The notes under the pieces were generated by a model. It ran no database searches and was not told the DNA's origin. It saw only the letters and a program-made list of their open reading frames with translations. Source: Bryobacteraceae bacterium (GTDB lineage Bacteria; Acidobacteriota; Terriglobia; Bryobacterales; Bryobacteraceae). From it: a stretch of 64,000 nucleotides of DNA. The translations under genes and the position numbers were made by a program. Positions 1 through 64,000 of the stretch are shown here, one piece after another. The DNA lies in assembly GCA_036003585.1 (NCBI GenBank), contig DASYSG010000045.1, positions 37,094 through 101,093 on the forward strand. The letters are read 5' to 3'. Each line of letters begins with the position of its first letter. Positions within the stretch are counted from its first letter, which is position 1.

Positions 1-870
1 ACCAGGCGCTGGTGGGAAGGTCCCAATTACGAAGGTCCTTCCGACAAGACCGTAGCGGTGATCAAGTTCGAAAGTCTGAGCGGTGAGCCGCTAGCCGTCT
101 ATTACAACTACGCCATGCACGGGGTGGCCGCAGGCCAGCTCGACTTAGTCAGCGGCGATGCCCCCGGGACCACTTCGAAGTACATCGAAGATTCGTTCGA
201 CGATAAGATCGTCGCCTTGTGGTCGAGCGGCGCAGCCGGCGACCAGAACCCGATCTACTTTCAGCAGACCTACGACCTGCGCGAAATCCGCATCAAAGAC
301 TACGCCAAGCGCGGCATCGACATCAGCAACTCGATGCCTCCCGGCGGCCAGGGACTGAACAGAAAAGACCCGACCGTGATCAAGCTGATGAATCAGCAGA
401 AGCAGATGATTCTCTCCATGGGGCAGTTCCTGGGCGAAGAAGTGATGCACGTGATGCGGGAGATGGATCGCACGGAGTCGAGCATTCGCGTCGACGGGCG
501 GTTCAAGACCGTCAGTTGCCCGGGGCGCGAGCGCACGAATGAAGGACGGGCGGGCTTCCCCGGCGAGTACAAGGAGGCTGGTCCCGTGGACATCCGGCTG
601 GGACTACTGAGGCTCGGGGACATCATGATCGGTGCCGTCAACGCCGAGGTCTTCAACCCGATTGCCCAACGTCTTAAGAAAGAGTCGCCCTATGCCCGGA
701 CCATGATGGCGACGCTCACCAACGGCTCGGCGCGTTCCGGGTACCTCCCGCACGATGCCGGCTTCGGAATGTACACGTTTGAGGTTCTGTCTTCCCGATT
801 GCAGCCCGGCTGTGCGGAGTCTGCGATCGTCAACGGCATTCTCGATCTGATGGCCGACTCCGGGCACTAA
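1..870 (+). CDS. Partial CDS with its 5' end outside the window; hydrolase resembling the C-terminal part of neutral/alkaline ceramidase-like proteins
   Basis: Frame 1 is open from nt 1 into the listed ORF 58..870, so the N-terminus lies upstream. The family call rests only on my recollection of similar C-terminal regions ('NAEVFNPIAQRL', 'TLTNGSARSGYLPHDAGF') and is weak. Confidence 0.4.
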   Translation, partial: TRRWWEGPNYEGPSDKTVAVIKFESLSGEPLAVYYNYAMHGVAAGQLDLVSGDAPGTTSKYIEDSFDDKIVALWSSGAAGDQNPIYFQQTYDLREIRIKDYAKRGIDISNSMPPGGQGLNRKDPTVIKLMNQQKQMILSMGQFLGEEVMHVMREMDRTESSIRVDGRFKTVSCPGRERTNEGRAGFPGEYKEAGPVDIRLGLLRLGDIMIGAVNAEVFNPIAQRLKKESPYARTMMATLTNGSARSGYLPHDAGFGMYTFEVLSSRLQPGCAESAIVNGILDLMADSGH

Positions 871-2118
<1,248 letters not shown>

Positions 2119-2133
2119 GATCGACGAACGGCT

Positions 2134-3879
2134 ATGAATTACTCGCGTATATGGATGCTTCTCGGCGCAGGAGCCGCGGCTCTCCTCTGGTCTGGCGGAG
2201 CCGGGGCACAAGCTCCTGTCGGCGCCAAGACGATCACCGAGGCGGATTGCACCGCCGCTAAACTCGGCGACAGCATCCCGATTGCGGCGATCGGTGAGCC
2301 GGTATCCGCGGTCACCCTAAGCGCTCCGCGCTGGAACACAGCCGCGAAGGGATTGCCCCCGTACTGCATCGTGAATGGCTCGATGGCGCCGGTGGATCGT
2401 GCGCCGACCGCCAAGCCGATCAACTTCCAGGTGGCTTTTCCATCCACTTGGAATGGCCGTGCGGCTCAGCTTGGCGGTGGCGGGATGAACGGAACCATCC
2501 CTGGGCTCACGGGCGGCGGCCCGGGGAATCCATTCTCGCTGGGTTTTGTCACCTACGGTAGTGATTCTGGCCATCAGGCCGGATTCGGTTTCGGCGGGCC
2601 GGGCGCAGTAAAAGGCGCCGCGAAAGGCGCACCTCCCTCCGAAGATTGGGCGCTGAATGACGAGGCGATAAAGAATCTCGGCTATATGCAGATGAAGAAG
2701 ACACACGATGCCGCGATGGTGCTGATCCAACGGATGTACGGCGAGCGGCCCAAATACAACTACTACATCGGTACTTCGCAGGGCGGACGGGAGGCGCTGA
2801 CGGTTGCCCAGCGATACCCGAACGACTATGACGGAATCGCCGCGAACGTCCCGATCGTGAACTTCTCAACGCTCATGCTTGCGCCGGAGCTGATCCGCAT
2901 TCAGGAGAAGCCGGCGGCAAACTGGGTCACGCTGGCCAAGGTAAACGCTATACGCGGCGAGGTCATGCGCCAGTGCGACAAGCTCGACGGGCTGGTTGAC
3001 GGCATCATGAACAACTACATGGGGTGCCGCGCGATCTTCGACGTACATCAGGGCGCCAAGAACCGCCATCCTTGGGCCGCGAAACGTTGTCCGAACAATG
3101 TCGATCCCAACCCGGCGGATACCAGTGCGAATGCGTGTTTCACGGATGGCCAGATCTCGACCCTCGAGTTCGTCTATACGCGATACCCGTTCGCTGCACC
3201 GCTGGCGAATAACGTGAAGAGTTTCGGAATGTGGTTGCCCAACACGGATCCAAGCGGCAGCGGGCTGATCATGGGCTCGCGCTTCCGCGGGCAGGAAGGA
3301 GCGGCTGCAGATGCCCCGATGCACAGCCACCTCGGCGCGCTGGGCGTGACCGGCTTCCTAATGAAGGACCTCTCCGCGAACCCGCTCGACTACGTGGAAG
3401 GCGGCAAGGTCGCCGCCCGCCGGGCCGAGCTATCCCAATGGCTTGATGGCACCAATCCCGATCTGTCCGCGTTCCAGAAGCGGGGCGGCAAGATGATTGT
3501 CGCGATCGGCACCAATGATACACTTGCATCGCCCGCGTCCCAACTGGATTATTATCAATCGGTGCTCGACAAGATGGGCCGGTCCAAAGTGGATGGATTC
3601 GCGCGGTTCTATGTAATGCCTCAAACTGGCCACGGACTCAGCGGCACCAACTACGGCGTGGACGGGGATGGAAAATCCATTCCGACGCGGCCCGTTCCCA
3701 ACACCTTCGATCGGGTTGCACTGCTGATGGATTGGGTGGAAAAGGGCGTGGCTCCCGGCAAATCCATAAAAGTTACCGCCGGAGATCGCAGCCTTCCGAT
3801 GTGTTCATACCCTGAGTATCCGAAATACAACAAGGGACAAGTGGACGCGTCAGACTCATACGTTTGCAGCGCCCGGTAG
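2134..3879 (+). CDS. Secreted tannase/feruloyl-esterase family hydrolase
   Basis: Signal peptide MNYSRIWMLLGAGAAALLWSGGAGAQA and nucleophile elbow 'GTSQGGREALTVAQRYPNDYDGIAANVPIVNF'. The 581-aa size and scattered Cys residues fit this family. Confidence 0.7.
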   Translation: MNYSRIWMLLGAGAAALLWSGGAGAQAPVGAKTITEADCTAAKLGDSIPIAAIGEPVSAVTLSAPRWNTAAKGLPPYCIVNGSMAPVDRAPTAKPINFQVAFPSTWNGRAAQLGGGGMNGTIPGLTGGGPGNPFSLGFVTYGSDSGHQAGFGFGGPGAVKGAAKGAPPSEDWALNDEAIKNLGYMQMKKTHDAAMVLIQRMYGERPKYNYYIGTSQGGREALTVAQRYPNDYDGIAANVPIVNFSTLMLAPELIRIQEKPAANWVTLAKVNAIRGEVMRQCDKLDGLVDGIMNNYMGCRAIFDVHQGAKNRHPWAAKRCPNNVDPNPADTSANACFTDGQISTLEFVYTRYPFAAPLANNVKSFGMWLPNTDPSGSGLIMGSRFRGQEGAAADAPMHSHLGALGVTGFLMKDLSANPLDYVEGGKVAARRAELSQWLDGTNPDLSAFQKRGGKMIVAIGTNDTLASPASQLDYYQSVLDKMGRSKVDGFARFYVMPQTGHGLSGTNYGVDGDGKSIPTRPVPNTFDRVALLMDWVEKGVAPGKSIKVTAGDRSLPMCSYPEYPKYNKGQVDASDSYVCSAR

Positions 3880-4333
3880 ATTCGGCAACTTCTTCTGCGA
3901 TCAGATACCGGGCCGACAAGACGACGCGATTCCCTTCGCACGAGATTCGGGTATCGTGCGCCGCCTCTAAAGCCCCGTCATGCAACCGAGCGGTTACATG
4001 ACATGCCACGCTCACCTCTAAATCCGGGTTACTCAACCACCATCGCAATCCCCGACGCGCAATGTCTAAAAGCCCATATCTCGCCGTGATCGGAATGGAT
4101 ACATACCGGCTTGGGCGATCCGCTGGAAATCGGCGAAATCTGCTCGGACCGCAACTCACAGAATGAGTGTGGTGTGTTTCAAACGTTCGCTCACGATTAT
4201 GACTTAGATTATTTCTTCCGTTGTAGTCAATTTTGTAGCTGCCCGGAGCCTCCAGGACCCTCAAACGCCACAGCTTGCTACAGGTGCGCTAGCCAGGCCG
4301 CAACCCGGCATTGCAAATAAATGAGTTGTTTAC

Positions 4334-4384
4334 GTTGGTCGGGGCGGGGCGATTTGAACGCCCGACCCCCTGCGCCCAAGGCAG
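4334..4384 (-). repeat. Orphan copy of the 3' half of tRNA-Pro (distal att-type direct repeat of the island)
   Basis: gttggtcggggcggggcgatttgaacgcccgaccccctgcgcccaaggcag is identical base for base to 55367-55417. The flanking bases differ on both sides (4333 c vs 55366 t; 4385 a vs 55418 g). It contains the anticodon loop to CCA end but no 5' half. Confidence 0.9.
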
Positions 4385-4883
4385 ATTCCGGCCAACCTGC
4401 GGAATGCCCTATTTTCAAGGCCTTCTGTTTCAAACAGTTGCAGGGACCTTGTTGAAGTCGGTTGAATCCCATGGAACTCTTGGATTTCCGCAGCTACAGA
4501 ATTATCTACAGAGGAACTTCGGAACCAGATCGCCAGCTTGAGTATCCTTGCGGATAATCGGTCAGGAAACGCAGAATGGTCGATGCACGTGGAGATTCGT
4601 CCGGTGCTATTCGCGGAGTCACTTCAGCGCGTATCAAATGGCCGAACTTCGCTTTACTTGTACTTAGCGGGAGTCGCGCGGACAGTTGCGGCGTCTTCCG
4701 TGGGTTAGTCTACATCAAGCAGCCTTGCGGTGAGACCGCAAAACCAAACCCTCTAAGAAGGCCTGATAGGTGAGGTGAGCCCTAGGGGACGATTTCAGAA
4801 CATCGTTCTAATAAGTAAGTGGTCGTTGTCCCGGATTGCTAGAAATTGACGGCTACTCGTCGGAAGATTTGCAGCGCCTACTG

Positions 4884-6026
4884 TTAAGCCACTGCCCACA
4901 CTTTCGTGTCACGACCGGCGGTGACGAGATATTTGCCGTCTGGCGTAAACCGGCCGGAAATAAACGCCAGCGAGTAGCTCTCCGCAATTGGAGAATGGGT
5001 CACCTTGCCGAGCTGGACACCCGTCATAGCATCGTAAACGTTAACCGTCGGCTCAATGCGGCCGTCCGGCAACACAACCCGCTCTCCCACGGCGATCAGC
5101 TTTCCTTCAGGGGAGATCGATACTCCGGCTGCCGCGCTTATTGGAAGTCTCGCTAGGATTGAACCGTCCGCTCCGTCATAGATCCCGACGTAAAATTTGC
5201 GTGGATGGAGAAATGATTGATCGTATACGGCTGCCACGACCCAGCGGCCGTCCGGCGTCATTCCCACCTGCCAGGCGCCGCGATAGTAATCCGGTTCGAC
5301 GGGCCGCGTCCAGATCACGCTCAGGTCCTCCGTGCTGCGGCACACGAGCGCATGGTCTACGTTATAGACAACCCTCTTGCGATCAGCGGAGAAAGCGGGC
5401 GAATAACTATCCGGATCGTTGGGATAGCGCCTCGGGGAGGGTGCGAACGGTGCTCGCAGTGTTTCTTGATAATCAGGAAGTTTCGCACGGAAGAGCGTCA
5501 TTGAATGGTGGGTTTCAGAGCTGTGTTCGTCACCTAAAAGAAACGGCACGGCAAGGGGGAAGTACCCGAGGTGATAGTCGCACAGTCTCGTGTTTAGGTT
5601 CCCCGTCTTTAGATCTATAACTGCCTGTTGATAGCGTCGCCGATACCGCTCGTTTTCATCGATCAGGCTTGTCTGCGCATACAGGACTTCACCATCTGCG
5701 AAGAAGCGGGCGAGGAGCACGTCTTCACGGAGCTGCATGTCATAAATGGGTGTTCCGCTCTCTAACTCGACAACTTGCAGTTTTCCCCGGCGGTTGAATC
5801 CAAGACAGGCGTGGCGGCCGTCCGGCGAGATATCGAACGGACTAGCGTTTCTAAACTGTCTGATCAGCTTGAACTGAAGCTTGCCTCCAGAGCGTTGCTG
5901 ATTGATATTCGGCCCTTGTTGCCCACGCGCACGCTCAGCGCAGAACGGCATCGCCACGACTCCTGTGCAGGCCCTTAGGAATCGACGTCTGGATGCGTAT
6001 CGATCCGCACGGTCGATCATGGACAT
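4884..6026 (-). CDS. Tat-signal beta-propeller protein (WD40/TolB-like 'PDG' repeats); candidate immunity partner of the upstream RHS toxin
   Basis: The long ORF 4884..6116 overlaps the RHS gene. Internal ATGs at 6026 and 6020 give 'MSMIDRADRYASRRRFLRACTGVVAMPF' with a twin-arginine motif SRRRFL. The ATG at 6020 overlaps the RHS stop as ATGA (6017-6020). Repeats include 'ISPDGRH', 'MTPDGRWVV', 'ISPEGKLIAV' and 'FTPDGKYLVTAGRDTKVWAV'. Confidence 0.65.
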   Translation of the reverse strand: MSMIDRADRYASRRRFLRACTGVVAMPFCAERARGQQGPNINQQRSGGKLQFKLIRQFRNASPFDISPDGRHACLGFNRRGKLQVVELESGTPIYDMQLREDVLLARFFADGEVLYAQTSLIDENERYRRRYQQAVIDLKTGNLNTRLCDYHLGYFPLAVPFLLGDEHSSETHHSMTLFRAKLPDYQETLRAPFAPSPRRYPNDPDSYSPAFSADRKRVVYNVDHALVCRSTEDLSVIWTRPVEPDYYRGAWQVGMTPDGRWVVAAVYDQSFLHPRKFYVGIYDGADGSILARLPISAAAGVSISPEGKLIAVGERVVLPDGRIEPTVNVYDAMTGVQLGKVTHSPIAESYSLAFISGRFTPDGKYLVTAGRDTKVWAVA

Positions 6027-9000
6027 CCCCCTCCGATGCCCCGCGCGCTTAGCCCTGCTGCAACGTTGTGGTAGTTGGTATCCCCGCCAGTGAAACCATT
6101 TGCAATCACATTCCAACCGTGCCCGAGCCGGCCGCTTAAAGGTCCGAAGCTGGGATTGTGCGGGTCAATGTCTATGTTGATTACGTATTGACCGGACTGG
6201 CTGTCGAAGCCCCCCGTAATCTGCATGGAGTTGTCGGCAACATTCTGCCGATAATTCATGCCCGAATGGAAGGGATCCCAGCCTGCGTTGCTAAAGCACT
6301 TGGGGTCTCCGACAGTTGTGCAGATGCTCGCGACAAGGTCGTTATAGGCTCCTGCATCGCCCCTCAAGACGAGTTCGGTCATATCTGCACGTCGGCTCGG
6401 AGCCCCTGGATTATGCCCACCAGCCATCTGCATATCGAAGGTGAAGCCTGCGACCTTAATCCCAAGGGCATCTATATCGCCCTTTATTGTCGAGTAAACA
6501 AATCTCTGGGCACCCAACCAGTCTGCCCGATCGCAATTGGGATCGACGGACGGCACTGGATCGCCACCACCGCCACCTCCTCCGGCGCTGTCTGTAGGGG
6601 GATGGTAGCATTCTGGATCGTTTGGGTTGTAGTAACAGAAAGCTGGGTCTTCGCCGGGATAACAATTGACTCCGGACGGTTCGCAGTTCCCAGGGTCCGG
6701 ACCGCCACCATCGTCTGCTCCCGGTGTACCAGGCGCCTGTTGATATCGGCCCCTTGGATCAAAATAGTTAATCGGATCTCCTTCTACGTAGGAATACCGA
6801 TTCCAACTTGTGGGATCTTTTGAACTCGCCGGCACTGAATCGGGCGTTATGAACCGGCCCATCCCCGGCTGATGATACCGATTGTTCGCGTAATCGAGAC
6901 CTGTCTCACTATCCCGGAAGTAGGTAGCGAACTTTTCCTTGCCGTCCTGCGTGGCCGAGGGTCGTTCCTGGCCGTAAGGAAAGTATTTGCCGATCGAGCC
7001 GAGGCGGTCCGGCGTGACGTACCCGGTCGAGTTTTTGACGAGCTTGCCGCCGAAATAGTAATTCGTCCCGGTCTGCGTGGCCACGAGTTGCGGCTGCGTG
7101 TAGTATCCCCCGGGCTGATACTGGCTGAGATTATAGGTCGCCAGCTTCTGTCCGGTGATGCTCCAGAAGGTCACCTCATCGGTGCTGGGCAATGACCAGT
7201 TCTGGTCGTTCACAACGTAGTTCGTGCCCTTCCAAACGCGCTTGTTGCCGGGCCTATACGAATAGGCCACATCAGGAGTCACCGACCACGACGCGCCTTT
7301 GCGGACGAAGCGGTTCTCGACATCGTATGAATAGTAGCTGCCACACAGGTTGCCGTTGGCGTCCGCGCATTCGCCGGTCTGCCGGTTGGTGGCGGGGTCG
7401 TAGGTGACGTGCAGCGCCGGAGCCGTTCCAGAAGTGACGTTCTGATCAGTCAAGTTTCCGAACCCGTCGTAATTATAGCTCTGTCCCCAGCCGGAACCGG
7501 TCGCGCTGGCCAGACGGTTCAGCGAATCGTACATGTACGTAATCTGCTCGCCAGAGACGTTATCGTACTGAGAACTGATCTTGCCGTTGTTCTGCGTCGT
7601 CGGGTAAGCGTATTGAATGTCCAAGCTGCCGGATTGCAGTCTGGTCATCTGGCCGATTGAGTTGTAAGTGCGCGTCTCGTTCGGAGCGCCAGATGCCCCT
7701 GTCATCGTAAGCAATTGCCCCGTTGGTGCGTAAGTCGCATTGGCGATGATGTCGCTCGACGCCGTGAGGTCCGTGAGCTTTTGCAATCGTCCCATGCCAT
7801 CGAATGTATTCCCGAGGTTCGGTCCCGAAACCCAGGAAGATCCGTTCCAGGCGGATGGATACTGAGTCGCTGTCATGCGACCTTCGTTGTCGTAGGTATA
7901 ATTGGCGGTCAACGCCATGCTGATGTTTCCACCCTGACTGTAGTTTTGCGCGGGTTCGGAGACGCCGAGACTCTGGGAGGTCATCCCGCCGGGAGAGTTA
8001 TAGGTAAAGGTCTCAGTGAACGTGTGATCGCAGCTGGGATTCCCAAAAGCATATGCCAGCCCGCCCTTGTACTGCATGCTGGTGAGCCGACCGAGGCCGT
8101 ATTGGCCAGAGTCGTAGTAATAGTTTTCCTGCTGGCAGGTGTCCTCCGTGAATGTGCCGCCGGTGTATGTGCCACGACGTATCTGGGTCACGCGTTTGTA
8201 ACTGTCGTAGCTGTATTGAACCTGCTGACTTTTGGCGTCAGTTTTTGTTGCGAGGGTGTGGTCGGAGTTGTAGGTGTAGCTCACCGTGCCGTTCTCTGGA
8301 TTGGTCGCGCTGAGAAGCTGCGCGCCCGGCGGATTCCCGTAGTTGAACGTGCGGGTTTGCGTTCCGGTGGAACGCGGCATGCTTACCCCCGTGAGGTGGC
8401 CCAATGAATCATAACTGTAGTTGGTGAAGTATTCTGAACCGTTGCCGCCGCCGCTGCCCCAAGCTTCCAACTCAACAAGCCGGCTAAAACCACCGTGAGC
8501 AGCAGTAATATTTACTCGTATCTTTCCGGTTGTCACCGAAGAAAAAGTTAGTTTATTCCATGCCAAGGTATTACTGCTGATTGAACCTCCGGAAACCGTT
8601 TGCCATGACCCTGCACTATCGTACTGTACTTGAAAATCTGAGATACCGTATGAAGTAGCTGTCTGAGATGGCGTTATCGAAGCGCAATTGGGAAAACAAT
8701 CTGCAAGAGTGTACACATCAATTTCATTGATTGTTTTCTGGCCAGCGAAATCAATTTCAACCCACGATGGAGGTCCCGCGGCATCATTCCACCCTCCACT
8801 GTTCCCCCAGTTACTCCCAAGCTCATCACCATCATTAATGGAGGAGACTGGATAACTACTACTATATTGAGATGAGGCACTCGCCACAGCACCATTCAAA
8901 GATAGAGCGTAGTTTGTTGAAGAACCCCCGCCTGAGCTCGACGGGTTAGGCTCATTCACCTGAACCAGCTGGCCAAGCGCGTTCATGGTGTATTTCTTCC

Positions 9001-12000
9001 AATGGCCCGCTGCGTCAGTAACCGTCACGGTATTGCCTTGGTAGAGATAGTTCGTAGTGCCCGTGGTGTCCGTCCCTGCCGTTGTCGATGTGAGTGTGCG
9101 TCCGATGCCGTCATAGGTATAAGTTGTCCAGACTGGGGTCGCTCCAGGGGCATGCGGCAAAGCGGTCTGCTTCACCTTGCCTGTTGGCGAGCAACCGCAG
9201 GAATCGTACTGGGTCTCGGCGACTGACACCGTGCCCGACGCATTCCCGGTTTCCGTTTTTATGGTCCTGCCCAGGCCGTCCATAGAGTTCCTCGTCCAAC
9301 GGCCATTCACTGCGCTTGTCACAGTCGGCGGATTACTGGTATCGCTGTATGTATTGGTGGTGGTCGCCCCAAAAGGTGATGTTGTCGAGCTGGGCCGGGC
9401 GACAACATCGTAGCCAATGGTCATCTGAGCGCCGTTGGGATCTGTTTCATTGGTCAGACCCAGGAATGAGTTGTAGGTCAGACTGGTCGAAAAACCGCCG
9501 ACTGTGATCTGGGACGGAGCCGCGTAATTGGTTGTGCCGGTGCTGGTGAGCGAGGTCGTCACGCCATTGGAAGTTGTGCTGGTGACGCCGCCCGCGACAT
9601 CGTAATGCATCGTCTGGGTCCCGGCAGGAGAGGTAATGGTTGTTGGATTACCGCGCAGAGTGATTCCGCTCATCGAGGTATCCCAATCCAATATTCCCGA
9701 AAGACTAGTCAGTCCAAACTCGTCATACGTAACCGTTGTCGTTGGCGAGGTGGCCAGCCGGTTGAAGATATAACGCGATGCGTAGCCGCTCCCGGTTTGA
9801 TACGTGAAATTGTCAGTTCGAATTGGCGTTGAGAGATTGCCGTAATCAAAAGTATTCACCTGTGTGACATTGCCGTGCGTGTCCACGCTTTGGGTAGTCT
9901 TCTTTTGCGCGGCGTAGGATTGTCCCGGATCTGCCGTCACCAACGCCGTGCCGATGTAATAGTTGCCGACGGAGTCTTGAACCCAGGTGTAATCGTTTCG
10001 AATCTTTGCGACCTGCCCCGGCATCTGGCGACCCTCGTACTGGGTCACCAAACCAGCATTTGCGCCGCTAGTGGCGAATGCCCAGTACTTCTCACCAACG
10101 CCTCCTGGGTCGTCTAGTTGCGTGAACTGATGGATATTGGCGCTCGGCGTGAGCTCATGGGCAAACGGATATTGTGTCGAAGAGACCCCATCCTTGGACA
10201 GACGCCGGTGCACGACTTCCCGGTAGCTCAGGTTGTTCGCATACGTGGTCGTGCTGTAATCGTATGCAAGATAGCCTTTATACGGCAGCACTACTTGCGT
10301 GAGCTCTCCGAAAGCGTTGTAGGTAAACTCCTGATCCGTATTGTTCGCAATAACGACAACGCTCTGTAGCATTGTGACGGTGCCATAGGAAGTACTGTCG
10401 AATGGTGAGGAAAGTGACTGATTCGGTGAATAGTTGAACGTGTAGTTCTCGCCGGTCGGGACATAGACATTCATTCCAGTCAGGTGCGGAGGAGAGTCCG
10501 CGTTGTAATTGAACACGTAGGTGTTTGTACCTGGCGTCCGGACATCTTGAATAGTATTGATGCGGGCGCTGGAATCGGCCCACGTAGCTCCCAGACCGGT
10601 CTTGTAATGGACGATGATCTGGTTGCCGTTTGCATCTTCCATGAGCGTCGGATACATGACGCCCGAATCAGCCTCGGAGATGGCAGATGTGCAGCCGAAG
10701 TACCAGAAGCTTCCATCCCGGAAGTGTAGAGTCGAAGCAGCAGCGTCATAATAGACGTACACGGACTCTTTGGAACTCCACACGTTGCCAGAGTTCTGAT
10801 CGAGCCGATACTCTGCGCCAGTAGAATCGGTGAAAAGATAGTAATTGACAGAATACGCGTCGGCGAACTTCGGAGTAATCGAACCCGCCATCAGTCGCCA
10901 GCCGAAGCCGTAACCTACATCAGCTCCATACTTCCAAGTTCTGTTTGCATCGTAGCGCCAGTCCTGAGAGTTGTAATTGAGATTGAAGCCCACGCTCCAG
11001 CCATTCCGAGCTTTTGCATTGATTAGCGGCAGCGTGTAATTCAGATTCCCGGAGAGAACGTCAATATTCTCGCCAGTAGCACCCCAGTATGCGCCCGTTG
11101 TCCGCACGCCAACGCGGCGGCCTTCGGGGCTAAAGGCTGGAGTAGTCACAACGAAGTCTGTTGCTGCGGCGTTACCGTGAAAGTCCACGGGCTTGAGGGT
11201 GTAGGTGTAGGTGGTGCTTGGAGCAACCGTGCTATCGGAAAAGCTGAGATCGCTGGTGCTGCCAACCAACCACCCGTTCCGGTAAATCTCGTAATCGTAA
11301 ATTCCGGTCCCATTTGCATCATCGGAAGCCGCTGGCCACTGAATGTCGACGTGATTATAAAACGGGGTAGCGGAGATGCTTCCCGAAGGGATGGCACCTG
11401 GTGCGATCGAATCGAGATTCCCAAGATCGATCTCGGAGAGAAGCGGTCCCGAGGCAGGTTGATATGAGTCGAATCCTAGCTCTACCGCCATCCGGCCCGA
11501 GGTGTAAGTCGTGTCCGAGTATTGTAAGAAACGCACATTATCCACGTAGCCTAGGATCACTCCAGTCGAATTGCGCACGAACCGAAAAGTCATAAGGTCG
11601 TGACCCGGTCCGAAGCCGCCCGAGGACACGACAGTGAATTGGCCGCTGTCGATCCTTGACAAGGAGTAACTCGAACCAGTAGAGCCGAACTGAAAGTCGA
11701 TCTTGTAGCCGGAGCCAGCGGATGGCGCTCCGGGCGCGGACAGGTCCGTGCTCGCGCTCAAATAGACCGTTGCACTCCCTGGAAAAGTCGTCGTCGCCAT
11801 CCGGTAGGTCAGCTTCACCTCGCCTGGACTGGCAGTCGTACTGGGATAGGTCATCCGGCCCGATCCGCCGTAACTATTAAAGGCGATTCCGCCAAAACCG
11901 CCGTTCGAGTACACGGCCAGTTGGCCGTTATAGTTCTGTACGATCCAATTGGCCCAGACGGGACTTGCGCCATTCTCCGTGTAGTAGTAGGAGTACGCTC

Positions 12001-12061
12001 CTCGTGCAAACCACACAGCTACGACGACGAGCAGAGGAACGGCCCACAGGGCGCGCTTCAT
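6017..12061 (-). CDS. RHS/YD-repeat polymorphic toxin (2014 aa) with signal peptide, FN3-like domain, inserted F5/8-type-C (discoidin)-like domain and a ~243-aa Cys-rich C-terminal domain
   Basis: Signal peptide MKRALWAVPLLVVVAVWFARGAYS and FN3-like 'DIQWPAASDDANGTGIYDYEIYRNG'. YD repeats include 'YTYDGIGRTLT', 'YSYDSLGHLTGV', 'YTYDNEGRMTAT', 'YMYDSLNRLASAT' and 'YNYDGFGNLTD'. The RHS core end is 'NRYHQPGMGRFITPDSV...NRYSYVEGDPINYFDPRG'. The discoidin-like stretch is 'SSINDGDELGSNWGNSGGWNDAAGPPSWVEIDFAGQKTINEIDVY'. Confidence 0.9.
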   Translation of the reverse strand: MKRALWAVPLLVVVAVWFARGAYSYYYTENGASPVWANWIVQNYNGQLAVYSNGGFGGIAFNSYGGSGRMTYPSTTASPGEVKLTYRMATTTFPGSATVYLSASTDLSAPGAPSAGSGYKIDFQFGSTGSSYSLSRIDSGQFTVVSSGGFGPGHDLMTFRFVRNSTGVILGYVDNVRFLQYSDTTYTSGRMAVELGFDSYQPASGPLLSEIDLGNLDSIAPGAIPSGSISATPFYNHVDIQWPAASDDANGTGIYDYEIYRNGWLVGSTSDLSFSDSTVAPSTTYTYTLKPVDFHGNAAATDFVVTTPAFSPEGRRVGVRTTGAYWGATGENIDVLSGNLNYTLPLINAKARNGWSVGFNLNYNSQDWRYDANRTWKYGADVGYGFGWRLMAGSITPKFADAYSVNYYLFTDSTGAEYRLDQNSGNVWSSKESVYVYYDAAASTLHFRDGSFWYFGCTSAISEADSGVMYPTLMEDANGNQIIVHYKTGLGATWADSSARINTIQDVRTPGTNTYVFNYNADSPPHLTGMNVYVPTGENYTFNYSPNQSLSSPFDSTSYGTVTMLQSVVVIANNTDQEFTYNAFGELTQVVLPYKGYLAYDYSTTTYANNLSYREVVHRRLSKDGVSSTQYPFAHELTPSANIHQFTQLDDPGGVGEKYWAFATSGANAGLVTQYEGRQMPGQVAKIRNDYTWVQDSVGNYYIGTALVTADPGQSYAAQKKTTQSVDTHGNVTQVNTFDYGNLSTPIRTDNFTYQTGSGYASRYIFNRLATSPTTTVTYDEFGLTSLSGILDWDTSMSGITLRGNPTTITSPAGTQTMHYDVAGGVTSTTSNGVTTSLTSTGTTNYAAPSQITVGGFSTSLTYNSFLGLTNETDPNGAQMTIGYDVVARPSSTTSPFGATTTNTYSDTSNPPTVTSAVNGRWTRNSMDGLGRTIKTETGNASGTVSVAETQYDSCGCSPTGKVKQTALPHAPGATPVWTTYTYDGIGRTLTSTTAGTDTTGTTNYLYQGNTVTVTDAAGHWKKYTMNALGQLVQVNEPNPSSSGGGSSTNYALSLNGAVASASSQYSSSYPVSSINDGDELGSNWGNSGGWNDAAGPPSWVEIDFAGQKTINEIDVYTLADCFPNCASITPSQTATSYGISDFQVQYDSAGSWQTVSGGSISSNTLAWNKLTFSSVTTGKIRVNITAAHGGFSRLVELEAWGSGGGNGSEYFTNYSYDSLGHLTGVSMPRSTGTQTRTFNYGNPPGAQLLSATNPENGTVSYTYNSDHTLATKTDAKSQQVQYSYDSYKRVTQIRRGTYTGGTFTEDTCQQENYYYDSGQYGLGRLTSMQYKGGLAYAFGNPSCDHTFTETFTYNSPGGMTSQSLGVSEPAQNYSQGGNISMALTANYTYDNEGRMTATQYPSAWNGSSWVSGPNLGNTFDGMGRLQKLTDLTASSDIIANATYAPTGQLLTMTGASGAPNETRTYNSIGQMTRLQSGSLDIQYAYPTTQNNGKISSQYDNVSGEQITYMYDSLNRLASATGSGWGQSYNYDGFGNLTDQNVTSGTAPALHVTYDPATNRQTGECADANGNLCGSYYSYDVENRFVRKGASWSVTPDVAYSYRPGNKRVWKGTNYVVNDQNWSLPSTDEVTFWSITGQKLATYNLSQYQPGGYYTQPQLVATQTGTNYYFGGKLVKNSTGYVTPDRLGSIGKYFPYGQERPSATQDGKEKFATYFRDSETGLDYANNRYHQPGMGRFITPDSVPASSKDPTSWNRYSYVEGDPINYFDPRGRYQQAPGTPGADDGGGPDPGNCEPSGVNCYPGEDPAFCYYNPNDPECYHPPTDSAGGGGGGGDPVPSVDPNCDRADWLGAQRFVYSTIKGDIDALGIKVAGFTFDMQMAGGHNPGAPSRRADMTELVLRGDAGAYNDLVASICTTVGDPKCFSNAGWDPFHSGMNYRQNVADNSMQITGGFDSQSGQYVINIDIDPHNPSFGPLSGRLGHGWNVIANGFTGGDTNYHNVAAGLSARGIGGGCP

Positions 12062-12480
12062 TGTGGCCTCCCGGAAAGCGAACTTAACTTGAACCCGGCC
12101 TTATATTTTTGGAACTCCTGTTCAATCTGTTCCTTCGTGGCGGTGCCACGCTCAAAAGCTTTAACACCTGCCGCCTGGGAGTTTACGATCGGTTTCAAAT
12201 CTGCCGGCGTCGCGCCGACAAACTCCACCAACGCGAAGTTGCCGTCGTCGCTCACTTGCATGGAGTAGCCGATTACGCCAGACCTATCGCCATTCTTGAG
12301 CTTGGCTGCCTGCTCTGCCGGGGCTGGCGTAAACATCGGGCGCTTGGGATTGTCAGGGGTTCCTGCTCCGATCAGCGGCACGACGGCCCAAACCCGGTGA
12401 TACATCATCTCTGGGGAAACCCGATTCTGAGCGAACAGGGTATTGATCAACAGCAGAAGCAGCGCGACGCAACGGAGCAT
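12058..12480 (-). CDS. Small secreted protein encoded first in the RHS-1 operon (function unknown)
   Basis: The internal ATG at 12480 is preceded by GGAGGAGG (revcomp of 12483-12490) and gives the signal peptide MLRCVALLLLLINTLFAQ. Its stop overlaps the RHS start as ATGA (12058-12061). Confidence 0.6.
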   Translation of the reverse strand: MLRCVALLLLLINTLFAQNRVSPEMMYHRVWAVVPLIGAGTPDNPKRPMFTPAPAEQAAKLKNGDRSGVIGYSMQVSDDGNFALVEFVGATPADLKPIVNSQAAGVKAFERGTATKEQIEQEFQKYKAGFKLSSLSGRPQ

Positions 12481-12814
12481 GGCTTTCCTCCTCCACCGAG
12501 GTAGGCTGGTCCCGCACGAATCGCGTCCGAGCACACATCGGGCGTGCACATCGTGACTAGAAATCCGGCAGTCCGGGAGGCGACTGCCAGCCTCCGAATA
12601 TACCTGGGATGCCCGATATTAATTCAGGACGGTAACGATAGTCAACAGTTGTTGTGTTGCTAATTGGTGTAGGTGAACTAATTATGATCTTAATACCGGC
12701 TAGGGAAAGTCCTATGAGATCGTTCTCGCGATGCCAATAATCGTCCGCTCAGGAAACCTCGGTCGCCCTACGCTGTTGCGCTTTTCTTTCGGACGGTCCA
12801 GTGGAAGAGCAATC

Positions 12815-13399
12815 TCAACGCCTGTGTCGAATCGGCCACCGCATATATGAAAGGCTTTCATTGACTGCCTTCACGTTAAACGTATCGATGAAGTGACCGC
12901 CAGCCCAGCGGACATACTGTTTGTACTCTTTGCGAGTGGGATCGAGAATGACATCCAAGAACTCCTGGTATCCTCGAACGCCGCCTACGTCTTCAGGCGG
13001 ACAGCGGCGCTCACCGCCCATGCAGATTGGAGTTTTCACAGCATCGCTCACCGAGATGACTCTCTCCAGGACAACTTCGTGTTCCCAGTCGTCGCCGAAG
13101 TCATATTGGTAGACCATCGACTCGCCTTCCCCCAGGAGCACCGTGGCAAGCCGCGTTTTGCTCTCGTCGATCAGGTCGAATTCATCGAACTCATCCCACT
13201 CGGGAACACCCCAATGCTTCTCCCCCTGGTCGAATTGATGAAGATGACTGTCGGTCCAACCCATCACGACCTGGAGTGCGCTGTGGAGGCAGCACAGCTT
13301 GATCGAGCTGGGAACCTGGAGGCGTCGCCAGATCCGGGGTTCAATTTCCAGGAGCGTGATCTTGAGTTGGTAGATGGGCGGTGCCTTCTTGGTCGGCAT
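12815..13399 (-). CDS. pRiA4b ORF-3-like family protein
   Basis: The N-terminus 'IYQLKITLLEIEPRIWRRLQVPSSIKLCCLHSALQVVMGWTDSHLHQF' and 'YDFGDDWEHEV' match my memory of the PRiA4_ORF3 domain signature. Confidence 0.7.
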   Translation of the reverse strand: MPTKKAPPIYQLKITLLEIEPRIWRRLQVPSSIKLCCLHSALQVVMGWTDSHLHQFDQGEKHWGVPEWDEFDEFDLIDESKTRLATVLLGEGESMVYQYDFGDDWEHEVVLERVISVSDAVKTPICMGGERRCPPEDVGGVRGYQEFLDVILDPTRKEYKQYVRWAGGHFIDTFNVKAVNESLSYMRWPIRHRR

Positions 13400-13649
13400 A
13401 GGAATTCATTGTCCAACAGAGGTGGTGATTTATGTCACTGCCTGCTATTTCCTGTATGCTCCCGTCCTTTCTCATCGGTCTCCAAAGAGCGCCATCAAGA
13501 ACGATCACTTCCCTTGCGGTATCTCTTCGGACAACCCGTCAGGAAACGGCGAATGGATGGACGGTAGGGGCGGACGCGGATAGGTGGAGAGGAGTAGACT
13601 AGGAAGCGGCAAGCTGGAGGCGCCGCGACCCAGCGCTACAACAGGAAAC

Positions 13650-14114
13650 ATGTCAGGTTTCATACCAATCGAAGGCGGGCTTGCCGCAGTGAAGACGGGT
13701 TTCGACCTCATCAAAGGCGTCCGGGAATCGCTCAAAAAGGAAAAGGTTGATGCAAATGAAGTGACGAGCCAGCTCCTCGAATTGCAGCAGATGCTTTTGG
13801 ATGCCCGCGATGCGCTCACCCAAGCGCAGGAGGAGATGGAAACTTTACAAAAAACACTTGCCGACAACAGCAGTCTCGCCGAGCTTGAGAAACTCATGGT
13901 CTACGACCAGTCCGTTTACTGGAAGCTGACCGGAAACGGTGACGAACGCGAGTCGGAACCATACTGTACAGTCTGTTGGGAAAGAGACCGGAGGCTCTCT
14001 CACTTGCGTCCAGGTGCGACACGCGGTACATTCCGTTGCCAGATAGACGGCACAACATACAACACGAGCGAATACAAGCCACAAGTCATTCAGGCACGAA
14101 CGCCTCGCTATTGA
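13650..14114 (+). CDS. Hypothetical coiled-coil plus zinc-ribbon protein
   Basis: The internal ATG 'MSGFIPIEGG' is followed by a coiled-coil-like 'LLELQQMLLDARDALTQAQEEMETLQKTL' and 'CTVCWERD...FRCQIDGTTY'. The start site is uncertain (the ORF opens at 13584). Confidence 0.45.
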   Translation: MSGFIPIEGGLAAVKTGFDLIKGVRESLKKEKVDANEVTSQLLELQQMLLDARDALTQAQEEMETLQKTLADNSSLAELEKLMVYDQSVYWKLTGNGDERESEPYCTVCWERDRRLSHLRPGATRGTFRCQIDGTTYNTSEYKPQVIQARTPRY

Positions 14115-14359
14115 TTCTCAATTCCCAGCAAGAATCTCCTTCATTTGTCTCTTCTCTACAACCTCCTGGCCCGAGCGCTGACGTTACACATAAAATGGGA
14201 ATCCTGCGCGGCTGGCGTTTCGGAGGCCGTTATACAGGCGATAGAAAATAAGGCGGAAGGACGCTAGCGGTTAGTTCTTCGATCCTATCTTCTTGCTAAC
14301 GTTCTCGGCGCAGTCCCAAGATACAACGCGCGTGAACTTTGGGCGTGGCCTCACGAGTT

Positions 14360-14566
14360 TTAGGGTTTGCGCCATTTATCCCGATGACCAACATCTGTGT
14401 TGCGGACTCGCTCGACCAGAACCGGACCTCCGTTGTTGAGTTCTTTGGCTCGTTCGATTGCCTCGGCTTGGGTCGGCTCTATCGCGCTCGCACGTTCTGA
14501 GCCACCACGGCGGACAGCGTAATCCCCTTCGGGACGACGTTCCACAAATAGTTCGTCTTTTGCCAT
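14360..14566 (-). CDS. DUF2188-like small protein
   Basis: 'MAKDELFVERRPEGDYAVRRGGSERASAIEPTQAEAIERAKELN...' follows the DUF2188 pattern as I recall it (Y-V-x-G-W-V-type hairpin, 'T-x-EAIxxAKELA'). Confidence 0.6.
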   Translation of the reverse strand: MAKDELFVERRPEGDYAVRRGGSERASAIEPTQAEAIERAKELNNGGPVLVERVRNTDVGHRDKWRKP

Positions 14567-14863
14567 GAGAAAAGGACCTCCTATTGGGATTATACGTCCA
14601 GAAATATAGGGGCCACTTATTCACTTCAAATTCACGGTCCAGATCTCAACGTGAATTCAATCGAACCGGAATGAGGCACACCATGCCTGGAAAGAAGGTG
14701 CCGCCAGCTCATGTTGGTGCAAGATGGGTGGTTTTGCGTTCGGCGGAAGTATGCCTGCAGGTAACCAGCATTTGGCTCATTTGACCGAGCCTCTAATTTC
14801 GCATAAGCTGACAACATCTCGACCAACCTGCTCTGCGCCTAAGGACGGCAGACGACGTCACAG

Positions 14864-15781
14864 ATGCCTACAACACAAAACTCGATTCCGGAGCACCAAA
14901 ATAATTCCGAATCCTTGAGTCTGATCTCAGGGGCGAATCAGCTATATCGAGCCGTGAAACGAGTTGCCGTCGGCCAGATAGCCTCGACCGTTTGCGTGCC
15001 ACTTGGATTTTCCATAGTTTCACTCATCAATGCGGCGGTAGGGCCTTGGTCAGCGTTGTACAGCTTATTGATCGCCCTAGTGGATCCTCTGTTGTTCGAT
15101 AAATGGCAAAAAATATGGAAGACCCAAGCCGCCAGACTGCAGGAGCAATTCGACTGCGAGCTTTTCGGGCTGAGTTGGAACGAACTGATTTGCGGTCAAC
15201 CGCCATCGGCCGAGCTGATCCACCGCGCCGCTAATCGATACAGGGGGCCTTCCCTCAGAGATTGGTATCCAGTTTCAGTAGGCACGCTTCCGTTGGTGGC
15301 TGCCCGGCTCGTTTGCCAACGATCTAGCATTGCATGGGACTCGGAGCTCAGGCGTCGTTATGTATTCGCGCTAAAAATCGCGGGCGCGATTCTGTTCGCA
15401 AGTGTTCTGGTCATTGCGTTTGCCATAAACCTTTCACTCCAGGGCTTTATTTTTTCGGTGCTAGCTCCTGCGGTGCCCATACTACAGTGGGGCGTTAAGG
15501 AAGTTCAACTACAACAAGATTCCCTAGACCGCCTTGACCGTCTATTCGCATACTCCGATCGTACATGGCGCGAAATGCTTGCTGGGATCGTTGTTGGCGA
15601 TGTTCTTTCGAGCGCATCGAGGGCTATTCAGGACCAACTGTATTTGCATCGTCAATCCAACCAGGCGATCTTGGAGTCGCTATATGGATTCCTGCGACGA
15701 AACCAAGAGCACGAGATGCAGGCTGTAGCCAAAACACTGGTCGAAGCGGCCTCCAAAAACGAATCGCAGTTGGAGAGATGA
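14864..15781 (+). CDS. S-4TM-like membrane protein (SMODS-associated putative pore-forming effector)
   Basis: The N-terminus 'IPEHQNNSESLSLISGANQLYRAVKRV' is followed by hydrophobic helices ('VCVPLGFSIVSLINAAVGPW', 'YSLLIALVDPLLF', 'IAGAILFASVLVIAFAINLSLQGFIFSVLAPAV'). The gene lies 25 nt upstream of a SMODS-type nucleotidyltransferase gene. Confidence 0.6.
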   Translation: MPTTQNSIPEHQNNSESLSLISGANQLYRAVKRVAVGQIASTVCVPLGFSIVSLINAAVGPWSALYSLLIALVDPLLFDKWQKIWKTQAARLQEQFDCELFGLSWNELICGQPPSAELIHRAANRYRGPSLRDWYPVSVGTLPLVAARLVCQRSSIAWDSELRRRYVFALKIAGAILFASVLVIAFAINLSLQGFIFSVLAPAVPILQWGVKEVQLQQDSLDRLDRLFAYSDRTWREMLAGIVVGDVLSSASRAIQDQLYLHRQSNQAILESLYGFLRRNQEHEMQAVAKTLVEAASKNESQLER

Positions 15782-15806
15782 CTTAACAAACTAACTCCAT
15801 AGCAAC

Positions 15807-16667
15807 ATGGCGTACACGGTGGCAGTATCGTTTGACCAATTTATAGATCGAATCAGCATCTCGGGTGATCAGAACTCAACGGCGACCGCCCGACGCGATC
15901 GCGTCGTTTCACTTCTTGAAAACACCTTCACGATCTTGGAAGCGTTCCCCACGGGTTCGATACCGAAACGAACAGCGGTGACGGGGTCAGATCTAGATGT
16001 CATGGTGGTTTTGCATTACGGGAAGCACATTGAGGGAAAGACGCCTACGCAGGTACTTGGATCGGTGCGAAACGCTTTGGCGAAATACCGCACGGGCGTT
16101 CGCCGTAATGGCCAAGCTGTCACCCTTGGCTATGAAAGCTGGCCAGATGTTGACATTGTTCCAGTATCGAGAACTGTGGCTGATAATGGTGACGTACTCC
16201 ACTACAACGTGCCCGATGAGAATCGAGGAGTATGGATACCGTCTAAGCCCAAACGCCATACGACGAACATAGCGAATCGCGTCGCCACATTCGGAACAGA
16301 GTTTCGAAGGATCATTCGAATGCTCAAATGGTGGAATCAGCAACACAGCGAGTATCTTCAGTCATTCCATATCGAGGTCTTGGCGCTTTCGATTTTAAAC
16401 GATAGCTTCTCCGACTATCTCTGGGACCTCCTAAGATTCTTCGATCAGGCTTGCGAACTCGTCAAGGCGCCGTTGCGGTATGAGGGTGCTTATGTCGATG
16501 AGTATCTTACACCGGGAGATAGAGCCGAGGCGTTGAAGCGTTTACAGACGGCTACAGAGAGGTCGCGTCAAGCATGGCACGCAACATATGGAGGACGAGC
16601 GAATCATAAGGAAGCAATCGAGAACTGGAGGCAAGTATTCGGGGACAGATTTCCGGCTTACGGCTGA
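15807..16667 (+). CDS. SMODS/CD-NTase-like nucleotidyltransferase
   Basis: Pol-beta-type NTase signature 'FPTGSIPKRTAVTGSDLDVMVVL' (G-S ... D-x-D) plus a third acidic residue in 'WPDVDIVPV'. The 286-aa size and the adjacent S-4TM-like gene support the call. Confidence 0.65.
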   Translation: MAYTVAVSFDQFIDRISISGDQNSTATARRDRVVSLLENTFTILEAFPTGSIPKRTAVTGSDLDVMVVLHYGKHIEGKTPTQVLGSVRNALAKYRTGVRRNGQAVTLGYESWPDVDIVPVSRTVADNGDVLHYNVPDENRGVWIPSKPKRHTTNIANRVATFGTEFRRIIRMLKWWNQQHSEYLQSFHIEVLALSILNDSFSDYLWDLLRFFDQACELVKAPLRYEGAYVDEYLTPGDRAEALKRLQTATERSRQAWHATYGGRANHKEAIENWRQVFGDRFPAYG

Positions 16668-16912
16668 ACCGCTCCGAGGCCCAGCGCCCGGCAGACCTCA
16701 TGGGCGAACAAAAGACGAAACTGCTATCCTGTCGGGCGTACGGTTGAACCCGATCGCCCTTTGACCGAAGAGGAGCTGAAGGCCCTTCAGCAGAATCTGT
16801 CCCGACTCAGTGAACCCGGCGTTAGGCAGCTTTACCAGCAGGCTTGGGAGGACTGCCGAATGAGGGGCGAGCGGCTGCCACCGCCTAAAGCGATTCAGCA
16901 ACTGGTGCAGGC

Positions 16913-17371
16913 GTGGAAGCAGTTGTGGAGGTGGAGGTAAAATTGAGTATTCAGGTCAATCTCCCAGGGGAATGCTTCGACGCTATCGCGGAAGCTTTCC
17001 GGTGGAAGATTGCCCATAATCAAGCTAATGACCAGGATGTATCCGCGGTCAAAGGGATTTCACGTAGGCTGTCCTCACAGAAACTGAATCCTGGCAGGAA
17101 ACCGGCACTGAGCGATGGACGGACCAATGATAATTCGCGGACGTACGTCGGCCTGATTCTCGACGAGGATGAACTCGTGTTGATCGTAAACGTGCTCCAG
17201 CAGCGTGATAACTCGACGCATGCGACGCTATGGGAGGATCCGCAGTATCAGAAGGCGATCAACATACTCTGGAGTGCGTTTGAGATCGAATTAGCTGCTT
17301 CAGGACGAAAGCCGCCCATGCGTGAAGTGTTGGACCCTGCCGTACATCACAGCGGAACCGGCCAAAACTGA
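16913..17371 (+). CDS. Hypothetical protein
   Basis: Open frame with a GTG start at 16913. The alternative TTG at 16943 follows GGAGG (16933-16937). No recognisable motifs. Confidence 0.4.
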   Translation: MEAVVEVEVKLSIQVNLPGECFDAIAEAFRWKIAHNQANDQDVSAVKGISRRLSSQKLNPGRKPALSDGRTNDNSRTYVGLILDEDELVLIVNVLQQRDNSTHATLWEDPQYQKAINILWSAFEIELAASGRKPPMREVLDPAVHHSGTGQN

Positions 17372-17403
17372 AGTCGCGCAGATACCTTCCCTAAAAATTC
17401 CGC

Positions 17404-18192
17404 CTACGGGCAGCCTTGGGTTATTTCTGCAAAATCGTCCATCAAAAAACTCCGCCAGAGTGCGCAATCAACGGACGCCGCTACCGGCGAAAACGCCTTC
17501 TGCGTCGCGTACGGCCTGGTGGGTGGTGGGATGTAACCAGGTTCGCCATGTTGGATCAAAATCCCCTGAGCGTCACGAACATGCGGACCGAAATTCACCC
17601 AGCAATTTTGCAATCGCGTTTCTGCCACCAGCGCGGGAATAGCCGCCGGGCTGTGTATGGTCGCGTGAAATCGAAAAGCATTCTCTTCACCAACCGGGCC
17701 GAATTGGAACCCGGTGGCGGCGTGGCCGACGAGATCATGGACGGCACGAAACACATCATTCCATGACCAGCCTGGTGCCGCCCATGCCGCAAGCGGATGA
17801 TCTGGCGGCATGCCGCTGGTCGGATACACGAACAGGCGGCGGTTGCGGCGAACATCCGCCCGCATCTCGCGGCTATTCCGGTACGGCTGCCCATCACCCC
17901 GCCACAGGGAAAAGGTGTAACCAGCCCCGGAGAAAAGCTGGAACTGTTCCCCGATTTCCGCGATGAGCGCCCGGTAGCTTTCGAGCGTCCGGAATTCTAA
18001 CGGGTGTGTCCGGCCTCGTGGTGGGCAGAACCGGGCGAACCGCTCATCGGGCCGGCTCATCTCCCAGTGCGCGGGAAGATCACGCCCACGCCTGCGCGCC
18101 CAGTCCCGGATGATGCCGAGCAGGTGCGGGTTCGGGTCGGGCAAACCGGCACAGACAGACGTTATGTGATGCCGCGTTCGCATAATTCGCAT
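17404..18192 (-). CDS. Hypothetical 262-aa protein, last gene of the Ubl/JAB/E1 cassette
   Basis: Long ORF overlapping the E1 gene end by ~30 nt. 'VFRAVHDLVGHAATGFQFGPVGEENAFRFH' is conserved-looking, but I cannot assign a family. Confidence 0.55.
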   Translation of the reverse strand: MRIMRTRHHITSVCAGLPDPNPHLLGIIRDWARRRGRDLPAHWEMSRPDERFARFCPPRGRTHPLEFRTLESYRALIAEIGEQFQLFSGAGYTFSLWRGDGQPYRNSREMRADVRRNRRLFVYPTSGMPPDHPLAAWAAPGWSWNDVFRAVHDLVGHAATGFQFGPVGEENAFRFHATIHSPAAIPALVAETRLQNCWVNFGPHVRDAQGILIQHGEPGYIPPPTRPYATQKAFSPVAASVDCALWRSFLMDDFAEITQGCP

Positions 18193-18941
18193 TTCTCCCT
18201 CTGCGCAATCATCGAACCGCCATCCAGGCTCGGATCAGAAAGGCTGAGCCGCCGGTAATTCCACGTTCGCGGCCGCTTCATGAGTAGCGTGTCCACGGCG
18301 TAGACCGCGAGCGATCCCACCGCCTGGAGGATGTCGGCGATGGCGGGAGTTCCCGGGCATGGAAAGCGGTCGTCATTCACGATGTCCGGGAACATGCACG
18401 CGATGCAAGGGCCGTCTTTATCCTGGACGAACACGTAGCCATGGTCTGCGTCCCGGCTGACGGCGGTAAAAATGATGGGAATCTCCTTTCGACGGAAGTA
18501 CCAGCCCGCTAAAACGCGGGCCGGATTGTTGTCGACGCCGCAGATCGCGACATCGCAGGTGCTGAAGGGAGTGCCGATCACTTCTTCCAGCGGGAACGGA
18601 TAACCGCGGATCTCCGTTTCCACGATGCACTCCGACTCCAGGTTCCTGGCGAGCGCGATGGCCTTGTTCTCGCCCACATCCTTTATATAGAACCGCTGGC
18701 GGTTAAGATTGCTGGGCTCCACGATGTCGTCATCGACCAGGGTGATCCGCCCGATGCCCTTCCTGACCAGGGTGGGCGCGATTTGTGAGTTGATCCCGCC
18801 CGCCCCGATGCACAGCACGCGGCTTTTCGAGAAGATTGCCTGGTCGAATCCGGAAATCCTCTTTTGCCGATCGTCAGCTCCATCAACTGCTTTGCCATGG
18901 AGCTTAACGGAGGTTTTTGAGTCGGTAAATGCCGGGCGCAT
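18162..18941 (-). CDS. Minimal ThiF/MoeB-type E1-like adenylyltransferase
   Basis: 'SRVLCIGAGGINSQIAPTLVRKGIGRITLVDDDIVEPSNLNRQRF' and Cys pairs 'GPCIACMF', 'FPCPG', 'KCELC'. The start 'MRPAFT' (ATG 18941) was chosen because the paralog at 54117 starts 'MHPAFT'. Confidence 0.8.
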   Translation of the reverse strand: MRPAFTDSKTSVKLHGKAVDGADDRQKRISGFDQAIFSKSRVLCIGAGGINSQIAPTLVRKGIGRITLVDDDIVEPSNLNRQRFYIKDVGENKAIALARNLESECIVETEIRGYPFPLEEVIGTPFSTCDVAICGVDNNPARVLAGWYFRRKEIPIIFTAVSRDADHGYVFVQDKDGPCIACMFPDIVNDDRFPCPGTPAIADILQAVGSLAVYAVDTLLMKRPRTWNYRRLSLSDPSLDGGSMIAQREKCELCERGIT

Positions 18942-19563
18942 AGTGCTCCACTCCTTCGCCGTAGATTTCGAGATCAAAGTTCTGGTCGAGCCGCACGAAA
19001 CGAACGTAACCGTCTCGGCTGAAGATGGCCATCAGGGCCAGATGCCCAGCTTGTTCGAGCCGACGCTGGAAATTCTGATCGGTGCCCGAGGGATGGGTCG
19101 CGTCCGGACCGTTTCCTGGGTGGCTGTGAAAGTGGGCCAGGAATTTGTGCCCGAACTGTTCGAGCCGGATCAGCAGATTGTGGGTGGATGGCATGTCCGC
19201 CACTACGCCCATCCGGCTGCGGCGCTGGTGAGCGAACTCTGCCCACTGATCGAGGACGTGCACGCCCTCGATCTCCGAGCCCGTGATGAAAAAGAACTGC
19301 TCATCCGGATCGGCTGTCAGCTTCTTCGCGCATTCATGCAAGAACAAAGAACTGACGGCGTAGCGCCGCGGCTGATCCCCTGTCCGGGTGTTTTCTTCAA
19401 CGATCCGGTCAAGGCTCGCGAGAAATTCGTTCGTCCGCCGGATTTCCGTTGTGAAGCGCGCGGTGCCTTTACGGGCACGCGCCGCGTCATTGAACCGGCC
19501 GATCAGCTTTTCGCGCTTCTCGACCAGCACTTTCTTCTTTTCGTCGATATGGGTAGTTTTCAT
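18904..19563 (-). CDS. JAB/MPN (JAMM) metallopeptidase-like protein
   Basis: 'FLAHFHSHPGNGPDATHPSGTD' is an HxH...SxxD motif with a longer spacer. The ATG at 19563 overlaps the upstream stop as ATGA (19560-19563). Confidence 0.75.
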   Translation of the reverse strand: MKTTHIDEKKKVLVEKREKLIGRFNDAARARKGTARFTTEIRRTNEFLASLDRIVEENTRTGDQPRRYAVSSLFLHECAKKLTADPDEQFFFITGSEIEGVHVLDQWAEFAHQRRSRMGVVADMPSTHNLLIRLEQFGHKFLAHFHSHPGNGPDATHPSGTDQNFQRRLEQAGHLALMAIFSRDGYVRFVRLDQNFDLEIYGEGVEHYAPGIYRLKNLR

Positions 19564-19952
19564 TGTTCGTATGCCTCTGTGATCAGTCGTTCGATGGTTA
19601 TGATTCCCGAGCTCACATCTTTGGGCCGTCGCGCCATATGCACCAGATACCAGTCGTCTCCGCGAGGAGCAAAACAGGTCCAATGGCTGTGGCGTCGAAT
19701 CTGCCGCGAGGGACTATAAAGGAAGAAATCGATGCTCGACCAACGCTCCTGGATCTGGCCTTGAAAGGTCGCGTACGCGGTCTGATACGATCCCGTGTAG
19801 TTGTTGCCGTTGCGCGTCCAGCCGCGTTCCCGCCAATACGGAATTTCACGGCGCAGGACGGAAATTGAGGGGGCGTGCCCCCGTACCACCTGCGAGAAGA
19901 GCTCGCGGATGGCATTGGGGGCAGGCCGGGTGCCGAGTTCTTTTACGCGCAT
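19560..19952 (-). CDS. 130-aa protein in the E2 position of the cassette; candidate E2/RWD-like fold
   Basis: It lies between the Ubl and JAB genes with overlaps at both ends. 'IDFFLYSPSRQIRRHSHWTCFAP' resembles a flap-plus-Cys arrangement. The fold call is weak. Confidence 0.5.
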   Translation of the reverse strand: MRVKELGTRPAPNAIRELFSQVVRGHAPSISVLRREIPYWRERGWTRNGNNYTGSYQTAYATFQGQIQERWSSIDFFLYSPSRQIRRHSHWTCFAPRGDDWYLVHMARRPKDVSSGIITIERLITEAYEQ

Positions 19953-20179
19953 ACGGTGATGCCAACCTCGGCTTTGGTGCTCGCGAAAATCTTCTCGCCA
20001 TCTTTCACTTTGTCGTAGACCGACTCGGCATTGGCGAAGAAGGGCTCATTCGGTCCCTTGCTTAACAGGTAGTCTGCAAGGTTCAACTGGGCGAGGATGT
20101 CACCGGCGGTCGTGCCCGACTCGATTTCCACATCCCGGATCTGACCGGTTCCGGCGACAACGACGGATAGCTTTTTCAT
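19943..20179 (-). CDS. 78-aa candidate ubiquitin-like (beta-grasp) protein
   Basis: The ATG at 20179 is preceded by AAGGAGAA (revcomp of 20187-20194). 'MKKLSVVVAGTGQIRDVEIESGTTAGDILAQLNL...GEKIFASTKAEVGITVCA'. The small size and position upstream of the E2-like/JAB/E1 genes fit a Ubl. Confidence 0.55.
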   Translation of the reverse strand: MKKLSVVVAGTGQIRDVEIESGTTAGDILAQLNLADYLLSKGPNEPFFANAESVYDKVKDGEKIFASTKAEVGITVCA

Positions 20180-20310
20180 GATGTAAATTCTCCTTATATT
20201 AAAATCTGGGAGGCGGGTCCTCTCCCCTGCGGGTTGATCGATACGCCGCCCATCGTGGGCGGCGAAAAAAAGGAAGAGGCCAAGAAGATTCTTGGCCTCA
20301 GGGCGCCGGT

Positions 20311-20622
20311 TCATAAGTCCTGCGCGGGTACCACATCCGTGAGCCTGCCCTCGCGGAACGAAAGATCGCGTTCCACGGCGAGGCCGAGCCAAGTCCGGAC
20401 ACGTTCGAGCTCCGAGAGCAGAAAATAGCCGAACTCGCTTTCCAGGCCCACGACAAAACCAAAGAACAAATAATCGTCTTCCTGCTGGCTGCCTTCCGTG
20501 ACGTACCATGTCCATCCGGTACCCGGCAGGAAGAACTTCGCGTAAACGACGGGCTCGGCTTCGTGCTCCTGGGAATAGAGAGCCGGAAGCCGGTTCCGCA
20601 GTTCGTCAGTCAGAAGCTTCAC
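20311..20622 (-). CDS. DUF2958-like protein
   Basis: 'LRNRLPALYSQEHEAEPVVYAKFFLPGTGWTWYVTEGSQQEDDYLFFGFVVGLESEFGYFLLSELE' matches the DUF2958 pattern I know from plasmids and ICEs. The GTG start overlaps the integrase-frame stop as GTGA (20619-20622). Confidence 0.7.
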   Translation of the reverse strand: MKLLTDELRNRLPALYSQEHEAEPVVYAKFFLPGTGWTWYVTEGSQQEDDYLFFGFVVGLESEFGYFLLSELERVRTWLGLAVERDLSFREGRLTDVVPAQDL

Positions 20623-21866
20623 GGCTTCACCCCTTTCGTTATTCGGACTCGAACAGCTTTCGCGCTTCCTCGAATTTCTGGAGCTGCCGCCGCTTCCTTT
20701 TCAACACCTCGTCCATTTCGGCGATCTCGGCTTTCAGCTTGTCGGCTTGCTCCAGGACCACCTCCACGGGACTCTTTTTCCTCCACGGTTTCCGCTCCGG
20801 CGTCGCCGTGGTTACTTTCGGACTGGTCGGTTTCTGAATTGCCATTTGTTTTCTCCTTTTGCTGTCGTTGTTGGTCGTCGACCCATCGCTCGAGTTTCCG
20901 GATCGCTTCACGCTTGACCGGGAGCTCGATATGGGTATATAAAGAGTGAATTTTCGAGCCGGTGGAGTGGCCCATGAGCGCCATGCGGATTTCCTGCATG
21001 ACGCCGGCCTCCATCAGGCGCGTATTGAATGTGTGTCTGAGATCGTGGAAACGTACGTGTCGGATGGATGCGTTCGTGAGCGCAGTCTTCCAACCACGTT
21101 TCACGATGCGGACCGGATGGCCCCGAAAGTTGATGAGGAGTCCCTCCGACCGGCGGTGTTCCCATAGGAACGTGTAGAGCCGTTCGGTAAGAGGGATCTC
21201 GCGTGATTCGCCTTCGGGTGTTTTCGAGCGCGTGACGAAGAGCACCTTTTGGGAAAAATCCACGTCCTCCCATTTCTGGCTGGTGATTTCGCCACGCCGC
21301 ATCCCGGTGTCGAGTGCGATCACGATCATGGCGCGGAGATGGTCTTTCGCGGTACCGAGAAGCAATACTTCCTCGGCGACACTCAGAACTTGGCGGCGAG
21401 TGCGACGCTCTCGCGCCATTTTCATGCGGGTCAGCGGATTTGCAGCGAGAAGCTGCTCATCGACCGCCCAATACAGGATGTGCCGGAGGACGCTCAAATC
21501 CCGGTTGATGGTCGCGTCCTTGATCGCCTGGTTCCTGTTGCGGCGGACCTTCCGAAATTCATCCGCAAGAGATTTCGTGATTCTCAAGGCGGGAAATTCG
21601 GAGAAGAACGGCAACAGGAGCTTCAGGTGATACAGGTGATGCGGACGGACGTAACCGCCCGCGATGAATCGCGCGGCGAGCTCGCCGAAGGTCATCGTGG
21701 GATCGGACTGGACGATTTGGAATCGCCGGTCATTCAATTCCTGTTTGAGCTTGTCTTCGACTTTCTCGGCCTGTTTCCGGTTCGAAGTCCCCGTGGAGTA
21801 CTGATACCGGATGCCGTCTCGATACAGGTATGCCCACCACACGTTGCCGCGTTTCAAAAGGCTCAC
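20619..21866 (-). CDS. Tyrosine recombinase / phage-type integrase
   Basis: The GTG start at 21866 is preceded by AAGGAG and gives the typical N-terminus 'SLLKRGNVWWAYLY'. Catalytic-region motifs are 'ALDTGMRRGEI', 'VRFHDLRHTFNTRLMEAGV' and 'MGHSTGSKIHSLYTH'. The ~85-aa low-complexity C-terminal tail may not be genuine. Confidence 0.85.
   Translation of the reverse strand: MSLLKRGNVWWAYLYRDGIRYQYSTGTSNRKQAEKVEDKLKQELNDRRFQIVQSDPTMTFGELAARFIAGGYVRPHHLYHLKLLLPFFSEFPALRITKSLADEFRKVRRNRNQAIKDATINRDLSVLRHILYWAVDEQLLAANPLTRMKMARERRTRRQVLSVAEEVLLLGTAKDHLRAMIVIALDTGMRRGEITSQKWEDVDFSQKVLFVTRSKTPEGESREIPLTERLYTFLWEHRRSEGLLINFRGHPVRIVKRGWKTALTNASIRHVRFHDLRHTFNTRLMEAGVMQEIRMALMGHSTGSKIHSLYTHIELPVKREAIRKLERWVDDQQRQQKEKTNGNSETDQSESNHGDAGAETVEEKESRGGGPGASRQAESRDRRNGRGVEKEAAAAPEIRGSAKAVRVRITKGVKP
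20639..20845 (-). CDS. 68-aa coiled-coil protein embedded in the 3' tail of the integrase ORF
   Basis: The ATG at 20845 is preceded by AAAAGGAGAAAACAA. The product is 'MAIQKPTSPK...VVLEQADKLKAEIAEMDEVLKRKRRQLQKFEEARKLFESE'. Confidence 0.5.
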   Translation of the reverse strand: MAIQKPTSPKVTTATPERKPWRKKSPVEVVLEQADKLKAEIAEMDEVLKRKRRQLQKFEEARKLFESE

Positions 21867-22204
21867 GATAGCGTTACTCCTTTCTGCTGGCGCGCGAGGA
21901 GCCAGCGGGTGATCTGCGTTTTGTAAAAGATCAACTTTCCGTTGGGCGTGAGGCGATGGTGTGGCAGCCCGGCAGGCAGGTACCGCTGCCGTACCGTCCA
22001 GGGAGAACATCCGATGACGCGGGCGACTTCCCGGATCGAGAGCGGCGCGCCCAGGGGTCCCGTGCTGGCGGCGGCCTCTTCCGGGTGCGGGTACTGCTGC
22101 GGGTAGCTATGCCCTACCTGGATCGGTTCAAAACCCAGCAATTGCTTGGATGTCTTGCCGGGCTTGAAACCCGAATTGCGTCTTAGCTGACGCCTTCCGT
22201 CCAT
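21863..22204 (-). CDS. Excisionase-family HTH protein
   Basis: The C-terminal 'LSIREVARVIGCSPWTVRQRYLPAGLPHHRLTPNGKLIFYKTQITRWL' is an excisionase/AlpA-type HTH. Its stop overlaps the integrase GTG as GTGA (21863-21866). The true start may be downstream of 22204. Confidence 0.65.
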   Translation of the reverse strand: MDGRRQLRRNSGFKPGKTSKQLLGFEPIQVGHSYPQQYPHPEEAAASTGPLGAPLSIREVARVIGCSPWTVRQRYLPAGLPHHRLTPNGKLIFYKTQITRWLLARQQKGVTLS

Positions 22205-22636
22205 CTAGTCGCCTCCCCCGCGCTCACGGTCACGTCTCCGTCTGAGCAGCTTGTAGAGTTGGCTGCGGAACCACTGCGGGATCTGGCTCCAGGCCCACCA
22301 GAGAATCCCGAAGGGAATCGTGAGGAGAGCCAGTGCAACGATCATGTCGGGTCGCTGAAGGATGGCAATGACGGCTGCCAGTACGACAACGATTGAGGCA
22401 GTGCCAAGAAAGAATCCCGGAACGACCGAGAGAAGGAACCCGAGCGTCGGAGCCCAACCCGGACGCCGAGGCTGCGGAGTGGAAAGGTCTCGACTTCCGC
22501 ACTGGGAACACGCCTCCGCGGTCCGGGGATTCACATGCCGCCGGGGACAGAGCTTTACATCGTACGTGCGAGAGCAGTAATTACAATAAAGCGGCTCGCC
22601 CGGCGTGATGTGGTTGCAGTTGAAACAGTATTTCAT
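22205..22636 (-). CDS. Double zinc-ribbon membrane protein
   Basis: 'MKYCFNCNHITPGEPLYCNYCSRTYDVKLCP...CSQCGS' is followed by two or three hydrophobic helices. The ATG at 22636 lies 5 nt after the upstream stop codon. Confidence 0.55.
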   Translation of the reverse strand: MKYCFNCNHITPGEPLYCNYCSRTYDVKLCPRRHVNPRTAEACSQCGSRDLSTPQPRRPGWAPTLGFLLSVVPGFFLGTASIVVVLAAVIAILQRPDMIVALALLTIPFGILWWAWSQIPQWFRSQLYKLLRRRRDRERGGGD

Positions 22637-22641
22637 GGAAT

Positions 22642-23418
22642 TCACAGAAGCGGTTGGCGCTCTTCGCCGGTTGGCCTCTGCCAAATCGGAGACCAGACTT
22701 TCCCACTGGTAACGGCGTCCAGCGTGGTGAACCAGAAGATCTTCTCGGTGACCATTGCGGTAACAGCGCGGAGCGAGGCCATGCGGCGTTCCGAATTCGC
22801 AACGACGAGCGTTCGAAACTGCGGTTGATTGAACTGCGTGGTGAAACTGCCGGAGACGGCGTAACGCAGGTATCCCTGGACCTTTTTCTGCCAGATCGAT
22901 CGGCTTTCATGTCCAAGATCAATCTCAAGAAACATCGCGAGCGTTTTGGTGGAGGTCACGACTTCCGCATAGCCGTCCGGAATGAGCGGGATGCCCGAGA
23001 AAAGTGGCTCGTAGAAACTCAACCAACGAACAAAGCGTGCATCAGCAACCGGGATCGGGTGGTATTTCAAAAGGCAGTACACCTGGTTGATCCACAATTG
23101 ATGCGTCACGAAGAAATCGGCGGCGAGGGTCTGATCGGTCGCCCGACGCGGACCACGGTACAGCACCTCAACCAGCGCGGCACCCTTCGGCGACTGGGCA
23201 TAGAGCGCCTTCCTTGCGCCGCCCACGGTTCCCAGGAAGAACCTCCGCAGGAATCCGGCGCGCGTGAGCATCAGCAATCGGTTGTTGGCGCGCGTGGTCG
23301 ACCCGAATCCGGCCACGCGTTTGGCTTGCTCGCGGTCGATGACACGCATCACGCCGAGTTCTCGGAGCAAATGCCGGTCGCGGTCCTGGAGGATGATTCC
23401 CTGATTATTCCCAGTCAT
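22642..23418 (-). CDS. Replication-relaxation (Replic_Relax) family protein
   Basis: 'ILQDRDRHLLRELGVMRVIDREQAKRVAGFGSTTRANNRLLMLTRAGFLRRF' is the wHTH pattern of the family. The ATG at 23418 overlaps the ATPase gene end by 14 nt. Confidence 0.6.
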   Translation of the reverse strand: MTGNNQGIILQDRDRHLLRELGVMRVIDREQAKRVAGFGSTTRANNRLLMLTRAGFLRRFFLGTVGGARKALYAQSPKGAALVEVLYRGPRRATDQTLAADFFVTHQLWINQVYCLLKYHPIPVADARFVRWLSFYEPLFSGIPLIPDGYAEVVTSTKTLAMFLEIDLGHESRSIWQKKVQGYLRYAVSGSFTTQFNQPQFRTLVVANSERRMASLRAVTAMVTEKIFWFTTLDAVTSGKVWSPIWQRPTGEERQPLL

Positions 23419-24784
23419 TGAGGACCTCGGTGTTTCCGCGAACGACCATCCCCTGCCGCGCGCGGATTTCTTCTTCGATGTCTTTACGATTTCGCGCCCA
23501 GCGCACCCGCGAGCGGGCAAGGAGATCTTTCGGATCGGCCTTTGGCTCATGGACGGTGGGTACCACCGCTTCACGCCAGCGTTCATTCCCGGTTTTCACA
23601 ACCATATGGCGCCGTTGCAGATTCTTCAGAAGTTCCGCGAGCGGCTTCCCGCCATCCAGCGCGGCGGCGATCTGTTGAGCATCGGAGCTCGAAAGCTGGA
23701 AGAAAATGTGCGTGCCGACCGCGAGGATCGCCGCGCGCATTTCTGCCGGGTATTGATCCAGGAATTGATTTGCAGAGACTATTCCGCAACCAAATTTGCG
23801 CGCCTCAGATAAGATTTCTTCAAGACCGCTGCCGAAGGCGACCAAATTCTGGATCTCGTCACAATACAAGGTGAAGAGTTCCCGGCGTTTCCGGGCGAAC
23901 AGCGCATGCCGTGCCTTTGCGAGAAACAGACTCCCGAGCGTAAGGGCCTGCTCCCCCAACCTTCCTTTATCAAGCACGAGAACTATCCAGCACCCACGGT
24001 CCAAGGCATCAACCACGGAAAACGTCGAGCGTTGCTGGCCGATGATTCTGCGGAAGCGCGGATCGGACGTGAAGGCCGACGTCTTGTTGAGGATGGGCTC
24101 GGCCAGGACACCTCTCATCGCGTCGCTCACCGTGTCGTAACGGAGCTCGAAGTACTGCTTCACCTCCGGGTTGCTCACCTTCGCGAGGCAGCGTGACCGG
24201 AATCCAGCGTGGCCGAGGAGCGGCCCGAGTTCTACCAGCGTGAGGCTGTTATCGGCGAGTACGTAGAGGCTATTCCGCAACAGCTCTTCCGTCCGTGCTC
24301 CGAACGATTCCAGATGGAAGCGTTGTTTGAGAATTTGCGCGAACTCTGCTATCCGGACGAACCTTTCGTCACCACCCTCGTCTTCGAGCGGGTTGAGGCC
24401 AACAGAAAACTCCGGACTACTCGGATCGATCACGATCAGGCGATCGCTCAGATCTCGCTTCAAAACGCGCTCGCGGGCCGCTATGGTTTTGAGCAAAAAC
24501 TCCGATGTGTCGCCGTGCAAGTCGAAATGCAGAAATCCCCGACCCGCATGGATGTCTTGAGAGGCTAAGTAGCGGATGAGCGACGACTTTCCAACGCCTG
24601 TCTTTCCCAGGATCGCGACGCTTTCCGCGCGGCGGCCTTGGGGAACTACCACGCGATTGTGCGTAATCACCTCGTCCGAAACCTGAGCCCCAAGGTCAAG
24701 GGCCCGGCTATCAGCAGGTTCCCCGTGCTCGGTAACGCGCCGGTTCCAGCCCCGGGCTATTTTGGTTTCGAACCACTTCAACAT
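23405..24784 (-). CDS. VirD4/TraD/FtsK-HerA-superfamily P-loop ATPase (coupling-protein-like, no N-terminal TM)
   Basis: Walker A 'ILGKTGVGKSSL' and Walker B 'FTLYCDEIQNL', plus 'GIVSANQFLDQYP'. The 459-aa size and the adjacent Replic_Relax gene fit. Confidence 0.65.
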   Translation of the reverse strand: MLKWFETKIARGWNRRVTEHGEPADSRALDLGAQVSDEVITHNRVVVPQGRRAESVAILGKTGVGKSSLIRYLASQDIHAGRGFLHFDLHGDTSEFLLKTIAARERVLKRDLSDRLIVIDPSSPEFSVGLNPLEDEGGDERFVRIAEFAQILKQRFHLESFGARTEELLRNSLYVLADNSLTLVELGPLLGHAGFRSRCLAKVSNPEVKQYFELRYDTVSDAMRGVLAEPILNKTSAFTSDPRFRRIIGQQRSTFSVVDALDRGCWIVLVLDKGRLGEQALTLGSLFLAKARHALFARKRRELFTLYCDEIQNLVAFGSGLEEILSEARKFGCGIVSANQFLDQYPAEMRAAILAVGTHIFFQLSSSDAQQIAAALDGGKPLAELLKNLQRRHMVVKTGNERWREAVVPTVHEPKADPKDLLARSRVRWARNRKDIEEEIRARQGMVVRGNTEVLNDWE

Positions 24785-24908
24785 GCGATGAGAATATGGG
24801 TGACGGCGAGCAAAACGGTAACAAACGGGATTCGCGGATCACGACGAGGAGCGCTCAGCGTGGCGTCGAAGATCCTGATTTCCCTGGGCTTATCCCGGGA
24901 TCGGGGGC

Positions 24909-25667
24909 TCAGCGGAAGTTAGTGATCAGAAGCTCACGAAACCGCTTGCCAGCTTTCATCTGTGACGTGTAGGGAAGCTCAATTTCCCGGAGCGTGAAGT
25001 CATGGAAGAGTTCTCGCACCCTGGGCACGTCGTTCAACGAGAGAACGAACTTGCCTTGCAGGTGGCGGAGCTGTTCCGCAAGATTCGCGAAGTCATCGTC
25101 AGTGAAATTGAATCGGTACAACGCACGGCCCCAGTACGGCGGATCCAGATAGAACAACGTGGTTCGCCGGTCAAACCGTTTGAGGATATCGGAGTACGGC
25201 AGACACTCAATCTGAACCCGCTCAAGTCTCTTGTGTGCATTTTCAAGGAGCTGGGGAAGGCGTCCGGGATTGAAACTCGGCGGTCCAACAACGGCGTAAC
25301 GGTATCTTCGGTTACGAATCAAGCCTGCGAAAGCGTTTTTCTGGAGATAGAAAAAGCGGGCGGCGCGCTGGACATCGGTCAGTGCGTCGGGGTTTTCGGA
25401 CTCGAAGAGTGCGAACCATTTCCGGCTGACGAGGATGAACTTGAGATACCGGAGAAGTTCCTCATGATGGCGCTGGCAGATCCGAAAGAAGTTCACCACG
25501 TCGCTGTTCAAGTCGTTCAGGACCTCGACGGCGGACGGGTCTTTGTGAAAGAACACCTGCGCGCCGCCAGCAAACGCTTCAACGTACGTCGTGTGCTTCG
25601 GAAAGATCTCGATGATCTTCGCGGCGATGCGATTCTTCCCTCCTATATATGCGAGCGGTCCGATCAT
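24909..25667 (-). CDS. Dam-type (D12 class) N6-adenine DNA methyltransferase, orphan
   Basis: 'YIGGKNRIAAKI', 'YVEAFAGGAQVF' (motif I) and 'LFYLDPPYWG' (motif IV). No restriction-enzyme gene lies nearby. Confidence 0.8.
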   Translation of the reverse strand: MIGPLAYIGGKNRIAAKIIEIFPKHTTYVEAFAGGAQVFFHKDPSAVEVLNDLNSDVVNFFRICQRHHEELLRYLKFILVSRKWFALFESENPDALTDVQRAARFFYLQKNAFAGLIRNRRYRYAVVGPPSFNPGRLPQLLENAHKRLERVQIECLPYSDILKRFDRRTTLFYLDPPYWGRALYRFNFTDDDFANLAEQLRHLQGKFVLSLNDVPRVRELFHDFTLREIELPYTSQMKAGKRFRELLITNFR

Positions 25668-26222
25668 TGCCGGTGGTTTGAAAATGGCGGTCCATGGCGG
25701 ACCGTTTGCGTTGGTGAGAGCGCTTCAACTCGACCTTATTGAAGCGTGACATCACCTTAGCAATCTCACCGGTGGCGGAAAGATGCGTGATGTTGCGCGA
25801 GATGCTACCTAAGCCTCCTAATCCGGCATTTCCTGAAACTGTGCGGCAAAGAGGCCCTTGAGCGTTGCCCGGTCGAGATTGCCATTTTTTGTCGGGAAGA
25901 ATAACTCGCTGAACCGAGCGCGGTATGCTCCGTGAGTCAGTTATTTGGACCAGGAGTGCGTCGTACTTTTTGGTTAGACCGCTCACGCGCATGCCCGCCG
26001 CAAATCTCTCGCCCTTCTTTACGCGGTCCACTAACTTCGTAGCGAGCGCGTGAAGCGTCTTGACAGTCGCACTTTAGGACGGAAGGCGACAGAAATGCGA
26101 TTGCGCAAGTCAGGAAGTCCTCGGGCGAGGATTCGGAGGCCTCATCATCTGATGAGTTCGCCCCAGTTACTGGCGATTCGTCATCGATCGCGTGACGCGC
26201 CACTCGCGGTGCGGGCCTGGCG

Positions 26223-27791
26223 CTAGTTCAATGTGACCTGGCTAACATTATTCCCGCTCTGTTCGGTGAACCACAATGCTCCATCAGGACCAAGACTGAT
26301 CCCATATGGTTGGCTCCCGAGAGTGGGCACGGGGTACTCGGTAACTGTTCCAGTGGTCGTGATGCGACCGATATTGTTGCCGTCCTCCTCCGTAAACCAG
26401 AGAGCGCCGTCTGGACCAACGGTGATCTCTAAGGGCTGACTATTAGTAGTCGGAATGGGATACTCAGTGACTGTACCAGCAGTCGTGACACGGCCGATCT
26501 TATTCGCCGTAAATTCCGTAAACCATAGAGCCCCATCTGGACCCGTCACGATGCCAAACGGATAACTTGGCAAAGCGTACTCGGTAATCACTCCACTTGT
26601 GGTAATTCGGCCGACCTTCGTTGTCGCTATTTCGGTAAACCACAAAGCTCCATCGGGTCCTGCGGTAATCCCCGATGGGTGGCTCGGTACGGTCGGAATC
26701 GGATATTCCGTAACAGCGCCGTTCGTCGTTATACGGCCGATCTTATTCGCAGTATATTCCGTGAACCACAAGGCGCCATCTGGACCAACAGTAATGGTAA
26801 GAGGGAAGGCATTGAGAGAAGGAACTGGATATTCTATAAGAGCTCCCATCGTAGAGAGGCGGCCGATCCTATCATTGGAGAAACCACCAAACCATTCCGT
26901 AAACCACAAGGCACCATCGGGGCCAACGGTAATGCCGCCATTAGCACCGGAGTTGGGGTAGCTGTTTAACACTCCGTTCGTAGTAATATGGCCGATACCG
27001 CGAGTCGCTCCGGTTTCCGCAAACCACAAGGCACCATCAGGACCAGCGGTGATATCGTGCGGTTGACTATAGGCGAGCAGCGCGTACTCTTTAATCGTCA
27101 CGGATGGAGGTGGCGGAGGCTGATTTGCGCTGCGCATCCAACCTTGTATACGAAAACACGTTTTGCATCGGGGAGAAATGGAATATGTCACATAGGTGAG
27201 GGTGCCATTCGACTGTTGTTGGCGTTGGACCGTCAGCTGATGAGGTTGATTGGTATTCTGCTCTATAAGTTTGATTGTGAACTGCGCTCCGCCGATGTCA
27301 TCGATTTCCTTCACGATGGCGACATGCCCCGCTTTGTTATTAGCCGAGGCGAAGCCAACGATGTCGTCAAGCTGCGGCGGAATGGTGCCTCCGTTGGGAT
27401 AACGGACTAGCCCGAAGTATGCGGGATGCAGGTAAAAGTCTTGTGCGTCACCAAAAGTACCATACCAGTCGCTCGCTGCTATGTCTTTCTTGGCCTCGCG
27501 GTAAAAGCGGCGAATGAATTCGACGCATTGATATTGGTCGCCATCTTGTCCCGCCGATTGCTGACCTGGCAGCAGCACGGGATAGCCGAAACCCAGCGGC
27601 GGAGGATCGGTCTGGCAGGACGCCGGCGGCTCGACTCCGGTGTAGATCCCGTTCGAATAAGCACTGACCGACACGGCAGGATTCATCTTCGAGGAATATG
27701 AATCTACGATCGCGCCGCATCCTAGCTGCTGTCCGTCAAGACAGCCACTCACAAGCAACGCCAAAACCGAACCACAAATCAACTTGAACAC
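26223..27791 (-). CDS. Lipoprotein with an N-terminal CHAP-like amidase/peptidase domain and a 7-repeat beta-propeller (virginiamycin-B-lyase/NHL-like)
   Basis: Lipobox 'LLVSGC'. The CHAP-like Cys is in 'YQCVEFIRRFY' and the His in 'AGHVAIV'. There are seven 'GPDGALWF(T/A)E' repeats about 42 aa apart. Confidence 0.65.
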   Translation of the reverse strand: MFKLICGSVLALLVSGCLDGQQLGCGAIVDSYSSKMNPAVSVSAYSNGIYTGVEPPASCQTDPPPLGFGYPVLLPGQQSAGQDGDQYQCVEFIRRFYREAKKDIAASDWYGTFGDAQDFYLHPAYFGLVRYPNGGTIPPQLDDIVGFASANNKAGHVAIVKEIDDIGGAQFTIKLIEQNTNQPHQLTVQRQQQSNGTLTYVTYSISPRCKTCFRIQGWMRSANQPPPPPSVTIKEYALLAYSQPHDITAGPDGALWFAETGATRGIGHITTNGVLNSYPNSGANGGITVGPDGALWFTEWFGGFSNDRIGRLSTMGALIEYPVPSLNAFPLTITVGPDGALWFTEYTANKIGRITTNGAVTEYPIPTVPSHPSGITAGPDGALWFTEIATTKVGRITTSGVITEYALPSYPFGIVTGPDGALWFTEFTANKIGRVTTAGTVTEYPIPTTNSQPLEITVGPDGALWFTEEDGNNIGRITTTGTVTEYPVPTLGSQPYGISLGPDGALWFTEQSGNNVSQVTLN

Positions 27792-27815
27792 ACTCTTACC
27801 ATCCTCGATGTGAAT

Positions 27816-28571
27816 TTAATTGGGTTGAAACGTTCCGATTGCTATCCGGAATTCGGTGCGCAGATCCTGCTGACTAGGACGAAGCGCTTGAGATTGGGCA
27901 AACGCGTAGACAAAACCGCCAGCTTGCGACAGCATAGTCGGGTATTCTTCCGCTTGTTGAGCATCCGCCCACTGCTGCAGGGTATAGACAAAGATGTAGC
28001 CGACTTTGGTGCCATCGGGTAATCGAATAAGAAAATCGTGGGTATCGTACCCTCCTGACGATGACGTGTCCACGATCTGGAATTCCATTGGCAGATTAAC
28101 AGTGAAGAGACCGTCCGGGGAGACTGTATTCCAGGCTGTTTCCAAATCAACAGGTAGAGCCGGAGCATAGGTGTTAGGTGGGTTTGCGTCTCTCAGGTGG
28201 ATCGTGCCGCCAAAGCTCCGTTTAATGAACGCCGGTGGAGCTGTTAAAATCAGGGTGAGTTGGTATTGCTGGTTCGCCGTGATTGAAGCGAAGTTTGCTG
28301 GACTCGCCGAGACAATCCCGTTAAGAGAAGGTGTTATGTCGACGACAATATCCGTGAGGTTCTGGTCGCTTTGGAAGCTCACCGTGATCGTAGAATTGGT
28401 CCCCGGAAATACATTTGCCGTCAGCTGCGAAACCGACCAGGCGATCGGAGGGGTGGCGGGCTGCGGGGTCGGTGCTGGAGCGGGAAACGGGTTTGGCCTG
28501 GCGGGCTGAATGACGATGAAAGCCACAGCCAGAATGCCTATAAACCCCGCGACAAGAATCAGTTTCCTCAT
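27816..28571 (-). CDS. Secreted or membrane-anchored hypothetical protein
   Basis: The ATG at 28571 gives 'MRKLILVAGFIGILAVAFIVIQPA' and then a Pro-rich linker 'PNPFPAPAPTPQPATPP'. It lies 24 nt upstream of the CHAP gene. Confidence 0.55.
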   Translation of the reverse strand: MRKLILVAGFIGILAVAFIVIQPARPNPFPAPAPTPQPATPPIAWSVSQLTANVFPGTNSTITVSFQSDQNLTDIVVDITPSLNGIVSASPANFASITANQQYQLTLILTAPPAFIKRSFGGTIHLRDANPPNTYAPALPVDLETAWNTVSPDGLFTVNLPMEFQIVDTSSSGGYDTHDFLIRLPDGTKVGYIFVYTLQQWADAQQAEEYPTMLSQAGGFVYAFAQSQALRPSQQDLRTEFRIAIGTFQPN

Positions 28572-29112
28572 GGGTGTGTTTTGAATTATACGCCCTCCTC
28601 TCTCGGAAGCAATGGGTAAATGGCGAGAAGCTCTGCGAATCAGCAGGCAGCCTAGGAGTACTGTGACCGTCTGATCGCGAACAGGGCGGCAATACTCCTT
28701 TGCCTTCATTGAAACTAGTTCGGACTATTTCGAGCGGCTATCGCCGCCCGATTCCTGGTGTTCGTTCACTAGTTCTCGCGCATGGTGGCCCGAGGCGGTT
28801 GGCCGAAGCCGCCGCCTCGCCCTAGGCGATGGCGGTGGGCGATAGCGCAGGCTACCCTGCATTTAGGTGAGCGTACGATAGGACGATCATCCCGGAACGG
28901 TAGTGGAGTGGTGATAGCCAAAAATGCGGGGCAGCCGGCGGCAAGACGGCCACCATGCGCGGACCAGTTATGCGCGATGAGCGCAACAAGTACGCGCTCC
29001 AAGCGTGCCTGACTGTTCAAAAAGGTGCGAACTTCACTAAGGACGGCTCGCCCCGAAGTCCTTGAAGGGCTCTTTTGAAAAAGTCTAGTCAGGATGAACT
29101 GTTACGAGCAGC

Positions 29113-29178
29113 ATTGATGGCTCCTCCGAATGACTGGCGGCCTCATTCGGTCCTAACGCCAGCGGAGGAGCCATCAAT
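29113..29178. repeat. Nested inverted repeat (16-bp outer arms, 6-bp inner arms)
   Basis: attgatggctcctccg (29113-29128) pairs with cggaggagccatcaat (29163-29178). The inner pair is gaatga...tcattc. It starts 7 nt after the stop of the minus-strand gene 29185..29754. Confidence 0.7.
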
Positions 29179-29184
29179 ACTGCC

Positions 29185-29754
29185 CTAAAGTCTAGCCTCT
29201 TCCGAAACCAGCGGCGCACCGTTGAAGGCGACGGCAGTTCCAACGGCATCGAAGATAGCAACGGAATAGGCTTCGGGATCCCACGGGCGGCGAGCTCGCG
29301 GCAGCCTCCACTTCAACTGTGGGAAGCGACTTGCAAGCAGTAAAGCAATGTCGTGTTTTGCATGACAGCCGTACTGAGCGAAGAACTGTTGGACGTCGCG
29401 ACGGTCGACGACAATCAACCGAACAGACTGACGTTTCAATTTCGTTCCTATCTTGCGGAGTACCCTGGCTACGGATTGTGAGGACTCGTCCTTGACGCCG
29501 CGCGTTCCTCGGACAACCACTACAGATGGCCCATACAAATTAAGTAGAAAATGTAATTTCTCGATTGCGCCAGTCGCTCCTACCGCGCCGGTGGAGTAGC
29601 TTCGAACACCCCAGTCGAGCAGGTCCGATCCTTGAAGGACGGCAAAGGCGAGTCGTCGCGAGCGAACTTCCAACGCGAGCCTGCGCTCGCTGTCATCGTT
29701 GACGGATCTGCTTGTTGCATTTTCTGCTAACGGCTCCTTTGCCCCGTCAACCAT
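29185..29754 (-). CDS. Hypothetical protein, possibly an RNase H-fold/RuvC-like protein with non-canonical catalytic positions
   Basis: The pattern 'RRLALEVRSRRLAFAVLQG...PSVVVVRG...SVAIFDAVGTAVA' resembles RuvC topology, but acidic residues are replaced. Tentative. Confidence 0.35.
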   Translation of the reverse strand: MVDGAKEPLAENATSRSVNDDSERRLALEVRSRRLAFAVLQGSDLLDWGVRSYSTGAVGATGAIEKLHFLLNLYGPSVVVVRGTRGVKDESSQSVARVLRKIGTKLKRQSVRLIVVDRRDVQQFFAQYGCHAKHDIALLLASRFPQLKWRLPRARRPWDPEAYSVAIFDAVGTAVAFNGAPLVSEEARL

Positions 29755-30071
29755 TGAAGTGTTTGCGAGGTTGCCTTGGCACGGCGTTGTCCCCTGGTTG
29801 GACTTTCAAGATCTGCCTTCAGTTCCTCCAAATTCCGTCCGACGGAGTCGGTCACGGCTGACTGGAAGCCTGCAAAGAGTTCCGCGACCGGAACCCCGAA
29901 GATGACTCCGTACGCGAGGGCGACAAGCAGCGGGGGCACCGTCTTAGAGCGTTCATGACGAGAAACCTGCCACGCATTGTTATAGCCGGCGAGAAGCCCG
30001 AGATCACGTTGGCTCAGTCCGCGCCGCCGCCGGTGCGCCCGGAGGTAGTTCCCTACTACCTTGTTGCTCAT
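29727..30071 (-). CDS. XRE-family HTH protein
   Basis: 'LRAHRRRRGLSQRDLGLLAGYNNAWQVSRHERSKTVPPLLVALAYGVIFGV'. It overlaps the downstream gene by 28 nt. Confidence 0.65.
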   Translation of the reverse strand: MSNKVVGNYLRAHRRRRGLSQRDLGLLAGYNNAWQVSRHERSKTVPPLLVALAYGVIFGVPVAELFAGFQSAVTDSVGRNLEELKADLESPTRGQRRAKATSQTLQWLTGQRSR

Positions 30072-30612
30072 TGTTCAGATTCGCACGTTAGTGTTTGTTT
30101 GCGACCTTTACCCTAAGCTTACCAACCGTCTGCTCAGGCGCTAGGATGCAGAAACAGCACGGCGTGCCATGGTTACGGTAGTAGAGGAGGTCCCTTGAGA
30201 AAGCAGCCCAAAGTGCGGGTTGCAAGTCAATACGGGCTCAAGCTGCTGGGTCACTGTTGATGTTCTGTGTACAATCAGTCGCGGTCTTGGGGGACGGGAT
30301 TCTGGTCCCGAGCACTATCCTTGGAAGCTCTGGCCCTGCGTGTTCGGTTCCGCTTGCTACGATGACGCTTCACGCGTTTTTTGACATACTCCTCGACGCA
30401 GCGGCCTGACACGGCAAGAACGAGATCGCGCACCCACTCGACTACAGTTTGCAGAATGATTTGGAGCAATTCCATAGAGAGAATGGTGTGGGTCAAGGCA
30501 TTGATAAGAAAGATGGCGAACCTTGCACCTCAAGCTGCAGATCCAAATGCACGTGTCGCCACGCCAACGAGCGCACCTTTTGTTTGGACGCGGGACTGGG
30601 CAAACTGGCCAC

Positions 30613-30852
30613 ATGACGGATTTCGAGCAGCTGCAAAAACTGGTTGGGCCGGAGGTAAACAATTGGAGCGAAGCGGAGCGGCAGGAGGCGAATGACAACT
30701 TGCGCCAGTACGTCGCTCTCGTGCTGCGTGTTCTTGAACGGCTCGAACTCGATCCGGAAGCAAACGCGCGCTTTGAAGCTTTGACAGAGTGTCGAAGGGG
30801 CCATAGTATGAATGACAAAGAGGCGCAAAACAATTCTTCGACCCATACATGA
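30613..30852 (+). CDS. Small protein coupled to the serine recombinase gene
   Basis: The ATG at 30613 gives 'MTDFEQLQKLVGPEVNNWSEAERQEANDNLRQYVALVLRVLERLE'. Its stop overlaps the recombinase start as ATGA (30849-30852). Confidence 0.45.
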   Translation: MTDFEQLQKLVGPEVNNWSEAERQEANDNLRQYVALVLRVLERLELDPEANARFEALTECRRGHSMNDKEAQNNSSTHT

Positions 30853-32438
30853 AGACCTACTGTGGCTATGTGCGCGTATCCACCGCTCGCCAGGGCGAGC
30901 GTGGTGTTTCGCTCCAGGAACAGCGAGATGCCATCTCGCGGTATGCCGAGCGCAATCAGATGGACATCTGCAGGTGGTTCGAAGAGCGCGAGACCGCCGC
31001 AAAGCGAGGTCGACCAATCTTCAATGAGATGCTCAAACTACTGCGGAACGGCAAAGCCGCGGGCGTCATGATCCACAAGATTGACCGGAGTGCGCGGAAC
31101 ATGAAAGATTGGGCTGATTTGGGCGAGCTCATCGATAATGGTGTTGAAGTTCACTTCGTCAACGAGAGTCTCGATCTCGCTTCTCGTGGCGGGCGGCTCT
31201 CAGCCGATATTCAGGCGGTTGTTGCCGCAGACTATATCCGTAACTTGCGCGAAGAGACCCGTAAGGGATTCTACGGCCGCCTCAAGCAGGGGCTGTATCC
31301 GCTTCCGGCTCCCCTCGGGTACCGCGACATGGGTAAAGGTAGGCCCAAAACATTCGACCCCGTGCGAGCACCCTTGGTCCGACGTGCATTCCAATCGTAC
31401 GCGACCGGCCAACGTTCGCTTGAACAGCTTGCGGCGGAACTTCATCAATCCGGACTCCGGAACCGAAACGGCGGGGTCGTCACTATCAATGGGTTTTCTT
31501 CGATTCTGAACAATCCGTTCTACATTGGACTCGTTCGTCTCCATTCAACCGGAGAGGTATTCCCGGGTATTCACGAGCCTCTCATCCCAAAATCGCTGTT
31601 CGACCGGGTTGGGCGGGTTCTGCGCGGTAAAGTCAGCGCCCGGACCCAGGTTCACGATTTTCAGTTCCGGAGGATTCTCGCATGCGGCAGTTGCGGCTAC
31701 TCGCTCATCGGAGAGCGTCAGAAAGGCAATGCCTACTATCGCTGTCACACGAAGGAGTGTCCAACGACCAGTGTCCGCGAGGAGTCAGTCGATGGCGTAC
31801 TGAGTCGGGTTTTCGCGCCGCTGTGCTTCGATAGCGATGAACGAACAATCCTGCTGGAAAAGCTTGGAGAGGTAAAGGAGAATCTGGCAGCGCACTGGGA
31901 GGCGGAAACTGCCGCCGTCCGTCTTCAACTTAGTCAGTTTCGGGATCGCATGGCTCGTCTGACAGACGCGTACATTGATCGCCTGATCGATAAAGAGACC
32001 TTCGAAGTGAGAAAAGAGACGCTGCTTTTGGAGCAGAAGACGCTCGAAGAGAAGATCGCCCAGCCAAGGGACGCCATCATGGCCCGGCTCACGAAATTCC
32101 TCGAACTGGCTGGAGACGCGTATTTGCTGTATAAAACGCTGTTGCCCACCGAAAAACGCGATCTGGTGCGGATCGCCACCTCGAACCGGACCGTCATCGC
32201 TAAAACTCTAGTAATAACGCTGCGAAGTCCATTTCGAGAGGTCGCAAATCGCTACGATTCTTCAAACAGTAGCCCGAGACGGGACAGACGTCGAACTTTA
32301 GGCCTGATGATCGAAAATCTTGTGGCATGGTTTACAGCAAATCCAAGCCCTTCGTATGAAGAAGGGGCGGCTTCGACTCTTTTAGAAAAGCATAGCAGTA
32401 GTGATGGCGATCTCAAGGATGGCAAACTTGCGGCGTGA
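30849..32438 (+). CDS. Large serine recombinase
   Basis: The resolvase catalytic N-terminus 'YVRVSTARQGERGVSLQEQRDAI' and 'MIHKIDRSARN' are present. The recombinase-domain and zinc-ribbon region contains 'CGSCGYSL...YYRCHTKECP'. A C-terminal coiled coil follows. Length 529 aa. Confidence 0.85.
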   Translation: MKTYCGYVRVSTARQGERGVSLQEQRDAISRYAERNQMDICRWFEERETAAKRGRPIFNEMLKLLRNGKAAGVMIHKIDRSARNMKDWADLGELIDNGVEVHFVNESLDLASRGGRLSADIQAVVAADYIRNLREETRKGFYGRLKQGLYPLPAPLGYRDMGKGRPKTFDPVRAPLVRRAFQSYATGQRSLEQLAAELHQSGLRNRNGGVVTINGFSSILNNPFYIGLVRLHSTGEVFPGIHEPLIPKSLFDRVGRVLRGKVSARTQVHDFQFRRILACGSCGYSLIGERQKGNAYYRCHTKECPTTSVREESVDGVLSRVFAPLCFDSDERTILLEKLGEVKENLAAHWEAETAAVRLQLSQFRDRMARLTDAYIDRLIDKETFEVRKETLLLEQKTLEEKIAQPRDAIMARLTKFLELAGDAYLLYKTLLPTEKRDLVRIATSNRTVIAKTLVITLRSPFREVANRYDSSNSSPRRDRRRTLGLMIENLVAWFTANPSPSYEEGAASTLLEKHSSSDGDLKDGKLAA

Positions 32439-32486
32439 GCAAAGTTTCGCGAACACCTGTCGATAGTTCCGGTTCGCACGAGTCTC

Positions 32487-33275
32487 TTGGTTGTGATACG
32501 GTGGTGGGCCGTAGCTCTAGTGCTTAACACCGTTGCACAAAAAGCTCCCATACAAAAACACGATGTCATCGCAGGAGGTTTCATGGACGGACTAGGTGAC
32601 AAAAAGTTCGGCCCTCTATCGCTTCTATCGATCGAGATACTTCTGCCTAGCCTCATCGCTGGAGCACTCGCCGCTTACTGCAACCCAAAGTTGACCAAAG
32701 ATATGATCGCAGAGTTGGGTGCTACCCTCGTCCCGATAGTGACCCTGTCGATTGGTTTTATCATATATATCTTCTACCGTGTGATCCTTGGGGAATGGGC
32801 GCTTTATCCGTTTCGCCATGGTTTGCACCGCATCCTCTGCTGGGTTTCGCGGAAAACTAATCCTGAGGCTTTCTTGAGCTTTACCGCACTCCTTGCGGCG
32901 GAAGGCGTACCGCGGTGGCGAAGGCGACTCGTCTACTCTCAACTTCGGGCGGCGGAAGACTTCTTCGACGAATCTACTCGTCAACGTCTTGATCTTACGC
33001 ATGCGACGTATCACTGCTTGTACCTTACCGCCGTTGAAACGGGGGTCGCTTCAGCTTATCTTCACCTCATCGGGTCCGATTGGAAGGTTCTAGCCTCCAT
33101 CGCAGGAATTTCATTGATAGCGGCGTATATTGCAGATCTGCGCTTTGATAGTTGGGAGTGCAAGCTCATGTTGGCGAAGCGAGATAAATTGCGGCAGCTG
33201 TTAGCGGGTATGAATCCTGTTGCGACGGGGCTTGCAGTTGGGAGTACCTCACATCAAGTGTCATCGAGTGATTGA
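32487..33275 (+). CDS. Hypothetical multi-pass membrane protein
   Basis: Hydrophobic helices include 'LLSIEILLPSLIAGALAAY', 'LVPIVTLSIGFIIYIFY' and 'VLASIAGISLIAAYIA'. The start is uncertain. Confidence 0.45.
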   Translation: MVVIRWWAVALVLNTVAQKAPIQKHDVIAGGFMDGLGDKKFGPLSLLSIEILLPSLIAGALAAYCNPKLTKDMIAELGATLVPIVTLSIGFIIYIFYRVILGEWALYPFRHGLHRILCWVSRKTNPEAFLSFTALLAAEGVPRWRRRLVYSQLRAAEDFFDESTRQRLDLTHATYHCLYLTAVETGVASAYLHLIGSDWKVLASIAGISLIAAYIADLRFDSWECKLMLAKRDKLRQLLAGMNPVATGLAVGSTSHQVSSSD

Positions 33276-33329
33276 GAACACCAAAAAAGAGCCCTGACGA
33301 TTTAATCGCCAAGGCCCGCACTGAGCAAG

Positions 33330-33554
33330 TCATCGAAATAAGTTGTGGGCGTTCCGTAACCACAGATGCCGGACGGCGCAATAGGGTATCCGAAGGAATA
33401 GATCAAAAACCGCGCCGCGTAATTGCCAATCCCCCAGACGCTGGGCAATTCTGAACTGCGCATCACTATTCTCAGTTCCGCGAAGATGTTCGATCGCCGC
33501 TTGATGAATCAGTCTGCGCCGCTGCTCATATTCTCCGCTGCAAAGTCCGCACAT
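33330..33554 (-). CDS. Hypothetical 74-aa protein
   Basis: The ATG at 33554 is preceded by GAAAGGAGACTTCCT (a strong RBS). No recognisable domain. Confidence 0.4.
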   Translation of the reverse strand: MCGLCSGEYEQRRRLIHQAAIEHLRGTENSDAQFRIAQRLGDWQLRGAVFDLFLRIPYCAVRHLWLRNAHNLFR

Positions 33555-33772
33555 AGGAAGTCTCCTTTCGACCGCGCCAAAGACCGGGACCTATGGGTCA
33601 CTGGGCTGGGGAGCAGTCAAAAGAATGTTCGAAAAGTCGTTGGCTAAGACGGGGCGGTGCTGGGGAGGGCTTTCATAACTATATATAAAGGCGGATATTT
33701 GTCAATAGCTGCCGATACGGACCGTGCGCTACTTCCCGCGTCGATAAATGGCCAAGAGTGGCTCGGGGATCT

Positions 33773-34309
33773 TCATCTGGCCGAGGGCCGGCGTGTGCTG
33801 AGAGGGTGGTCGACGAGATGGATCCATTCGACAGTGGCTTTCAGCTTGTACCCCTGCTCGGAGATCAACACCAAATATGGGTCCACGTTAGCTCCCGCCT
33901 CTCTGAATACTAACGCCATCGCCTCCCGAATCCGTTCCACGTACACCTTGACCGTCGTGTGCGTGAACCTCCGCGCTTGCTTCCGTGATTTAGGAGCGTT
34001 GCTCCCGTGCCGCATGCTGAATAGATCGGCATTCAGACCCGCGGCTAATTGTGAGGCGCTCTGCGGCAGCCATCGATTACGCGCCATGAAGTCAAATAGG
34101 ATGAGCGGTCCCGTACCGAGGCCCAGTTGGAACGCTCGACCACGGAAGACGAGCCGCACTGCGGCGACCTGTTCACCTGCGAGGCAGTCAGTGCCGGGTT
34201 GATGCCAGGCGTGAATAATGACGAAGTGGGGGCCTCGAGCATTCATCCACGCGGCCTCGGCGACCAAAAGGTCCACCTCTTCGACTACGAGACTAAGCCG
34301 ATCGCTCAT
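33773..34309 (-). CDS. Winged-helix (OmpR/PhoB-type-like) DNA-binding protein
   Basis: 'GPLILFDFMARNRWLPQSASQLAAGL...VKVYVERIREAM...GYKL' follows the trans_reg_C pattern. It overlaps the upstream REC-like gene by 17 nt. Confidence 0.45.
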   Translation of the reverse strand: MSDRLSLVVEEVDLLVAEAAWMNARGPHFVIIHAWHQPGTDCLAGEQVAAVRLVFRGRAFQLGLGTGPLILFDFMARNRWLPQSASQLAAGLNADLFSMRHGSNAPKSRKQARRFTHTTVKVYVERIREAMALVFREAGANVDPYLVLISEQGYKLKATVEWIHLVDHPLSTRRPSAR

Positions 34310-34625
34310 ACAAGAGTCTCGCTCCTTTGCGCTCCACTTTCAGCTTCACATCCGATCCCCAATTGGTTCTGGCCAGGCAGAGAATTCCTGGCTTGGGAAC
34401 GCACGTTATGCTAAACGTGCACACCCTTTCCAGCAATTCCCAATCTTCCGGTCGGTTGGAAAAATCCAAGATGACGACCTTGAATTGCGCCAGCTTGGCC
34501 TTGAGGTGGTCGAGTGTTTCTACCCTACTGGCACAAACGGTCAGTGTGTAGCTGTTGTGTTCGAGCGCGGATACCAGGGTCCTGGCGTGGTCTTGGTCTG
34601 GATCAAACAAAAGGATGCGCGCCAT
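34293..34625 (-). CDS. Stand-alone receiver (REC)-like protein
   Basis: 'ARILLFDPDQD...FKVVILDFS' has an acidic pocket and a candidate phospho-Asp. Length 110 aa. Confidence 0.5.
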   Translation of the reverse strand: MARILLFDPDQDHARTLVSALEHNSYTLTVCASRVETLDHLKAKLAQFKVVILDFSNRPEDWELLERVCTFSITCVPKPGILCLARTNWGSDVKLKVERKGARLLYERSA

Positions 34626-34628
34626 ACG

Positions 34629-34832
34629 TTATACGCCCCCGTCCGTCGGAGAGGCTTCAGATTCCGTGCGCGTCACCCGATTGGCCGCTGCTATTATGAG
34701 CAGTTCCTGCACGAAGGCAAGGCCCCATTTGAGATCTGGTGTGCTGACGTAAACTCTTTTCATGGGCAACGAGAAGGCAATGTCCCAATCGGGCCGACCC
34801 GTCGGTTTTGTGACTGCAATATTAACCTTCAT
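34629..34832 (-). CDS. Hypothetical small protein
   Basis: The ATG at 34832 gives 'MKVNIAVTKPTGRPDWDIAFSLPMKRVYVSTPDLKWGLAFV'. It ends immediately upstream of the REC-like start. Confidence 0.35.
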   Translation of the reverse strand: MKVNIAVTKPTGRPDWDIAFSLPMKRVYVSTPDLKWGLAFVQELLIIAAANRVTRTESEASPTDGGV

Positions 34833-34937
34833 GAGGATTGTCCTTACACGCCGCGATGATGCGGCCAATCTTCGATCTGAACCATTTCCGAATCACTTGT
34901 CTCGGTTCTCTAAACGAAATCTTGGACCCAATCGGGG

Positions 34938-36341
34938 TTGCGCGCAACTGCCTCGTTGTCTACAGTTTCTACAGTTATGCCCCGATTGATCGTTTCATTC
35001 GAACGTCGGACCGTAGAATGTCCCAAGGGGGCAGTTCTCTTTCGAAGACGCCAGCCAATGCGTTTTGAGTTCCTGGCTCTCTTGGCGCTCAAGCGAGCGA
35101 CTATGCCGGGAGACCAGGCGTGGACGACACTCGAGGAGGTGGGGAAGCTTCCAAGCTGGAAAGGTAAGCGGAAGCATCACATTGGCACAAACGTCGGTCG
35201 CTACCTGCAATCGGAAAGCGTCAGCCGGTTGGTCACTGCGCGAACAATGTGGGCGGGTCCGTATCGTTTAGCCGTTGATCGCTCTGCGATCAGCTTCGAC
35301 ATTGCGTTGACGGACGTGCGCACACGACTCCAGCTGGGAACTCCTGCAGAACCCCGCGGAGAACGGGAGATCCTTCTTGCTTTTGTACGATCGTACGCCC
35401 GCGCCCAGTGGTTGTTTTTCCAAGGCAGGTTGCTCCGCGGAACGCGGAAAACAGCGATGCGCGACGATGCGTATGAAAGATTGTTGCGTATGACCGATGA
35501 TCGCAGGTACAGCGCGACGTTACGGCTCTTGGCCTGTACCTCGGCAGCCGACGTTCTCTACCGACTTGGTCGTTTCCGGATAGCTCGTGAAGCCCTTAAA
35601 GCGAACAAATCACTTATGCTGCGCTCTTCGGACTCGTCACTCAAAGCTAGGTATTACTTGTCGCTCGCGTGGGCTCAACAGCGGTCCTCAACCGGAAAGC
35701 CTTCGGACCGCGCAGTTGAAGAAACTTTGGCTACGGCGAACGTCTACGCGGAAAACAGCGGTGATCGTGCCGCCCTAGCCTTGCTTGCGTACCGTCGGGG
35801 CGGCTTTCTTACGAAAAGACGACGACACCTCGAATCTGTCGCGAGCTTAACCCAAGCACTCGAAGCATATCTGATTACGAGCAACTATCATGGCGTACAG
35901 GCCACGTGCGGAGAGATCGGCAGCGTCCTCCACCGGCTAGGAGCCGACTCGTACCCCGAGGCTCGTCGGTGGCTGCTGTCGTCGATTGGAATTGCCCGAA
36001 TGATGAAACTCGGCCGGGAGGATGCTCATGCCGAAATGATTCTAGGAAAGATCTACGTTGCGCTGAATGAACAACACCGTTCAAGACTGATGCTTCAACG
36101 CGCGGAACGCATAGCCCGCAACGCCGGCAATCGAGTTAACCTCGCCGATTCCAAAATGGTCTGGGCGTTCTGGTATCAACGCTACGGAACACAGAAAGAG
36201 CAGATCGCAACGCTCGTGCGAGCGGTTCGCCTCTTCCGGAGCATGTCTGAATTCGACGTTGCGCAGAAGGAACATTACATGGAACAGAGATTCCCGGACG
36301 TATGGGCGGAAGTCCTCAAGCGCACCTCGACTCGGCGCTGA
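34938..36341 (+). CDS. Winged-helix plus TPR-like regulator
   Basis: 'RRTVECPKGAVLFRRRQPMRFEFLALLALKRA' is an OmpR-type wHTH pattern. An alpha-helical repeat region follows ('YYLSLAWAQQ', 'ALALLAYRRGGF', 'EMILGKIYVALNE'). An alternative ATG lies at 34977. Confidence 0.5.
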   Translation: MRATASLSTVSTVMPRLIVSFERRTVECPKGAVLFRRRQPMRFEFLALLALKRATMPGDQAWTTLEEVGKLPSWKGKRKHHIGTNVGRYLQSESVSRLVTARTMWAGPYRLAVDRSAISFDIALTDVRTRLQLGTPAEPRGEREILLAFVRSYARAQWLFFQGRLLRGTRKTAMRDDAYERLLRMTDDRRYSATLRLLACTSAADVLYRLGRFRIAREALKANKSLMLRSSDSSLKARYYLSLAWAQQRSSTGKPSDRAVEETLATANVYAENSGDRAALALLAYRRGGFLTKRRRHLESVASLTQALEAYLITSNYHGVQATCGEIGSVLHRLGADSYPEARRWLLSSIGIARMMKLGREDAHAEMILGKIYVALNEQHRSRLMLQRAERIARNAGNRVNLADSKMVWAFWYQRYGTQKEQIATLVRAVRLFRSMSEFDVAQKEHYMEQRFPDVWAEVLKRTSTRR

Positions 36342-36447
36342 GCGCAAAATCGCGGGTTACCGTCTTGACACCACTTGCGTGACGGCAGGGTCTCGGTATA
36401 CTAAGACCCAAAGTCCCGCCAGCATAGCGCTCGCAATCCCATCACCA

Positions 36448-37230
36448 ATGACTTCGTTTTTCGAAGAGTTGAACCTTCTGCAGGCGCGTTGGGAGCCGTT
36501 GCTGCGATCCCCGAACTGGTATTTAAGGATCATCCCGGAAATACACTCTTGGATCAAGCGGCTCAGCAGGGAGCCCGTTGAGGTTCAGGATCGAGCAAAA
36601 GCGCGGCTGTACGATTTCTTCGAAGACCACCTCGCTCAGGGCGGCATTTCCCTGGGTCGAGGAAGTTCGTTCGACGCTGAGCGTAAACGTATCGACACTA
36701 TCGTCCTGCACCATACAAGTAATCCCCCTGGAATGCGCGCGAGCCGCCTCTCTGCAATCGAGTTGATCCGTCTATACGGACCTTACTTCGTGAATCCCAC
36801 TGCCGAGGTAGATACGCATTTACAAGGGCAGCCGATCTATTCCGGTCACATCCGGCACGGCCAACAGGTATTCTGGCCATACCATTGGATCGTTCGCGAA
36901 AACGGCCAGGCTGAGCGCCTTCTCGAAGATTCCGAAATTGGCTGGCATGCGGGCGATTGGGATGTCAACTGCAGAAGCGTGGGAATCGTCCTCGACAATG
37001 ACTACGAGTGGCATCGACCGTCGGATCTCGAACTTCGCGGCATCGCGCGAATCATCATCGGCCACTATGGATTGGTGCCCCTGAACCGGATCGTCGGACA
37101 CCGGGAGATTATTTCCAAAACGACATGCCCATCGAGACTTTTCTTGGACGGAACTAGCACTAAAGGCTGGAAAGGCGATCTTCTTGCCCTCTTTGACAAA
37201 CGCGCCGCTGCCCAGAATCCAGTCGGATAG
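36448..37230 (+). CDS. N-acetylmuramoyl-L-alanine amidase (Amidase_2/PGRP fold), no signal peptide
   Basis: 'IDTIVLHHTSNPPG', 'IGWHAGDWDVNCRSVGIVLDNDY' and 'IVGHREIISKTTCPSRLF'. The ATG at 36448 was chosen because the upstream part of the ORF overlaps the preceding gene. Confidence 0.75.
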   Translation: MTSFFEELNLLQARWEPLLRSPNWYLRIIPEIHSWIKRLSREPVEVQDRAKARLYDFFEDHLAQGGISLGRGSSFDAERKRIDTIVLHHTSNPPGMRASRLSAIELIRLYGPYFVNPTAEVDTHLQGQPIYSGHIRHGQQVFWPYHWIVRENGQAERLLEDSEIGWHAGDWDVNCRSVGIVLDNDYEWHRPSDLELRGIARIIIGHYGLVPLNRIVGHREIISKTTCPSRLFLDGTSTKGWKGDLLALFDKRAAAQNPVG

Positions 37231-37658
37231 GCTGTGGGCCTAACCTGATGAGAATTGCAAGCGCGACGAATTCTTCGAAGATCCTCGATGTCTGGCGGAG
37301 GTACTATGTCGTCTCCTTTGGACCCCAAAGTTGGCTTGATTTGTCTCTGTGAGATATTGCGTAGGCTAGAAGTGAAAGACCGCAGACAGGCAAACGTCAA
37401 GCGAGCGAGATCCGGGAAGCCGTTATGAGGAAGCCTGCCGTATCCGCTCAATGTGGCGTGTTTACATGGCGAGGACTCGTGATTTACTCTCCTAAGCGCT
37501 CCGGCTAAGAGCTGGGAGGACGCTGACGCCATCTTTCCGTCTTCTCCACCAGATCCGACATGACACGGAGAATGAGCAACACATGAAAGCGAGCTCTGAA
37601 GGAATCGGTTTCTCGCCGTAAGTCCTGCTCGCGGCGGAATTTAGATCGCGTCCTTACG

Positions 37659-38735
37659 CTACTCTGGATCACGTGCGCCGCGTCCGGCCCTCCGAACGGC
37701 CTCAAACCTCCAGTCGATTCGTCGATGCTTGAATTTCCTCGCGGACGGCTGCCCGACAACCCACTCCACTCCTATTTGTCCGTTGACCACGGGCCACGGG
37801 CTGACCTTGATGAAAGGTATGTCGGGAAAGGCGCTGATGTCGAGCGGGTAGCGGGGCTCTGGATGAAGAATGCCAAGCACGGCGCTCTGGTCGCCCGCCA
37901 CGCTCACCAACAGAACTGCTGAGATGCTTGGTCGCTTCGCAGTTATCTCACGTGTCTTGGGATTGCCACGTAGAAAAACCGAGTGCTCCAAGTTCGTGAT
38001 TTGGCTGGTTTCACCGACTGCAATCGGGACCGAGATTTGCGCGTCCGAGATCAGAACTGATCGTGCGGCCAAGGTATTGCACAGAATGGCATCAGCTCCG
38101 ATATGACTGGAAACGATGGCAAGGACGCGCGGCATTGGGTGCTCGGAAAGCTGACGGACCTTGTCTGATGCGCGTTGCGTGATTCGTTCCGTCAGCAAAC
38201 TGAATGGGCCGCCGGAGATTTCTTCAGGGAACTCGTTTGGCCAACCGCTGTTCCGCTCGACCGCGGACGGTTCCAAAGTTGTGGCTTCGACAGCGAGTGG
38301 CCACGAACCGCTTTCACTGAACCAAATGGGTCGGTACGTACACATGAAGTCCGCCCCGCCGGCGAACACGTCCGAGATCGTAGGGCGCAACTGAAGTTGC
38401 TGGAGGATGCCGAACACAACGGCTTCCGCTAAAGCCGACTCCAGGCTTTCCTGCCGCAGGTTCTGAAAGGACTTCAGATTATTGGGCGCTTCGCCTTCGA
38501 TGTGCTTCACGAACGAGTCGACGAGTTCCTCCGTGGTTGTTGCGAAGCCGAAAAACTTGCTCCATGCGTCCGCGTCATAACCGGGCTTTTTCGATGAGCT
38601 GCCCAGCAAGTATCCGAGCGCCACCCCCGCTCCGACACCCGCGGCAGCCCACATCTCTTGCGCGCTCATCATACGAACCAGCTTAGCGTTGACGCGGCAT
38701 CCGTCACGAAATGAATGTTGGATGACTGATAGCAA
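37659..38735 (-). CDS. Hypothetical protein with an N-terminal TM helix
   Basis: Long ORF containing 'MWAAAGVGAGVALGYLLG'. No recognisable catalytic motif. The start may be at 38672. Confidence 0.5.
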   Translation of the reverse strand: MLSVIQHSFRDGCRVNAKLVRMMSAQEMWAAAGVGAGVALGYLLGSSSKKPGYDADAWSKFFGFATTTEELVDSFVKHIEGEAPNNLKSFQNLRQESLESALAEAVVFGILQQLQLRPTISDVFAGGADFMCTYRPIWFSESGSWPLAVEATTLEPSAVERNSGWPNEFPEEISGGPFSLLTERITQRASDKVRQLSEHPMPRVLAIVSSHIGADAILCNTLAARSVLISDAQISVPIAVGETSQITNLEHSVFLRGNPKTREITAKRPSISAVLLVSVAGDQSAVLGILHPEPRYPLDISAFPDIPFIKVSPWPVVNGQIGVEWVVGQPSARKFKHRRIDWRFEAVRRAGRGARDPE

Positions 38736-38802
38736 CGAGTGTCCTCTCTAGTAAGCTGCCTGCATCGCGTAGTTTGGAGGAAATATGAAGATGCGCCTCT
38801 TC

Positions 38803-39690
38803 TCAATTATGCCCGGCGACGAGCGCAGTCCCGCTCACACTTCCCGAAAGACCACTTCCGCTGATGTCCACCTCCGGCGTATTCCCCATGCGACAATCCA
38901 AAACTAGAGACGTAGTGGGTGGACTTCCCTGCGCGGCCAAGAGGTGCTCGCTGCTAGACCAAGCGCGAGCCGCCATGTAATGCTCTTCCACAGTCCCGAC
39001 AAGATGGAGAAGACCCAGATCGGAGCGGTAATCACCGCTTGAAATGGTCATCTGGTTGGATGGGCCCGTCCCAGCCGTTGATGGTGGATTTCCAGAATAA
39101 GCGAACGTCCCCACTGTGGTGACGCTTGTGCCGTCGCTCTTATATAGCGTGTAGGTCTGCGCAGTTGTATCTCGCGAAAACCCGATATAGACCCAGACGT
39201 CATTCGGAATTGCTGCCGCGAATGGGTTCGAACCGTTATTGATGTTAGCGGATGCCGTATCGTGCCCGACAATAATCGACCACGAGCCCGATGATCCAGC
39301 AAGGCTCATGAAGTACGGCCATGCCGTACTGCTATCGAGGGTTCCACCAGGGCCACCGCAAACCAGACAACCCTGCCCGTTGCTCGGCAGCTTGATCCAC
39401 ATGCCAATACTCAAATCGCCAACTACACGCAGCGGAGAGCTGGAAAGGGCTCCCCAGTTGATTTTGTCCGCTGTGCTCGCAAACTGTCGCGCACGCCCAC
39501 CGCTCTCGATCGCGATCACAGCCCCAGACAGCCGGATATACTCCTTCGTGAGCTGGGAAGACTGTGCTTGAGACAGGGGACTAAGCGGCACGCTACACAG
39601 GCATGCTACAGAAACAGCAAGCAAGTGTCCGAACCGAAGCGCCCCCTTCTGCGAGCTATGCCTTAATCCAACGCTATCACCGGCTCCCAT
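38803..39690 (-). CDS. Secreted LamG/concanavalin-like lectin-fold protein
   Basis: RBS AAGGAGA upstream of the ATG at 39690 and a signal-like 'LLAVSVACLCSVPLSPLSQAQS'. 'LSIGMWIKLPSNGQGCLV...WVYIGFSRDTTAQTYTLYKSDG' fits the Laminin_G_3 pattern. Confidence 0.5.
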   Translation of the reverse strand: MGAGDSVGLRHSSQKGALRFGHLLAVSVACLCSVPLSPLSQAQSSQLTKEYIRLSGAVIAIESGGRARQFASTADKINWGALSSSPLRVVGDLSIGMWIKLPSNGQGCLVCGGPGGTLDSSTAWPYFMSLAGSSGSWSIIVGHDTASANINNGSNPFAAAIPNDVWVYIGFSRDTTAQTYTLYKSDGTSVTTVGTFAYSGNPPSTAGTGPSNQMTISSGDYRSDLGLLHLVGTVEEHYMAARAWSSSEHLLAAQGSPPTTSLVLDCRMGNTPEVDISGSGLSGSVSGTALVAGHN

Positions 39691-39783
39691 GAATTATCTC
39701 CTTCTATCGACTCTCTGGTTTTTCCTTACTCCGCATCTCCTTTGGCGAGATAAGAGAATCGTGTGCGGACACCTTCCATCCAA

Positions 39784-40005
39784 CTATCGGTGATTCGGCG
39801 AGCCCGGTCTTCTCCGTTCTTGCCGTCTACCCAATAAAGTTCCAACAACATTCAGAAGGCCATACACCAAGTATGAGAGGAGTGGAAATAGAAGGGCGAT
39901 CCACAAAGCAACGTGGAGAACGAAGTAAACGAATGCAGTGATGGGCACCCACAGCAGGAGCAGCAGGAGACCGACACGCCATTTGACGATAAGCGGATTG
40001 CTCAT
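39784..40005 (-). CDS. 73-aa multi-TM protein; candidate immunity protein for RHS-2
   Basis: Its ATG overlaps the RHS stop as ATGA (40002-40005). 'VGLLLLLLWVPITAFVYFVLHVALWIALLFPLLSYLVYGLLNVVGTLLG' is almost entirely hydrophobic. Confidence 0.65.
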   Translation of the reverse strand: MSNPLIVKWRVGLLLLLLWVPITAFVYFVLHVALWIALLFPLLSYLVYGLLNVVGTLLGRRQERRRPGSPNHR

Positions 40006-43000
40006 TTGCAGTAGCTTGGCCTTCCGGCCAGAGCACCTACTGCCGCGCCAATCGCGGCTCCCCCGGCAGCGTTGAACCCGGGGCTGGTCCGAGTGGCTGC
40101 ACTCATGATCTTGGCCGGGTCACCTTCGTATTTCGCAATGATTTGATCTTGCGTATACGAACGAAGAGGCTTCATTCCGAAGTTGCCGATCCGCTTGATA
40201 CTTTCCCTCATTGCGGAACCCGCCAACGCAGTTTCCATTTCGGTAGCGCCCCCGCGAACCAGGAGAGGTATCGCTTTAGCGGCTCCGGCATAGGCCAGTC
40301 TGCCCACACCAAAGGCAAGTGGAGCAAGAGCGCCGCTTTCATACCATCCAGAACACTGATTGACGACGCTGTTGCTTCCCATGCGGTCGCGAATCTTTGA
40401 AGTCAAGCGGAAAGTGAGGGCATCGCCGGCACCTGAGACCACATCAACGAACCAAGTGGGGAAGGTCGGGAGATTTTCGTACCAAACTCCTCCCGAAGCG
40501 TTTTCAAAGTTCTCGATCACTATACCGCTGTTGATCGCACCCTGAAGCGCACCAGGCCCACCCAGCGGTACCTGCTCATTCCACGGCCCACTGTTCACGC
40601 CGCTGCTGATGTCGCCGATAATTCCACCAGCGATCGAACTGGCACCGCCGATGCCTGCGATCGTCTGACCGATTGCAACCAACTCGCCCTGTCCAGTGAG
40701 AGCCCCGATTGCATCCAAAACTGCCCCGCCGAGAATGCACCAGAAACATTCACCGCTCGGATCCGTGTACGTCAGTGGATTGTTCCCGACATACGAATAC
40801 CCGTTCCAAGTCTGCGGATCAGCGATGGACGCTCCCGCGTTGGCTGGGTCGACGCTTTGAAACCGCCCCTGGGTACTGCTGAAATAACGCGTCTGGAACC
40901 AATCCAGACCCGTCCCCGAGTTCACGTTGGCGGTCTCGGAATCCCGATCCTGCCCAGTGAACTTCTCCAGGAGGTTATCCGGACTGGAAGGGTACCCCAT
41001 CCCCGCCGCGTCGCGCCCGTTGATTCCCGAGAGAATCTCGTCGCCGAACGGAAGGTAATCATAACGGCGCACGGTGGTCGAGCCGTTCTTATCGGTCAGC
41101 ATCCGCGTGGAGCCCAGGTGATCTGCCGTCACGTAACATGTGGGAGTACCGCAAGGGCTGCCACTCGCCGCACCGCTATACTCCGCCGCCAGGTTCCCAA
41201 AGGCGTCATAGACATAGGTCGTAGTCTGACTATTCCACGTCTTGCTCACCCGCAGGCCGTTGCCGTCGTAAGAATACGAAGCGGTACTCCCGTTGATCGT
41301 CGCCGTAACTTGGCGGTTCTCGGCGTCGTAAGTGAAACTGCGGGCTGCGATGCCGGGCTGGATTACATTCCCATTAGCGTCATAAGTCCACCCAACGACT
41401 TGGTTCGCGCTCGTGAATGCGTTGCTGGCTTGTGGCGTCTCCTGAGTAAGCGACGGAAGAACGGCCGGGGCCACCTGGGAGTGGTAAGACACCCAGCGGT
41501 TGCCGTTCCCAGCATAGCCATACGTTTCCAAAGAGACGCCGCCTTCGGTGACGCCGGTCAAGCGATTCAGGTTATCGCCATAGCTATAGACCTGCGTCAA
41601 ATTCAGTGCCGGTGAACCGTTCAGCGCCGGAAAGGCGATGCTCTGCGACTGAAGATTTCCATTATTTCCGGTCGTACAAGAGGTAGCATTGCTCGGGCAA
41701 GGGTAGAAGCCAAGTGTAAGAAGCGAAGAATTCGAGGCTGAGTTGACCTGAAGGCCGATCGGTTGCAAGCGGTCATTCCACGTGACTTGCTGGGACACAC
41801 CGTTTCCAGTGGTCATCGTCGAGATGCCGCCCGGAGCGGTGTAGCTGATAGCGGCATAGTTTGTGTTGGCATTTACGTTCTGAATCGTCGCGATACGATC
41901 GGCGGCGTCCAGCCCGTATTTCACTTGCCGCCCGGACGGGTATTTCATGTAAGTTAACTGATCGGTCAGCGAGTATGCGTAGGTGAATTGGTAGGCCGGA
42001 TTGCTCGCGGTGGTCTGTGTACTGGTTACAATCCGCCCAAAAGCATCATGCGTATAGGTCGTGGTGCTAACCGGCGAGATGCACGAGCTGGTGTCGGTGG
42101 ATGTACACACCGACGAAAGACCGCCTTTGAAACCCACATCGTATGTATAAAAAACAGACGGCGTCGTAACCGTCATGCCGCCTACAGAGTAGGTTTTCTT
42201 CTTTAGGCGGGCAAGTCCATCATACGGGCCCAAAGCGGTCACGGTTCCGATTGCATCCGTTTTCTGCACGAGATTACCATTGCCGTCATAAACATAGCTG
42301 ACGGGTCCGCTCTCCGGGTTTGTTGCCGATTTCAGCCGCGAGAGTGTGCTGTAGACAAAGCACCGGCCATGAGTACTGTTGTCAGGAAGTGTGCACGTCG
42401 AGTTAGATTGGCCAGCCACATCGACGGCCACAAGGTTGTTTAGCGGATCATGACCGTAGTTTGTCTGTGTCCCATCAGGCTCCGTTACGGCGGCGAGTCG
42501 TCCGAGTCCGTCCGGACAGTTGATATGCGTGTTATTGGCTTCATCGGTCACGTTCACCGTCGGGCCAGCGCATCCACTCGTAGCCACATCGTAAGTAGTA
42601 GTCACAGTGCCTGTGAGGGAATCGGTGCTGCCCGGAGTGGGCTGCGAGGCTCCGGCATAGTTATCTACCCTAGTCACCCGGCCTGCTGGATCGCGCGTCG
42701 TCACGGTCCAGCCCGTCGTATTGTCAGCGGCGTAATGTGGATTGGATGTCAATTCGTAGCTGCGATGCGCCGTCGCAGAGAAGCTGTACACTTTGTCGAC
42801 TAAATTGGTAGAGGTCCCGCTGCCATTTTGGATCTGAATGACCCGGCCCACAGGATCATAAAACGTTTTGGATGTTAAAGGCTGTCCAGGCAGGTCGTCG
42901 CTCGATGTCGCAACCGAAAGGTTTACGTCGTCATAGATCGTGGTGGTGGTCCGGTCCAAGGATCCTGCTTGCTCTTCCACTGTCTTTTGTCGGCCAAGGT

Positions 43001-45404
43001 CGTCGTACGTGAAGGTAGTCGTGATGGAATTGTCGGCATCCGCTACAGCGGAGGGCAACCCGCTGTTAAAATCTATTGAATAGGTCGTCGTACGGCCCTC
43101 GGTTAACATCGACGGACTGGGGCACGCGGTGCTGGTCGCCCCCACAAATCGAGCCACTGGATAGAGGTTGTTCGTGCCATAGCAGATGAGCGTTATGACT
43201 CCGTTGGGATCAGTTTGGGACGCTAGATTTCCGTTCGCAAGATACGTGAATGTGCTAGTGATGTTGTTGTTGATCGTGGAATCGTACTGCTGCACTTGTG
43301 TGAGGTTAGCGGTCGTGAGCGCATTGTCGTAGGTGTAGGTCGTGCACGCCGCCGCACTCGCGCACGTCATGCTGTTAACCATTACAGTCTGTTTTGCTCT
43401 GAGATACGTAGGGACTCCGTATTGCTGCCAATACGTCGGGTTTGGAGTGGGCTGAAAATACGCGGTGTTGGTAGTCCTTGCGGCGGTTCCCGAAATCGAC
43501 GTTACAAAAGTGCCTCCGCCTTGCAGTACGCTGCCGCTCGAAAGCCAATCATACTCATATAGAGTAGTCGGATTGCCATTCTGGTCCTGCGTGATTTGGG
43601 CTCCGTTTGAAACACTTAAACCAGGGGGAGTCTGAGTACGGTACTGCACATACGGGTTGAAGATCGCGGATGAAGGCAAACTACCTGGGGTAGGATTGCT
43701 GGTCCACCCCATCAGCGTTACACTCCCATCGCGATTCAAGATCTTGTAGGGCAGAGCCGGACAGAAATCACGCGATTTAAAGGAGGGCGAACACAAGTTC
43801 GCTGTAAAGATTTCGCTAACGCTTCCGTCAGGATAGGTGACTTGGCCCGCCGTACCGGTCTGCGGATAGCTGAATGCATTCGAAGGACCGAGAATTGAGT
43901 AGCTGGTCGTTTCCGTAGTCGTTGAATACTGAAGCACCTTGTTCGTGATGGGGTTAACTGCCGTTGCCGGCGGCCGCGGATAGGTCGCGAGTGGACAGGA
44001 GATCCCCACATCGTAGCAGTAGGTATACGTGGCGTTGTATTGCTGGGTCAAGTTGCCTGTTGTGCCGGTTGACATGGCCAGCGAATGGACTTCACCCCAA
44101 CTGCTGTAGCCAAACGTAAAGCTGCTGAAGGCACCACCGCTTGTGGCGGCGGGTAATTCGATGGAATTGACCACCATGGGCAACGACGTCAGATTAGCCG
44201 CCAAATTGATGGTGGATGCGGTATATGTCGAACCGTCGGGATTGACCAGATTGTAGTATGAAATGCTCGAGTCAGGAGTAAGGCTTGCCCAGTCCACGTT
44301 CGTCGTCAGGTTTCCATGAATTCCTGGCCACGTGATCGTATCGGTCCACGTCCCCCCCGTGTTGGAGCCGTACTGAATCGTGATGCTTCGACCCGGTGAG
44401 GGTACTCCGCCGCTGTCGGTGGGCTTTGTTCCCACGGTTACAGTGCAGGGGCCGGAGGCGCAACTTCGGTCGAATATCAATTGGTTGCCGTTGCGATCTA
44501 TCACCCAGAGCGCGTCGCTGTCATTGGCGTGTCCGCCTGGACTCACGATCGTGGGGAACCAGCCTTGGCTGCTTACTTGACTCCCGTCGGCAAGATATGC
44601 GATCCAGCTTCCGAAGCCGCCATAGACGGACACTTCCACGCGGATGTAGGTGCTGTCACTGGACGCGAATACGAGCGTGCCCAAGAACTGAGTATTTGTC
44701 AGCCCACAACTCTGGCTTGTGTTTCCACCGACATCGTACTGCCAATAAGCATCGTTGGGATCACGGGCGATCGATGTGGATGGAGGGCTAGTGACGACGC
44801 CGTCCTGTATAGTCGCAACCAAAGTCAGCACATGATTGCTCCCATCGGGTGTTTGCAAATAATTTTTGAACCAGGCGTGCTGGCCGACGGTTCCAATTCC
44901 GTCACACTGGTCCGAGAGGTTGAAATCAGGATAGCGCGGCTGGGACCAGAGCGTATAGTTGAAACTATAATTCCAGCCTCCCCCGTGCAGGCTACTGGCG
45001 TATCGGTATTGTAATGGATTGCCCGGAATCGCGCTTTGTATGTCATAGATGGTGCTGTTATAGGTCAGATTCACTCCTGTCGCAAGATCACCAGGTCCTG
45101 GCGGCAGGTGCGCCAAGGGGATCGACAGGCCGACGTTGCCAGTGCTGGCATTCACTGACTCGATTTGGCTGAGAGCATACTGGCCGGTCGCCGACGAGCC
45201 TCGGGTCGTCACGCTATCGGGAGGATCAGTGAGCGCGACCTGAGCCAAGGTTGAGCATACAAGGCAATTGATGATGAAGAACAACCGCCAACCCACCACT
45301 CGATTCTTGAGCGCGGATGTCTCTCCTGCCAGCCTTGCGTGGGGACCACGGTTTGGCGGATTTCTGGCAAACTTAGCACTCCCGATGGTTCCTGTTTGGC
45401 CCAT
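40002..45404 (-). CDS. RHS/YD-repeat polymorphic toxin (1800 aa) with a glycine-zipper-rich ~248-aa C-terminal domain
   Basis: RBS GGGAGGAG upstream of the ATG at 45404. YD-type repeats include 'YTYDDLGRQKTV', 'YVYDGNGNLVQKTD', 'YSYDGNGLRVSK' and 'YVYDAFGNLAAE'. The core end is 'RRYDYLPFGDE...QTRYFSSTQGRFQSVDP...WNGYSYVGNNPLTYTDPSGE'. The CT contains 'ILGGAVLDAIGALTGQGELVAIGQTIAGIGGASSIAGGIIG'. Confidence 0.9.
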   Translation of the reverse strand: MGQTGTIGSAKFARNPPNRGPHARLAGETSALKNRVVGWRLFFIINCLVCSTLAQVALTDPPDSVTTRGSSATGQYALSQIESVNASTGNVGLSIPLAHLPPGPGDLATGVNLTYNSTIYDIQSAIPGNPLQYRYASSLHGGGWNYSFNYTLWSQPRYPDFNLSDQCDGIGTVGQHAWFKNYLQTPDGSNHVLTLVATIQDGVVTSPPSTSIARDPNDAYWQYDVGGNTSQSCGLTNTQFLGTLVFASSDSTYIRVEVSVYGGFGSWIAYLADGSQVSSQGWFPTIVSPGGHANDSDALWVIDRNGNQLIFDRSCASGPCTVTVGTKPTDSGGVPSPGRSITIQYGSNTGGTWTDTITWPGIHGNLTTNVDWASLTPDSSISYYNLVNPDGSTYTASTINLAANLTSLPMVVNSIELPAATSGGAFSSFTFGYSSWGEVHSLAMSTGTTGNLTQQYNATYTYCYDVGISCPLATYPRPPATAVNPITNKVLQYSTTTETTSYSILGPSNAFSYPQTGTAGQVTYPDGSVSEIFTANLCSPSFKSRDFCPALPYKILNRDGSVTLMGWTSNPTPGSLPSSAIFNPYVQYRTQTPPGLSVSNGAQITQDQNGNPTTLYEYDWLSSGSVLQGGGTFVTSISGTAARTTNTAYFQPTPNPTYWQQYGVPTYLRAKQTVMVNSMTCASAAACTTYTYDNALTTANLTQVQQYDSTINNNITSTFTYLANGNLASQTDPNGVITLICYGTNNLYPVARFVGATSTACPSPSMLTEGRTTTYSIDFNSGLPSAVADADNSITTTFTYDDLGRQKTVEEQAGSLDRTTTTIYDDVNLSVATSSDDLPGQPLTSKTFYDPVGRVIQIQNGSGTSTNLVDKVYSFSATAHRSYELTSNPHYAADNTTGWTVTTRDPAGRVTRVDNYAGASQPTPGSTDSLTGTVTTTYDVATSGCAGPTVNVTDEANNTHINCPDGLGRLAAVTEPDGTQTNYGHDPLNNLVAVDVAGQSNSTCTLPDNSTHGRCFVYSTLSRLKSATNPESGPVSYVYDGNGNLVQKTDAIGTVTALGPYDGLARLKKKTYSVGGMTVTTPSVFYTYDVGFKGGLSSVCTSTDTSSCISPVSTTTYTHDAFGRIVTSTQTTASNPAYQFTYAYSLTDQLTYMKYPSGRQVKYGLDAADRIATIQNVNANTNYAAISYTAPGGISTMTTGNGVSQQVTWNDRLQPIGLQVNSASNSSLLTLGFYPCPSNATSCTTGNNGNLQSQSIAFPALNGSPALNLTQVYSYGDNLNRLTGVTEGGVSLETYGYAGNGNRWVSYHSQVAPAVLPSLTQETPQASNAFTSANQVVGWTYDANGNVIQPGIAARSFTYDAENRQVTATINGSTASYSYDGNGLRVSKTWNSQTTTYVYDAFGNLAAEYSGAASGSPCGTPTCYVTADHLGSTRMLTDKNGSTTVRRYDYLPFGDEILSGINGRDAAGMGYPSSPDNLLEKFTGQDRDSETANVNSGTGLDWFQTRYFSSTQGRFQSVDPANAGASIADPQTWNGYSYVGNNPLTYTDPSGECFWCILGGAVLDAIGALTGQGELVAIGQTIAGIGGASSIAGGIIGDISSGVNSGPWNEQVPLGGPGALQGAINSGIVIENFENASGGVWYENLPTFPTWFVDVVSGAGDALTFRLTSKIRDRMGSNSVVNQCSGWYESGALAPLAFGVGRLAYAGAAKAIPLLVRGGATEMETALAGSAMRESIKRIGNFGMKPLRSYTQDQIIAKYEGDPAKIMSAATRTSPGFNAAGGAAIGAAVGALAGRPSYCK

Positions 45405-45425
45405 CGATGTTCTCCTCCCTATACG

Positions 45426-46274
45426 CTAAGGCTCGAACGTAGATGGATCGGCGGCAGATCCTATTGCAGCGTTCACCGTTTGAAAACTCAAAATCTGCTT
45501 GCCGTTCTCCAGGCGCACGATCTTCCCTGGAAACCATTGGCCGTTCTGCTGAATCCAGTTGCTCAACTGGGTTTCCGTAACATTTTGCTGTCCCGCCCGT
45601 GAGACCACGACCATTCGCACGTCGGCCATGAGCGCAGTTTTCTCGTCGATCGCAATAAAGATTTGCTCCTGTAGTGGGGTCGCGGGTGCCAGTCCAGGCC
45701 GGTTCTTGGGTGAGAATGCGAATACCGTCCAGTACGGGCCCGTATAGCTCTGCGCTGGGCCAGCATCGGTACGGAACTGGGATCCAATACGCCGCAAACC
45801 GCCGCCGGTCGCTAACTGGAGAAATACCGTATCAGGAAAGGCCGCCAGCAAGCTGTCAAAGATGCGTTCGTCATCCGCCGTGGGTTGCCCTGATTTTGTT
45901 TGGATTTGGGACCCGTCAAACGTTATAGCCCGTGTCTGACCCTCGCGGTACGCCAGATATCCAGGCGCCTGCACTGTGATCTGTGCGTTCCGGGATCCGC
46001 TCCCGTCAGTGATTGTGCCGCTCAGCACTACTTGAGCTTTCTCGGGGCTGGTCATCCGACCGCCCATCTGCTGTAGGCATCCAGCTAGACCTGGCGGGAG
46101 GTCTCCTGGTTTGATGAGGTCGCCTCCATTCGCCAGCTTGAATCCCTGTGCTCCGACGGATGCCTGTGGCTGTGGGGCGTTTTGTCCAAACGCTGATAGA
46201 GCTAGACCAATCGTCAAGGCTCCGCGAAATATTTCCAAAGAGAAGAAGGTCTTTCGAAGAAAAGCTCTGCCCAT
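45426..46274 (-). CDS. Secreted hypothetical protein, first gene of the RHS-2 operon
   Basis: The ATG at 46274 gives 'MGRAFLRKTFFSLEIFRGALTIGLALSAFGQ'. It ends 21 nt upstream of the RHS-2 start. Confidence 0.55.
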   Translation of the reverse strand: MGRAFLRKTFFSLEIFRGALTIGLALSAFGQNAPQPQASVGAQGFKLANGGDLIKPGDLPPGLAGCLQQMGGRMTSPEKAQVVLSGTITDGSGSRNAQITVQAPGYLAYREGQTRAITFDGSQIQTKSGQPTADDERIFDSLLAAFPDTVFLQLATGGGLRRIGSQFRTDAGPAQSYTGPYWTVFAFSPKNRPGLAPATPLQEQIFIAIDEKTALMADVRMVVVSRAGQQNVTETQLSNWIQQNGQWFPGKIVRLENGKQILSFQTVNAAIGSAADPSTFEP

Positions 46275-47326
46275 CCGTGCCCTCGCTAGAATTCTCGCCG
46301 AGTGAACGAAATGCCATTGACCTTTCGGACGCCCGCTCAGGGAACCGACAATCCAAATGCCTTTCGGCATTTTTAAGGACGAATTCGATCTTACTCCAGG
46401 AATAAAACGTAGTCAACAGGTTTATGGTTGCTAATGAATGTTTCTCTCGTGACATTCGACCTTAGACTGGCGGCGAGTAGCGCTGCGCAGTCGCTCATTC
46501 GCGAATTAGTTGGGTGCCAGGCGTTGCCAAATCGAAGACCTGCAATCAAAAGGAATCGGGGGAACTCCTTGGCCTCTTTTATCCGTGATTACGCTATTTA
46601 TTAAATGTAGAGTCGTCAGATCCGCTGGGCCAGTTCGCTGTTACCTCTAGCACGGATGTCCCCTTTTGGTGGCTGCATGCACTCTCTACCTGAAGAGTTT
46701 GAGTGCTGTGCCATCTTAGGAACGACGGTGGAGCTTAGAAAGTAGACCAGTTTACAGGTAGCGGCGTCCCAACTTTGGAGTGATTTGCGGGGGATGGCTG
46801 GAGCTTAGGACACCACCTGCTTTGCGGGGCGCTCTTTGGGCTGGAGCTGAAGCCGCCCTTGTAAATCGGCGCTGGAAAGGAGGCGACGCGACTAAGCGTC
46901 TGTGGACAACTCACTATTGACAAGTCCCTTTGGCTCTGGTAGTTGCCGCTTGACGGCTCCCCCTCCGGACGTATCATAAAGGACGTTATGAGGCGTCAAT
47001 CGAAGGAGGGAGCGCACTCGATTCGGGGATAAGTCGGCTTCACTTCAACCACTGTGACTGCCGCGTACGGCACAGACAGGCTCCGGGAAAGTCCCCCAAC
47101 GGATGACTGGTAACTGACCTTCATTGGTTCATGCGGCGGTGGGAACTACATCCTGTGAATACGCCAAGTCCATGCCTTGACCGCGCAACTCGCAACTCGA
47201 GGAGTTGCAGCTGCCACTTCGGAAAGGGATGAATCGGCTGATGCGACCTGACTTCCACCGGCTAAAGTGGTTGTTATTGGGCTATTCGTATCCGATGTCT
47301 CACTCCGCTCGGCTAACCTTGAAAGT

Positions 47327-48031
47327 ATGCATCCGGCTCTCAATCTTCCGCCGATTCCGGTCGAGCAATTGTTCGCTCAGGTTCAGGACCAGTTAGACAA
47401 AGTAAGCGCATTCCTGCCTGCACTTAATCGCGGCGAAGGCCCGGACGACAACTGCTACAGAGGGATCTTCAAAGGCCTTCTGATAGAAACGCGAGACGGC
47501 TTCACCAACGCAGTCGAGGCATGGAAGGCGAAAGACTACAGAAGGCTCGCTTGGGCAACGCGCAGCCTTGTGGAATTGAAACTCTGGACCAAGTACGTTA
47601 TCGCGTCCAAGGAAAATGCGCTTGCCATTAACCGTGAATACGACGTCGATGGCAGCAACCTCTGGGCGCTTCTGAAACCGGTTCTCAATACGGACGCAGG
47701 TCAGCAACTCTTCTCGCAAGTCTTTTCGATGCCGGTGTTGGAAATGACGACCAAGATTCAGCAACACCTCGAGTCGGTCGGCCTCACCGGAGACGAAGAC
47801 TTTATGAGAATGGCCCAGGTCGCGAAAGAGGTAGGCCTGACGGCCGAATACAAGTACACCAATTCCATCCTGTCCAAGTTCGTGCACGCAACTGGACTTT
47901 CCATCCTTGTCCCTCCCGAGCGGGCCGAAATCCTGATGCCATTGAACTGCATCGGCGCTTGTGTCAACACCAACCAAATCCTGGGCGACGTACATGGTCA
48001 TCTGCCGAAGGTCGGCCTGCCTACCTTCTAA
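47327..48031 (+). CDS. Hypothetical alpha-helical protein
   Basis: The ATG at 47327 gives 'MHPALNLPPIPVEQLF'. It converges on the Ubl operon. Any resemblance to AbiV/DUF5677-type proteins is only an impression. Confidence 0.45.
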   Translation: MHPALNLPPIPVEQLFAQVQDQLDKVSAFLPALNRGEGPDDNCYRGIFKGLLIETRDGFTNAVEAWKAKDYRRLAWATRSLVELKLWTKYVIASKENALAINREYDVDGSNLWALLKPVLNTDAGQQLFSQVFSMPVLEMTTKIQQHLESVGLTGDEDFMRMAQVAKEVGLTAEYKYTNSILSKFVHATGLSILVPPERAEILMPLNCIGACVNTNQILGDVHGHLPKVGLPTF

Positions 48032-48091
48032 ACAAGAATGCCCCGGATTCCCGGCTCGATCTGGTACGTACAGGATGGGAATAGTTTTTAT

Positions 48092-48616
48092 TCAACGCCG
48101 CCGAAAGCGCCCGCTTGCAGGCGCACGACCCTCGATCGCCTTGCCAAGGAGGCAGAGCCTTCGGCAACAACGCAGAACATCCCAAGGTTCAGTGTCAGGG
48201 ATTTGATCGGATATTTCTTCCGCTGACTGGTCATTGTTGGACAGTACTTCTAGCACTCGCCGCGGAAGCTCGTCCTCGTCCGCGTCAGCTTCGTCTATCC
48301 ACGACTCACCGTATCGCGCTCCAAACAGAAGAATATCATCACGCCATATGATGAAGTGGCTCTTGCAATCGGTGTCGCGCCACACCGACGGGTATACGCT
48401 CGTTCCCTTGGACGATTCATACATGCGCCATGCGGGACCGGCACGGCGGTCGAGATTCACAGGCACCTCAGCGCCGCACCCGCAAGGGCAACAGAGGATC
48501 AACCAGCGCGGTCCCTGTCTATCCACGATGACTGCATCTCCCGCCCGCTTCAAATGTGCGCTCGCTTTCTCGCGCGAACCCACCCTTGCTTTGATAGAAA
48601 AACGTTTGTTCAACAT
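48092..48616 (-). CDS. Cys-rich 'CPCGC' protein, DUF6527-like, with an acidic C-terminal extension
   Basis: 'RWLILCCPCGCGAEVPVNL...SVYPSVWRDTDCKSHFIIWRDDIL'. The ATG at 48616 overlaps the upstream gene by 7 nt. Confidence 0.6.
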   Translation of the reverse strand: MLNKRFSIKARVGSREKASAHLKRAGDAVIVDRQGPRWLILCCPCGCGAEVPVNLDRRAGPAWRMYESSKGTSVYPSVWRDTDCKSHFIIWRDDILLFGARYGESWIDEADADEDELPRRVLEVLSNNDQSAEEISDQIPDTEPWDVLRCCRRLCLLGKAIEGRAPASGRFRRR

Positions 48617-50343
48617 CGTTCTCCAGCCTTGGACCGGCGCTTCCTTCTACCTGAGGCTGTTGTTGCCTTCGGGGCTGTTTCACGAAAAAGTTTTTGACCA
48701 AAGAGAAATGCGATCGCGCGTGATACGTTCGGAGCTTCGGCTTCTAGGTTCTCATTCGTGTTGCAACCCTTGCGAATAAGACAAAGCGCGAGAGTCAGAG
48801 CGTATTGACCGGGCTCATGTTCTGCCGACCAGCTCAGGGTCCGGATCTGGTTGACAGCGTCGTAGTACCATTCTGTGGAATGTCCTCGCGGGCAGTGTGT
48901 CGTCCCGCCTTTAAGAGCAGATTGCTCATAGAGCGGTTCGATCGACTTAACGAGCTCGACCGGTGTGAATCTGCTGTTTTTGAGATCCTCGATGAAGCCC
49001 TCGACTAAAAGCCCGCCTTCCAAAGAGGCCGGGTCATAAGTTAGCGGAAAGTGCTCTTCTAATTTCTCGAAATCTATGAGTATCGCATCGCCGTGGCGAA
49101 CAAGCACGTTCGAGGCATGCATGTCACCATGCGCTGGCGCAATCAGCGGCGAGGTATTTCCGTGGAGTTCAAACAGTTTCTTAAGCGGCGCAACGTCGCT
49201 ATCTCCTCCAAGAGTGTGGACAATGTTCGCTCGTTTGGGAGGCAACGCGATAAGAGCATTCGAACCCTCCATGTGCCATTTCATCTCTAAATAACCGCTA
49301 AGCGATAATGTCGTGTCGAGACTTTTCTGTTTGCGCCAACCGCCAAGCGTCTTGTCGAACAAATTCGAGATGGCATGGCCGCAGCGCTCCCCCCGCGCGC
49401 ACGTTATCAGCGACTCTGCGCCGCCTACAAAATCGCCCACGAGGATCCCCTGCGTTGATCCCAGATTGCAGCGGTCCCGACGCAGGCGCGGTCCGAGGTG
49501 AAAAGGCACATATTCAAATATGTAGCCGCAATATTTATCGTACTCGTCCACGACCTTCTTTCGTGGTCCAAGTTTTACGAAATATAGATGCGGGTAAGGA
49601 CCCGCTACCCCCCGTGGTACGGCGTCAACGACTGGCGCGACCCGACTGTAAAAGCCAGAATCTAGCCACGCATACGCTTTAAAGACGGGCGCACCAGACA
49701 TCCCGCCGTCGAGCAATGTTAGTTTGAGTTCGGAGCAATTCCAGAAGGCCCGCTTGAGCAACATAACGCGTTCCGAGTGCCCGTCGGACCCAAATATGTC
49801 ACGAAGAAAGTCTTCGTCGACTTTCAATTCGGATTTCTGGAACGGACCGGCGGGCCGATCGCAGACCAAAGCCGCAACATCCGGCCAGGACGACGCCGAT
49901 TCGAAGATGTAGACGCACGGCAACAGAAAGCCATTTTCTCTCTCGCGAAGAAGTTCCGGCGTCGTTCGCCACTCAGTCGGTCGAAGATTTGCAACAGGAA
50001 TCGCGTTTTCTAGTAGCGTGTTGACGACCAGTCTTCGGGGCGTATCGGTGCGATTCTCGTCTGTTGCGAGACGAATATAGACCCGGACGTCGTGGTTGAG
50101 CAGATTGGCGGCAATCGTCTGCAGTTCTCGAGGCAAAGTATTCAACTTGTTCGGGTCCTGCGTCCAAATCACCGCATCCAATCCACTGGCATATTCAGAG
50201 TCGCAAAGCTTCTCCGGTGTGCACCACCCGCATTGAAAGTTTCGCTCTGTAAATCGGTCGAGGTACTTTGCGGGCGGCAAGCTTGGGATGAAAGCAATTT
50301 TAGCTCGTGGCGTACTTTGGGGCGAAAATTCGTGAATCGCCAT
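48610..50343 (-). CDS. 577-aa protein with an unknown alpha/beta N-domain and a C-terminal APH/choline-kinase-like protein-kinase fold
   Basis: 'LLDGGMSGAPVFKAY' is the Gly-rich loop, 'LYFVKLG' holds the Lys, 'HGDMHASNVLVRHGDAILIDFEKL' covers the catalytic loop and metal-binding Asp. The ATG at 50343 lies 1 nt after the E1 stop. Confidence 0.6.
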   Translation of the reverse strand: MAIHEFSPQSTPRAKIAFIPSLPPAKYLDRFTERNFQCGWCTPEKLCDSEYASGLDAVIWTQDPNKLNTLPRELQTIAANLLNHDVRVYIRLATDENRTDTPRRLVVNTLLENAIPVANLRPTEWRTTPELLRERENGFLLPCVYIFESASSWPDVAALVCDRPAGPFQKSELKVDEDFLRDIFGSDGHSERVMLLKRAFWNCSELKLTLLDGGMSGAPVFKAYAWLDSGFYSRVAPVVDAVPRGVAGPYPHLYFVKLGPRKKVVDEYDKYCGYIFEYVPFHLGPRLRRDRCNLGSTQGILVGDFVGGAESLITCARGERCGHAISNLFDKTLGGWRKQKSLDTTLSLSGYLEMKWHMEGSNALIALPPKRANIVHTLGGDSDVAPLKKLFELHGNTSPLIAPAHGDMHASNVLVRHGDAILIDFEKLEEHFPLTYDPASLEGGLLVEGFIEDLKNSRFTPVELVKSIEPLYEQSALKGGTTHCPRGHSTEWYYDAVNQIRTLSWSAEHEPGQYALTLALCLIRKGCNTNENLEAEAPNVSRAIAFLFGQKLFRETAPKATTASGRRKRRSKAGERC

Positions 50344-50344
50344 C

Positions 50345-51679
50345 TCAATCGTCCCGTGTGAAAAGGGGTTGCGCTTCTCCCCGTCCGAGAACTCCCTGCG
50401 GAGAGCAAATATAGCAATTTGGATTTCTAGTGAACGATACGGTCCTAAGCGACGGAGTTCGTGCGTTGTAGAGGATGTTTCGGCCGTCGCTTGGAATGCC
50501 TACCGTCATGGCCAGAAACATCGTCATCGCGATCGAGCTCACGGTGCCATTGATCGAGATGACGGCCGGTGCAGGTTCGTAGGCGCCTAGGATATACGAA
50601 TCCCGTTGGCGTTCTTCGACGTTCATCATATCTCGCCGAACCTCTTCGGAATCGAGCAACTCACAGCAGGTGAAGCAGGGCAGCCCAGGCGCGAGCGCCT
50701 GCACGCGGCCATGTATGCCCGCGATGTGACCATCGCTTGCCGAGATGACTGAACCCACGTCGATGCACGGAATGAGGTATTGATACGCGATCTGTTGGAT
50801 AACCGCACGGCTTCCGTGTGAGTCAGTACAGGAGAAGATGAAATCTGCGCCCCGCAGTTCGCGGGCGAATCGCGTCCTCGTTACATCACCCACGATCCGG
50901 TGCGAGACCGAGTCGGATACGATGCGCGCAATCATGTCCGCGATCACATCTGTCTTAAAGCGGCCGACATCACTAGCGTAGGCCCCGACGACTCGGTTCA
51001 GATTAGTCAATTCGATGCGATCGGGATCGATGAGAATGAACTTGCGTACACCCAAATAGGCGAGCTGTTCAGCAGCTATGGAGCCAGTGCCACCGGCGCC
51101 GACTATAGCCACCGTCAGCGATTCAAGATGCTTCTGTCCCGCGGCACCCAATGCGCGGATCTGGCGGTCGAATTTCAGGGAAGCAGGCGCTTGAGCATTC
51201 TCCGGGTCGAACAGAATCTGCAGCTGCGGACCCACGGAAATGATGCGTAACGGCATCTTTGTGCCCAGACATCGAGCCCGCCACCCGCCTTCGCTGACCA
51301 CTACGGCAACATGCTTTGTACCTGGCGCGCGTACGGATAGGAAGTGTTCCAGATGAACCTCGCCTTGGTCATCTGTCCGGGAGAACCCCGGTGGCACTGA
51401 CCTAGGATGCGAGTGTACGAAAACGACCGAAAGACTTTCGCGCGCCGCCGTCTTGCCGATACGAGCAATATAGTCGGGTTTCAGTTCCGCACTTACTAAG
51501 CTGCGATTCGAATAACTTTCATTGTCCGGATACTCGATACGGGTTACGATGAGGCGCTCTAAGCCATCAGGTAAAACAACGCGCGACGCAAGCAGGATAG
51601 CGCATCGTTCAGTCTCGCGGCCTACGAGTTCGCCGACGATTCGGCTAACGTCACTGTCTTGAATCCTAAGCTCGATCAT
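50345..51679 (-). CDS. JAB::E1 fusion (Prok-JAB-like N-domain plus ThiF-type adenylyltransferase)
   Basis: JAB motifs are 'TERCAILLA' and 'VVFVHSHPRSVPPGFSRTD'. E1 motifs are 'VAIVGAGGTGSIAAEQLAYLGVRKFILIDPDRIELTNLNRV' and 'LPCFTCCE'. The ATG at 51679 overlaps the E2 stop as ATGA (51676-51679). Confidence 0.8.
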   Translation of the reverse strand: MIELRIQDSDVSRIVGELVGRETERCAILLASRVVLPDGLERLIVTRIEYPDNESYSNRSLVSAELKPDYIARIGKTAARESLSVVFVHSHPRSVPPGFSRTDDQGEVHLEHFLSVRAPGTKHVAVVVSEGGWRARCLGTKMPLRIISVGPQLQILFDPENAQAPASLKFDRQIRALGAAGQKHLESLTVAIVGAGGTGSIAAEQLAYLGVRKFILIDPDRIELTNLNRVVGAYASDVGRFKTDVIADMIARIVSDSVSHRIVGDVTRTRFARELRGADFIFSCTDSHGSRAVIQQIAYQYLIPCIDVGSVISASDGHIAGIHGRVQALAPGLPCFTCCELLDSEEVRRDMMNVEERQRDSYILGAYEPAPAVISINGTVSSIAMTMFLAMTVGIPSDGRNILYNARTPSLRTVSFTRNPNCYICSPQGVLGRGEAQPLFTRDD

Positions 51680-52074
51680 CGTGGTGGATTCATTCGCTGA
51701 AGGATCGCCCATAAAAAGCTCTCAAGCCGACTGCGGTTCGGATCCCACACCTGAAGATGCCAAGAAAACCATGTCAGTGGACGTCCCGCAACGAGATCGT
51801 ACGGTAATGGAGTTCCTTCGTTCGCGTTCTGCGGAATAGCACCATTGGAGAGGCGCACTGGTGGAGCGACCCAGAAGCAGTCGGGCTTGGCGGCAGGATA
51901 CCCAGGAGGGGCGATGAAAAAGATGTCAACCTTCCGAGGGCTCCAGCCCTCCGGTAGCTCGACGCCCTTAATCGTGATGAGATACGAGCCGTCCGAGCGG
52001 CGCTGAATGTCGGCGCCCTGATTCTTGAACTCCTTTAGATAACCCTGGAGTTCTATAAATTGTTCGCCAATCAT
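51676..52074 (-). CDS. Prokaryotic E2/UBC-like protein (Prok-E2_E-like)
   Basis: 'VELPEGWSPRKVDIFFIAPPGYPAAKPDCFWVAPPVRL' has a UBC-like PxxYP flap and a candidate catalytic Cys. It overlaps both neighbours as ATGA. Confidence 0.65.
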   Translation of the reverse strand: MIGEQFIELQGYLKEFKNQGADIQRRSDGSYLITIKGVELPEGWSPRKVDIFFIAPPGYPAAKPDCFWVAPPVRLSNGAIPQNANEGTPLPYDLVAGRPLTWFSWHLQVWDPNRSRLESFLWAILQRMNPPR

Positions 52075-52316
52075 CCTAAACCAAACGTGGCTGGTGGGAC
52101 ACCAAAGAAATGTTTCACGCGCTCGGTGATGCTCACCGCTTCGCCGTCGCCAATGCCCTTGTCTGGTCTATCACCCTCTTCTTCAAAGAAGAGCTGATAG
52201 TTTGGAGCGACGTTGGCAATCGCCTTTATCTCGGACCCGGTGAGCGCGGTTTTGGCGGTTTCGTAACGCTTGGCATCCACAAAGAACGGATGAAGTGATT
52301 TGGCTACTTCGGACAT
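52071..52316 (-). CDS. 81-aa ubiquitin-like protein (Multiubiquitin-domain-like) ending in Gly
   Basis: RBS AAGGAG 7 nt upstream of the ATG at 52316. 'FFVDAKRYETAKTALTGSEIKAIANV...GEAVSITERVKHFFGVPPATFGLG' then stop. Confidence 0.65.
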   Translation of the reverse strand: MSEVAKSLHPFFVDAKRYETAKTALTGSEIKAIANVAPNYQLFFEEEGDRPDKGIGDGEAVSITERVKHFFGVPPATFGLG

Positions 52317-52338
52317 GCAGTACTCCTTTTTGCGGTTT

Positions 52339-53202
52339 TCATTCGTCGTGTTTCACGTCTTCAAACTGACTACGATTGGCCCACACGATTGGCTGAGCCT
52401 CCTGAGCTTCGTCAATGCGTAGGTGTCGTACAAAATACGAAACTAAGGCGCGTCGGATCGTTTTAGACAACCTTCCATCCAGCATACCCAAATCATTGAT
52501 AACAGACTCTTTTTGGCTGATCGTTAGATTTGGATTGGGTTCAATGTCAACCACGAAAAAAGTCTGCCATTCAACGTCGTCTTGGAGATCTATGCTACCC
52601 GCGCGGCGTCCGTGAGTTTCTTGGATTCGCGTCAGTACGAAGTCTCGAAATCGAGAAGCGCTGTAACACCATGCGCGCGCATGCCAGCGTGTGCCATCGA
52701 AGGCTAGCGAATGAGGGGCAATCCACTGACGCGTCGGATCGGGACTGCGCATCGATTGGTACGTTATGTCGAGGTCTGTGCCATCACGTATCGCCCATAG
52801 GATTGGCAACAGTACTTCCTTACGCACGCGTCGCACCGGTAAAGTTACGACGTCGCATGGCGGCCGAGCCCCCATAAAGCTGAGCGCCGGCGAAATTGTT
52901 CCTGTAGCCAATCCTGAAAGTTCGTTGAGGTAGGTCTGGGTGTCGGGCACGATGAATAACGGCGTGAATTGTTTTGTCGAGCGATAGACCTTGTCGCGAC
53001 GGTCATACTCCATGTTGTTCCTGGCTAGGGCCATGTATTTTGCGAAGTCCGAGGATGCATGTTGAATTGAGACGTTGAAATATTCCGCCACTTCGCCGCG
53101 ATTGATTTTCCCATCCCACAGCAAGCGAAATTCGATGAATTCCAAGCGCCGATTTTGGCCCCATGGCCGGGGGCGCGGGTTTAGATCCCTATCAGTAAGC
53201 AT
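52339..53202 (-). CDS. HTH plus WYL-domain transcriptional regulator (CapW/BrxR-like)
   Basis: The N-terminal wHTH is 'RLEFIEFRLLWDGKINRGEVAEYFNVSIQHASSDFAKY'. The WYL core is 'LDITYQSMRSPDPTRQWIAPHSLAFDGTRWHARAWCYSASRFRDFVLTRI'. Confidence 0.7.
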   Translation of the reverse strand: MLTDRDLNPRPRPWGQNRRLEFIEFRLLWDGKINRGEVAEYFNVSIQHASSDFAKYMALARNNMEYDRRDKVYRSTKQFTPLFIVPDTQTYLNELSGLATGTISPALSFMGARPPCDVVTLPVRRVRKEVLLPILWAIRDGTDLDITYQSMRSPDPTRQWIAPHSLAFDGTRWHARAWCYSASRFRDFVLTRIQETHGRRAGSIDLQDDVEWQTFFVVDIEPNPNLTISQKESVINDLGMLDGRLSKTIRRALVSYFVRHLRIDEAQEAQPIVWANRSQFEDVKHDE

Positions 53203-53220
53203 GACAAAAATGCCGATACA

Positions 53221-54117
53221 TCATCTATTACGATTAATCGTATAATACGACGTATCGGCCCGGAAGTCAATAGGGTGCGTTTCGAGTCCCAGTGCACCAG
53301 CTTGTGTCGATTGCAGCCGCAAACGGTAAGAACGCCATTTGCTTCGGGTTTTACATAATTCACATGCCTTCCTCTGCATGATCATTGAGCCACCGTCGAA
53401 CTTCGGATCAGACAGGCTGAGCCGCCGGTAATTCCACGCGCGCGGCCGCTCCGTGGTTAGCGTGTCCACAGAATAGACTGCGGGCGATCCGACCGCCTGC
53501 AATACGTCGGTGATGGCAGGTGTTCCCGGACACGGATAGCGGTCGTCGTTCACGATGTCTGGAAACAGGCACGCGATGCACGGGCCGTCCTTGTCCTGAA
53601 CGAACACGTAGCGGTGATCAGCGTCGCGGCTGACGGCGGTGAAGATGCCCGGAATCTCCTTCGCGCGGAAGTACCAGCTCGCCGTGACACGAGCCGGATT
53701 GTTGTCCACGCCGCAGATCACAACGTCACAGGCGAGATCGATGCCGCGGGCGATCGCGTCCTCAAACTGCAATGGGTAGCCGCGGATATTTGTCGCAACG
53801 ATACATTCCGGCTGAAGATTCCGGGCCAGGGCGATCGCCTTGTTCTCGCCAATATCCTTCACATAAAACCTCTGGCGGTTCAGGTTGGTCGGTTCGACTA
53901 CGTCATTATCGAGTACGGTGATCTGCCCGACGCCTTTGCGCACGAGCGTCGGTGCGATCTGGCACATGATCCCGCCCGCCCCGATGCACAGGACGTGGGC
54001 GCGAGTAAAAGTCTCCTGATCAAACCCGAGGATCTATCGCTGGCGGTCCAGGGCTCCGGTGATCGCCTGGCCGCGCAATTCAATCGAGGTTCTTGAGCCG
54101 GTAAACGCCGGGTGCAT
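53221..54117 (-). pseudogene. Decayed paralog of the ThiF-type E1 gene at 18162..18941, interrupted by an in-frame TAG
   Basis: The start 'MHPAFTGSRTSIELRGQAITGALDRQR' runs into TAG (54034-54036) and continues in the same frame as 'ILGFDQETFTRAHVLCIGAGGIMCQIAPTLV...'. About three quarters of residues match copy 1 by eye. DNA homology ends near 53350 and the normal stop is lost. Confidence 0.7.
53229..53250. promoter_or_regulatory. Array of inverted TACGA half-sites (candidate operator) 27-48 nt upstream of the WYL gene start
   Basis: TACGATTAATCGTA (53229-53242) is a perfect 14-bp palindrome. TCGTA-TAA-TACGA (53238-53250) shares the middle half-site. AT-rich hexamers (TATTAT / TAATAG on the minus strand) overlap it. 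Confidence 0.5.
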
Positions 54118-54400
54118 ATATTTCAACTCCTGCGCCAAGGATTTCAAGTTCACAATTCCGGTCGAGCCGGATGAAGTGGACGTAGCCGTCCCGGCTAAAG
54201 ATCGCCATGAGTGCCATATGTCCAGCCCTTTCGAGCCGACGCTGGAAGTTCTCATCGGTTCCCGAAGGATGCGTCGCGTCAGGCCCCCGGCCGGGATGAC
54301 TGTGGAAGTGCGCCCGCAAAACCTCCGGCCTATGCCAACTTTTCTTCGCGTCGTAAGTAGGCAGCCGATTCAATTGCATCCCGGTGGGCCTGCCACGCAC
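54080..54400 (-). pseudogene. 5'-truncated paralog of the JAB gene at 18904..19563
   Basis: 'LRAHFHSHPGRGPDATHPSGTDENFQRRLERAGHMALMAIFSRDGYVHFIRLDRNCELEILGAGVEIYAPGVYRLKNLD' aligns with the C-terminal ~80 aa of copy 1. The N-terminal ~140 aa are absent. Confidence 0.7.
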
Positions 54401-55168
54401 GTGAGGTTGCGCTGGGACGGCGAAGACGAACTCGCCGCTGGGGCTGAATCAAAATGGAAGTTCAGAGGTAGATGTACCTCTCATCCAGACTTCCCAAACC
54501 CGATATTCACTCTTCCCCGCCGCGGAAGCTTTGAAGCCTTGGTGGAACCTCCCGACGATGTTTCCGCAAACACCGAATTGACGTTTCAAATAGAAGCCAT
54601 TGGTCCGAAGAGCGAACTACTAGCAACATCATTTCACGCCGTCGTCGCAGAGCTTGCGGAACCCGAAGGCCCGCGCAAGATATCAGAGGAGAGCGCAGGA
54701 ATGAAGGGGCGGCGGGCGCCCTATATCCTCCGATTTGTCACCGAGGCGGAGTGGAAGGATACACAGTGCTGGGGAGCGACTGAGTGGACCTCCGAAGACT
54801 CCGGATGCTATCAGGAGCCAACCCAGTCAAATCCGCTCGTCCTCGTCATTAATGAAGATTCCGCACTTCTGAGGTCAGCTAGGGATGCGATGATCGGTCG
54901 TAAGCTAGACGAGTCCACGATTAAGCGCCGCGTCAACAACTACACGGCACATATTGCCTACCACCTCTGGCAGATGTATCAGTATACGCAAAACATGAAA
55001 GCGCTTAACGCGGTGGATGACACTGCGCCCGTTCCCGATGATGATCAGCTCCGAGGAGAAATCAATCGGGTGGCAGCAACCCTCATAAATCTGATGGAGC
55101 AGGAGCTTCGGGGCATCGCCGGGAGGGCGCGTCATGATGTCACTCCGAGCACTCGCGCCGGGACATGA
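54401..55168 (+). CDS. Hypothetical protein, probably the 5'-truncated remnant of a larger gene
   Basis: The 369-aa ORF 54059..55168 is antisense to the JAB/E1 remnants up to ~54400. Only the distal part ('VRLRWDGEDEL...LVINEDSALLRSARDAMIGRKLDESTIKRRVNNYTAHIAYHLWQMYQY') looks protein-like. There is a GTG at 54401 without an RBS. Confidence 0.35.
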   Translation: MRLRWDGEDELAAGAESKWKFRGRCTSHPDFPNPIFTLPRRGSFEALVEPPDDVSANTELTFQIEAIGPKSELLATSFHAVVAELAEPEGPRKISEESAGMKGRRAPYILRFVTEAEWKDTQCWGATEWTSEDSGCYQEPTQSNPLVLVINEDSALLRSARDAMIGRKLDESTIKRRVNNYTAHIAYHLWQMYQYTQNMKALNAVDDTAPVPDDDQLRGEINRVAATLINLMEQELRGIAGRARHDVTPSTRAGT

Positions 55169-55330
55169 GGAATATCCGGTGCGGCCTCACGGACCCACCG
55201 ACTGATCTCCGCCCGGCATGCGAAACTTGCTGATCGATATTCGTGGGACCCGACAGCAGAACCTCTAAGCCCACTGGGCGTCGAGCTTTGCGTAAAATCA
55301 TATCTACAGTTTTATCTACAGTCGAACAAT

Positions 55331-55360
55331 ACGGCCTCCGAAAGGAGGCCGTATCTTTTT
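55331..55360 (+). terminator. Rho-independent terminator-like hairpin
   Basis: acggcctcc-gaaa-ggaggccgt forms a 9-bp stem and is followed by atcttttt. It lies between the 54401..55168 ORF and the tRNA 3' end. Confidence 0.6.
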
Positions 55361-55368
55361 GATTCTGT

Positions 55369-55445
55369 TGGTCGGGGCGGGGCGATTTGAACGCCCGACC
55401 CCCTGCGCCCAAGGCAGGTGCGCTACCAGGCTGCGCTACGCCCCG
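55369..55445 (-). tRNA. tRNA-Pro (anticodon UGG)
   Basis: The reverse complement folds as a 77-nt cloverleaf: CGGGGCG-TA-GCGC-AGCCTGGTA-GCGC-A-CCTGC-CTTGGGC-GCAGG-GGGTC-GGGCG-TTCAAAT-CGCCC-CGCCCCG-A-CCA. The anticodon is TGG. Confidence 0.9.
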
Positions 55446-55461
55446 ACTTTCTACTTAATTG

Positions 55462-55490
55462 ATTCTAAACCACTTTTATGCATAGCGCAA
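55462..55490 (-). promoter_or_regulatory. Candidate sigma70-type promoter of tRNA-Pro
   Basis: The minus strand reads TTGCGC-17 nt-TAGAAT. The -10 element ends 16 nt upstream of the tRNA 5' end. Confidence 0.5.
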
Positions 55491-56018
55491 TAACTTTAAT
55501 GATGACCGTGGCAAAGCCCCGACAAAACGGCAGGATCGGCCGAAACCGGACCATCAATCGGAATCAAAGGAGCGAACTACACTTAACTGATTGATCGTCT
55601 TGCTGGTAGTTTGTTGGGCACGCATCCCGCATTCGTGGCATGGCCGAGTCACTCACGTTGCGCCGCGCTTCTGTGGGAGATTGAAAGTCGGCACCCGGCG
55701 CCGGAAGAGATGCTGATCGATGTGGCCCGGTTCGCGCGACTTCTTCTTGCGGTGCACTAACCTCAGCCGGCATCGGAGCCCAAGAGGCCCGTTCCCCAAA
55801 ATGGCCCTGACCTGCTCGCGGTAATTCTGCTGCACGGATACACGCAAACCCGTGGACGTGGAGGCCGCTCATCCCCTCACTCACCGCCAAGTTCACCTTG
55901 GTCGCGCCAGCGGAAAGCTTTCGGCTCAAGTCGGGAGCGTGCTCCCGCTCGAACAAGCCCGTATCGCGCATGACGTCCTCTTTCTTGTCGGGCGAAGTCG
56001 TGAAGGCGACGACGTCGG

Positions 56019-56417
56019 TTATGCGCCTTTGTATTGTTCGTCGCTGACATTTTCCATCCACTCGGCCGACTTGCCATCCAGTTGCTCAACAATGGCAATG
56101 TGCGTCATGGCCGTGGTCGGCCCGGCCCCATGCCAATGCTTCTCTCCAGGAGGAAACCAGATTACATCTCCCGGCCGGATCTCCTCGATCGGGCCTCCCC
56201 ACCGCTGCGCTCGGCCATATCCCGCCGTGACGAACAAGGTCTGTCCTAGCGGGTGCGTATGCCAGGCTGTCCGGGCGCCTGGCTCGAACGTGACACTGGC
56301 CCCGAAAACACGCGCCGGAGGAGGCGCGGTGAAGAGCGGATCAACGCGCACCGAGCCGGTGAAATATTCTGCTGGTCCTTTCCCTGAAGGCTGCGTTCCG
56401 CCTCGTTTGATTTCCAT
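56019..56417 (-). CDS. Cupin-domain protein
   Basis: '[52 protein letters not shown]'. The ATG at 56417 ('MEIKRGG') was chosen over the longer ORF. Confidence 0.75.
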
Positions 56418-56448
56418 TGTTTGTGAACCTCTGCTGTTTGGATTTGAA

Positions 56449-57459
<1,011 letters not shown>

Positions 57460-57579
57460 TCACATCCAAGATACGTTCAAGTAGAGTGATGCTGGGGCTG
57501 TAATGCCGCATTTCGTTTGACTCGAGCGTAGCAGGACGATAGACTGGGCCGCAGCGTAGTGCAGAGGAGGTTGGCCGAG

Positions 57580-58005
57580 ATGACATTCAAGTTCCGCGCG
57601 GCGCTGGTCGCGGGTCTGGCTCTATTCGGGGCGATCGCGCCGATCCTGGCGCATCATTCGTTCGCGGCCGAGTACGACTCCACTAAGACTGTCACGGTCA
57701 AGGGAACCATCAACAAGCTGTCCTGGGTCAATCCCCACGCTTACGTGTTCGTGGACGTGAAGGATTCGAGCGGCAAGGTCACCACCTGGGCCTTCGAGTC
57801 GCTGAGCCCCAACGCGCTCTCGCGCCAGGGATGGAATCGAAATTCCCTGAAGCAGGGCGAAGAAGTCACCGTCGAAGGATACATGGCGAAAGATGGCAAG
57901 CCTCTGGCCGATGGCTCGATCCACGCCAATTCCCGCGCGATCACCCGGTCCGACGGCCGTAAGGTGTTCGTGGGTTCCTCCGCCGACGACGTACCATCCA
58001 AATGA
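57580..58005 (+). CDS. DUF6152-like secreted protein
   Basis: RBS GAGGAGG upstream of the ATG at 57580. 'AHHSFAAEYDSTKTVTVKGTINKLSWVNPHAYVFVDVKD'. A paralog lies at 60538..60930. Confidence 0.65.
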   Translation: MTFKFRAALVAGLALFGAIAPILAHHSFAAEYDSTKTVTVKGTINKLSWVNPHAYVFVDVKDSSGKVTTWAFESLSPNALSRQGWNRNSLKQGEEVTVEGYMAKDGKPLADGSIHANSRAITRSDGRKVFVGSSADDVPSK

Positions 58006-58775
58006 CCAAGCGACATCTCAGTTCCCTGGCGGCCGCCGCAGCCATCGCGGCCCTTCTGCCGCTAGTGCCGGTTACCAGCCACGCCCAATCCGACGCCAAG
58101 GGTAAGGGCGGAAAGGGCGGCGGCAAACAGGATCAGAAAGACACGCTCACACCATCCGGTCCGGCCCCTAAGATGCCTGACGGGAAACCGGACTTGTCCG
58201 GAGTCTGGACCCCGGGACTTAGCTTCACCCAGATGGGACAAGTCCCACTGCAACCCTGGGCGGAGGAGGTCTATAAGCAGCGCCGGGCGAATTTGAGCAA
58301 GGACGATCCCGAAGGCCACTGCCTTCCCGCCGGCGTTCCGCGCATTTCGCCCTTTTTGCAAAAATTCGTCCAGACGCCGGCCCTGCTGGTGATCCTGGAT
58401 GAGGGGAACATCCACAGCTATCGCCAGGTGTTTCTGGACGGCCGTCCGCATCTGGACGACCCCGGTCCGCTGTGGATGGGCGATTCCATCGGCAATTGGG
58501 ACGGCGACACCCTGGTGGTGGACACCAAGTATCTGAACGACAAAACCTGGCTGAACGGGCAAGGTCTGCCCCATAGCGAGGATCTGCACGTGGTGGAACG
58601 CCTTACCCGCCCCGATTTAGGGCACTTGAACATAGAGATCACCATGGAGGACCCCAAGGCGTTCACCAAGGCTCACACCTTCACGCGAACATATCTGCTC
58701 CGGCCCACCTGGGAGATCCAGGAGTACGTTTGCAACGAGTTCAACGTCGATCAGGACCACCTGGTAGGAAAGTAA
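58002..58775 (+). CDS. Secreted hypothetical protein (paralog family B)
   Basis: Signal peptide, then 'PDLSGVW...LSKDDPEGHCLPAGVPR...GNIHSYRQVFLDGRPH...GDSIGNWDGDTLVVDT'. ATGA overlap with the preceding gene (58002-58005). Confidence 0.65.
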   Translation: MTKRHLSSLAAAAAIAALLPLVPVTSHAQSDAKGKGGKGGGKQDQKDTLTPSGPAPKMPDGKPDLSGVWTPGLSFTQMGQVPLQPWAEEVYKQRRANLSKDDPEGHCLPAGVPRISPFLQKFVQTPALLVILDEGNIHSYRQVFLDGRPHLDDPGPLWMGDSIGNWDGDTLVVDTKYLNDKTWLNGQGLPHSEDLHVVERLTRPDLGHLNIEITMEDPKAFTKAHTFTRTYLLRPTWEIQEYVCNEFNVDQDHLVGK

Positions 58776-58917
58776 GGACTTCAGTTCTAGTCCTTCGAAC
58801 ACAACCGTACTGAAGGGAAACCAGAAGCGCGCTAGGGGTGCTTTCATGGCCCCAGAGGTTCCTCACTTAGTGCTTTCCGGACGCTTTTCCCGCATGCTGT
58901 TACCAGGAGATACACAG

Positions 58918-59124
58918 ATGCGTAAAAGGATCGTATGTTGCATTTCGGGAGGTCTTCTCGGATTCGCTCTTTCGGGAAGCATCGGCGATGCCCTGGGGCT
59001 CACGGGAACGCTCGGATCCGTGTTCTCCACAGCAGTGGGACTGGCGCTGGGTTATGTGGTCAGCACGCTGATGGACGTGTTCACGGCGAAACCAGACAGC
59101 CTGCTGCCCGGCCGGCAGGAGTAA
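58918..59124 (+). CDS. Small glycine-zipper membrane protein
   Basis: RBS AGGAGA upstream of the ATG at 58918. 'CCISGGLLGFALSGSIGDALGLTGTLGSVFSTAVGLALGYVV'. Confidence 0.45.
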   Translation: MRKRIVCCISGGLLGFALSGSIGDALGLTGTLGSVFSTAVGLALGYVVSTLMDVFTAKPDSLLPGRQE

Positions 59125-59125
59125 T

Positions 59126-59761
59126 CTACTTCCCGACCAGGTGGTTCTGCTCGGTACAGAACCTCTCCTGGATTTCGCGATTCGCCGGCACGAACGTGCG
59201 CGTAAAGCTATAAGGCCTCGTCAGGAATTTCGGATCCTCAAGCGTATACTGAACCTCCAGGCTGCCCGCATCGGGACGCCGGTAGCGTTCGATGACATGA
59301 AGCTGATCGCTGTGAGGTTTCCCGGTGTCATCCAGCCAGCTCCGGTCGTTGAAACCGATGGTGTCCACCACCAGCGTGGTTCCCTCCCACTTTCCGGTGG
59401 AATCCCCGGTCCAGCTATTCGGCTCCAGATCCAGGTTGTGAGCGCGGCCATCCAGGAAAAATCGCCGGAAGCTGTGCGTATTGCCCTCGGAAAGCAGAAC
59501 CACGAGCTGCGGCGTCTGGACAATCTTATAGGGCAGCGAAGTCACCCGCACCACACCGTTAGGCAGGCAGTACGCCGCGGGATCGTCTTTCGACAGGTTG
59601 GCTTTGCGCGCCTGCCACAGCTTGAGCGCCTCGGGACGGTAGGGCAGATCGTCCGGCAGGTTGGCCGATCCGCGTACGATCCATACGCCCGACAGATCGG
59701 GAACGCCCTGTGCGACCAGAGCCGCCGCGGCGCACGCGAGCAGTACAATCGAGCGAATCAT
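59126..59761 (-). CDS. Secreted hypothetical protein (paralog family B)
   Basis: The ATG at 59761 gives 'MIRSIVLLACAAAALVAQG'. ATGA overlap with the upstream paralog (59758-59761). Shared motifs are 'LSKDDPAAYCLPNGVVR' and 'GNTHSFRRFFLDGRAH'. Confidence 0.65.
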   Translation of the reverse strand: MIRSIVLLACAAAALVAQGVPDLSGVWIVRGSANLPDDLPYRPEALKLWQARKANLSKDDPAAYCLPNGVVRVTSLPYKIVQTPQLVVLLSEGNTHSFRRFFLDGRAHNLDLEPNSWTGDSTGKWEGTTLVVDTIGFNDRSWLDDTGKPHSDQLHVIERYRRPDAGSLEVQYTLEDPKFLTRPYSFTRTFVPANREIQERFCTEQNHLVGK

Positions 59762-60531
59762 TTTCCGACCAGATGGAGTACGTCGGAATTGTTCTCGTTG
59801 CAAACGTACTCGCTCATCTCGATCTCGGTCTCGAGCGTCGAAACCCGCTGGATCGTCCAGGGCTTGCTGTAGGTCCCCGGATCTTCAATCGTGACGCCGA
59901 TATCGAGGTTCCCGAAATCGCGGCGATGATAACGCTCGATCACGTGAAGCTGGGTCGTGTGAGGATGACCCGCCATATCGAACCAGAATTTGTCGTTGAA
60001 TCCGACCGTATCCACCACCAGCGTGGTTCCCTCCCCTGCTCCAGACCATGATCCGATGGAATCGCCGTACCACAGAGGCTCCGTGATCTTGGGGTGCTCG
60101 CGGCGATCCAGAAACATCTGCCGGTAGCTATGAATGTTGCCTTCGAATAACATCAGCAGGAGTTTGGGCGTCTGCACCAGTTGATAATGATACGGCGCCG
60201 CGCGGGGGACGCCTCCCGGCAGGCAGCGGGCCTCGGGATCGTCGGCCGAATAGTTGTTGGTGCGCTCCGCGGTGAGCTTCTCCGCCCAAGGCAACATCAC
60301 CGGAGGCTCCTGATTGGGCAGCGCGCGCTGGCCGTTCCAGATACCCGAAAGATCGGGCCTGCCGTCCGGCATGTGCGGAACCGGGCCCTTGGGACCAGCG
60401 GGAGGAAGACCCTTGGGAGCGGCGGCGCCCGGCGGCGTGATGACTTTCCCAGTAATCTTGATGTCGTCTTGAGGTAATAGTAAGCTCGCAGCCGCGAGGC
60501 TGAAGGCGACAACCAGGTAAATCTTCTTCAC
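59758..60531 (-). CDS. Secreted hypothetical protein (paralog family B)
   Basis: 'MKKIYLVVAFSLAAASLLL', 'YSADDPEARCLPGGVPR' and 'GNIHSYRQMFLDRREH'. Confidence 0.65.
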   Translation of the reverse strand: MKKIYLVVAFSLAAASLLLPQDDIKITGKVITPPGAAAPKGLPPAGPKGPVPHMPDGRPDLSGIWNGQRALPNQEPPVMLPWAEKLTAERTNNYSADDPEARCLPGGVPRAAPYHYQLVQTPKLLLMLFEGNIHSYRQMFLDRREHPKITEPLWYGDSIGSWSGAGEGTTLVVDTVGFNDKFWFDMAGHPHTTQLHVIERYHRRDFGNLDIGVTIEDPGTYSKPWTIQRVSTLETEIEMSEYVCNENNSDVLHLVGK

Positions 60532-60537
60532 GGCGTT

Positions 60538-60930
60538 CTATTTATCCGCCACATCCGCCGAGGACCCGCCGAAAACCCTGCGCCCGTCCGGCAGAGTGAC
60601 TCGCCGTGCGTTCGCCATGGACTTGGTTCCGTCCTTGGGCAGATAACCTTCGACGGTGATCTGATCGCCTACCTTGAGGGAATCTTTCCGCCAGCCCTGC
60701 TTGAGCAGCACGGGGATCGCACCCAGCTCGAAATTCCAGTTGGTCACCTTGCCGCTCGAGTCCTTCACGTCGACATAGAAATGCGCATGCGGATTCATCC
60801 ACTCCATCTTGGTGACCGTGCCGGTGACTTTCAGGGTCTTGTTGAAGTCGTACTCGGCCTCAAAGGAATGATGGGCCAGGACAGGAAGCACCAGGGCAGC
60901 CAGAATCGGGCACAGAGTCAGAACGCGCAT
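60538..60930 (-). CDS. DUF6152-like secreted protein
   Basis: 'AHHSFEAEYDFNKTLKVTGTVTKMEWMNPHAHFYVDVKD'. It is a paralog of 57580..58005. Confidence 0.65.
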   Translation of the reverse strand: MRVLTLCPILAALVLPVLAHHSFEAEYDFNKTLKVTGTVTKMEWMNPHAHFYVDVKDSSGKVTNWNFELGAIPVLLKQGWRKDSLKVGDQITVEGYLPKDGTKSMANARRVTLPDGRRVFGGSSADVADK

Positions 60931-60944
60931 GTTTGTAGCATCTA

Positions 60945-61565
60945 TTATGCTCGTGCGGCTGTCAAGGGAGGCACGCCTGCGAGCTGGTCCACGCCGTCGA
61001 ACTCGGCTTCATTCATATTCACCCAGCCCATCCGGCCGGATGGAAGCTTCACCTGGGCCCACCACGATTTCTTTCCCATGTCGACGTAGGTCCCGGAGCA
61101 GTGATCTCCTCCACAACCCGAGCCGTCAGGCCATTTCGTGACGGTAATATCGAATTCGGGATAAAACCTGCCTTTGAACCATACCGATGAGATACCTTCG
61201 CCGAGATATGTATAGGTCAGGATCGTATCGCCCCGCCGCAGTCCCCCGCCCGGCAGGTCGCGATCCATGCGGATTTTCCCGGGCCGAATGGTTATGACCA
61301 CTCCTGTAACGCCAGTCACTTTATCCCCTGTCGCGAGGCGTCCAACCGGCTTGCGCTTATTCTCCCAGGTGTCGTATACCACCAGCGGTTTGCGCGCCGT
61401 CCATTCACGGTACGTGCAGCCCTCGAAGGGACAGGCGTTCCAGTCAAGATAGGGAAGCGAGGGAGCAGCCATAGCCTTCGATTCAACGATAACTGGCGCC
61501 TGCTGCTGGCAAAACAGCGGGATGATGACCGTGGCACACGCAAACGCCGAGACAACCTTCCGCAT
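60945..61565 (-). CDS. Secreted hypothetical protein
   Basis: Signal peptide 'MRKVVSAFACATVIIPLFCQQQ'. Long ORF with no assignable family. Confidence 0.5.
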   Translation of the reverse strand: MRKVVSAFACATVIIPLFCQQQAPVIVESKAMAAPSLPYLDWNACPFEGCTYREWTARKPLVVYDTWENKRKPVGRLATGDKVTGVTGVVITIRPGKIRMDRDLPGGGLRRGDTILTYTYLGEGISSVWFKGRFYPEFDITVTKWPDGSGCGGDHCSGTYVDMGKKSWWAQVKLPSGRMGWVNMNEAEFDGVDQLAGVPPLTAARA

Positions 61566-61697
61566 AGCTTAAGCGTACCCTCGTCTATCGCCTATTCGTG
61601 CCAGTACTTGAGATCTAGGGTGTTGGCTGGAACTAATCCTTATCTAAGTAGAACCACCTACCCATGCGTGAATCTGCGCCCGTTCTTAAGATGAGCC

Positions 61698-61895
61698 ATG
61701 AAGCGAACACAGCGCGTAGACGACAACAAGGAATGTGTTGACTGCCGCACGATTCTGCGTGCTGGAGCGCCCGTGTGCGGAGCCTGCGGGGGCATGGACT
61801 TCCGGTATCCGAAGAAGTCGAGGATCCCTTATGACGCGGTCGCGGCCTTTATTGGCGTGATGGCCGTCATTCTGTATTGGATCGTCCGCAGTTAG
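61698..61895 (+). CDS. Small zinc-ribbon plus TM protein
   Basis: 'CVDCRTILRAGAPVCGACGG' is followed by 'AVAAFIGVMAVILYWIV'. Confidence 0.4.
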   Translation: MKRTQRVDDNKECVDCRTILRAGAPVCGACGGMDFRYPKKSRIPYDAVAAFIGVMAVILYWIVRS

Positions 61896-61898
61896 CAT

Positions 61899-64000
61899 TC
61901 AATAGTGGAACCGGTATCTAACCTGAACGTAGATCTGCCTTGGCTCCGCGTAGTGCGTCCCCCCGAACGTCTCACTGTTATCGAGTAAGAAGCGCCGGTT
62001 TGCCACATTCAGCGCCGTAACCCCGATGGTCAGATTTTGCGCGATCGGCTTGCTGAGCGAAAGGTCCAACGTCGTGTGCTGCTCCAGATGCGCGGGCACC
62101 TCGCTCGATCCGTCCGTGAATCCAGAGCCGTAGTACAAGTTACCGCCGGCAGTGGTTTGCCACGGCAGACGAAAGTTGAAGCCGGCGTGCAGCGTGTGGG
62201 TCTGATCATGATCCAGCAGGAAGTAGCCGCTCTGAGGAGGCGAGAAGTCGGTCAGACCGCCATTGACTGCGCCGGAACCTTCGGCGTGCGCAAACGCATA
62301 GCTGAGATACACCTCGCCGCGGTGGGCGATCTGCGGAGAGCGAATGCTCAATTCCCACCCATACAGCCGCGCATTGTCGATCGTCAGAGGGAAGAAAATG
62401 TTCGAGTTGCCGATCGCATTGTGATCGAAGTAATTCCGCGCACGCTGATGATAATCGTTCACATCGAATGACCAGCCGCGCAGGGGAATCGTAAGCCCGA
62501 ATTGATGTTCTTGATCACGCTCGCCGCGCAGAGGGATGAAGTCCAGGCCCTGCGACAGCGCGAAACCCAAGAGAGGTCCGCTTACGGTGGACAGCGGCGG
62601 GGCCTGGTAGTACTCACCCCAGAACCCTCGCAGGACCCAGTTCAAGTGCGGGATGCGAATGGTTCCCCCAAGCCGGGGACTCGCCGCATTCTCCGCAAGC
62701 GCCCCACTGAAGTGCGTGAGCCGCGCTCCCGCGGTCAGCGTGAGCCAATCCAGAGGTTTGTACTGCTCCTCCGCGTAGAACGTTTCCAGATGCCCGGATG
62801 TGTTCTGCTCCTGGGCTAGCCCGAGTCCGGAGCCATCATGGGCGATCAAATCGATCGATTCGGCGTCCTTCTGCCCGAAACCATAAACACCGATACTAGC
62901 GTTATGATGCGTCGTCACCGCATTGAAGACGATTTGCGCACCGGCATATTGCGAGCCTCGATGCTGCGTGGGGCTGATCGGCGTGTCACTAGGGCTGCCG
63001 TCGTAATTAGCGCGATTGTAGTGATAAAACGGCGACACTGTAAGCAGCATTCCCGGCCGGAAGGTATGCGCCCAGGAGAGACTTCCCAGCGCATCGCGTT
63101 CCCGTTCGAGATCGCGAATTCCCGCCTGCTGAGCGTCCGGATCGTTCGGAATTTGATAATCGTCGCGCCGCAGTGACGTTACGAAACGAAGCTGATCGTT
63201 CGCGTCCCGATTGTAGATCAGCGTCCCCATGCCGCCGAATCCCGACACCCGATCGTGCAATACATCGGGACCGGGTGTTTCCAGGCCGTAATCGCTGCGG
63301 TTGCCGTTGAAGCTGCCGAAATAAGCGAATTTCTCACTGTGGCTGCCGAAATTCACCTGATCGTTGGTCTGATGAAATGTGCCATAAGTCGCAGACAGTT
63401 CGGCTTCATTACTACGTTCGAAGCCGGTCCTCGGCACCACATTGAATACGCCGTAAGTACGATCGCCGTATGCAGCGGAATAGCCGCCGCGCTGCGCCTC
63501 CAGATAATCGATATCCTTGGGGTCGATCTGGGGTCCGACATTACTCGCGATATTGGTATTGGGGATCGGAACGCCGTCAATCGCCCAGGTCACCTGGTGC
63601 CCGCCGCGCACATGCAGCTGGTCATGGGTCACCCAGGCCCCGGGAACGTAGTCGGTGATCGCCTTCAGGCTGTTGCTCAAATCCGCGCCCGGCGTGGTTT
63701 CGATTTCGCTTCGGCTGACGATCGTGGCGGGTGTCACCTGCTCTGGGTTCACGGTTAAGGCAGGCTCGGCTACCGTGACCTGGTCGCTTCGGGTCCCGAT
63801 CGCGAGCTGAAAATGCAGCAAAGGAGCGCTGCCGGAGGCCACGACAATCTGCTGTTGAGACGGCGCGAATCCTTCCTTGGCGACTGTGACGACGTAGGAT
63901 CCTACCGGAAGCGCGGTCGCTTCGAAAGCCCCATCGGCATCGGTGGTCAGATCCCGGGAGTATTCTGAGTTGCTCGACTTCACGATTACCTGCGCTCCCT
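61899..64000 (-). CDS. TonB-dependent receptor with a carboxypeptidase-regulatory-like N-domain (5' end outside the window)
   Basis: The frame stays open to nt 64000. 'DADGAFEATALPVGSYVVTVAKEGF' marks the CarbopepD_reg-like domain. A beta-barrel follows and ends in the aromatic 'YVQVRYRFHY'. Confidence 0.8.
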   Translation of the reverse strand, partial: GAQVIVKSSNSEYSRDLTTDADGAFEATALPVGSYVVTVAKEGFAPSQQQIVVASGSAPLLHFQLAIGTRSDQVTVAEPALTVNPEQVTPATIVSRSEIETTPGADLSNSLKAITDYVPGAWVTHDQLHVRGGHQVTWAIDGVPIPNTNIASNVGPQIDPKDIDYLEAQRGGYSAAYGDRTYGVFNVVPRTGFERSNEAELSATYGTFHQTNDQVNFGSHSEKFAYFGSFNGNRSDYGLETPGPDVLHDRVSGFGGMGTLIYNRDANDQLRFVTSLRRDDYQIPNDPDAQQAGIRDLERERDALGSLSWAHTFRPGMLLTVSPFYHYNRANYDGSPSDTPISPTQHRGSQYAGAQIVFNAVTTHHNASIGVYGFGQKDAESIDLIAHDGSGLGLAQEQNTSGHLETFYAEEQYKPLDWLTLTAGARLTHFSGALAENAASPRLGGTIRIPHLNWVLRGFWGEYYQAPPLSTVSGPLLGFALSQGLDFIPLRGERDQEHQFGLTIPLRGWSFDVNDYHQRARNYFDHNAIGNSNIFFPLTIDNARLYGWELSIRSPQIAHRGEVYLSYAFAHAEGSGAVNGGLTDFSPPQSGYFLLDHDQTHTLHAGFNFRLPWQTTAGGNLYYGSGFTDGSSEVPAHLEQHTTLDLSLSKPIAQNLTIGVTALNVANRRFLLDNSETFGGTHYAEPRQIYVQVRYRFHY

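What the first reader, a model, noticed from the sequence alone, without database searches (positions are those of the whole stretch)
48092..53260. WYL-regulated ubiquitin-like conjugation operon carrying an extra kinase-fold gene
Six minus-strand genes are packed with almost no intergenic space. In order they are a WYL regulator, an 81-aa Ubl ending in ...FGLG-stop, an E2-like protein ('PPGYPAAKPDCFW'), a JAB::E1 fusion, a 577-aa kinase-fold protein, and a CPCGC Cys-rich protein. The junctions seen in the sequence are: RBS AAGGAG before the Ubl gene, ATGA overlaps at 52071-52074 and 51676-51679, a 1-nt spacer at 50344, and a 7-nt overlap at 48610-48616. The Ubl/E2/JAB-E1 core matches the computationally predicted 'multiubiquitin / Prok-E2 family E / ThiF-JAB' operons. 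Bacterial Ubl systems such as Bil and CBASS Cap2/Cap3 are known to act in anti-phage defence. Two things here do not fit the described four-gene layouts as I know them: a large kinase-like protein is inserted between E1 and the terminal Cys-rich gene, and a CapW/BrxR-type WYL regulator sits in front. I infer a defence or conflict system in which Ubl conjugation is linked to a kinase-like sensor or effector.
Basis: partly seen in the sequence, partly recalled or inferred. Interest (0 to 1): 0.9.

Follow-up and report, generated by a model that had tools for sequence, protein, structure and literature searches.

The report
Bub ubiquitin-like operon with built-in kinase
This is a real six-gene bacterial ubiquitin-like protein-tagging operon of the recently characterised "Bub" family. 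It belongs to a widespread but apparently undescribed subtype that always carries its own kinase gene, which could help reveal what these still-mysterious systems act on.

Summary

The core is not merely a computational prediction. It is a Type I Bub (formerly 6E.1/DUF6527) operon, characterised biochemically by Ye, Gong, Chambers & Corbett (2024). It comprises a Ubl, an E2 with an Asp/Ser/His centre, a JAB-E1 fusion with a catalytic Tyr, and the BubE serine protease. All of these residues are conserved here.

The WYL gene is a full-length CapW/BrxR homolog. Its association with Bub operons is already published (8% of operons), so that part is not new.

The 577-aa gene is new. It encodes a flavodoxin/receiver-like N-domain plus an APH/choline-kinase-like kinase with every catalytic residue invariant. 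In 30 complete cassettes, every homolog lies between JAB-E1 and BubE. These span Acidobacteriota, Alpha-/Beta-/Gammaproteobacteria, Binataceae and Deinococcus, and kinase identity falls to about 30%. The kinase diverges in step with the other five proteins (r=0.94-0.98) but faster than any of them. The family has about 760 clusters at 50% identity.

None of the held Bub papers, Table S1, PADLOC or NCBIfam describes it.

Verdict: a new variant of a known kind. The kinase's substrate and role are inferred only.

The parts
53242..53270 (-). Sigma-70-like promoter (TTGACT-17 nt-TATTAT) of the six-gene operon.
   Evidence: This is the only promoter-like site in 47800-53600. The -35 TTGAC is aligned and conserved in cassettes from Acidobacteriota and Bradyrhizobium.
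53212..53259 (.). Palindromic candidate operator for the CapW-like repressor. It overlaps the -10 element and the transcription start region.
   Evidence: Inverted repeat with 24-nt arms, 79% complementary. A related palindrome (GCGTCGTnTTATAyGATTnATCrT..ACGA) sits at the same position in L004, L010, L003 and L009. The operator function itself is inferred.
52339..53202 (-). capW/brxR-type HTH-WYL transcriptional regulator (287 aa), the first gene of the operon.
   Evidence: Pfam WYL 4.9e-11. PADLOC WYL model 1.6e-15. Full-length PDB sequence hits to S. maltophilia CapW 7tb6 (5.3e-64) and BrxR 7t8k (1.6e-39). Homologs in L001 and L003 carry WHD_BrxR+WYL+BrxR_CTD.
52323..52328 (-). Shine-Dalgarno AAGGAG, 6 nt before the Ubl start codon.
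   Evidence: Read directly from the sequence.
52071..52316 (-). bubA-like ubiquitin-like protein (81 aa, one beta-grasp domain). Its conserved C-terminus is ...VPPATFG, followed here by a 2-residue 'LG' cap.
   Evidence: Pfam Multi_ubiq 2.3e-9. Alignment of 22 cassettes shows an invariant ATFG followed by 0-2 variable residues and by 0-4 in plasmid variants.
51676..52074 (-). bubB-like E2 (132 aa). Residues D65, S104 and H106 are equivalent to the catalytic D299/S333/H335 of Citrobacter BubB. Cys66 is invariant within this clade.
   Evidence: Pfam Prok-E2_E 1.7e-11. The only PDB hit is Citrobacter BubB 9eae_C at 5.8e-5, with D65 aligned to the catalytic Asp. PDCFW and WFSWH are invariant in 22 cassettes. 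The two kinase-less comparators have DMFY instead.
50345..51679 (-). bubCD-like JAB peptidase-E1 fusion (444 aa from the ATGA-overlap start; an alternative ATG lies at 51712).
   Evidence: ThiF 1.8e-41 plus Prok-JAB 1.5e-5. The best PDB hit is Citrobacter BubCD 9ea4 at 2.3e-34 over residues 24-391. JAB residues E24 and the HxH...S..D motif, and the crossover-loop Tyr (equivalent to Y370), are conserved in 22 cassettes. The CxxC...CxxC pairs are conserved as well.
49849..50307 (-). N-terminal alpha/beta domain of the 577-aa protein (residues about 13-165). It has a flavodoxin/CheY-receiver-like fold of unknown function and is the fastest-evolving part of the cassette.
   Evidence: AF2 models (pLDDT about 82). 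Foldseek gives only weak matches; the best is the BrpR receiver 7y19 at E 2.5e-3, TM about 0.5. Identity in the distant clade is 24%, against 38% for the kinase domain.
48676..49746 (-). APH/choline-kinase-like kinase domain of the 577-aa protein (residues about 200-556), predicted to be catalytically active.
   Evidence: Foldseek matches to APH(3')-Ia, maltokinase, glucosamine kinase and choline kinase, E about 2e-6, target TM about 0.5. The G-loop, K257, E267, H405-G-D407-x-H-x-x-N412 and D424-F-E are invariant. TCAD9 Pfam hit over residues 400-447.
48610..50343 (-). The whole 577-aa Bub-associated kinase gene. It is translationally coupled to bubCD (1-nt spacer) and to bubE (7-nt overlap).
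   Evidence: It occupies the same position in all 30 complete cassettes examined.
48092..48616 (-). bubE (DUF6527, 174 aa). It has a C4 zinc site (CPCGC...C) and a Ser/His dyad (YPS-VWRDTD-C-KS-H), followed by an acidic C-terminal extension.
   Evidence: Pfam DUF6527 4.4e-17. The spacing S(+7)C(+3)H is identical to Citrobacter BubE S92/C99/H102 as described in 10.1101/2024.11.21.623953. These residues are invariant in 24 sequences.

Best explanation
The locus is a six-gene, autoregulated Type I Bub (bacterial ubiquitination-like, formerly 6E.1/DUF6527) operon. It belongs to a distinct subtype that carries a dedicated kinase.

How it works, by homology to the characterised Citrobacter and E. 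coli systems:
- The CapW/BrxR-type WYL repressor binds the palindrome over the promoter. It releases it on DNA damage or ssDNA, so all six genes are transcribed together.
- The Ubl precursor is trimmed after the invariant ...ATFG, most likely by the JAB domain of BubCD.
- The E1 domain adenylates the Ubl and takes it onto its crossover-loop Tyr.
- The E2 takes it onto Ser104, helped by Asp65 and His106, and passes it to lysines of target proteins.
- BubE, and possibly the JAB domain, remove it again.

What is inferred here: the 577-aa protein is an integral, catalytically active sixth component. My preferred reading is that it is the specificity/output module. Its fast-evolving receiver-like N-domain and APH-like kinase domain would recognise and phosphorylate a target, either a phage or host protein or a small molecule. 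Phosphorylation and Ubl conjugation would then act on the same process.

I put about 0.9 on the identity and basic operation as a kinase-bearing Bub subtype. I put about 0.4 on the specificity/output role for the kinase. The confidence given here is for that full mechanism.
For: Identity as Bub: all Pfam models pass their cut-offs. The best PDB sequence hits are Citrobacter BubCD (2.3e-34) and BubB (5.8e-5). The catalytic Tyr, the E2 Asp/Ser/His, the JAB motifs and the BubE C4+Ser/His are invariant, matching the residues shown experimentally to be required.

Regulation: full-length CapW/BrxR homology. There is a single promoter with a conserved overlapping palindrome.

The kinase is integral. 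It sits in the same position in 21 of 21 genome loci with enough flank, in two further loci found by exact-protein look-up, in four plasmid loci including Deinococcus, and in three of three distant family representatives with enough flank. It is translationally coupled on both sides. Its pairwise divergence correlates with all five partners (r=0.94-0.975; Mantel 0 of 2000 permutations reach the observed value).

The kinase is active: all catalytic residues are invariant.

The specificity/output reading rests on three points. The kinase is the least conserved component (mean pairwise identity 0.48, against 0.55-0.64), and its N-domain is the least conserved part. Canonical Bub operons encode no E3 or effector. 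APH-like kinase domains are classed among effector domains in ternary conflict systems (PMC7159879).

Context: the cassette lies in a tRNA-Pro island with CBASS-like genes and RHS toxins. Plasmid copies lie next to CBASS, RES-Xre and HEPN genes.
Against: No experiment addresses the kinase. Its substrate class is unknown, and its nearest solved structures are all small-molecule kinases at 11-15% identity.

Faster evolution may simply reflect weaker constraint.

Bub operons have not been shown to defend against phage, so 'target' may mean a host stress-response protein.

The N-domain has no confident fold assignment.

The E1 carries Cys residues (CxxCC) at the start of the crossover loop, and the E2 has an invariant Cys next to the catalytic Asp. 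Oxyester-only chemistry therefore cannot be assumed for this subtype.

The published 2025-26 versions of the Bub papers are not held, so they may already mention the kinase.
Confidence: 0.4

Rival explanations
1. The kinase is an internal regulator of the cascade. It phosphorylates a Bub component: the Ubl (as PINK1 does to ubiquitin), the catalytic hydroxyls of the E1 Tyr or E2 Ser, or BubE. This would switch conjugation or deconjugation on or off.
For: The Bub relay runs through hydroxyl nucleophiles (Tyr, Ser), which are chemically the residues that kinases modify. The kinase is translationally coupled to E1 and BubE, implying matched expression. It co-diverges tightly with all partners, as expected for proteins that contact each other. 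The subtype-specific invariant Cys66 beside the E2 catalytic Asp shows that the E2 active site changed together with acquisition of the kinase.
Against: Kinase-less Bub operons work without such a regulator. An internal regulator would be expected to evolve more slowly than, or in step with, its fixed partners. Here it is the fastest-evolving component. There is no direct evidence of any interaction, and the apparent kinase-BubE fusion turned out to be a frameshift.
Confidence: 0.3
2. The kinase is the cargo of the pathway. The Ubl would be conjugated to the kinase (or the kinase to a target) to prime or activate it, by analogy with Cap2 priming the CD-NTase in Type II CBASS. BubE and JAB would reverse this. 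The activated kinase would then be the effector.
For: In Type II CBASS the extra enzyme encoded with the E1/E2/JAB genes is the thing being conjugated (summarised). The kinase has a variable, disordered and often Lys/Arg-rich C-terminal tail that could accept a Ubl. Canonical Bub operons have no known specific target.
Against: This is analogy only. A separate Ubl gene is kept, and the kinase C-terminus does not end in a conserved Gly, so the kinase is not itself the modifier. Tail composition is not conserved in the distant clade.
Confidence: 0.15
3. The system is a DNA-damage or general stress-response module rather than an anti-phage system. The kinase would tune a host pathway.
For: Bub operons have not been shown to protect against phage, and their regulators (CapW, CapH/CapP, CapK/CapS) respond to DNA damage. 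No copy of the kinase was found in phage genomes or viral contigs.
Against: The cassette is horizontally mobile. It sits in islands and plasmids next to CBASS, RES-Xre, HEPN and RHS genes. Its fastest-evolving part is a putative recognition domain. Both features are typical of conflict systems. This rival concerns the biological role, so it can be combined with any of the mechanistic readings.
Confidence: 0.3
4. The kinase is a hitch-hiking small-molecule or antibiotic phosphotransferase, or a chance insertion, with no functional link to the Bub genes.
For: The nearest structures are aminoglycoside and sugar kinases, and RefSeq calls homologs simply 'phosphotransferase'.
Against: The position is identical in all 30 complete cassettes, across at least four phyla and down to about 30% identity. 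The gene is translationally coupled on both sides and co-diverges with the partners at r>0.93. No family member with enough flank to judge was found outside a Bub operon. Identity to APH enzymes is only 11-15%, and the family profile finds no PDB sequence.
Confidence: 0.02

Closest known systems
Type I Bub (6E.1 / DUF6527) operons: Ye, Gong, Chambers & Corbett, bioRxiv 10.1101/2024.11.21.623953; Gong et al., 10.1101/2024.11.21.623966
   Same: The Ubl (Multi_ubiq), E2 (Prok-E2_E with Asp/Ser/His), JAB-E1 fusion with crossover-loop Tyr, and BubE (C4 zinc + Ser/His) appear in the same order. The best PDB sequence hits are Citrobacter BubCD and BubB. Ubl and E2 are separate genes, as in 31 catalogued Type I operons. 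A CapW regulator is present, as in 8% of catalogued operons.
   Different: A 480-580-aa kinase gene lies between bubCD and bubE. The word 'kinase' is absent from both papers and their supplements. In Table S1 only one row (B. tropiciagri) shows an unexplained one-gene gap at that position. The E1s of the kinase-bearing operons form a separate identity group (41-49% to the window, against at most 33% for other plasmid-borne BubCDs). The E2 has an invariant Cys next to the catalytic Asp, where the kinase-less comparators have Met. The Ubl precursor carries a 0-4-residue cap rather than a fused E2.
CapW / BrxR WYL repressors (PDB 7tb6, 7tb5, 9c5g, 7t8k)
   Same: Full-length sequence homology (E down to 5e-64). 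The gene lies directly upstream of a conflict-type operon, and a palindrome overlaps the promoter.
   Different: Nothing notable. Here the gene is co-directional and is apparently the first cistron of the operon, as with BrxR. It is present in the main clade (23 cassettes) but was not detected in the distant plasmid variants. One of those, in Deinococcus, has an XRE-family regulator upstream instead.
Pfam TCAD9 (PF19974), a protein-kinase-like family named from vWA-MoxR-VMAP ternary conflict systems (PMC7159879); APH/choline-kinase clan
   Same: Kinase fold of the APH/ChoK type, with the HGDxHxxN catalytic loop and a DFE metal-binding motif. It formally passes the TCAD9 gathering score, and homologs are pre-annotated as TCAD9 (some also as APH).
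   Different: Only 48 of the 429 model positions match. No vWA, MoxR or VMAP genes are nearby. There is a distinct N-terminal receiver-like domain. The gene is dedicated to Bub operons. Identity to solved APH-like kinases is 11-15%, and the family profile gives no PDB sequence hit.
CapK/CapS (PMC13373217), the only kinase so far linked to Bub operons
   Same: A kinase genetically associated with Bub operons.
   Different: CapK is an HTH-STAS-GHKL (anti-sigma-factor-type) kinase. It is encoded upstream together with CapS and acts as a transcriptional controller. The protein here has a protein-kinase-like/APH fold, lies inside the operon between E1 and BubE, and co-occurs with a different regulator (CapW).
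Type II CBASS Cap2/Cap3 and Bil (BilABCD)
   Same: Bacterial E1/E2/JAB machinery encoded in defence-island contexts. In CBASS an additional enzyme is encoded with the conjugation genes.
   Different: CBASS has an E1-E2 fusion, no free Ubl and a CD-NTase. Bil has separate JAB and E1 genes with a Cys domain and uses thioester chemistry. Neither has DUF6527/BubE or this kinase. PADLOC E1-E2 models match only the ThiF portion of the E1 here.

Membership tests
Type I Bub (6E.1/DUF6527) operon | A DUF6527/BubE gene with a C4 zinc site and a Ser/His catalytic dyad | tested here: met
   PF20137 4.4e-17. CPCGC...S-x6-C-x2-H has the same spacing as Citrobacter S92/C99/H102 and is invariant in 24 sequences.
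Type I Bub (6E.1/DUF6527) operon | A JAB peptidase-E1 fusion (BubCD) with intact JAMM residues and adenylation domain | tested here: met
   ThiF 1.8e-41 plus Prok-JAB 1.5e-5. Best PDB hit is Citrobacter BubCD 9ea4 at 2.3e-34 over both domains. E24 and HSHP...S..D are conserved.
Type I Bub (6E.1/DUF6527) operon | An invariant Tyr in the E1 crossover loop (Y370 equivalent) as the catalytic nucleophile | tested here: met
   The Tyr in RDSYILG aligns with chain residue Y372, which is native Y370, of 9ea4. It is invariant in 22 cassettes.
Type I Bub (6E.1/DUF6527) operon | No cysteine in the E1 crossover loop | tested here: inconclusive
   A conserved PCFTCC / C..C motif lies at the start of the loop region. 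It pairs with a C-terminal CxxC, which probably forms a MoeB/ThiF-type zinc site. The same CxxC pairs occur in the kinase-less R. phaseoli BubCD. This is therefore not disqualifying, but a thioester route cannot be excluded from sequence alone.
Type I Bub (6E.1/DUF6527) operon | A Prok-E2_E-type E2 with the Asp/Ser/His catalytic cluster (D299/S333/H335) | tested here: met
   PF14462 1.7e-11. The only PDB hit is Citrobacter BubB, with D65 aligned to D299. The WFSWH motif (S104, H106) is invariant.
Type I Bub (6E.1/DUF6527) operon | A beta-grasp Ubl (BubA) with a C-terminal Gly exposed by processing | tested here: met
   Multi_ubiq 2.3e-9. The invariant ...ATFG is followed by 0-4 variable residues. 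The processing step itself is inferred.
Type I Bub (6E.1/DUF6527) operon | A Ubl-E2 fusion (BubAB) | tested here: not met
   Ubl and E2 are separate genes with an ATGA overlap. This feature is not defining, because Table S1 lists 31 Type I operons with separate Ubl and E2 genes.
Type I Bub (6E.1/DUF6527) operon | ATP-dependent Ubl conjugation through oxyester intermediates, reversed by BubE | not testable with these tools
   This needs biochemistry. It is known only for the Citrobacter and E. coli systems.
CapW/BrxR WYL regulators | wHTH-WYL-WCX architecture with full-length homology to CapW/BrxR | tested here: met
   7tb6 5.3e-64, 7tb5, 9c5g, 7t8k 1.6e-39, each covering about residues 10-270. 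WYL Pfam hit. Homologs carry WHD_BrxR+WYL+BrxR_CTD.
CapW/BrxR WYL regulators | Encoded next to the controlled operon, with a palindromic operator at its promoter | tested here: met
   Promoter at 53242-53270 and palindrome at 53212-53259, conserved across loci. Binding was not tested.
CapW/BrxR WYL regulators | De-repression by ssDNA or DNA damage | not testable with these tools
   Known for characterised CapW proteins (cited).
Pfam TCAD9 (PF19974) | A match to the family model above the gathering score across the whole domain | tested here: inconclusive
   41.2 bits against a cut-off of 40, but only residues 400-447 match model positions 296-343 of 429. All 120 listed homologs carry a precomputed TCAD9 hit.
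Pfam TCAD9 (PF19974) | Association with vWA-MoxR-VMAP ternary systems | tested here: not met
   None of the annotated neighbourhoods contains vWA, MoxR or VMAP genes. All are Bub cassettes.
Protein-kinase-like superfamily, APH/choline-kinase branch | Bilobal kinase fold with G-loop, beta3 Lys, alphaC Glu, HxDxxxxN catalytic loop and DFG-equivalent Asp | tested here: met
   AF2 model with pLDDT 81. Foldseek matches to APH(3')-Ia, MaK, glucosamine kinase and choline kinase, E about 2e-6 to 3e-5. G214/S216/G217, K257, E267, H405-G-D407, N412 and D424 are invariant.
Protein-kinase-like superfamily, APH/choline-kinase branch | Aminoglycoside or other small-molecule substrate | not testable with these tools
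   There is only structural resemblance at 11-15% identity. The Pfam APH model gives no hit for the window protein at E<0.01.
CapK (Bub-associated regulatory kinase) | HTH-STAS-GHKL architecture, encoded upstream with CapS | tested here: not met
   The protein here has a different fold (APH-like) and a different position (between E1 and BubE). No STAS or GHKL Pfam hits. CapK is defined in PMC13373217.
Bil (BilABCD) and Type II CBASS (Cap2/Cap3) | Bil: stand-alone JAB plus an E1 with a Cys domain. CBASS: an E1-E2 fusion plus a CD-NTase. | tested here: not met
   JAB is fused to the E1 and the E2 is a separate gene. PADLOC E1-E2 (Cap2) models match only the ThiF part. There is no CD-NTase in the cassette.

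The most novel reading that the evidence does not exclude
This kinase family is a dedicated, so far unnamed seventh Bub component. It would couple phosphorylation directly to a hydroxyl-based (Tyr/Ser oxyester) ubiquitin-like relay. One possibility is that it phosphorylates the Ubl or the catalytic Tyr/Ser, giving a bacterial counterpart of PINK1-type phospho-control. Another is that it marks targets for Ubl attachment, giving a phosphodegron-like, E3-free targeting mechanism. The subtype's invariant E2 Cys next to the catalytic Asp would reflect a matching change in the transfer chemistry.
Probability: 0.25. Interest if true: 0.8.

Novelty: new variant of a known kind. Interest (0 to 1): 0.6.

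Why it matters
Bub pathways are the most divergent ubiquitination-like systems known. They use oxyester intermediates and a new protease family, yet their targets and biological role are still unknown, and no phage protection has been shown.

A widespread subtype with a dedicated, catalytically intact kinase gives an experimental handle. This subtype comprises about 760 protein clusters at 50% identity. It spans at least four phyla and is carried on islands and megaplasmids. The kinase's substrates, or its dependence on Ubl conjugation, could reveal what Bub systems act on.

It would also be, as far as I know, the first case of a kinase built into a bacterial Ubl-conjugation operon. That is relevant to how the phosphorylation-ubiquitination cross-talk so central in eukaryotes can arise.

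Practically, current annotation (PGAP 'phosphotransferase', Pfam TCAD9, no PADLOC or NCBIfam model) mislabels or misses this component.

Tried and rejected
(1) Kinase-BubE gene fusion as evidence of interaction. P0193 (713 aa) carries both TCAD9 and BubE hits. However, the kinase's conserved C-terminal helix is missing from the ORF and is found in another frame, ending in a stop just before BubE. It is a frameshift in one SRA-assembled contig, so I rejected it as evidence.

(2) The kinase as CapK, the published Bub-associated kinase. Rejected: CapK has a GHKL fold and is an upstream regulator paired with CapS.

(3) The second ThiF ORF (53221-53967) and the JAMM-motif ORF (54080-54400) as extra parts of the system. 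Rejected. They are a decayed duplicate (72-80% nt identity, in-frame TAG, truncated JAB) of an intact JAB-E1 pair at 18162-19683. They are also absent from other cassettes.

(4) The 369-aa plus-strand ORF 54059-55168 as a real gene. It has no Pfam or NCBIfam hit. It mirrors an antisense ORF over the intact JAB copy. It is probably a shadow ORF.

(5) E1 CxxC pairs as a signature of the subtype. Rejected: they also occur in the kinase-less R. phaseoli BubCD.

(6) Identifying the N-domain by fold search. Only weak CheY/flavodoxin/cobalamin-binding-like matches were found, none with E<=1e-3.

(7) Phage or viral carriage. There were no hits in 50,697 phage genomes or in IMG/VR.

(8) Literature. Burroughs et al. 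2011 (PMC5938088) is not held. The published versions of the Bub papers are not held. Searches on multiubiquitin+kinase and on 6E.1/Prok-E2 found nothing relevant. I read only the Type I rows and part of the Type II rows of Table S1 (parts 1-3 of 7).

Full report
OBSERVATION. Every junction is present in the sequence: AAGGAG 6 nt before the Ubl ATG, ATGA overlaps at 52071-52074 and 51676-51679, a 1-nt spacer at 50344, and the 7-nt ATGTTGA overlap at 48610-48616. All predicted Pfam families are hit above their curated cut-offs: WYL, Multi_ubiq, Prok-E2_E, ThiF+Prok-JAB and DUF6527. The 577-aa protein hits only TCAD9, marginally (41.2 bits against a cut-off of 40) and over just 48 residues around the catalytic loop. 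PADLOC v2 and NCBIfam have no specific model for any of the genes; they give only generic WYL and ThiF/E1 matches.

WHAT THE CORE IS. A full-text search for DUF6527 leads to two 2024 preprints from the Corbett laboratory (10.1101/2024.11.21.623953 and 10.1101/2024.11.21.623966). They rename the '6E/DUF6527' operons Bub (bacterial ubiquitination-like). Type I Bub comprises a Ubl, an E2, a JAB-E1 fusion (BubCD) and DUF6527 (BubE). The E1 uses a crossover-loop Tyr and the E2 a Ser (with Asp and His) to carry the Ubl as oxyesters. BubE is a zinc-binding Ser/His protease that removes conjugates.

The window's proteins are members of this family by every test I could run.
- The best PDB sequence hit of the JAB-E1 is Citrobacter BubCD (9ea4, 2.3e-34, both domains), and the catalytic Tyr is aligned.
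- The only PDB hit of the E2 is Citrobacter BubB (9eae_C). D65 aligns to the catalytic Asp, and the S-x-H motif (S104, H106) follows where expected.
- BubE has CPCGC...S-x6-C-x2-H with exactly the published spacing.
- All of these residues are invariant in 22-24 related cassettes.
- Separate Ubl and E2 genes are not unusual. Table S1 of the Bub paper lists 31 such Type I operons.

It is nevertheless invariant in the kinase-bearing clade. Both kinase-less comparators (Citrobacter and R. phaseoli) have Met at that position.

The conserved Ubl terminus is ...VPPATFG, followed by 0-4 variable residues. The window's 'LG' is therefore probably a cap removed during maturation, in the same way that BubC cleaves the BubAB fusion in Citrobacter.

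THE REGULATOR. The WYL protein is a full-length CapW/BrxR homolog (7tb6 5.3e-64, 7t8k 1.6e-39). The only sigma-70-like promoter in 47800-53600 lies just upstream of it (53242-53270). A palindrome with 24-nt arms (53212-53259) overlaps the promoter. Its sequence and position are conserved in cassettes from Acidobacteriota and Bradyrhizobium. This fits an autoregulated six-gene transcription unit. The association of CapW with Bub operons is already published: 43 of 544 operons.

THE 577-AA PROTEIN. An AlphaFold2 model built on 22 homologs (pLDDT 81, pTM 0.76) shows two domains.
- Residues about 200-556 have the kinase fold of the APH/maltokinase/glucosamine-kinase/choline-kinase branch (Foldseek E about 2e-6, target TM about 0.5, 11-15% identity).
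- The G-loop, K257, E267, H405-G-D407-x-H-x-x-N412 and D424-F-E are invariant, so it should be an active phosphotransferase.
- Residues about 13-165 form a flavodoxin/CheY-receiver-like alpha/beta domain with no confident structural match.
- A profile of the family finds nothing in the PDB by sequence.
- It is not CapK, the kinase recently linked to Bub operons. CapK is an HTH-STAS-GHKL protein encoded upstream with CapS (PMC13373217).

DOES IT BELONG TO THE OPERON? Yes. I counted 30 complete cassettes in which the kinase gene lies between the JAB-E1 and BubE genes.
- A protein search found 185 homologs; the 120 listed are mostly full-length or nearly so.
- The same order, CapW-Ubl-E2-JAB-E1-kinase-BubE, is present in Ferribacterium limneticum and Bradyrhizobium.
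- A scan of one genome per species returned 23 loci. All 21 with enough flank have the identical six-gene order. They come from Acidobacteriota, Alpha-, Beta- and Gammaproteobacteria and Binataceae, and kinase identity falls as low as 31%.
- More distant relatives (about 30% identity) on rhizobial megaplasmids and on a Deinococcus plasmid also lie between the JAB-E1 and DUF6527 genes. No WYL gene was detected within 5-7 kb of them, and Deinococcus has an XRE-family regulator instead.
- An exhaustive profile search finds 761 clusters at 50% identity (311 at E<=1e-30). Three of three sampled distant representatives with enough flank are again embedded in Ubl-E2-JAB-E1-kinase-BubE.

Across 22 cassettes the pairwise divergence of the kinase correlates with that of each of the other five proteins (r=0.94-0.975). 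In a Mantel test, 0 of 2000 permutations reach the observed value. Relatedness of the cassettes contributes to this, but the cassette groups mix phyla, which indicates transfer as a unit.

The kinase is the least conserved of the six proteins (mean pairwise identity 0.48, against 0.55-0.64). Its N-domain is the least conserved part (24% against 38% in the distant clade).

Among plasmid-borne BubCDs there is a sharp break in identity to the window's E1. Thirteen records are at 41-49%, and twelve of them are kinase-bearing. The exception is an IS-disrupted Roseomonas remnant in which BubE directly follows the E1. All other BubCDs are at 33% or less, for example the canonical CapH/CapP-regulated R. 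phaseoli operon, which has no kinase. The kinase-bearing operons therefore look like a distinct Bub lineage.

IS IT ALREADY DESCRIBED? I found no description.
- 'Kinase' does not occur in either Bub preprint or in their supplements.
- In Table S1, all Type I rows were read. None of the 31 rows with separate Ubl and E2 genes has a CapW entry. Only B. tropiciagri shows a one-gene gap in the gene IDs between E1 and DUF6527, which is probably a silent example of this kinase.
- Kaur et al. 2020 mention only rare APH-like kinases in ternary systems.
- Other searches were negative.
- Limits: Burroughs et al. 2011 and the published 2025-26 versions of the Bub papers are not held, and I have no access to current DefenseFinder.

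MECHANISM. The following steps are supported by homology to tested systems: CapW-type repression relieved by ssDNA or DNA damage; Ubl maturation; adenylation; Tyr then Ser oxyester transfer; conjugation to lysines; and reversal by BubE.

The following points are inferred. The kinase is an integral, active component. I favour (about 0.4) a specificity/output role, for three reasons. Canonical Bub operons have no E3 or effector. The kinase, and especially its N-domain, evolves fastest. APH-like kinases are treated as effector domains in other conflict systems.

The main rivals are an internal regulator that phosphorylates the Ubl or the catalytic hydroxyls (about 0.3) and a cargo enzyme primed by Ubl conjugation, as in Type II CBASS (about 0.15). 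Chance insertion or a hitch-hiking resistance gene is effectively excluded. Whether the system defends against phage or serves a DNA-damage response is open, as it is for all Bub operons.

CONTEXT. The cassette lies about 2 kb from the right end of a roughly 51-kb island, bounded by a direct repeat of about 52 bp covering the 3' half of tRNA-Pro(TGG) (4326-4384 and 55359-55417). GC content is lower inside the island.

The island also carries:
- a CBASS-like S_4TM+SMODS pair;
- two RHS toxins;
- a tyrosine integrase/DUF2958/relaxase module with an intact JAB-E1 pair;
- a large serine recombinase.

The ThiF and JAB fragments immediately upstream of the cassette are a decayed duplicate of that intact pair, not part of the Bub system.

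VERDICT. The real finding is a widespread, kinase-bearing subtype of Type I Bub operons that I could not find described. I rate it a new variant of a known kind, with interest about 0.6.

Noticed in passing
window 4326-4384 and 55359-55417 (tRNA-Pro calls at 4336-4411 and 55369-55445, minus strand): Two tRNA-Pro(TGG) kb apart share an exact repeat of about 52 bp covering the 3' half of the tRNA, while their 5' halves differ. GC content is 0.52-0.58 between them and about 0.60 outside. This looks like the attL/attR of a roughly 51-kb tRNA-integrated island that contains the Bub cassette.
   Followed up: partly
window 53221-54450 (minus strand) compared with 18162-19683: The ThiF ORF and the JAMM-motif ORF just upstream of the cassette are a decayed duplicate (72-80% nt identity) of an intact JAB (18904-19683) plus ThiF-type E1 (18162-18977) pair. 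In the decayed copy the E1's G-loop lies behind an in-frame TAG and the JAB is truncated. The 369-aa plus-strand ORF 54059-55168 mirrors an antisense ORF over the intact copy and is probably not a gene.
   Followed up: yes
window 14864-16667 (plus strand): An S_4TM effector (PF18159, 3.9e-81) is followed by a SMODS nucleotidyltransferase (PF18144, 1.1e-13). This is a minimal CBASS-like pair in the same island, convergent with the intact JAB-E1 pair.
   Followed up: no
window 17404-23586 (minus strand): A mobile-element module: tyrosine integrase (20619-22010), DUF2958 (20311-20622), a Replic_Relax protein (22642-23586), a possible small beta-grasp-like ORF inside 19943-20515, and the intact JAB and E1. 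It may be a nested integrative element carrying its own, non-Bub JAB/E1 system.
   Followed up: partly
window 6017-12061 and 40002-45404 (minus strand); 30849-32438 (plus strand): The island carries two very large RHS-repeat proteins (2014 and 1800 aa; the first also has an F5/8 type C domain) and a large serine recombinase (Resolvase+Recombinase+Zn ribbon).
   Followed up: no
E2 residue 66 (window 51877-51879); L001-L023, L027, L028, L030: The Cys next to the catalytic Asp of the E2 (PDCFW) is invariant in every kinase-bearing cassette where the motif could be read. It is Met (DMFY) in both kinase-less comparators, Citrobacter BubB and R. phaseoli. This may be a subtype-specific change at the E2 active site.
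   Followed up: partly
L001 12267-12854, L014 10279-11313, L023 10210-10779, L015 9553-10092: Several cassettes have a second, diverged BubE (DUF6527) paralog immediately downstream of the first, on either strand. The window has none.
   Followed up: no
L034 1265-3406: An apparent 713-aa kinase-BubE fusion in one SRA-assembled contig is a frameshift. The kinase's conserved C-terminal helix and its stop codon are in another frame.
   Followed up: yes
Table S1 of 10.1101/2024.11.21.623953, row Bradyrhizobium tropiciagri: The IMG gene IDs skip one gene between the E1 (2641677677) and DUF6527 (2641677679). This is probably an unremarked kinase-bearing Bub operon, regulated there by CapH/CapP rather than CapW.
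   Followed up: no
window 26262-27053: Seven to eight tandem units of 117-138 nt (63-87% identical to the reference copy) lie inside a coding region. They look like a repeat protein, possibly a beta-propeller. Not examined further.
   Followed up: no
L027 12910-15371 (Bradyrhizobium guangxiense plasmid p53363); L028 3298-4388; L030 8934-11239: Plasmid-borne kinase-bearing Bub cassettes sit beside other conflict systems: a Type II CBASS (phospholipase, DncV-like cyclase, ThiF/Cap2), a RES-Xre toxin-antitoxin pair, and a HEPN protein with a DEAD/DEAH helicase.
   Followed up: partly

Follow-up and report, generated by a model that had tools for sequence, protein, structure and literature searches.

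The gene at positions 48610..50343 (minus strand) of the window, i.e., the whole 64,000-nucleotide stretch of Bryobacteraceae DNA analyzed here, encodes a predicted catalytically competent, ATP-dependent phosphotransferase that, in one clade of Type I Bub operons, may form an additional and integral subunit. We put the probability of this reading at roughly 50%. The Bub operon itself is already known. It was first noted as operon type 6e (Iyer, Burroughs, & Aravind, 2006; PMC1779556), and Type I Bub operons have recently been described by Ye, Gong, Chambers, and Corbett (bioRxiv 10.1101/2024.11.21.623953 and 10.1101/2024.11.21.623966). The pathway is biochemically unusual in having no catalytic cysteines. 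The Bub authors state that neither its targets nor its biological role is known and that no protection against phages has been seen. What is new here is the kinase; the word kinase is absent from both Bub preprints. Being fixed between the E1 enzyme and the deconjugase in one monophyletic branch, the kinase provides a concrete experimental handle on Bub, and its substrate, or the kinase itself as a conjugation target, could reveal the targets of the pathway. Should the attachment of the ubiquitin-like protein (Ubl) prove to be controlled or directed by phosphorylation, bacteria would have their own counterpart of a regulatory theme central to eukaryotes.

The ORF list and the translation gave an open reading frame with an ATG start, a stop codon at 48610-48612, and a product of 577 amino acids, the length given in the earlier note. 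Absent from that note were the minus strand, the identity of the operon with the already described Bub/6E/DUF6527 type, and the use of the kinase as a marker of one Bub clade. A plus-strand reading of 48610-50343 was ruled out, the frame being full of stops. All motif strings quoted previously, including the N-terminal ones, were found in the translation, with GGMSGAPVFKAY at residues 213-224, YFVKLG at 254-259, HGDMHASNVLV at 405-415, and ILIDFEKL at 421-428. A homolog search retrieved ~185 full-length homologs (best E = 0, full-length coverage) of about 510-600 amino acids, and 185/185 carry PF19974. The open reading frame lies far beyond chance because of these 185 homologs and the invariant kinase motif residues. 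PADLOC, NCBIfam, and PHROGs returned nothing informative for the 577-residue kinase. With regard to a phage origin, tblastn against 50,697 phage records yielded zero matches, and BFVD gave generic kinases only. RefSeq labels the homologs simply as 'phosphotransferase'. The genomic context now offers a functional assignment for ~120 protein clusters (50% identity) that are currently named 'hypothetical protein', 'phosphotransferase', or 'TCAD9'.

Fold, active site, and accessory regions of the kinase

Pfam, Foldseek, and conservation delimit an APH/ChoK-type phosphotransferase domain at residues 201-557 (48673..49743, minus strand). The earlier note had assigned such a fold to the C-terminal two thirds of the protein and had called for structure prediction and Foldseek searches, both of which revealed a kinase-like fold. 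The AF2 model of the 577-residue protein (pLDDT 84.9, pTM 0.82) shows a bilobal kinase architecture, and Foldseek against the PDB matched MTR kinase (E 8.7e-7), APH(3')-Ia, APH(9), maltokinase, and choline kinase, with a probability of 1.0. The best sequence-family match was Pfam TCAD9 (PF19974; kinase clan), which at 41.2 bits lies just above the gathering cutoff of 40 and covers only profile positions 296-343 of 429, corresponding to the catalytic loop; TCAD9 was matched by 50/50 aligned homologs, the best at 5e-21. Pfam APH (PF01636) matched weakly (15.5 bits, E 0.015), under its gathering score of 23.2. It was found at E <= 0.01 in 46/50 homologs, and some divergent relatives reached 25-32 bits. 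PDB sequence searches with the protein and with its profile gave marginal catalytic-loop matches only (corramycin phosphotransferase, Bud32, MTR kinase, maltokinase; E > 0.1).

The landmarks of the kinase domain, all on the minus strand, comprise the Gly-rich loop GGMSGA (49672-49707), Lys257 (49573-49575), Glu267 (49543-49545), the catalytic loop HGDMHASN (49108-49131), the metal-binding DFE (49066-49074), and a ChoK-like DPASLE (49018-49035). The kinase residues singled out in the earlier note turned out to be the invariant ones in the homolog alignments: G214/S216/G217, K257, E267, H405-G-D407, N412, and D424 did not vary in 50 homologs. Among 69 relatives with 28-38% identity, K257, E267, H405, D407, N412, and D424 were 100% conserved, and G214, S216, and G217 98-100%. 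The catalytic residues are kept even in a Deinococcus homolog at 23% identity. Judged by its sequence, the 577-residue protein is apparently an active kinase. Kinase-fold proteins such as SelO and SidJ perform AMPylation or glutamylation, and SidJ regulates a ubiquitin ligase family, so that an alternative chemistry, or an inactive pseudokinase scaffold, might be considered for the present protein. Both are highly improbable, as nothing is missing from the canonical set of Gly loop, Lys-Glu pair, HGD Asp, Asn, and DFE Asp, which occurs in the usual order and is 100% conserved; pseudokinases, as a rule, lack one or more of these residues. Non-phosphotransfer reactions of kinase-fold proteins are mentioned in the KINtaro paper.

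With APH, choline kinase, MTR kinase, and maltokinase, the protein shares the bilobal fold, the Brenner motif HGDxxxxN, the metal-binding IDFE with a D-x-A-x-x-E helix after it, and a short loop separating DFE from the helix that comes next. It differs from this group by an identity of 11-15%, by an added N-terminal flavodoxin-like domain, and by its location in a Ubl operon instead of a metabolic or resistance context. A protein substrate is not favored by the fold alone, because all of the closest structural relatives phosphorylate small molecules and likewise have a short post-DFE loop. Seven polar C-lobe residues are conserved in the 69 relatives (Y472, W492, R501, Q513, Y514, K525, and R542), which argues for a conserved rather than a hypervariable substrate. 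The protein could, in principle, phosphorylate a metabolite, nucleotide, or signaling molecule as an effector or signal step, with the Ubl machinery regulating it or running in parallel. The ChoK/APH signature IDFE...YDPASLE would fit such a role, and the conserved basic and aromatic C-lobe residues could line a fixed ligand pocket. We nevertheless consider a small-molecule substrate rather unlikely, albeit an option of some weight. Protein kinases also share the fold, which thus leaves the substrate undecided; no metabolic genes were conserved around the cassette in the compared loci; and a small-molecule kinase does not account for the confinement to one E1 clade or for the co-variation with the Ubl tail and the BubE extension described below. 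We infer that the kinase may act on a Bub protein or on one of the proteins that the pathway targets.

The earlier note had also described a ~190-residue N-terminal alpha/beta domain without an assignable family, and our searches bear this out. Residues ~10-165 (49849..50316, minus strand) form five beta-alpha units with a flavodoxin/CheY-like fold, predicted with a pLDDT of ~90 in full-length and isolated models alike. Foldseek against the PDB returned weak receiver and B12-domain matches only (best E 2.6e-3, TM about 0.57-0.60). An assignment as CheY receiver, TIR, or B12-binding domain was rejected, since these are weak, generic flavodoxin-fold matches and the acidic pocket of receivers is absent. 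Read by position from the AF2 strands and the alignment, not by structural superposition, the domain has no conserved acidic pair after beta1, carries Gln62 after beta3, and has no conserved Lys after beta5, in contrast to a CheY receiver. When 1.84 billion representatives were searched with a profile of the domain, 122 matches emerged, all of them N-terminal in proteins of ~510-600 amino acids or fragments, and none in any other architecture. This defines a new flavodoxin-like domain family specific to this architecture. The N-terminal peptide MAIREFSP is conserved though predicted to be disordered. According to the AF2 secondary structure, linker helices at residues 177-200 (49744..49815, minus strand) end in an LLxRAF motif and lead into the kinase N-lobe; L195, R198, A199, and F200 of this motif are 97-100% conserved in the 69 divergent relatives, and LLxRAF is retained in the Deinococcus homolog (23% identity). 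The protein ends with a basic, variable, and disordered tail (residues 558-577; 48613..48672, minus strand; pLDDT < 50, no alignment consensus) that has no conserved terminal Gly.

The surrounding Bub cassette

The Ubl operon setting proposed earlier was confirmed by the Pfam domains of the neighboring gene products, which comprise Multi_ubiq, Prok-E2_E, Prok-JAB plus ThiF, DUF6527, and WYL. The tight coupling to both neighbors holds as well, with a 1-nt gap after the stop codon of the JAB-E1 gene and a 7-nt overlap with the start of the DUF6527/BubE gene; ATGA overlaps occur at the Ubl/E2 and E2/E1 junctions. All genes lie on the minus strand. The first one (52339..53202) encodes a BrxR/CapW-like WYL regulator (Pfam WYL 4.9e-11; PADLOC WYL 1.6e-15), which is present in 21/21 complete chromosomal loci and whose homologs at other loci have a WHD_BrxR+WYL+BrxR_CTD architecture. 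A candidate sigma-70-like promoter, TTGACT-17-TATTAT (53242..53270, minus strand; consensus scan 10/12), lies ~40 nt upstream of the WYL start; such sites are not above chance in number in the region, and the position alone is suggestive.

The second gene (52071..52316) encodes BubA, a single beta-grasp Ubl precursor of 81 amino acids (Multi_ubiq 2.3e-9). Its VPPATFG(79) is invariant and is followed here by 2 extra residues. Gly79 was invariant in 22 closely related loci, with 1-9 variable residues thereafter, and BubA of three plasmid cassettes (L028, L032, and L033) stops directly at the Gly of ...PKANFG. BubB (51676..52074; Prok-E2_E 1.7e-11) is a cysteine-less E2 with a Ser104-x-His106 motif; its TWFSWH (S104-W-H106), D65, and D93 were invariant in 22 loci. 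BubCD (50345..51679; ThiF 1.8e-41, Prok-JAB 1.5e-5) is a fusion of a JAB/JAMM peptidase with a ThiF-type E1. Translation probably begins at Met12 of the longest ORF (50345-51712), giving the ATGA overlap with the E2 stop. Invariant in BubCD are the JAMM residues E35, H100, H102, S111, and D114, as well as Y373, a candidate crossover-loop Tyr that, by its position, would correspond to Citrobacter Y370. Downstream of the kinase gene, 48092..48616 encodes BubE, a DUF6527 Ser/His deconjugating protease of 174 amino acids (Pfam 4.4e-17). C43, C45, C47, and C84 of its C4 zinc site and S77 and H87 are invariant, and their spacing equals that of C57/C59/C61/C99 and S92/H102 in the published BubE. At its C-terminus, the BubE encoded here carries an extension that is specific to the clade and contains a PWD motif.

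On these sequence grounds, the cassette is a Type I Bub (6E/DUF6527) system, and all predicted catalytic residues of the companion proteins are intact. With published Type I Bub operons it shares the multiubiquitin-type Ubl, the cysteine-less Ser/His(+Asp) E2, the JAB-E1 fusion carrying a conserved Tyr, the DUF6527/BubE Ser-His protease containing a C4 zinc site, the upstream CapW/BrxR-type WYL regulator, and the occurrence on plasmids and beside defense or toxin-antitoxin genes. Unlike them, it contains an extra gene between bubCD and bubE, for a kinase of ~500-580 amino acids across the loci, and it has a separate E1 clade, a distinct Ubl tail, and the BubE C-terminal extension.

Distribution of the kinase and co-variation with the Bub proteins

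In 21 complete loci from genomes or metagenomes, the genes followed the same order, with the kinase between E1 and BubE, and the synteny around the kinase was strict in > 25 loci. This strongly supports the earlier claim that the kinase is a functional member of the operon. The Ubl-E2-E1-kinase-BubE core also occurs on plasmids, often beside other defense or toxin-antitoxin genes. The kinase-bearing E1 clade spans Acidobacteriota, Proteobacteria, Binataceae, and Deinococcus. In Table S1 of the Bub preprint, the gene IDs of E1 and DUF6527 are contiguous in all but two of ~140 Type I rows. Wherever the E1 shared at least 41% identity, the kinase was present; the exception is an IS-disrupted Roseomonas remnant (L030) of the same E1 clade, in which BubE directly follows E1 without a kinase. 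By contrast, the E1 identity was <= 33% in 5/5 kinase-less loci inspected. The minimum E1 identity within the clade (0.36) exceeded the maximum between clades (0.33) in 200/200 bootstraps of the identity clustering. Thus, the kinase is limited to one distinct E1 clade of Bub operons, and the other Bub operons (five inspected) lack it.

The RefSeq name and the one decayed locus without a kinase might point to an unrelated passenger gene, e.g., an antibiotic-resistance phosphotransferase inserted by chance. The chance of this is close to nil, given that position and orientation of the kinase are kept across at least five phyla and down to 23% identity, that translational coupling exists on both sides, that the gene is confined to one E1 clade, and that the N-terminal domain occurs in no other architecture.

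Other components of the cassette vary along with the kinase. The Ubl tail reads [VA]P[PK]A[TN]FG in the kinase-bearing clade versus ...TEG elsewhere, and in BubE of this clade the C-terminal extension replaces an N-terminal hydrophobic one. These features suggest that the kinase co-evolves with this Bub branch. Its conserved place inside the operons suggests that phosphorylation may be linked to Ubl tagging. The kinase was less conserved than E1 in 325/325 locus pairs; at an E1 identity of 52%, the N-terminal domain retained 26% and the kinase domain 42%. No other member of the cassette evolves as fast, and within the kinase the N-terminal domain changes fastest. The fast evolution could reflect relaxed constraint instead of sensing.

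The same clade-specific Ubl tail and BubE extension would also fit a kinase that serves as a dedicated acceptor or scaffold for BubA, its activity being switched by BubA attachment and by removal through BubE. Such an arrangement would be compatible with either type of substrate and would resemble the Type II CBASS E1-E2 enzymes, which prime a partner enzyme. It gains from the fixed place of the kinase beside the deconjugase BubE with overlapping reading frames, from the conserved disordered MAIREFSP, which could serve as docking or modification site, and from the Bub authors' statement on the targets. In our assessment it is unlikely. The variable C-terminus without a Gly implies that the E1 does not use the kinase as a substrate in the way known from CBASS. 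An apparent kinase-BubE fusion (P0204) was rejected as a 'Rosetta stone', for at its junction the last kinase helix is swapped for low-complexity sequence typical of a frameshift, which makes it look like an artifact.

Proposed mechanism and relation to known kinases

For the kinase as an integral phosphotransferase subunit of the Bub cassette, the following sequence of events can be envisaged. Relief of the WYL repressor would lead to co-expression of the cassette. The JAB or BubE peptidase would trim the pro-Ubl and thereby expose Gly79, and the E1 would hand the Ubl to the E2 via oxyester intermediates, the route published for Bub. The kinase would use ATP to phosphorylate a hydroxyl group of a protein, which may be a pathway component (the Ubl, E2, E1, or BubE, with their Ser and Tyr nucleophiles) or a conjugation target, and this phosphorylation would be coupled to Ubl attachment. 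The fast-diverging N-terminal domain may act as a regulatory or partner-recognition module, and BubE would reverse the conjugation. A more specific version, which we advance tentatively and hold to be improbable as it stands, is that the kinase either phosphorylates its own pathway, at the Ubl or at a nucleophilic Ser/Tyr of E2, E1, or BubE, or marks the conjugation target, while the N-terminal domain senses a trigger such as phage infection or other stress. The Ser/Tyr nucleophiles of Bub can be phosphorylated, unlike the usual cysteines. If true, this would be the first bacterial phospho-regulated Ubl conjugation system, with a PINK1- or phosphodegron-like logic. Thr77 of the Ubl was rejected as a conserved phospho-site, being Asn in the Mesorhizobium and Rhizobium cassettes, and the kinase-linked clade as a whole shares no conserved Ser, Thr, or Tyr in its Ubl.

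PINK1 phosphorylates ubiquitin, and phosphodegrons are a form of eukaryotic phosphorylation-ubiquitin cross-talk; Legionella SidJ is a kinase-fold regulator of SidE ligases. The likeness to the present system, a kinase-fold enzyme functionally coupled to a Ub/Ubl conjugation machine, is an analogy only. Homology to PINK1 and SidJ extends only to the superfamily fold, and the Ubl lacks a phospho-acceptor conserved throughout the clade.

A kinase genetically tied to Bub operons is also found in the CapK-CapS pair, a DNA-damage-activated kinase and its repressor partner that many Bub operons carry upstream (Chambers et al., EMBO J 2026, PMC13373217). CapK is an HTH-STAS-GHKL (anti-sigma-factor-type) kinase that acts with CapS as a transcriptional controller (PMC13373217). 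In contrast to CapK, the 577-residue protein has a protein-kinase-like fold, it is encoded within the operon, with E1 and BubE on either side, and the cassette has its own WYL regulator. An identity with CapK was dismissed, as Pfam shows no GHKL, STAS, or HTH domain and both fold and position differ.

The TCAD9 family match likewise does not extend to the genomic setting of the TCAD9 vWA-MoxR-VMAP ternary systems. No vWA, MoxR, or VMAP genes were detected in the window or at any related locus, and only the Bub-linked proteins possess the N-terminal domain. A description of TCAD9 was not found in the main text or supplement of Kaur et al. (2020). A more typical TCAD9 protein (L025) adjoins a TIR-domain gene.

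The kinase gene and its cassette

The kinase gene is a 577-codon open reading frame at 48610-50343 on the minus strand. The earlier note had given its coordinates and length correctly, and all peptide strings quoted there were located in the translation (residues 15-24, 55-64, 86-97, 213-224, 254-259, 405-415 and 421-428). The strand had to be specified as minus; a plus-strand reading was rejected, its frame being riddled with stops. Judged by its relatives, the gene is real: 185 homologues, all of which carry PF19974, were retrieved from 5.8 billion proteins, and the best of them match at E = 0 with 96-100% query coverage. Nearly all of them are 540-600 aa long.

Membership in a Ubl operon, as proposed earlier, was confirmed by the Pfam assignments of the neighbours, all on the minus strand: a WYL regulator (52339-53202), the Ubl BubA (Multi_ubiq, 52071-52316), the E2 BubB (Prok-E2_E, 51676-52074), the JAB-E1 BubCD (Prok-JAB and ThiF, 50345-51712, start placed at Met12, 51679) and, beyond the kinase, BubE (DUF6527, 48092-48616). 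Immediately before the WYL gene stands a putative promoter-like element, TTGACT-17-TATTAT. The Ubl/E2 and E2/E1 junctions are ATGA overlaps, a 1-nt gap separates the E1 stop from the kinase start, and the kinase and BubE reading frames share 7 nt. The tight coupling to both neighbours thus holds, and by this spacing the cassette genes are translationally coupled.

The operon is of the '6E/DUF6527' type (Iyer et al., 2006; PMC1779556), which the Corbett laboratory renamed Bub and characterised (bioRxiv 10.1101/2024.11.21.623953, 10.1101/2024.11.21.623966). There, BubA is the Ubl, BubB a Ser-His E2, BubCD a JAB-E1 using a Tyr, and BubE a Ser-His protease with a C4 zinc site. In 22 aligned cassettes, the corresponding residues are invariant: E35, H100, H102, S111 and D114 of the JAMM peptidase, Y373 of the E1, S104-x-H106 with D65 and D93 of the E2, and C43, C45, C47, C84, S77 and H87 of BubE, whose catalytic and zinc residues are spaced identically to those of published BubE. 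The Ubl motif VPPATFG79 does not vary either, and 1-9 variable residues come after it (LG in the window). By its sequence, the Ubl of the window and of 21 related loci is a precursor, and the JAB or BubE peptidase would have to trim its C-terminus in these loci because the residues after the invariant Gly79 are unconserved. In three plasmid cassettes, the Ubl ends at the Gly of ...PKANFG with nothing after it.

A kinase-linked branch of Bub

The same six genes occur in the same order in Ferribacterium limneticum and Bradyrhizobium sp. S3.3.6. Scanning one genome per species yielded 23 loci, and the order WYL-Ubl-E2-JAB/E1-kinase-BubE was kept in all 21 complete ones, which are hosted by Acidobacteriota, Alpha-, Beta- and Gammaproteobacteria and Binataceae. 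This fixed order, with kinase identity down to 31%, supports the earlier view of the kinase as a functional member of the operon. By tblastn, a plasmid-borne core of Ubl, E2, E1, 'phosphotransferase' and DUF6527 was found in Bradyrhizobium, Mesorhizobium, Rhizobium and Deinococcus; these cassettes have other regulators and adjoin CBASS, RES-Xre, HEPN and helicase genes. Phage records gave no match.

Plasmid E1s at least 41% identical to that of the window are followed by the kinase, with the sole exception of a Roseomonas remnant. With each of the five E1s inspected at 33% identity or below, DUF6527 comes immediately after the E1 or BubE is missing altogether. E1 identity does not fall below 0.36 within the kinase-linked set and reaches no more than 0.33 to kinase-less operons; the set separated in 200 of 200 column bootstraps. 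In these comparisons, the kinase defines a distinct clade of Bub, of which it is a fixed, translationally coupled member, and the conjugation residues of the clade are intact. The remnant, on the Roseomonas mucosa plasmid NZ_CP025190.1 (189503-191200), is IS21-flanked and IS-disrupted and lacks kinase, Ubl and E2; its N-terminally truncated E1 is of the kinase-linked type and leads directly into a BubE with a C-terminal extension. It represents either a secondary deletion or a kinase-less relative.

The Ubl tail reads [VA]P[PK]A[TN]FG in kinase-linked cassettes, in contrast to ...TEG in kinase-less Bub, and kinase-linked BubE carries a C-terminal extension with a PWD motif, whereas kinase-less BubE has an N-terminal hydrophobic one. 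BubE of kinase-linked cassettes (the window, L027, L028, L032 and L033 in this comparison) is longer, about 160-200 aa, with a conserved, helical-looking C-terminal extension (E-I/L-P-W-D-V...C-R-x-L...E-G...F-R-R). The N-terminal hydrophobic extension, reported in the Bub preprint, is absent from kinase-linked BubE and present in that of the kinase-less loci L031, L036 and L037. BubE of Deinococcus (140 aa) lacks the C-terminal extension. In several cassettes, a second, diverged DUF6527/BubE paralogue lies directly downstream of the first on either strand (L001, 10270-10875; L014, 9279-10313; L015, 8553-9092; L023, 9210-9779).

Both the type of operon and the superfamily of the kinase are already known. 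Of ~140 Type I rows in Table S1 of the Bub preprint, all but two give neighbouring gene IDs for E1 and DUF6527, and the word 'kinase' is absent from both preprints and the supplements searched (bioRxiv 10.1101/2024.11.21.623953, 10.1101/2024.11.21.623966). CapK, the one Bub-associated kinase published so far, is an upstream regulator of the GHKL type (PMC13373217) and unrelated to that of the window. Not described in the literature searched, the published Bub paper (Ye et al., 2026) excepted, is the combination of a monophyletic branch of Bub that has a kinase built in with the family of its N-terminal domain.

The kinase and its N-terminal domain

The AlphaFold2 model, built on 50 homologues, was confident (pLDDT 84.9, pTM 0.82). 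Against the PDB, Foldseek matched residues ~201-557 to 5-methylthioribose kinase (E 8.7e-7) and also returned APH(3')-Ia, APH(9), maltokinase, glucosamine kinase and choline kinase, all with probability 1.0, in agreement with the APH/ChoK-like fold read from the sequence earlier. Pfam APH matches 46 of the 50 homologues; the window protein scores under its threshold. TCAD9, of the kinase clan, matches all 50 and the window protein at 41.2 bits (cutoff 40), with an alignment confined to the catalytic loop. The alignment of 50 sequences shows no variation at G214, S216, G217, K257, E267, H405, G406, D407, N412, D424, F425 and E426. Conservation of the named motif residues extends to 69 cluster representatives at 28-38% identity, with K257, E267, H405, D407, N412 and D424 kept in 100% and several polar C-lobe residues still conserved. 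The IDFE...YDPASLE motif pair is of the ChoK/APH type, and the loop after DFE is short. From alignments and model, we conclude that selection for phosphotransfer acts on the enzyme.

The N-domain (residues ~10-165) consists of five beta-alpha units and reached a pLDDT of 82 when modelled alone. Its weak Foldseek matches to the receiver domains BrpR, TadZ, Spo0F and PhoP and to B12-binding domains (best E 2.6e-3, TM about 0.57-0.60) indicate, for the model, a generic flavodoxin/CheY-like fold; the receiver acidic pocket, sought by position, is absent. A profile search of 1.84 billion representative proteins gave 122 matches. The domain is apparently restricted to this architecture, since every match lies N-terminally in a protein of ~510-600 aa or in a fragment. 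The earlier impression of an alpha/beta domain without family placement persists. A helical linker ending in a near-invariant LLxRAF joins the domains, and the protein ends in a basic tail that is variable and disordered.

In each of the 21 loci, the kinase differs more from its window counterpart than any other cassette protein does, and its identity is below that of the E1 in 100% of 325 cassette pairs; at ~52% E1 identity, the kinase domain retains 42% and the N-domain 26%. The N-domain is still recognisable on the Bradyrhizobium plasmid, marginal in Mesorhizobium and no longer alignable in Deinococcus (E1 42%, kinase domain 23-24%). The first eight residues, MAIREFSP (50320-50343, minus strand), are near-invariant down to about 48% identity, and Met1 and Ile3 persist in 86-89% of relatives at 30%. 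Despite this conservation, they are predicted to be disordered (pLDDT about 40); they could form a docking or modification motif. A 713-aa metagenomic protein, P0204, seemingly fuses N-domain, kinase and DUF6527. Because low-complexity sequence replaces the last kinase helix at the junction, a frameshift or an error of assembly is the probable cause rather than a natural fusion.

Possible substrate and further loci in the window

The protein is an apparently active APH/ChoK-type kinase with a private N-terminal domain. We put the probability that it is an active phosphotransferase at about 0.9; very probably it is also a functional component of the cassette. It would work together with the conjugation machinery, with the variable N-domain as a putative regulatory or recognition module. 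A protein of the pathway, or one targeted by it, would be the favoured substrate, because the C-lobe is conserved while the N-domain diverges and because the clade shows co-adapted Ubl and BubE changes. Since the fold neighbours favour small molecules, we hold the odds of a protein rather than a small-molecule substrate at roughly even. That the kinase phosphorylates a pathway component or marks the conjugation target seems, as a specific proposal, rather unlikely. Instead or in addition, the kinase could itself be the conjugation target.

A decayed second JAB-E1 lies directly upstream of the WYL gene (53221-~54500, minus strand) and is not conserved at other loci. Its ThiF reading frame (53221-53967) lacks the N-terminus; the in-frame upstream reading, ...ALDRQR*ILGFDQETFTRAHVLCIGAGG, has a stop just before the Rossmann loop, and a JAMM motif, HFHSHPGRGPDATHPSGTD, follows farther upstream in a different frame. 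Another system of the E1/JAB type has probably left this remnant. Inspection of the translation revealed an 1800-aa RHS/YD-repeat-like protein with a C-terminal extension (40002-45404, minus strand), some 3 kb downstream of the cassette and followed by smaller reading frames (38803-39690 and 37659-38735, minus strand); this could be a polymorphic toxin locus. At 57559-60930, both strands carry repeated paralogous copies of a small, secreted-looking protein pair, one member of ~130-148 aa with ...AHHSF(A/E)AEYD... and the other of ~225-257 aa ending in ...HLVGK. A TonB-dependent receptor-like reading frame (61899-63983), also recognised by inspection of the translation, adjoins these copies.
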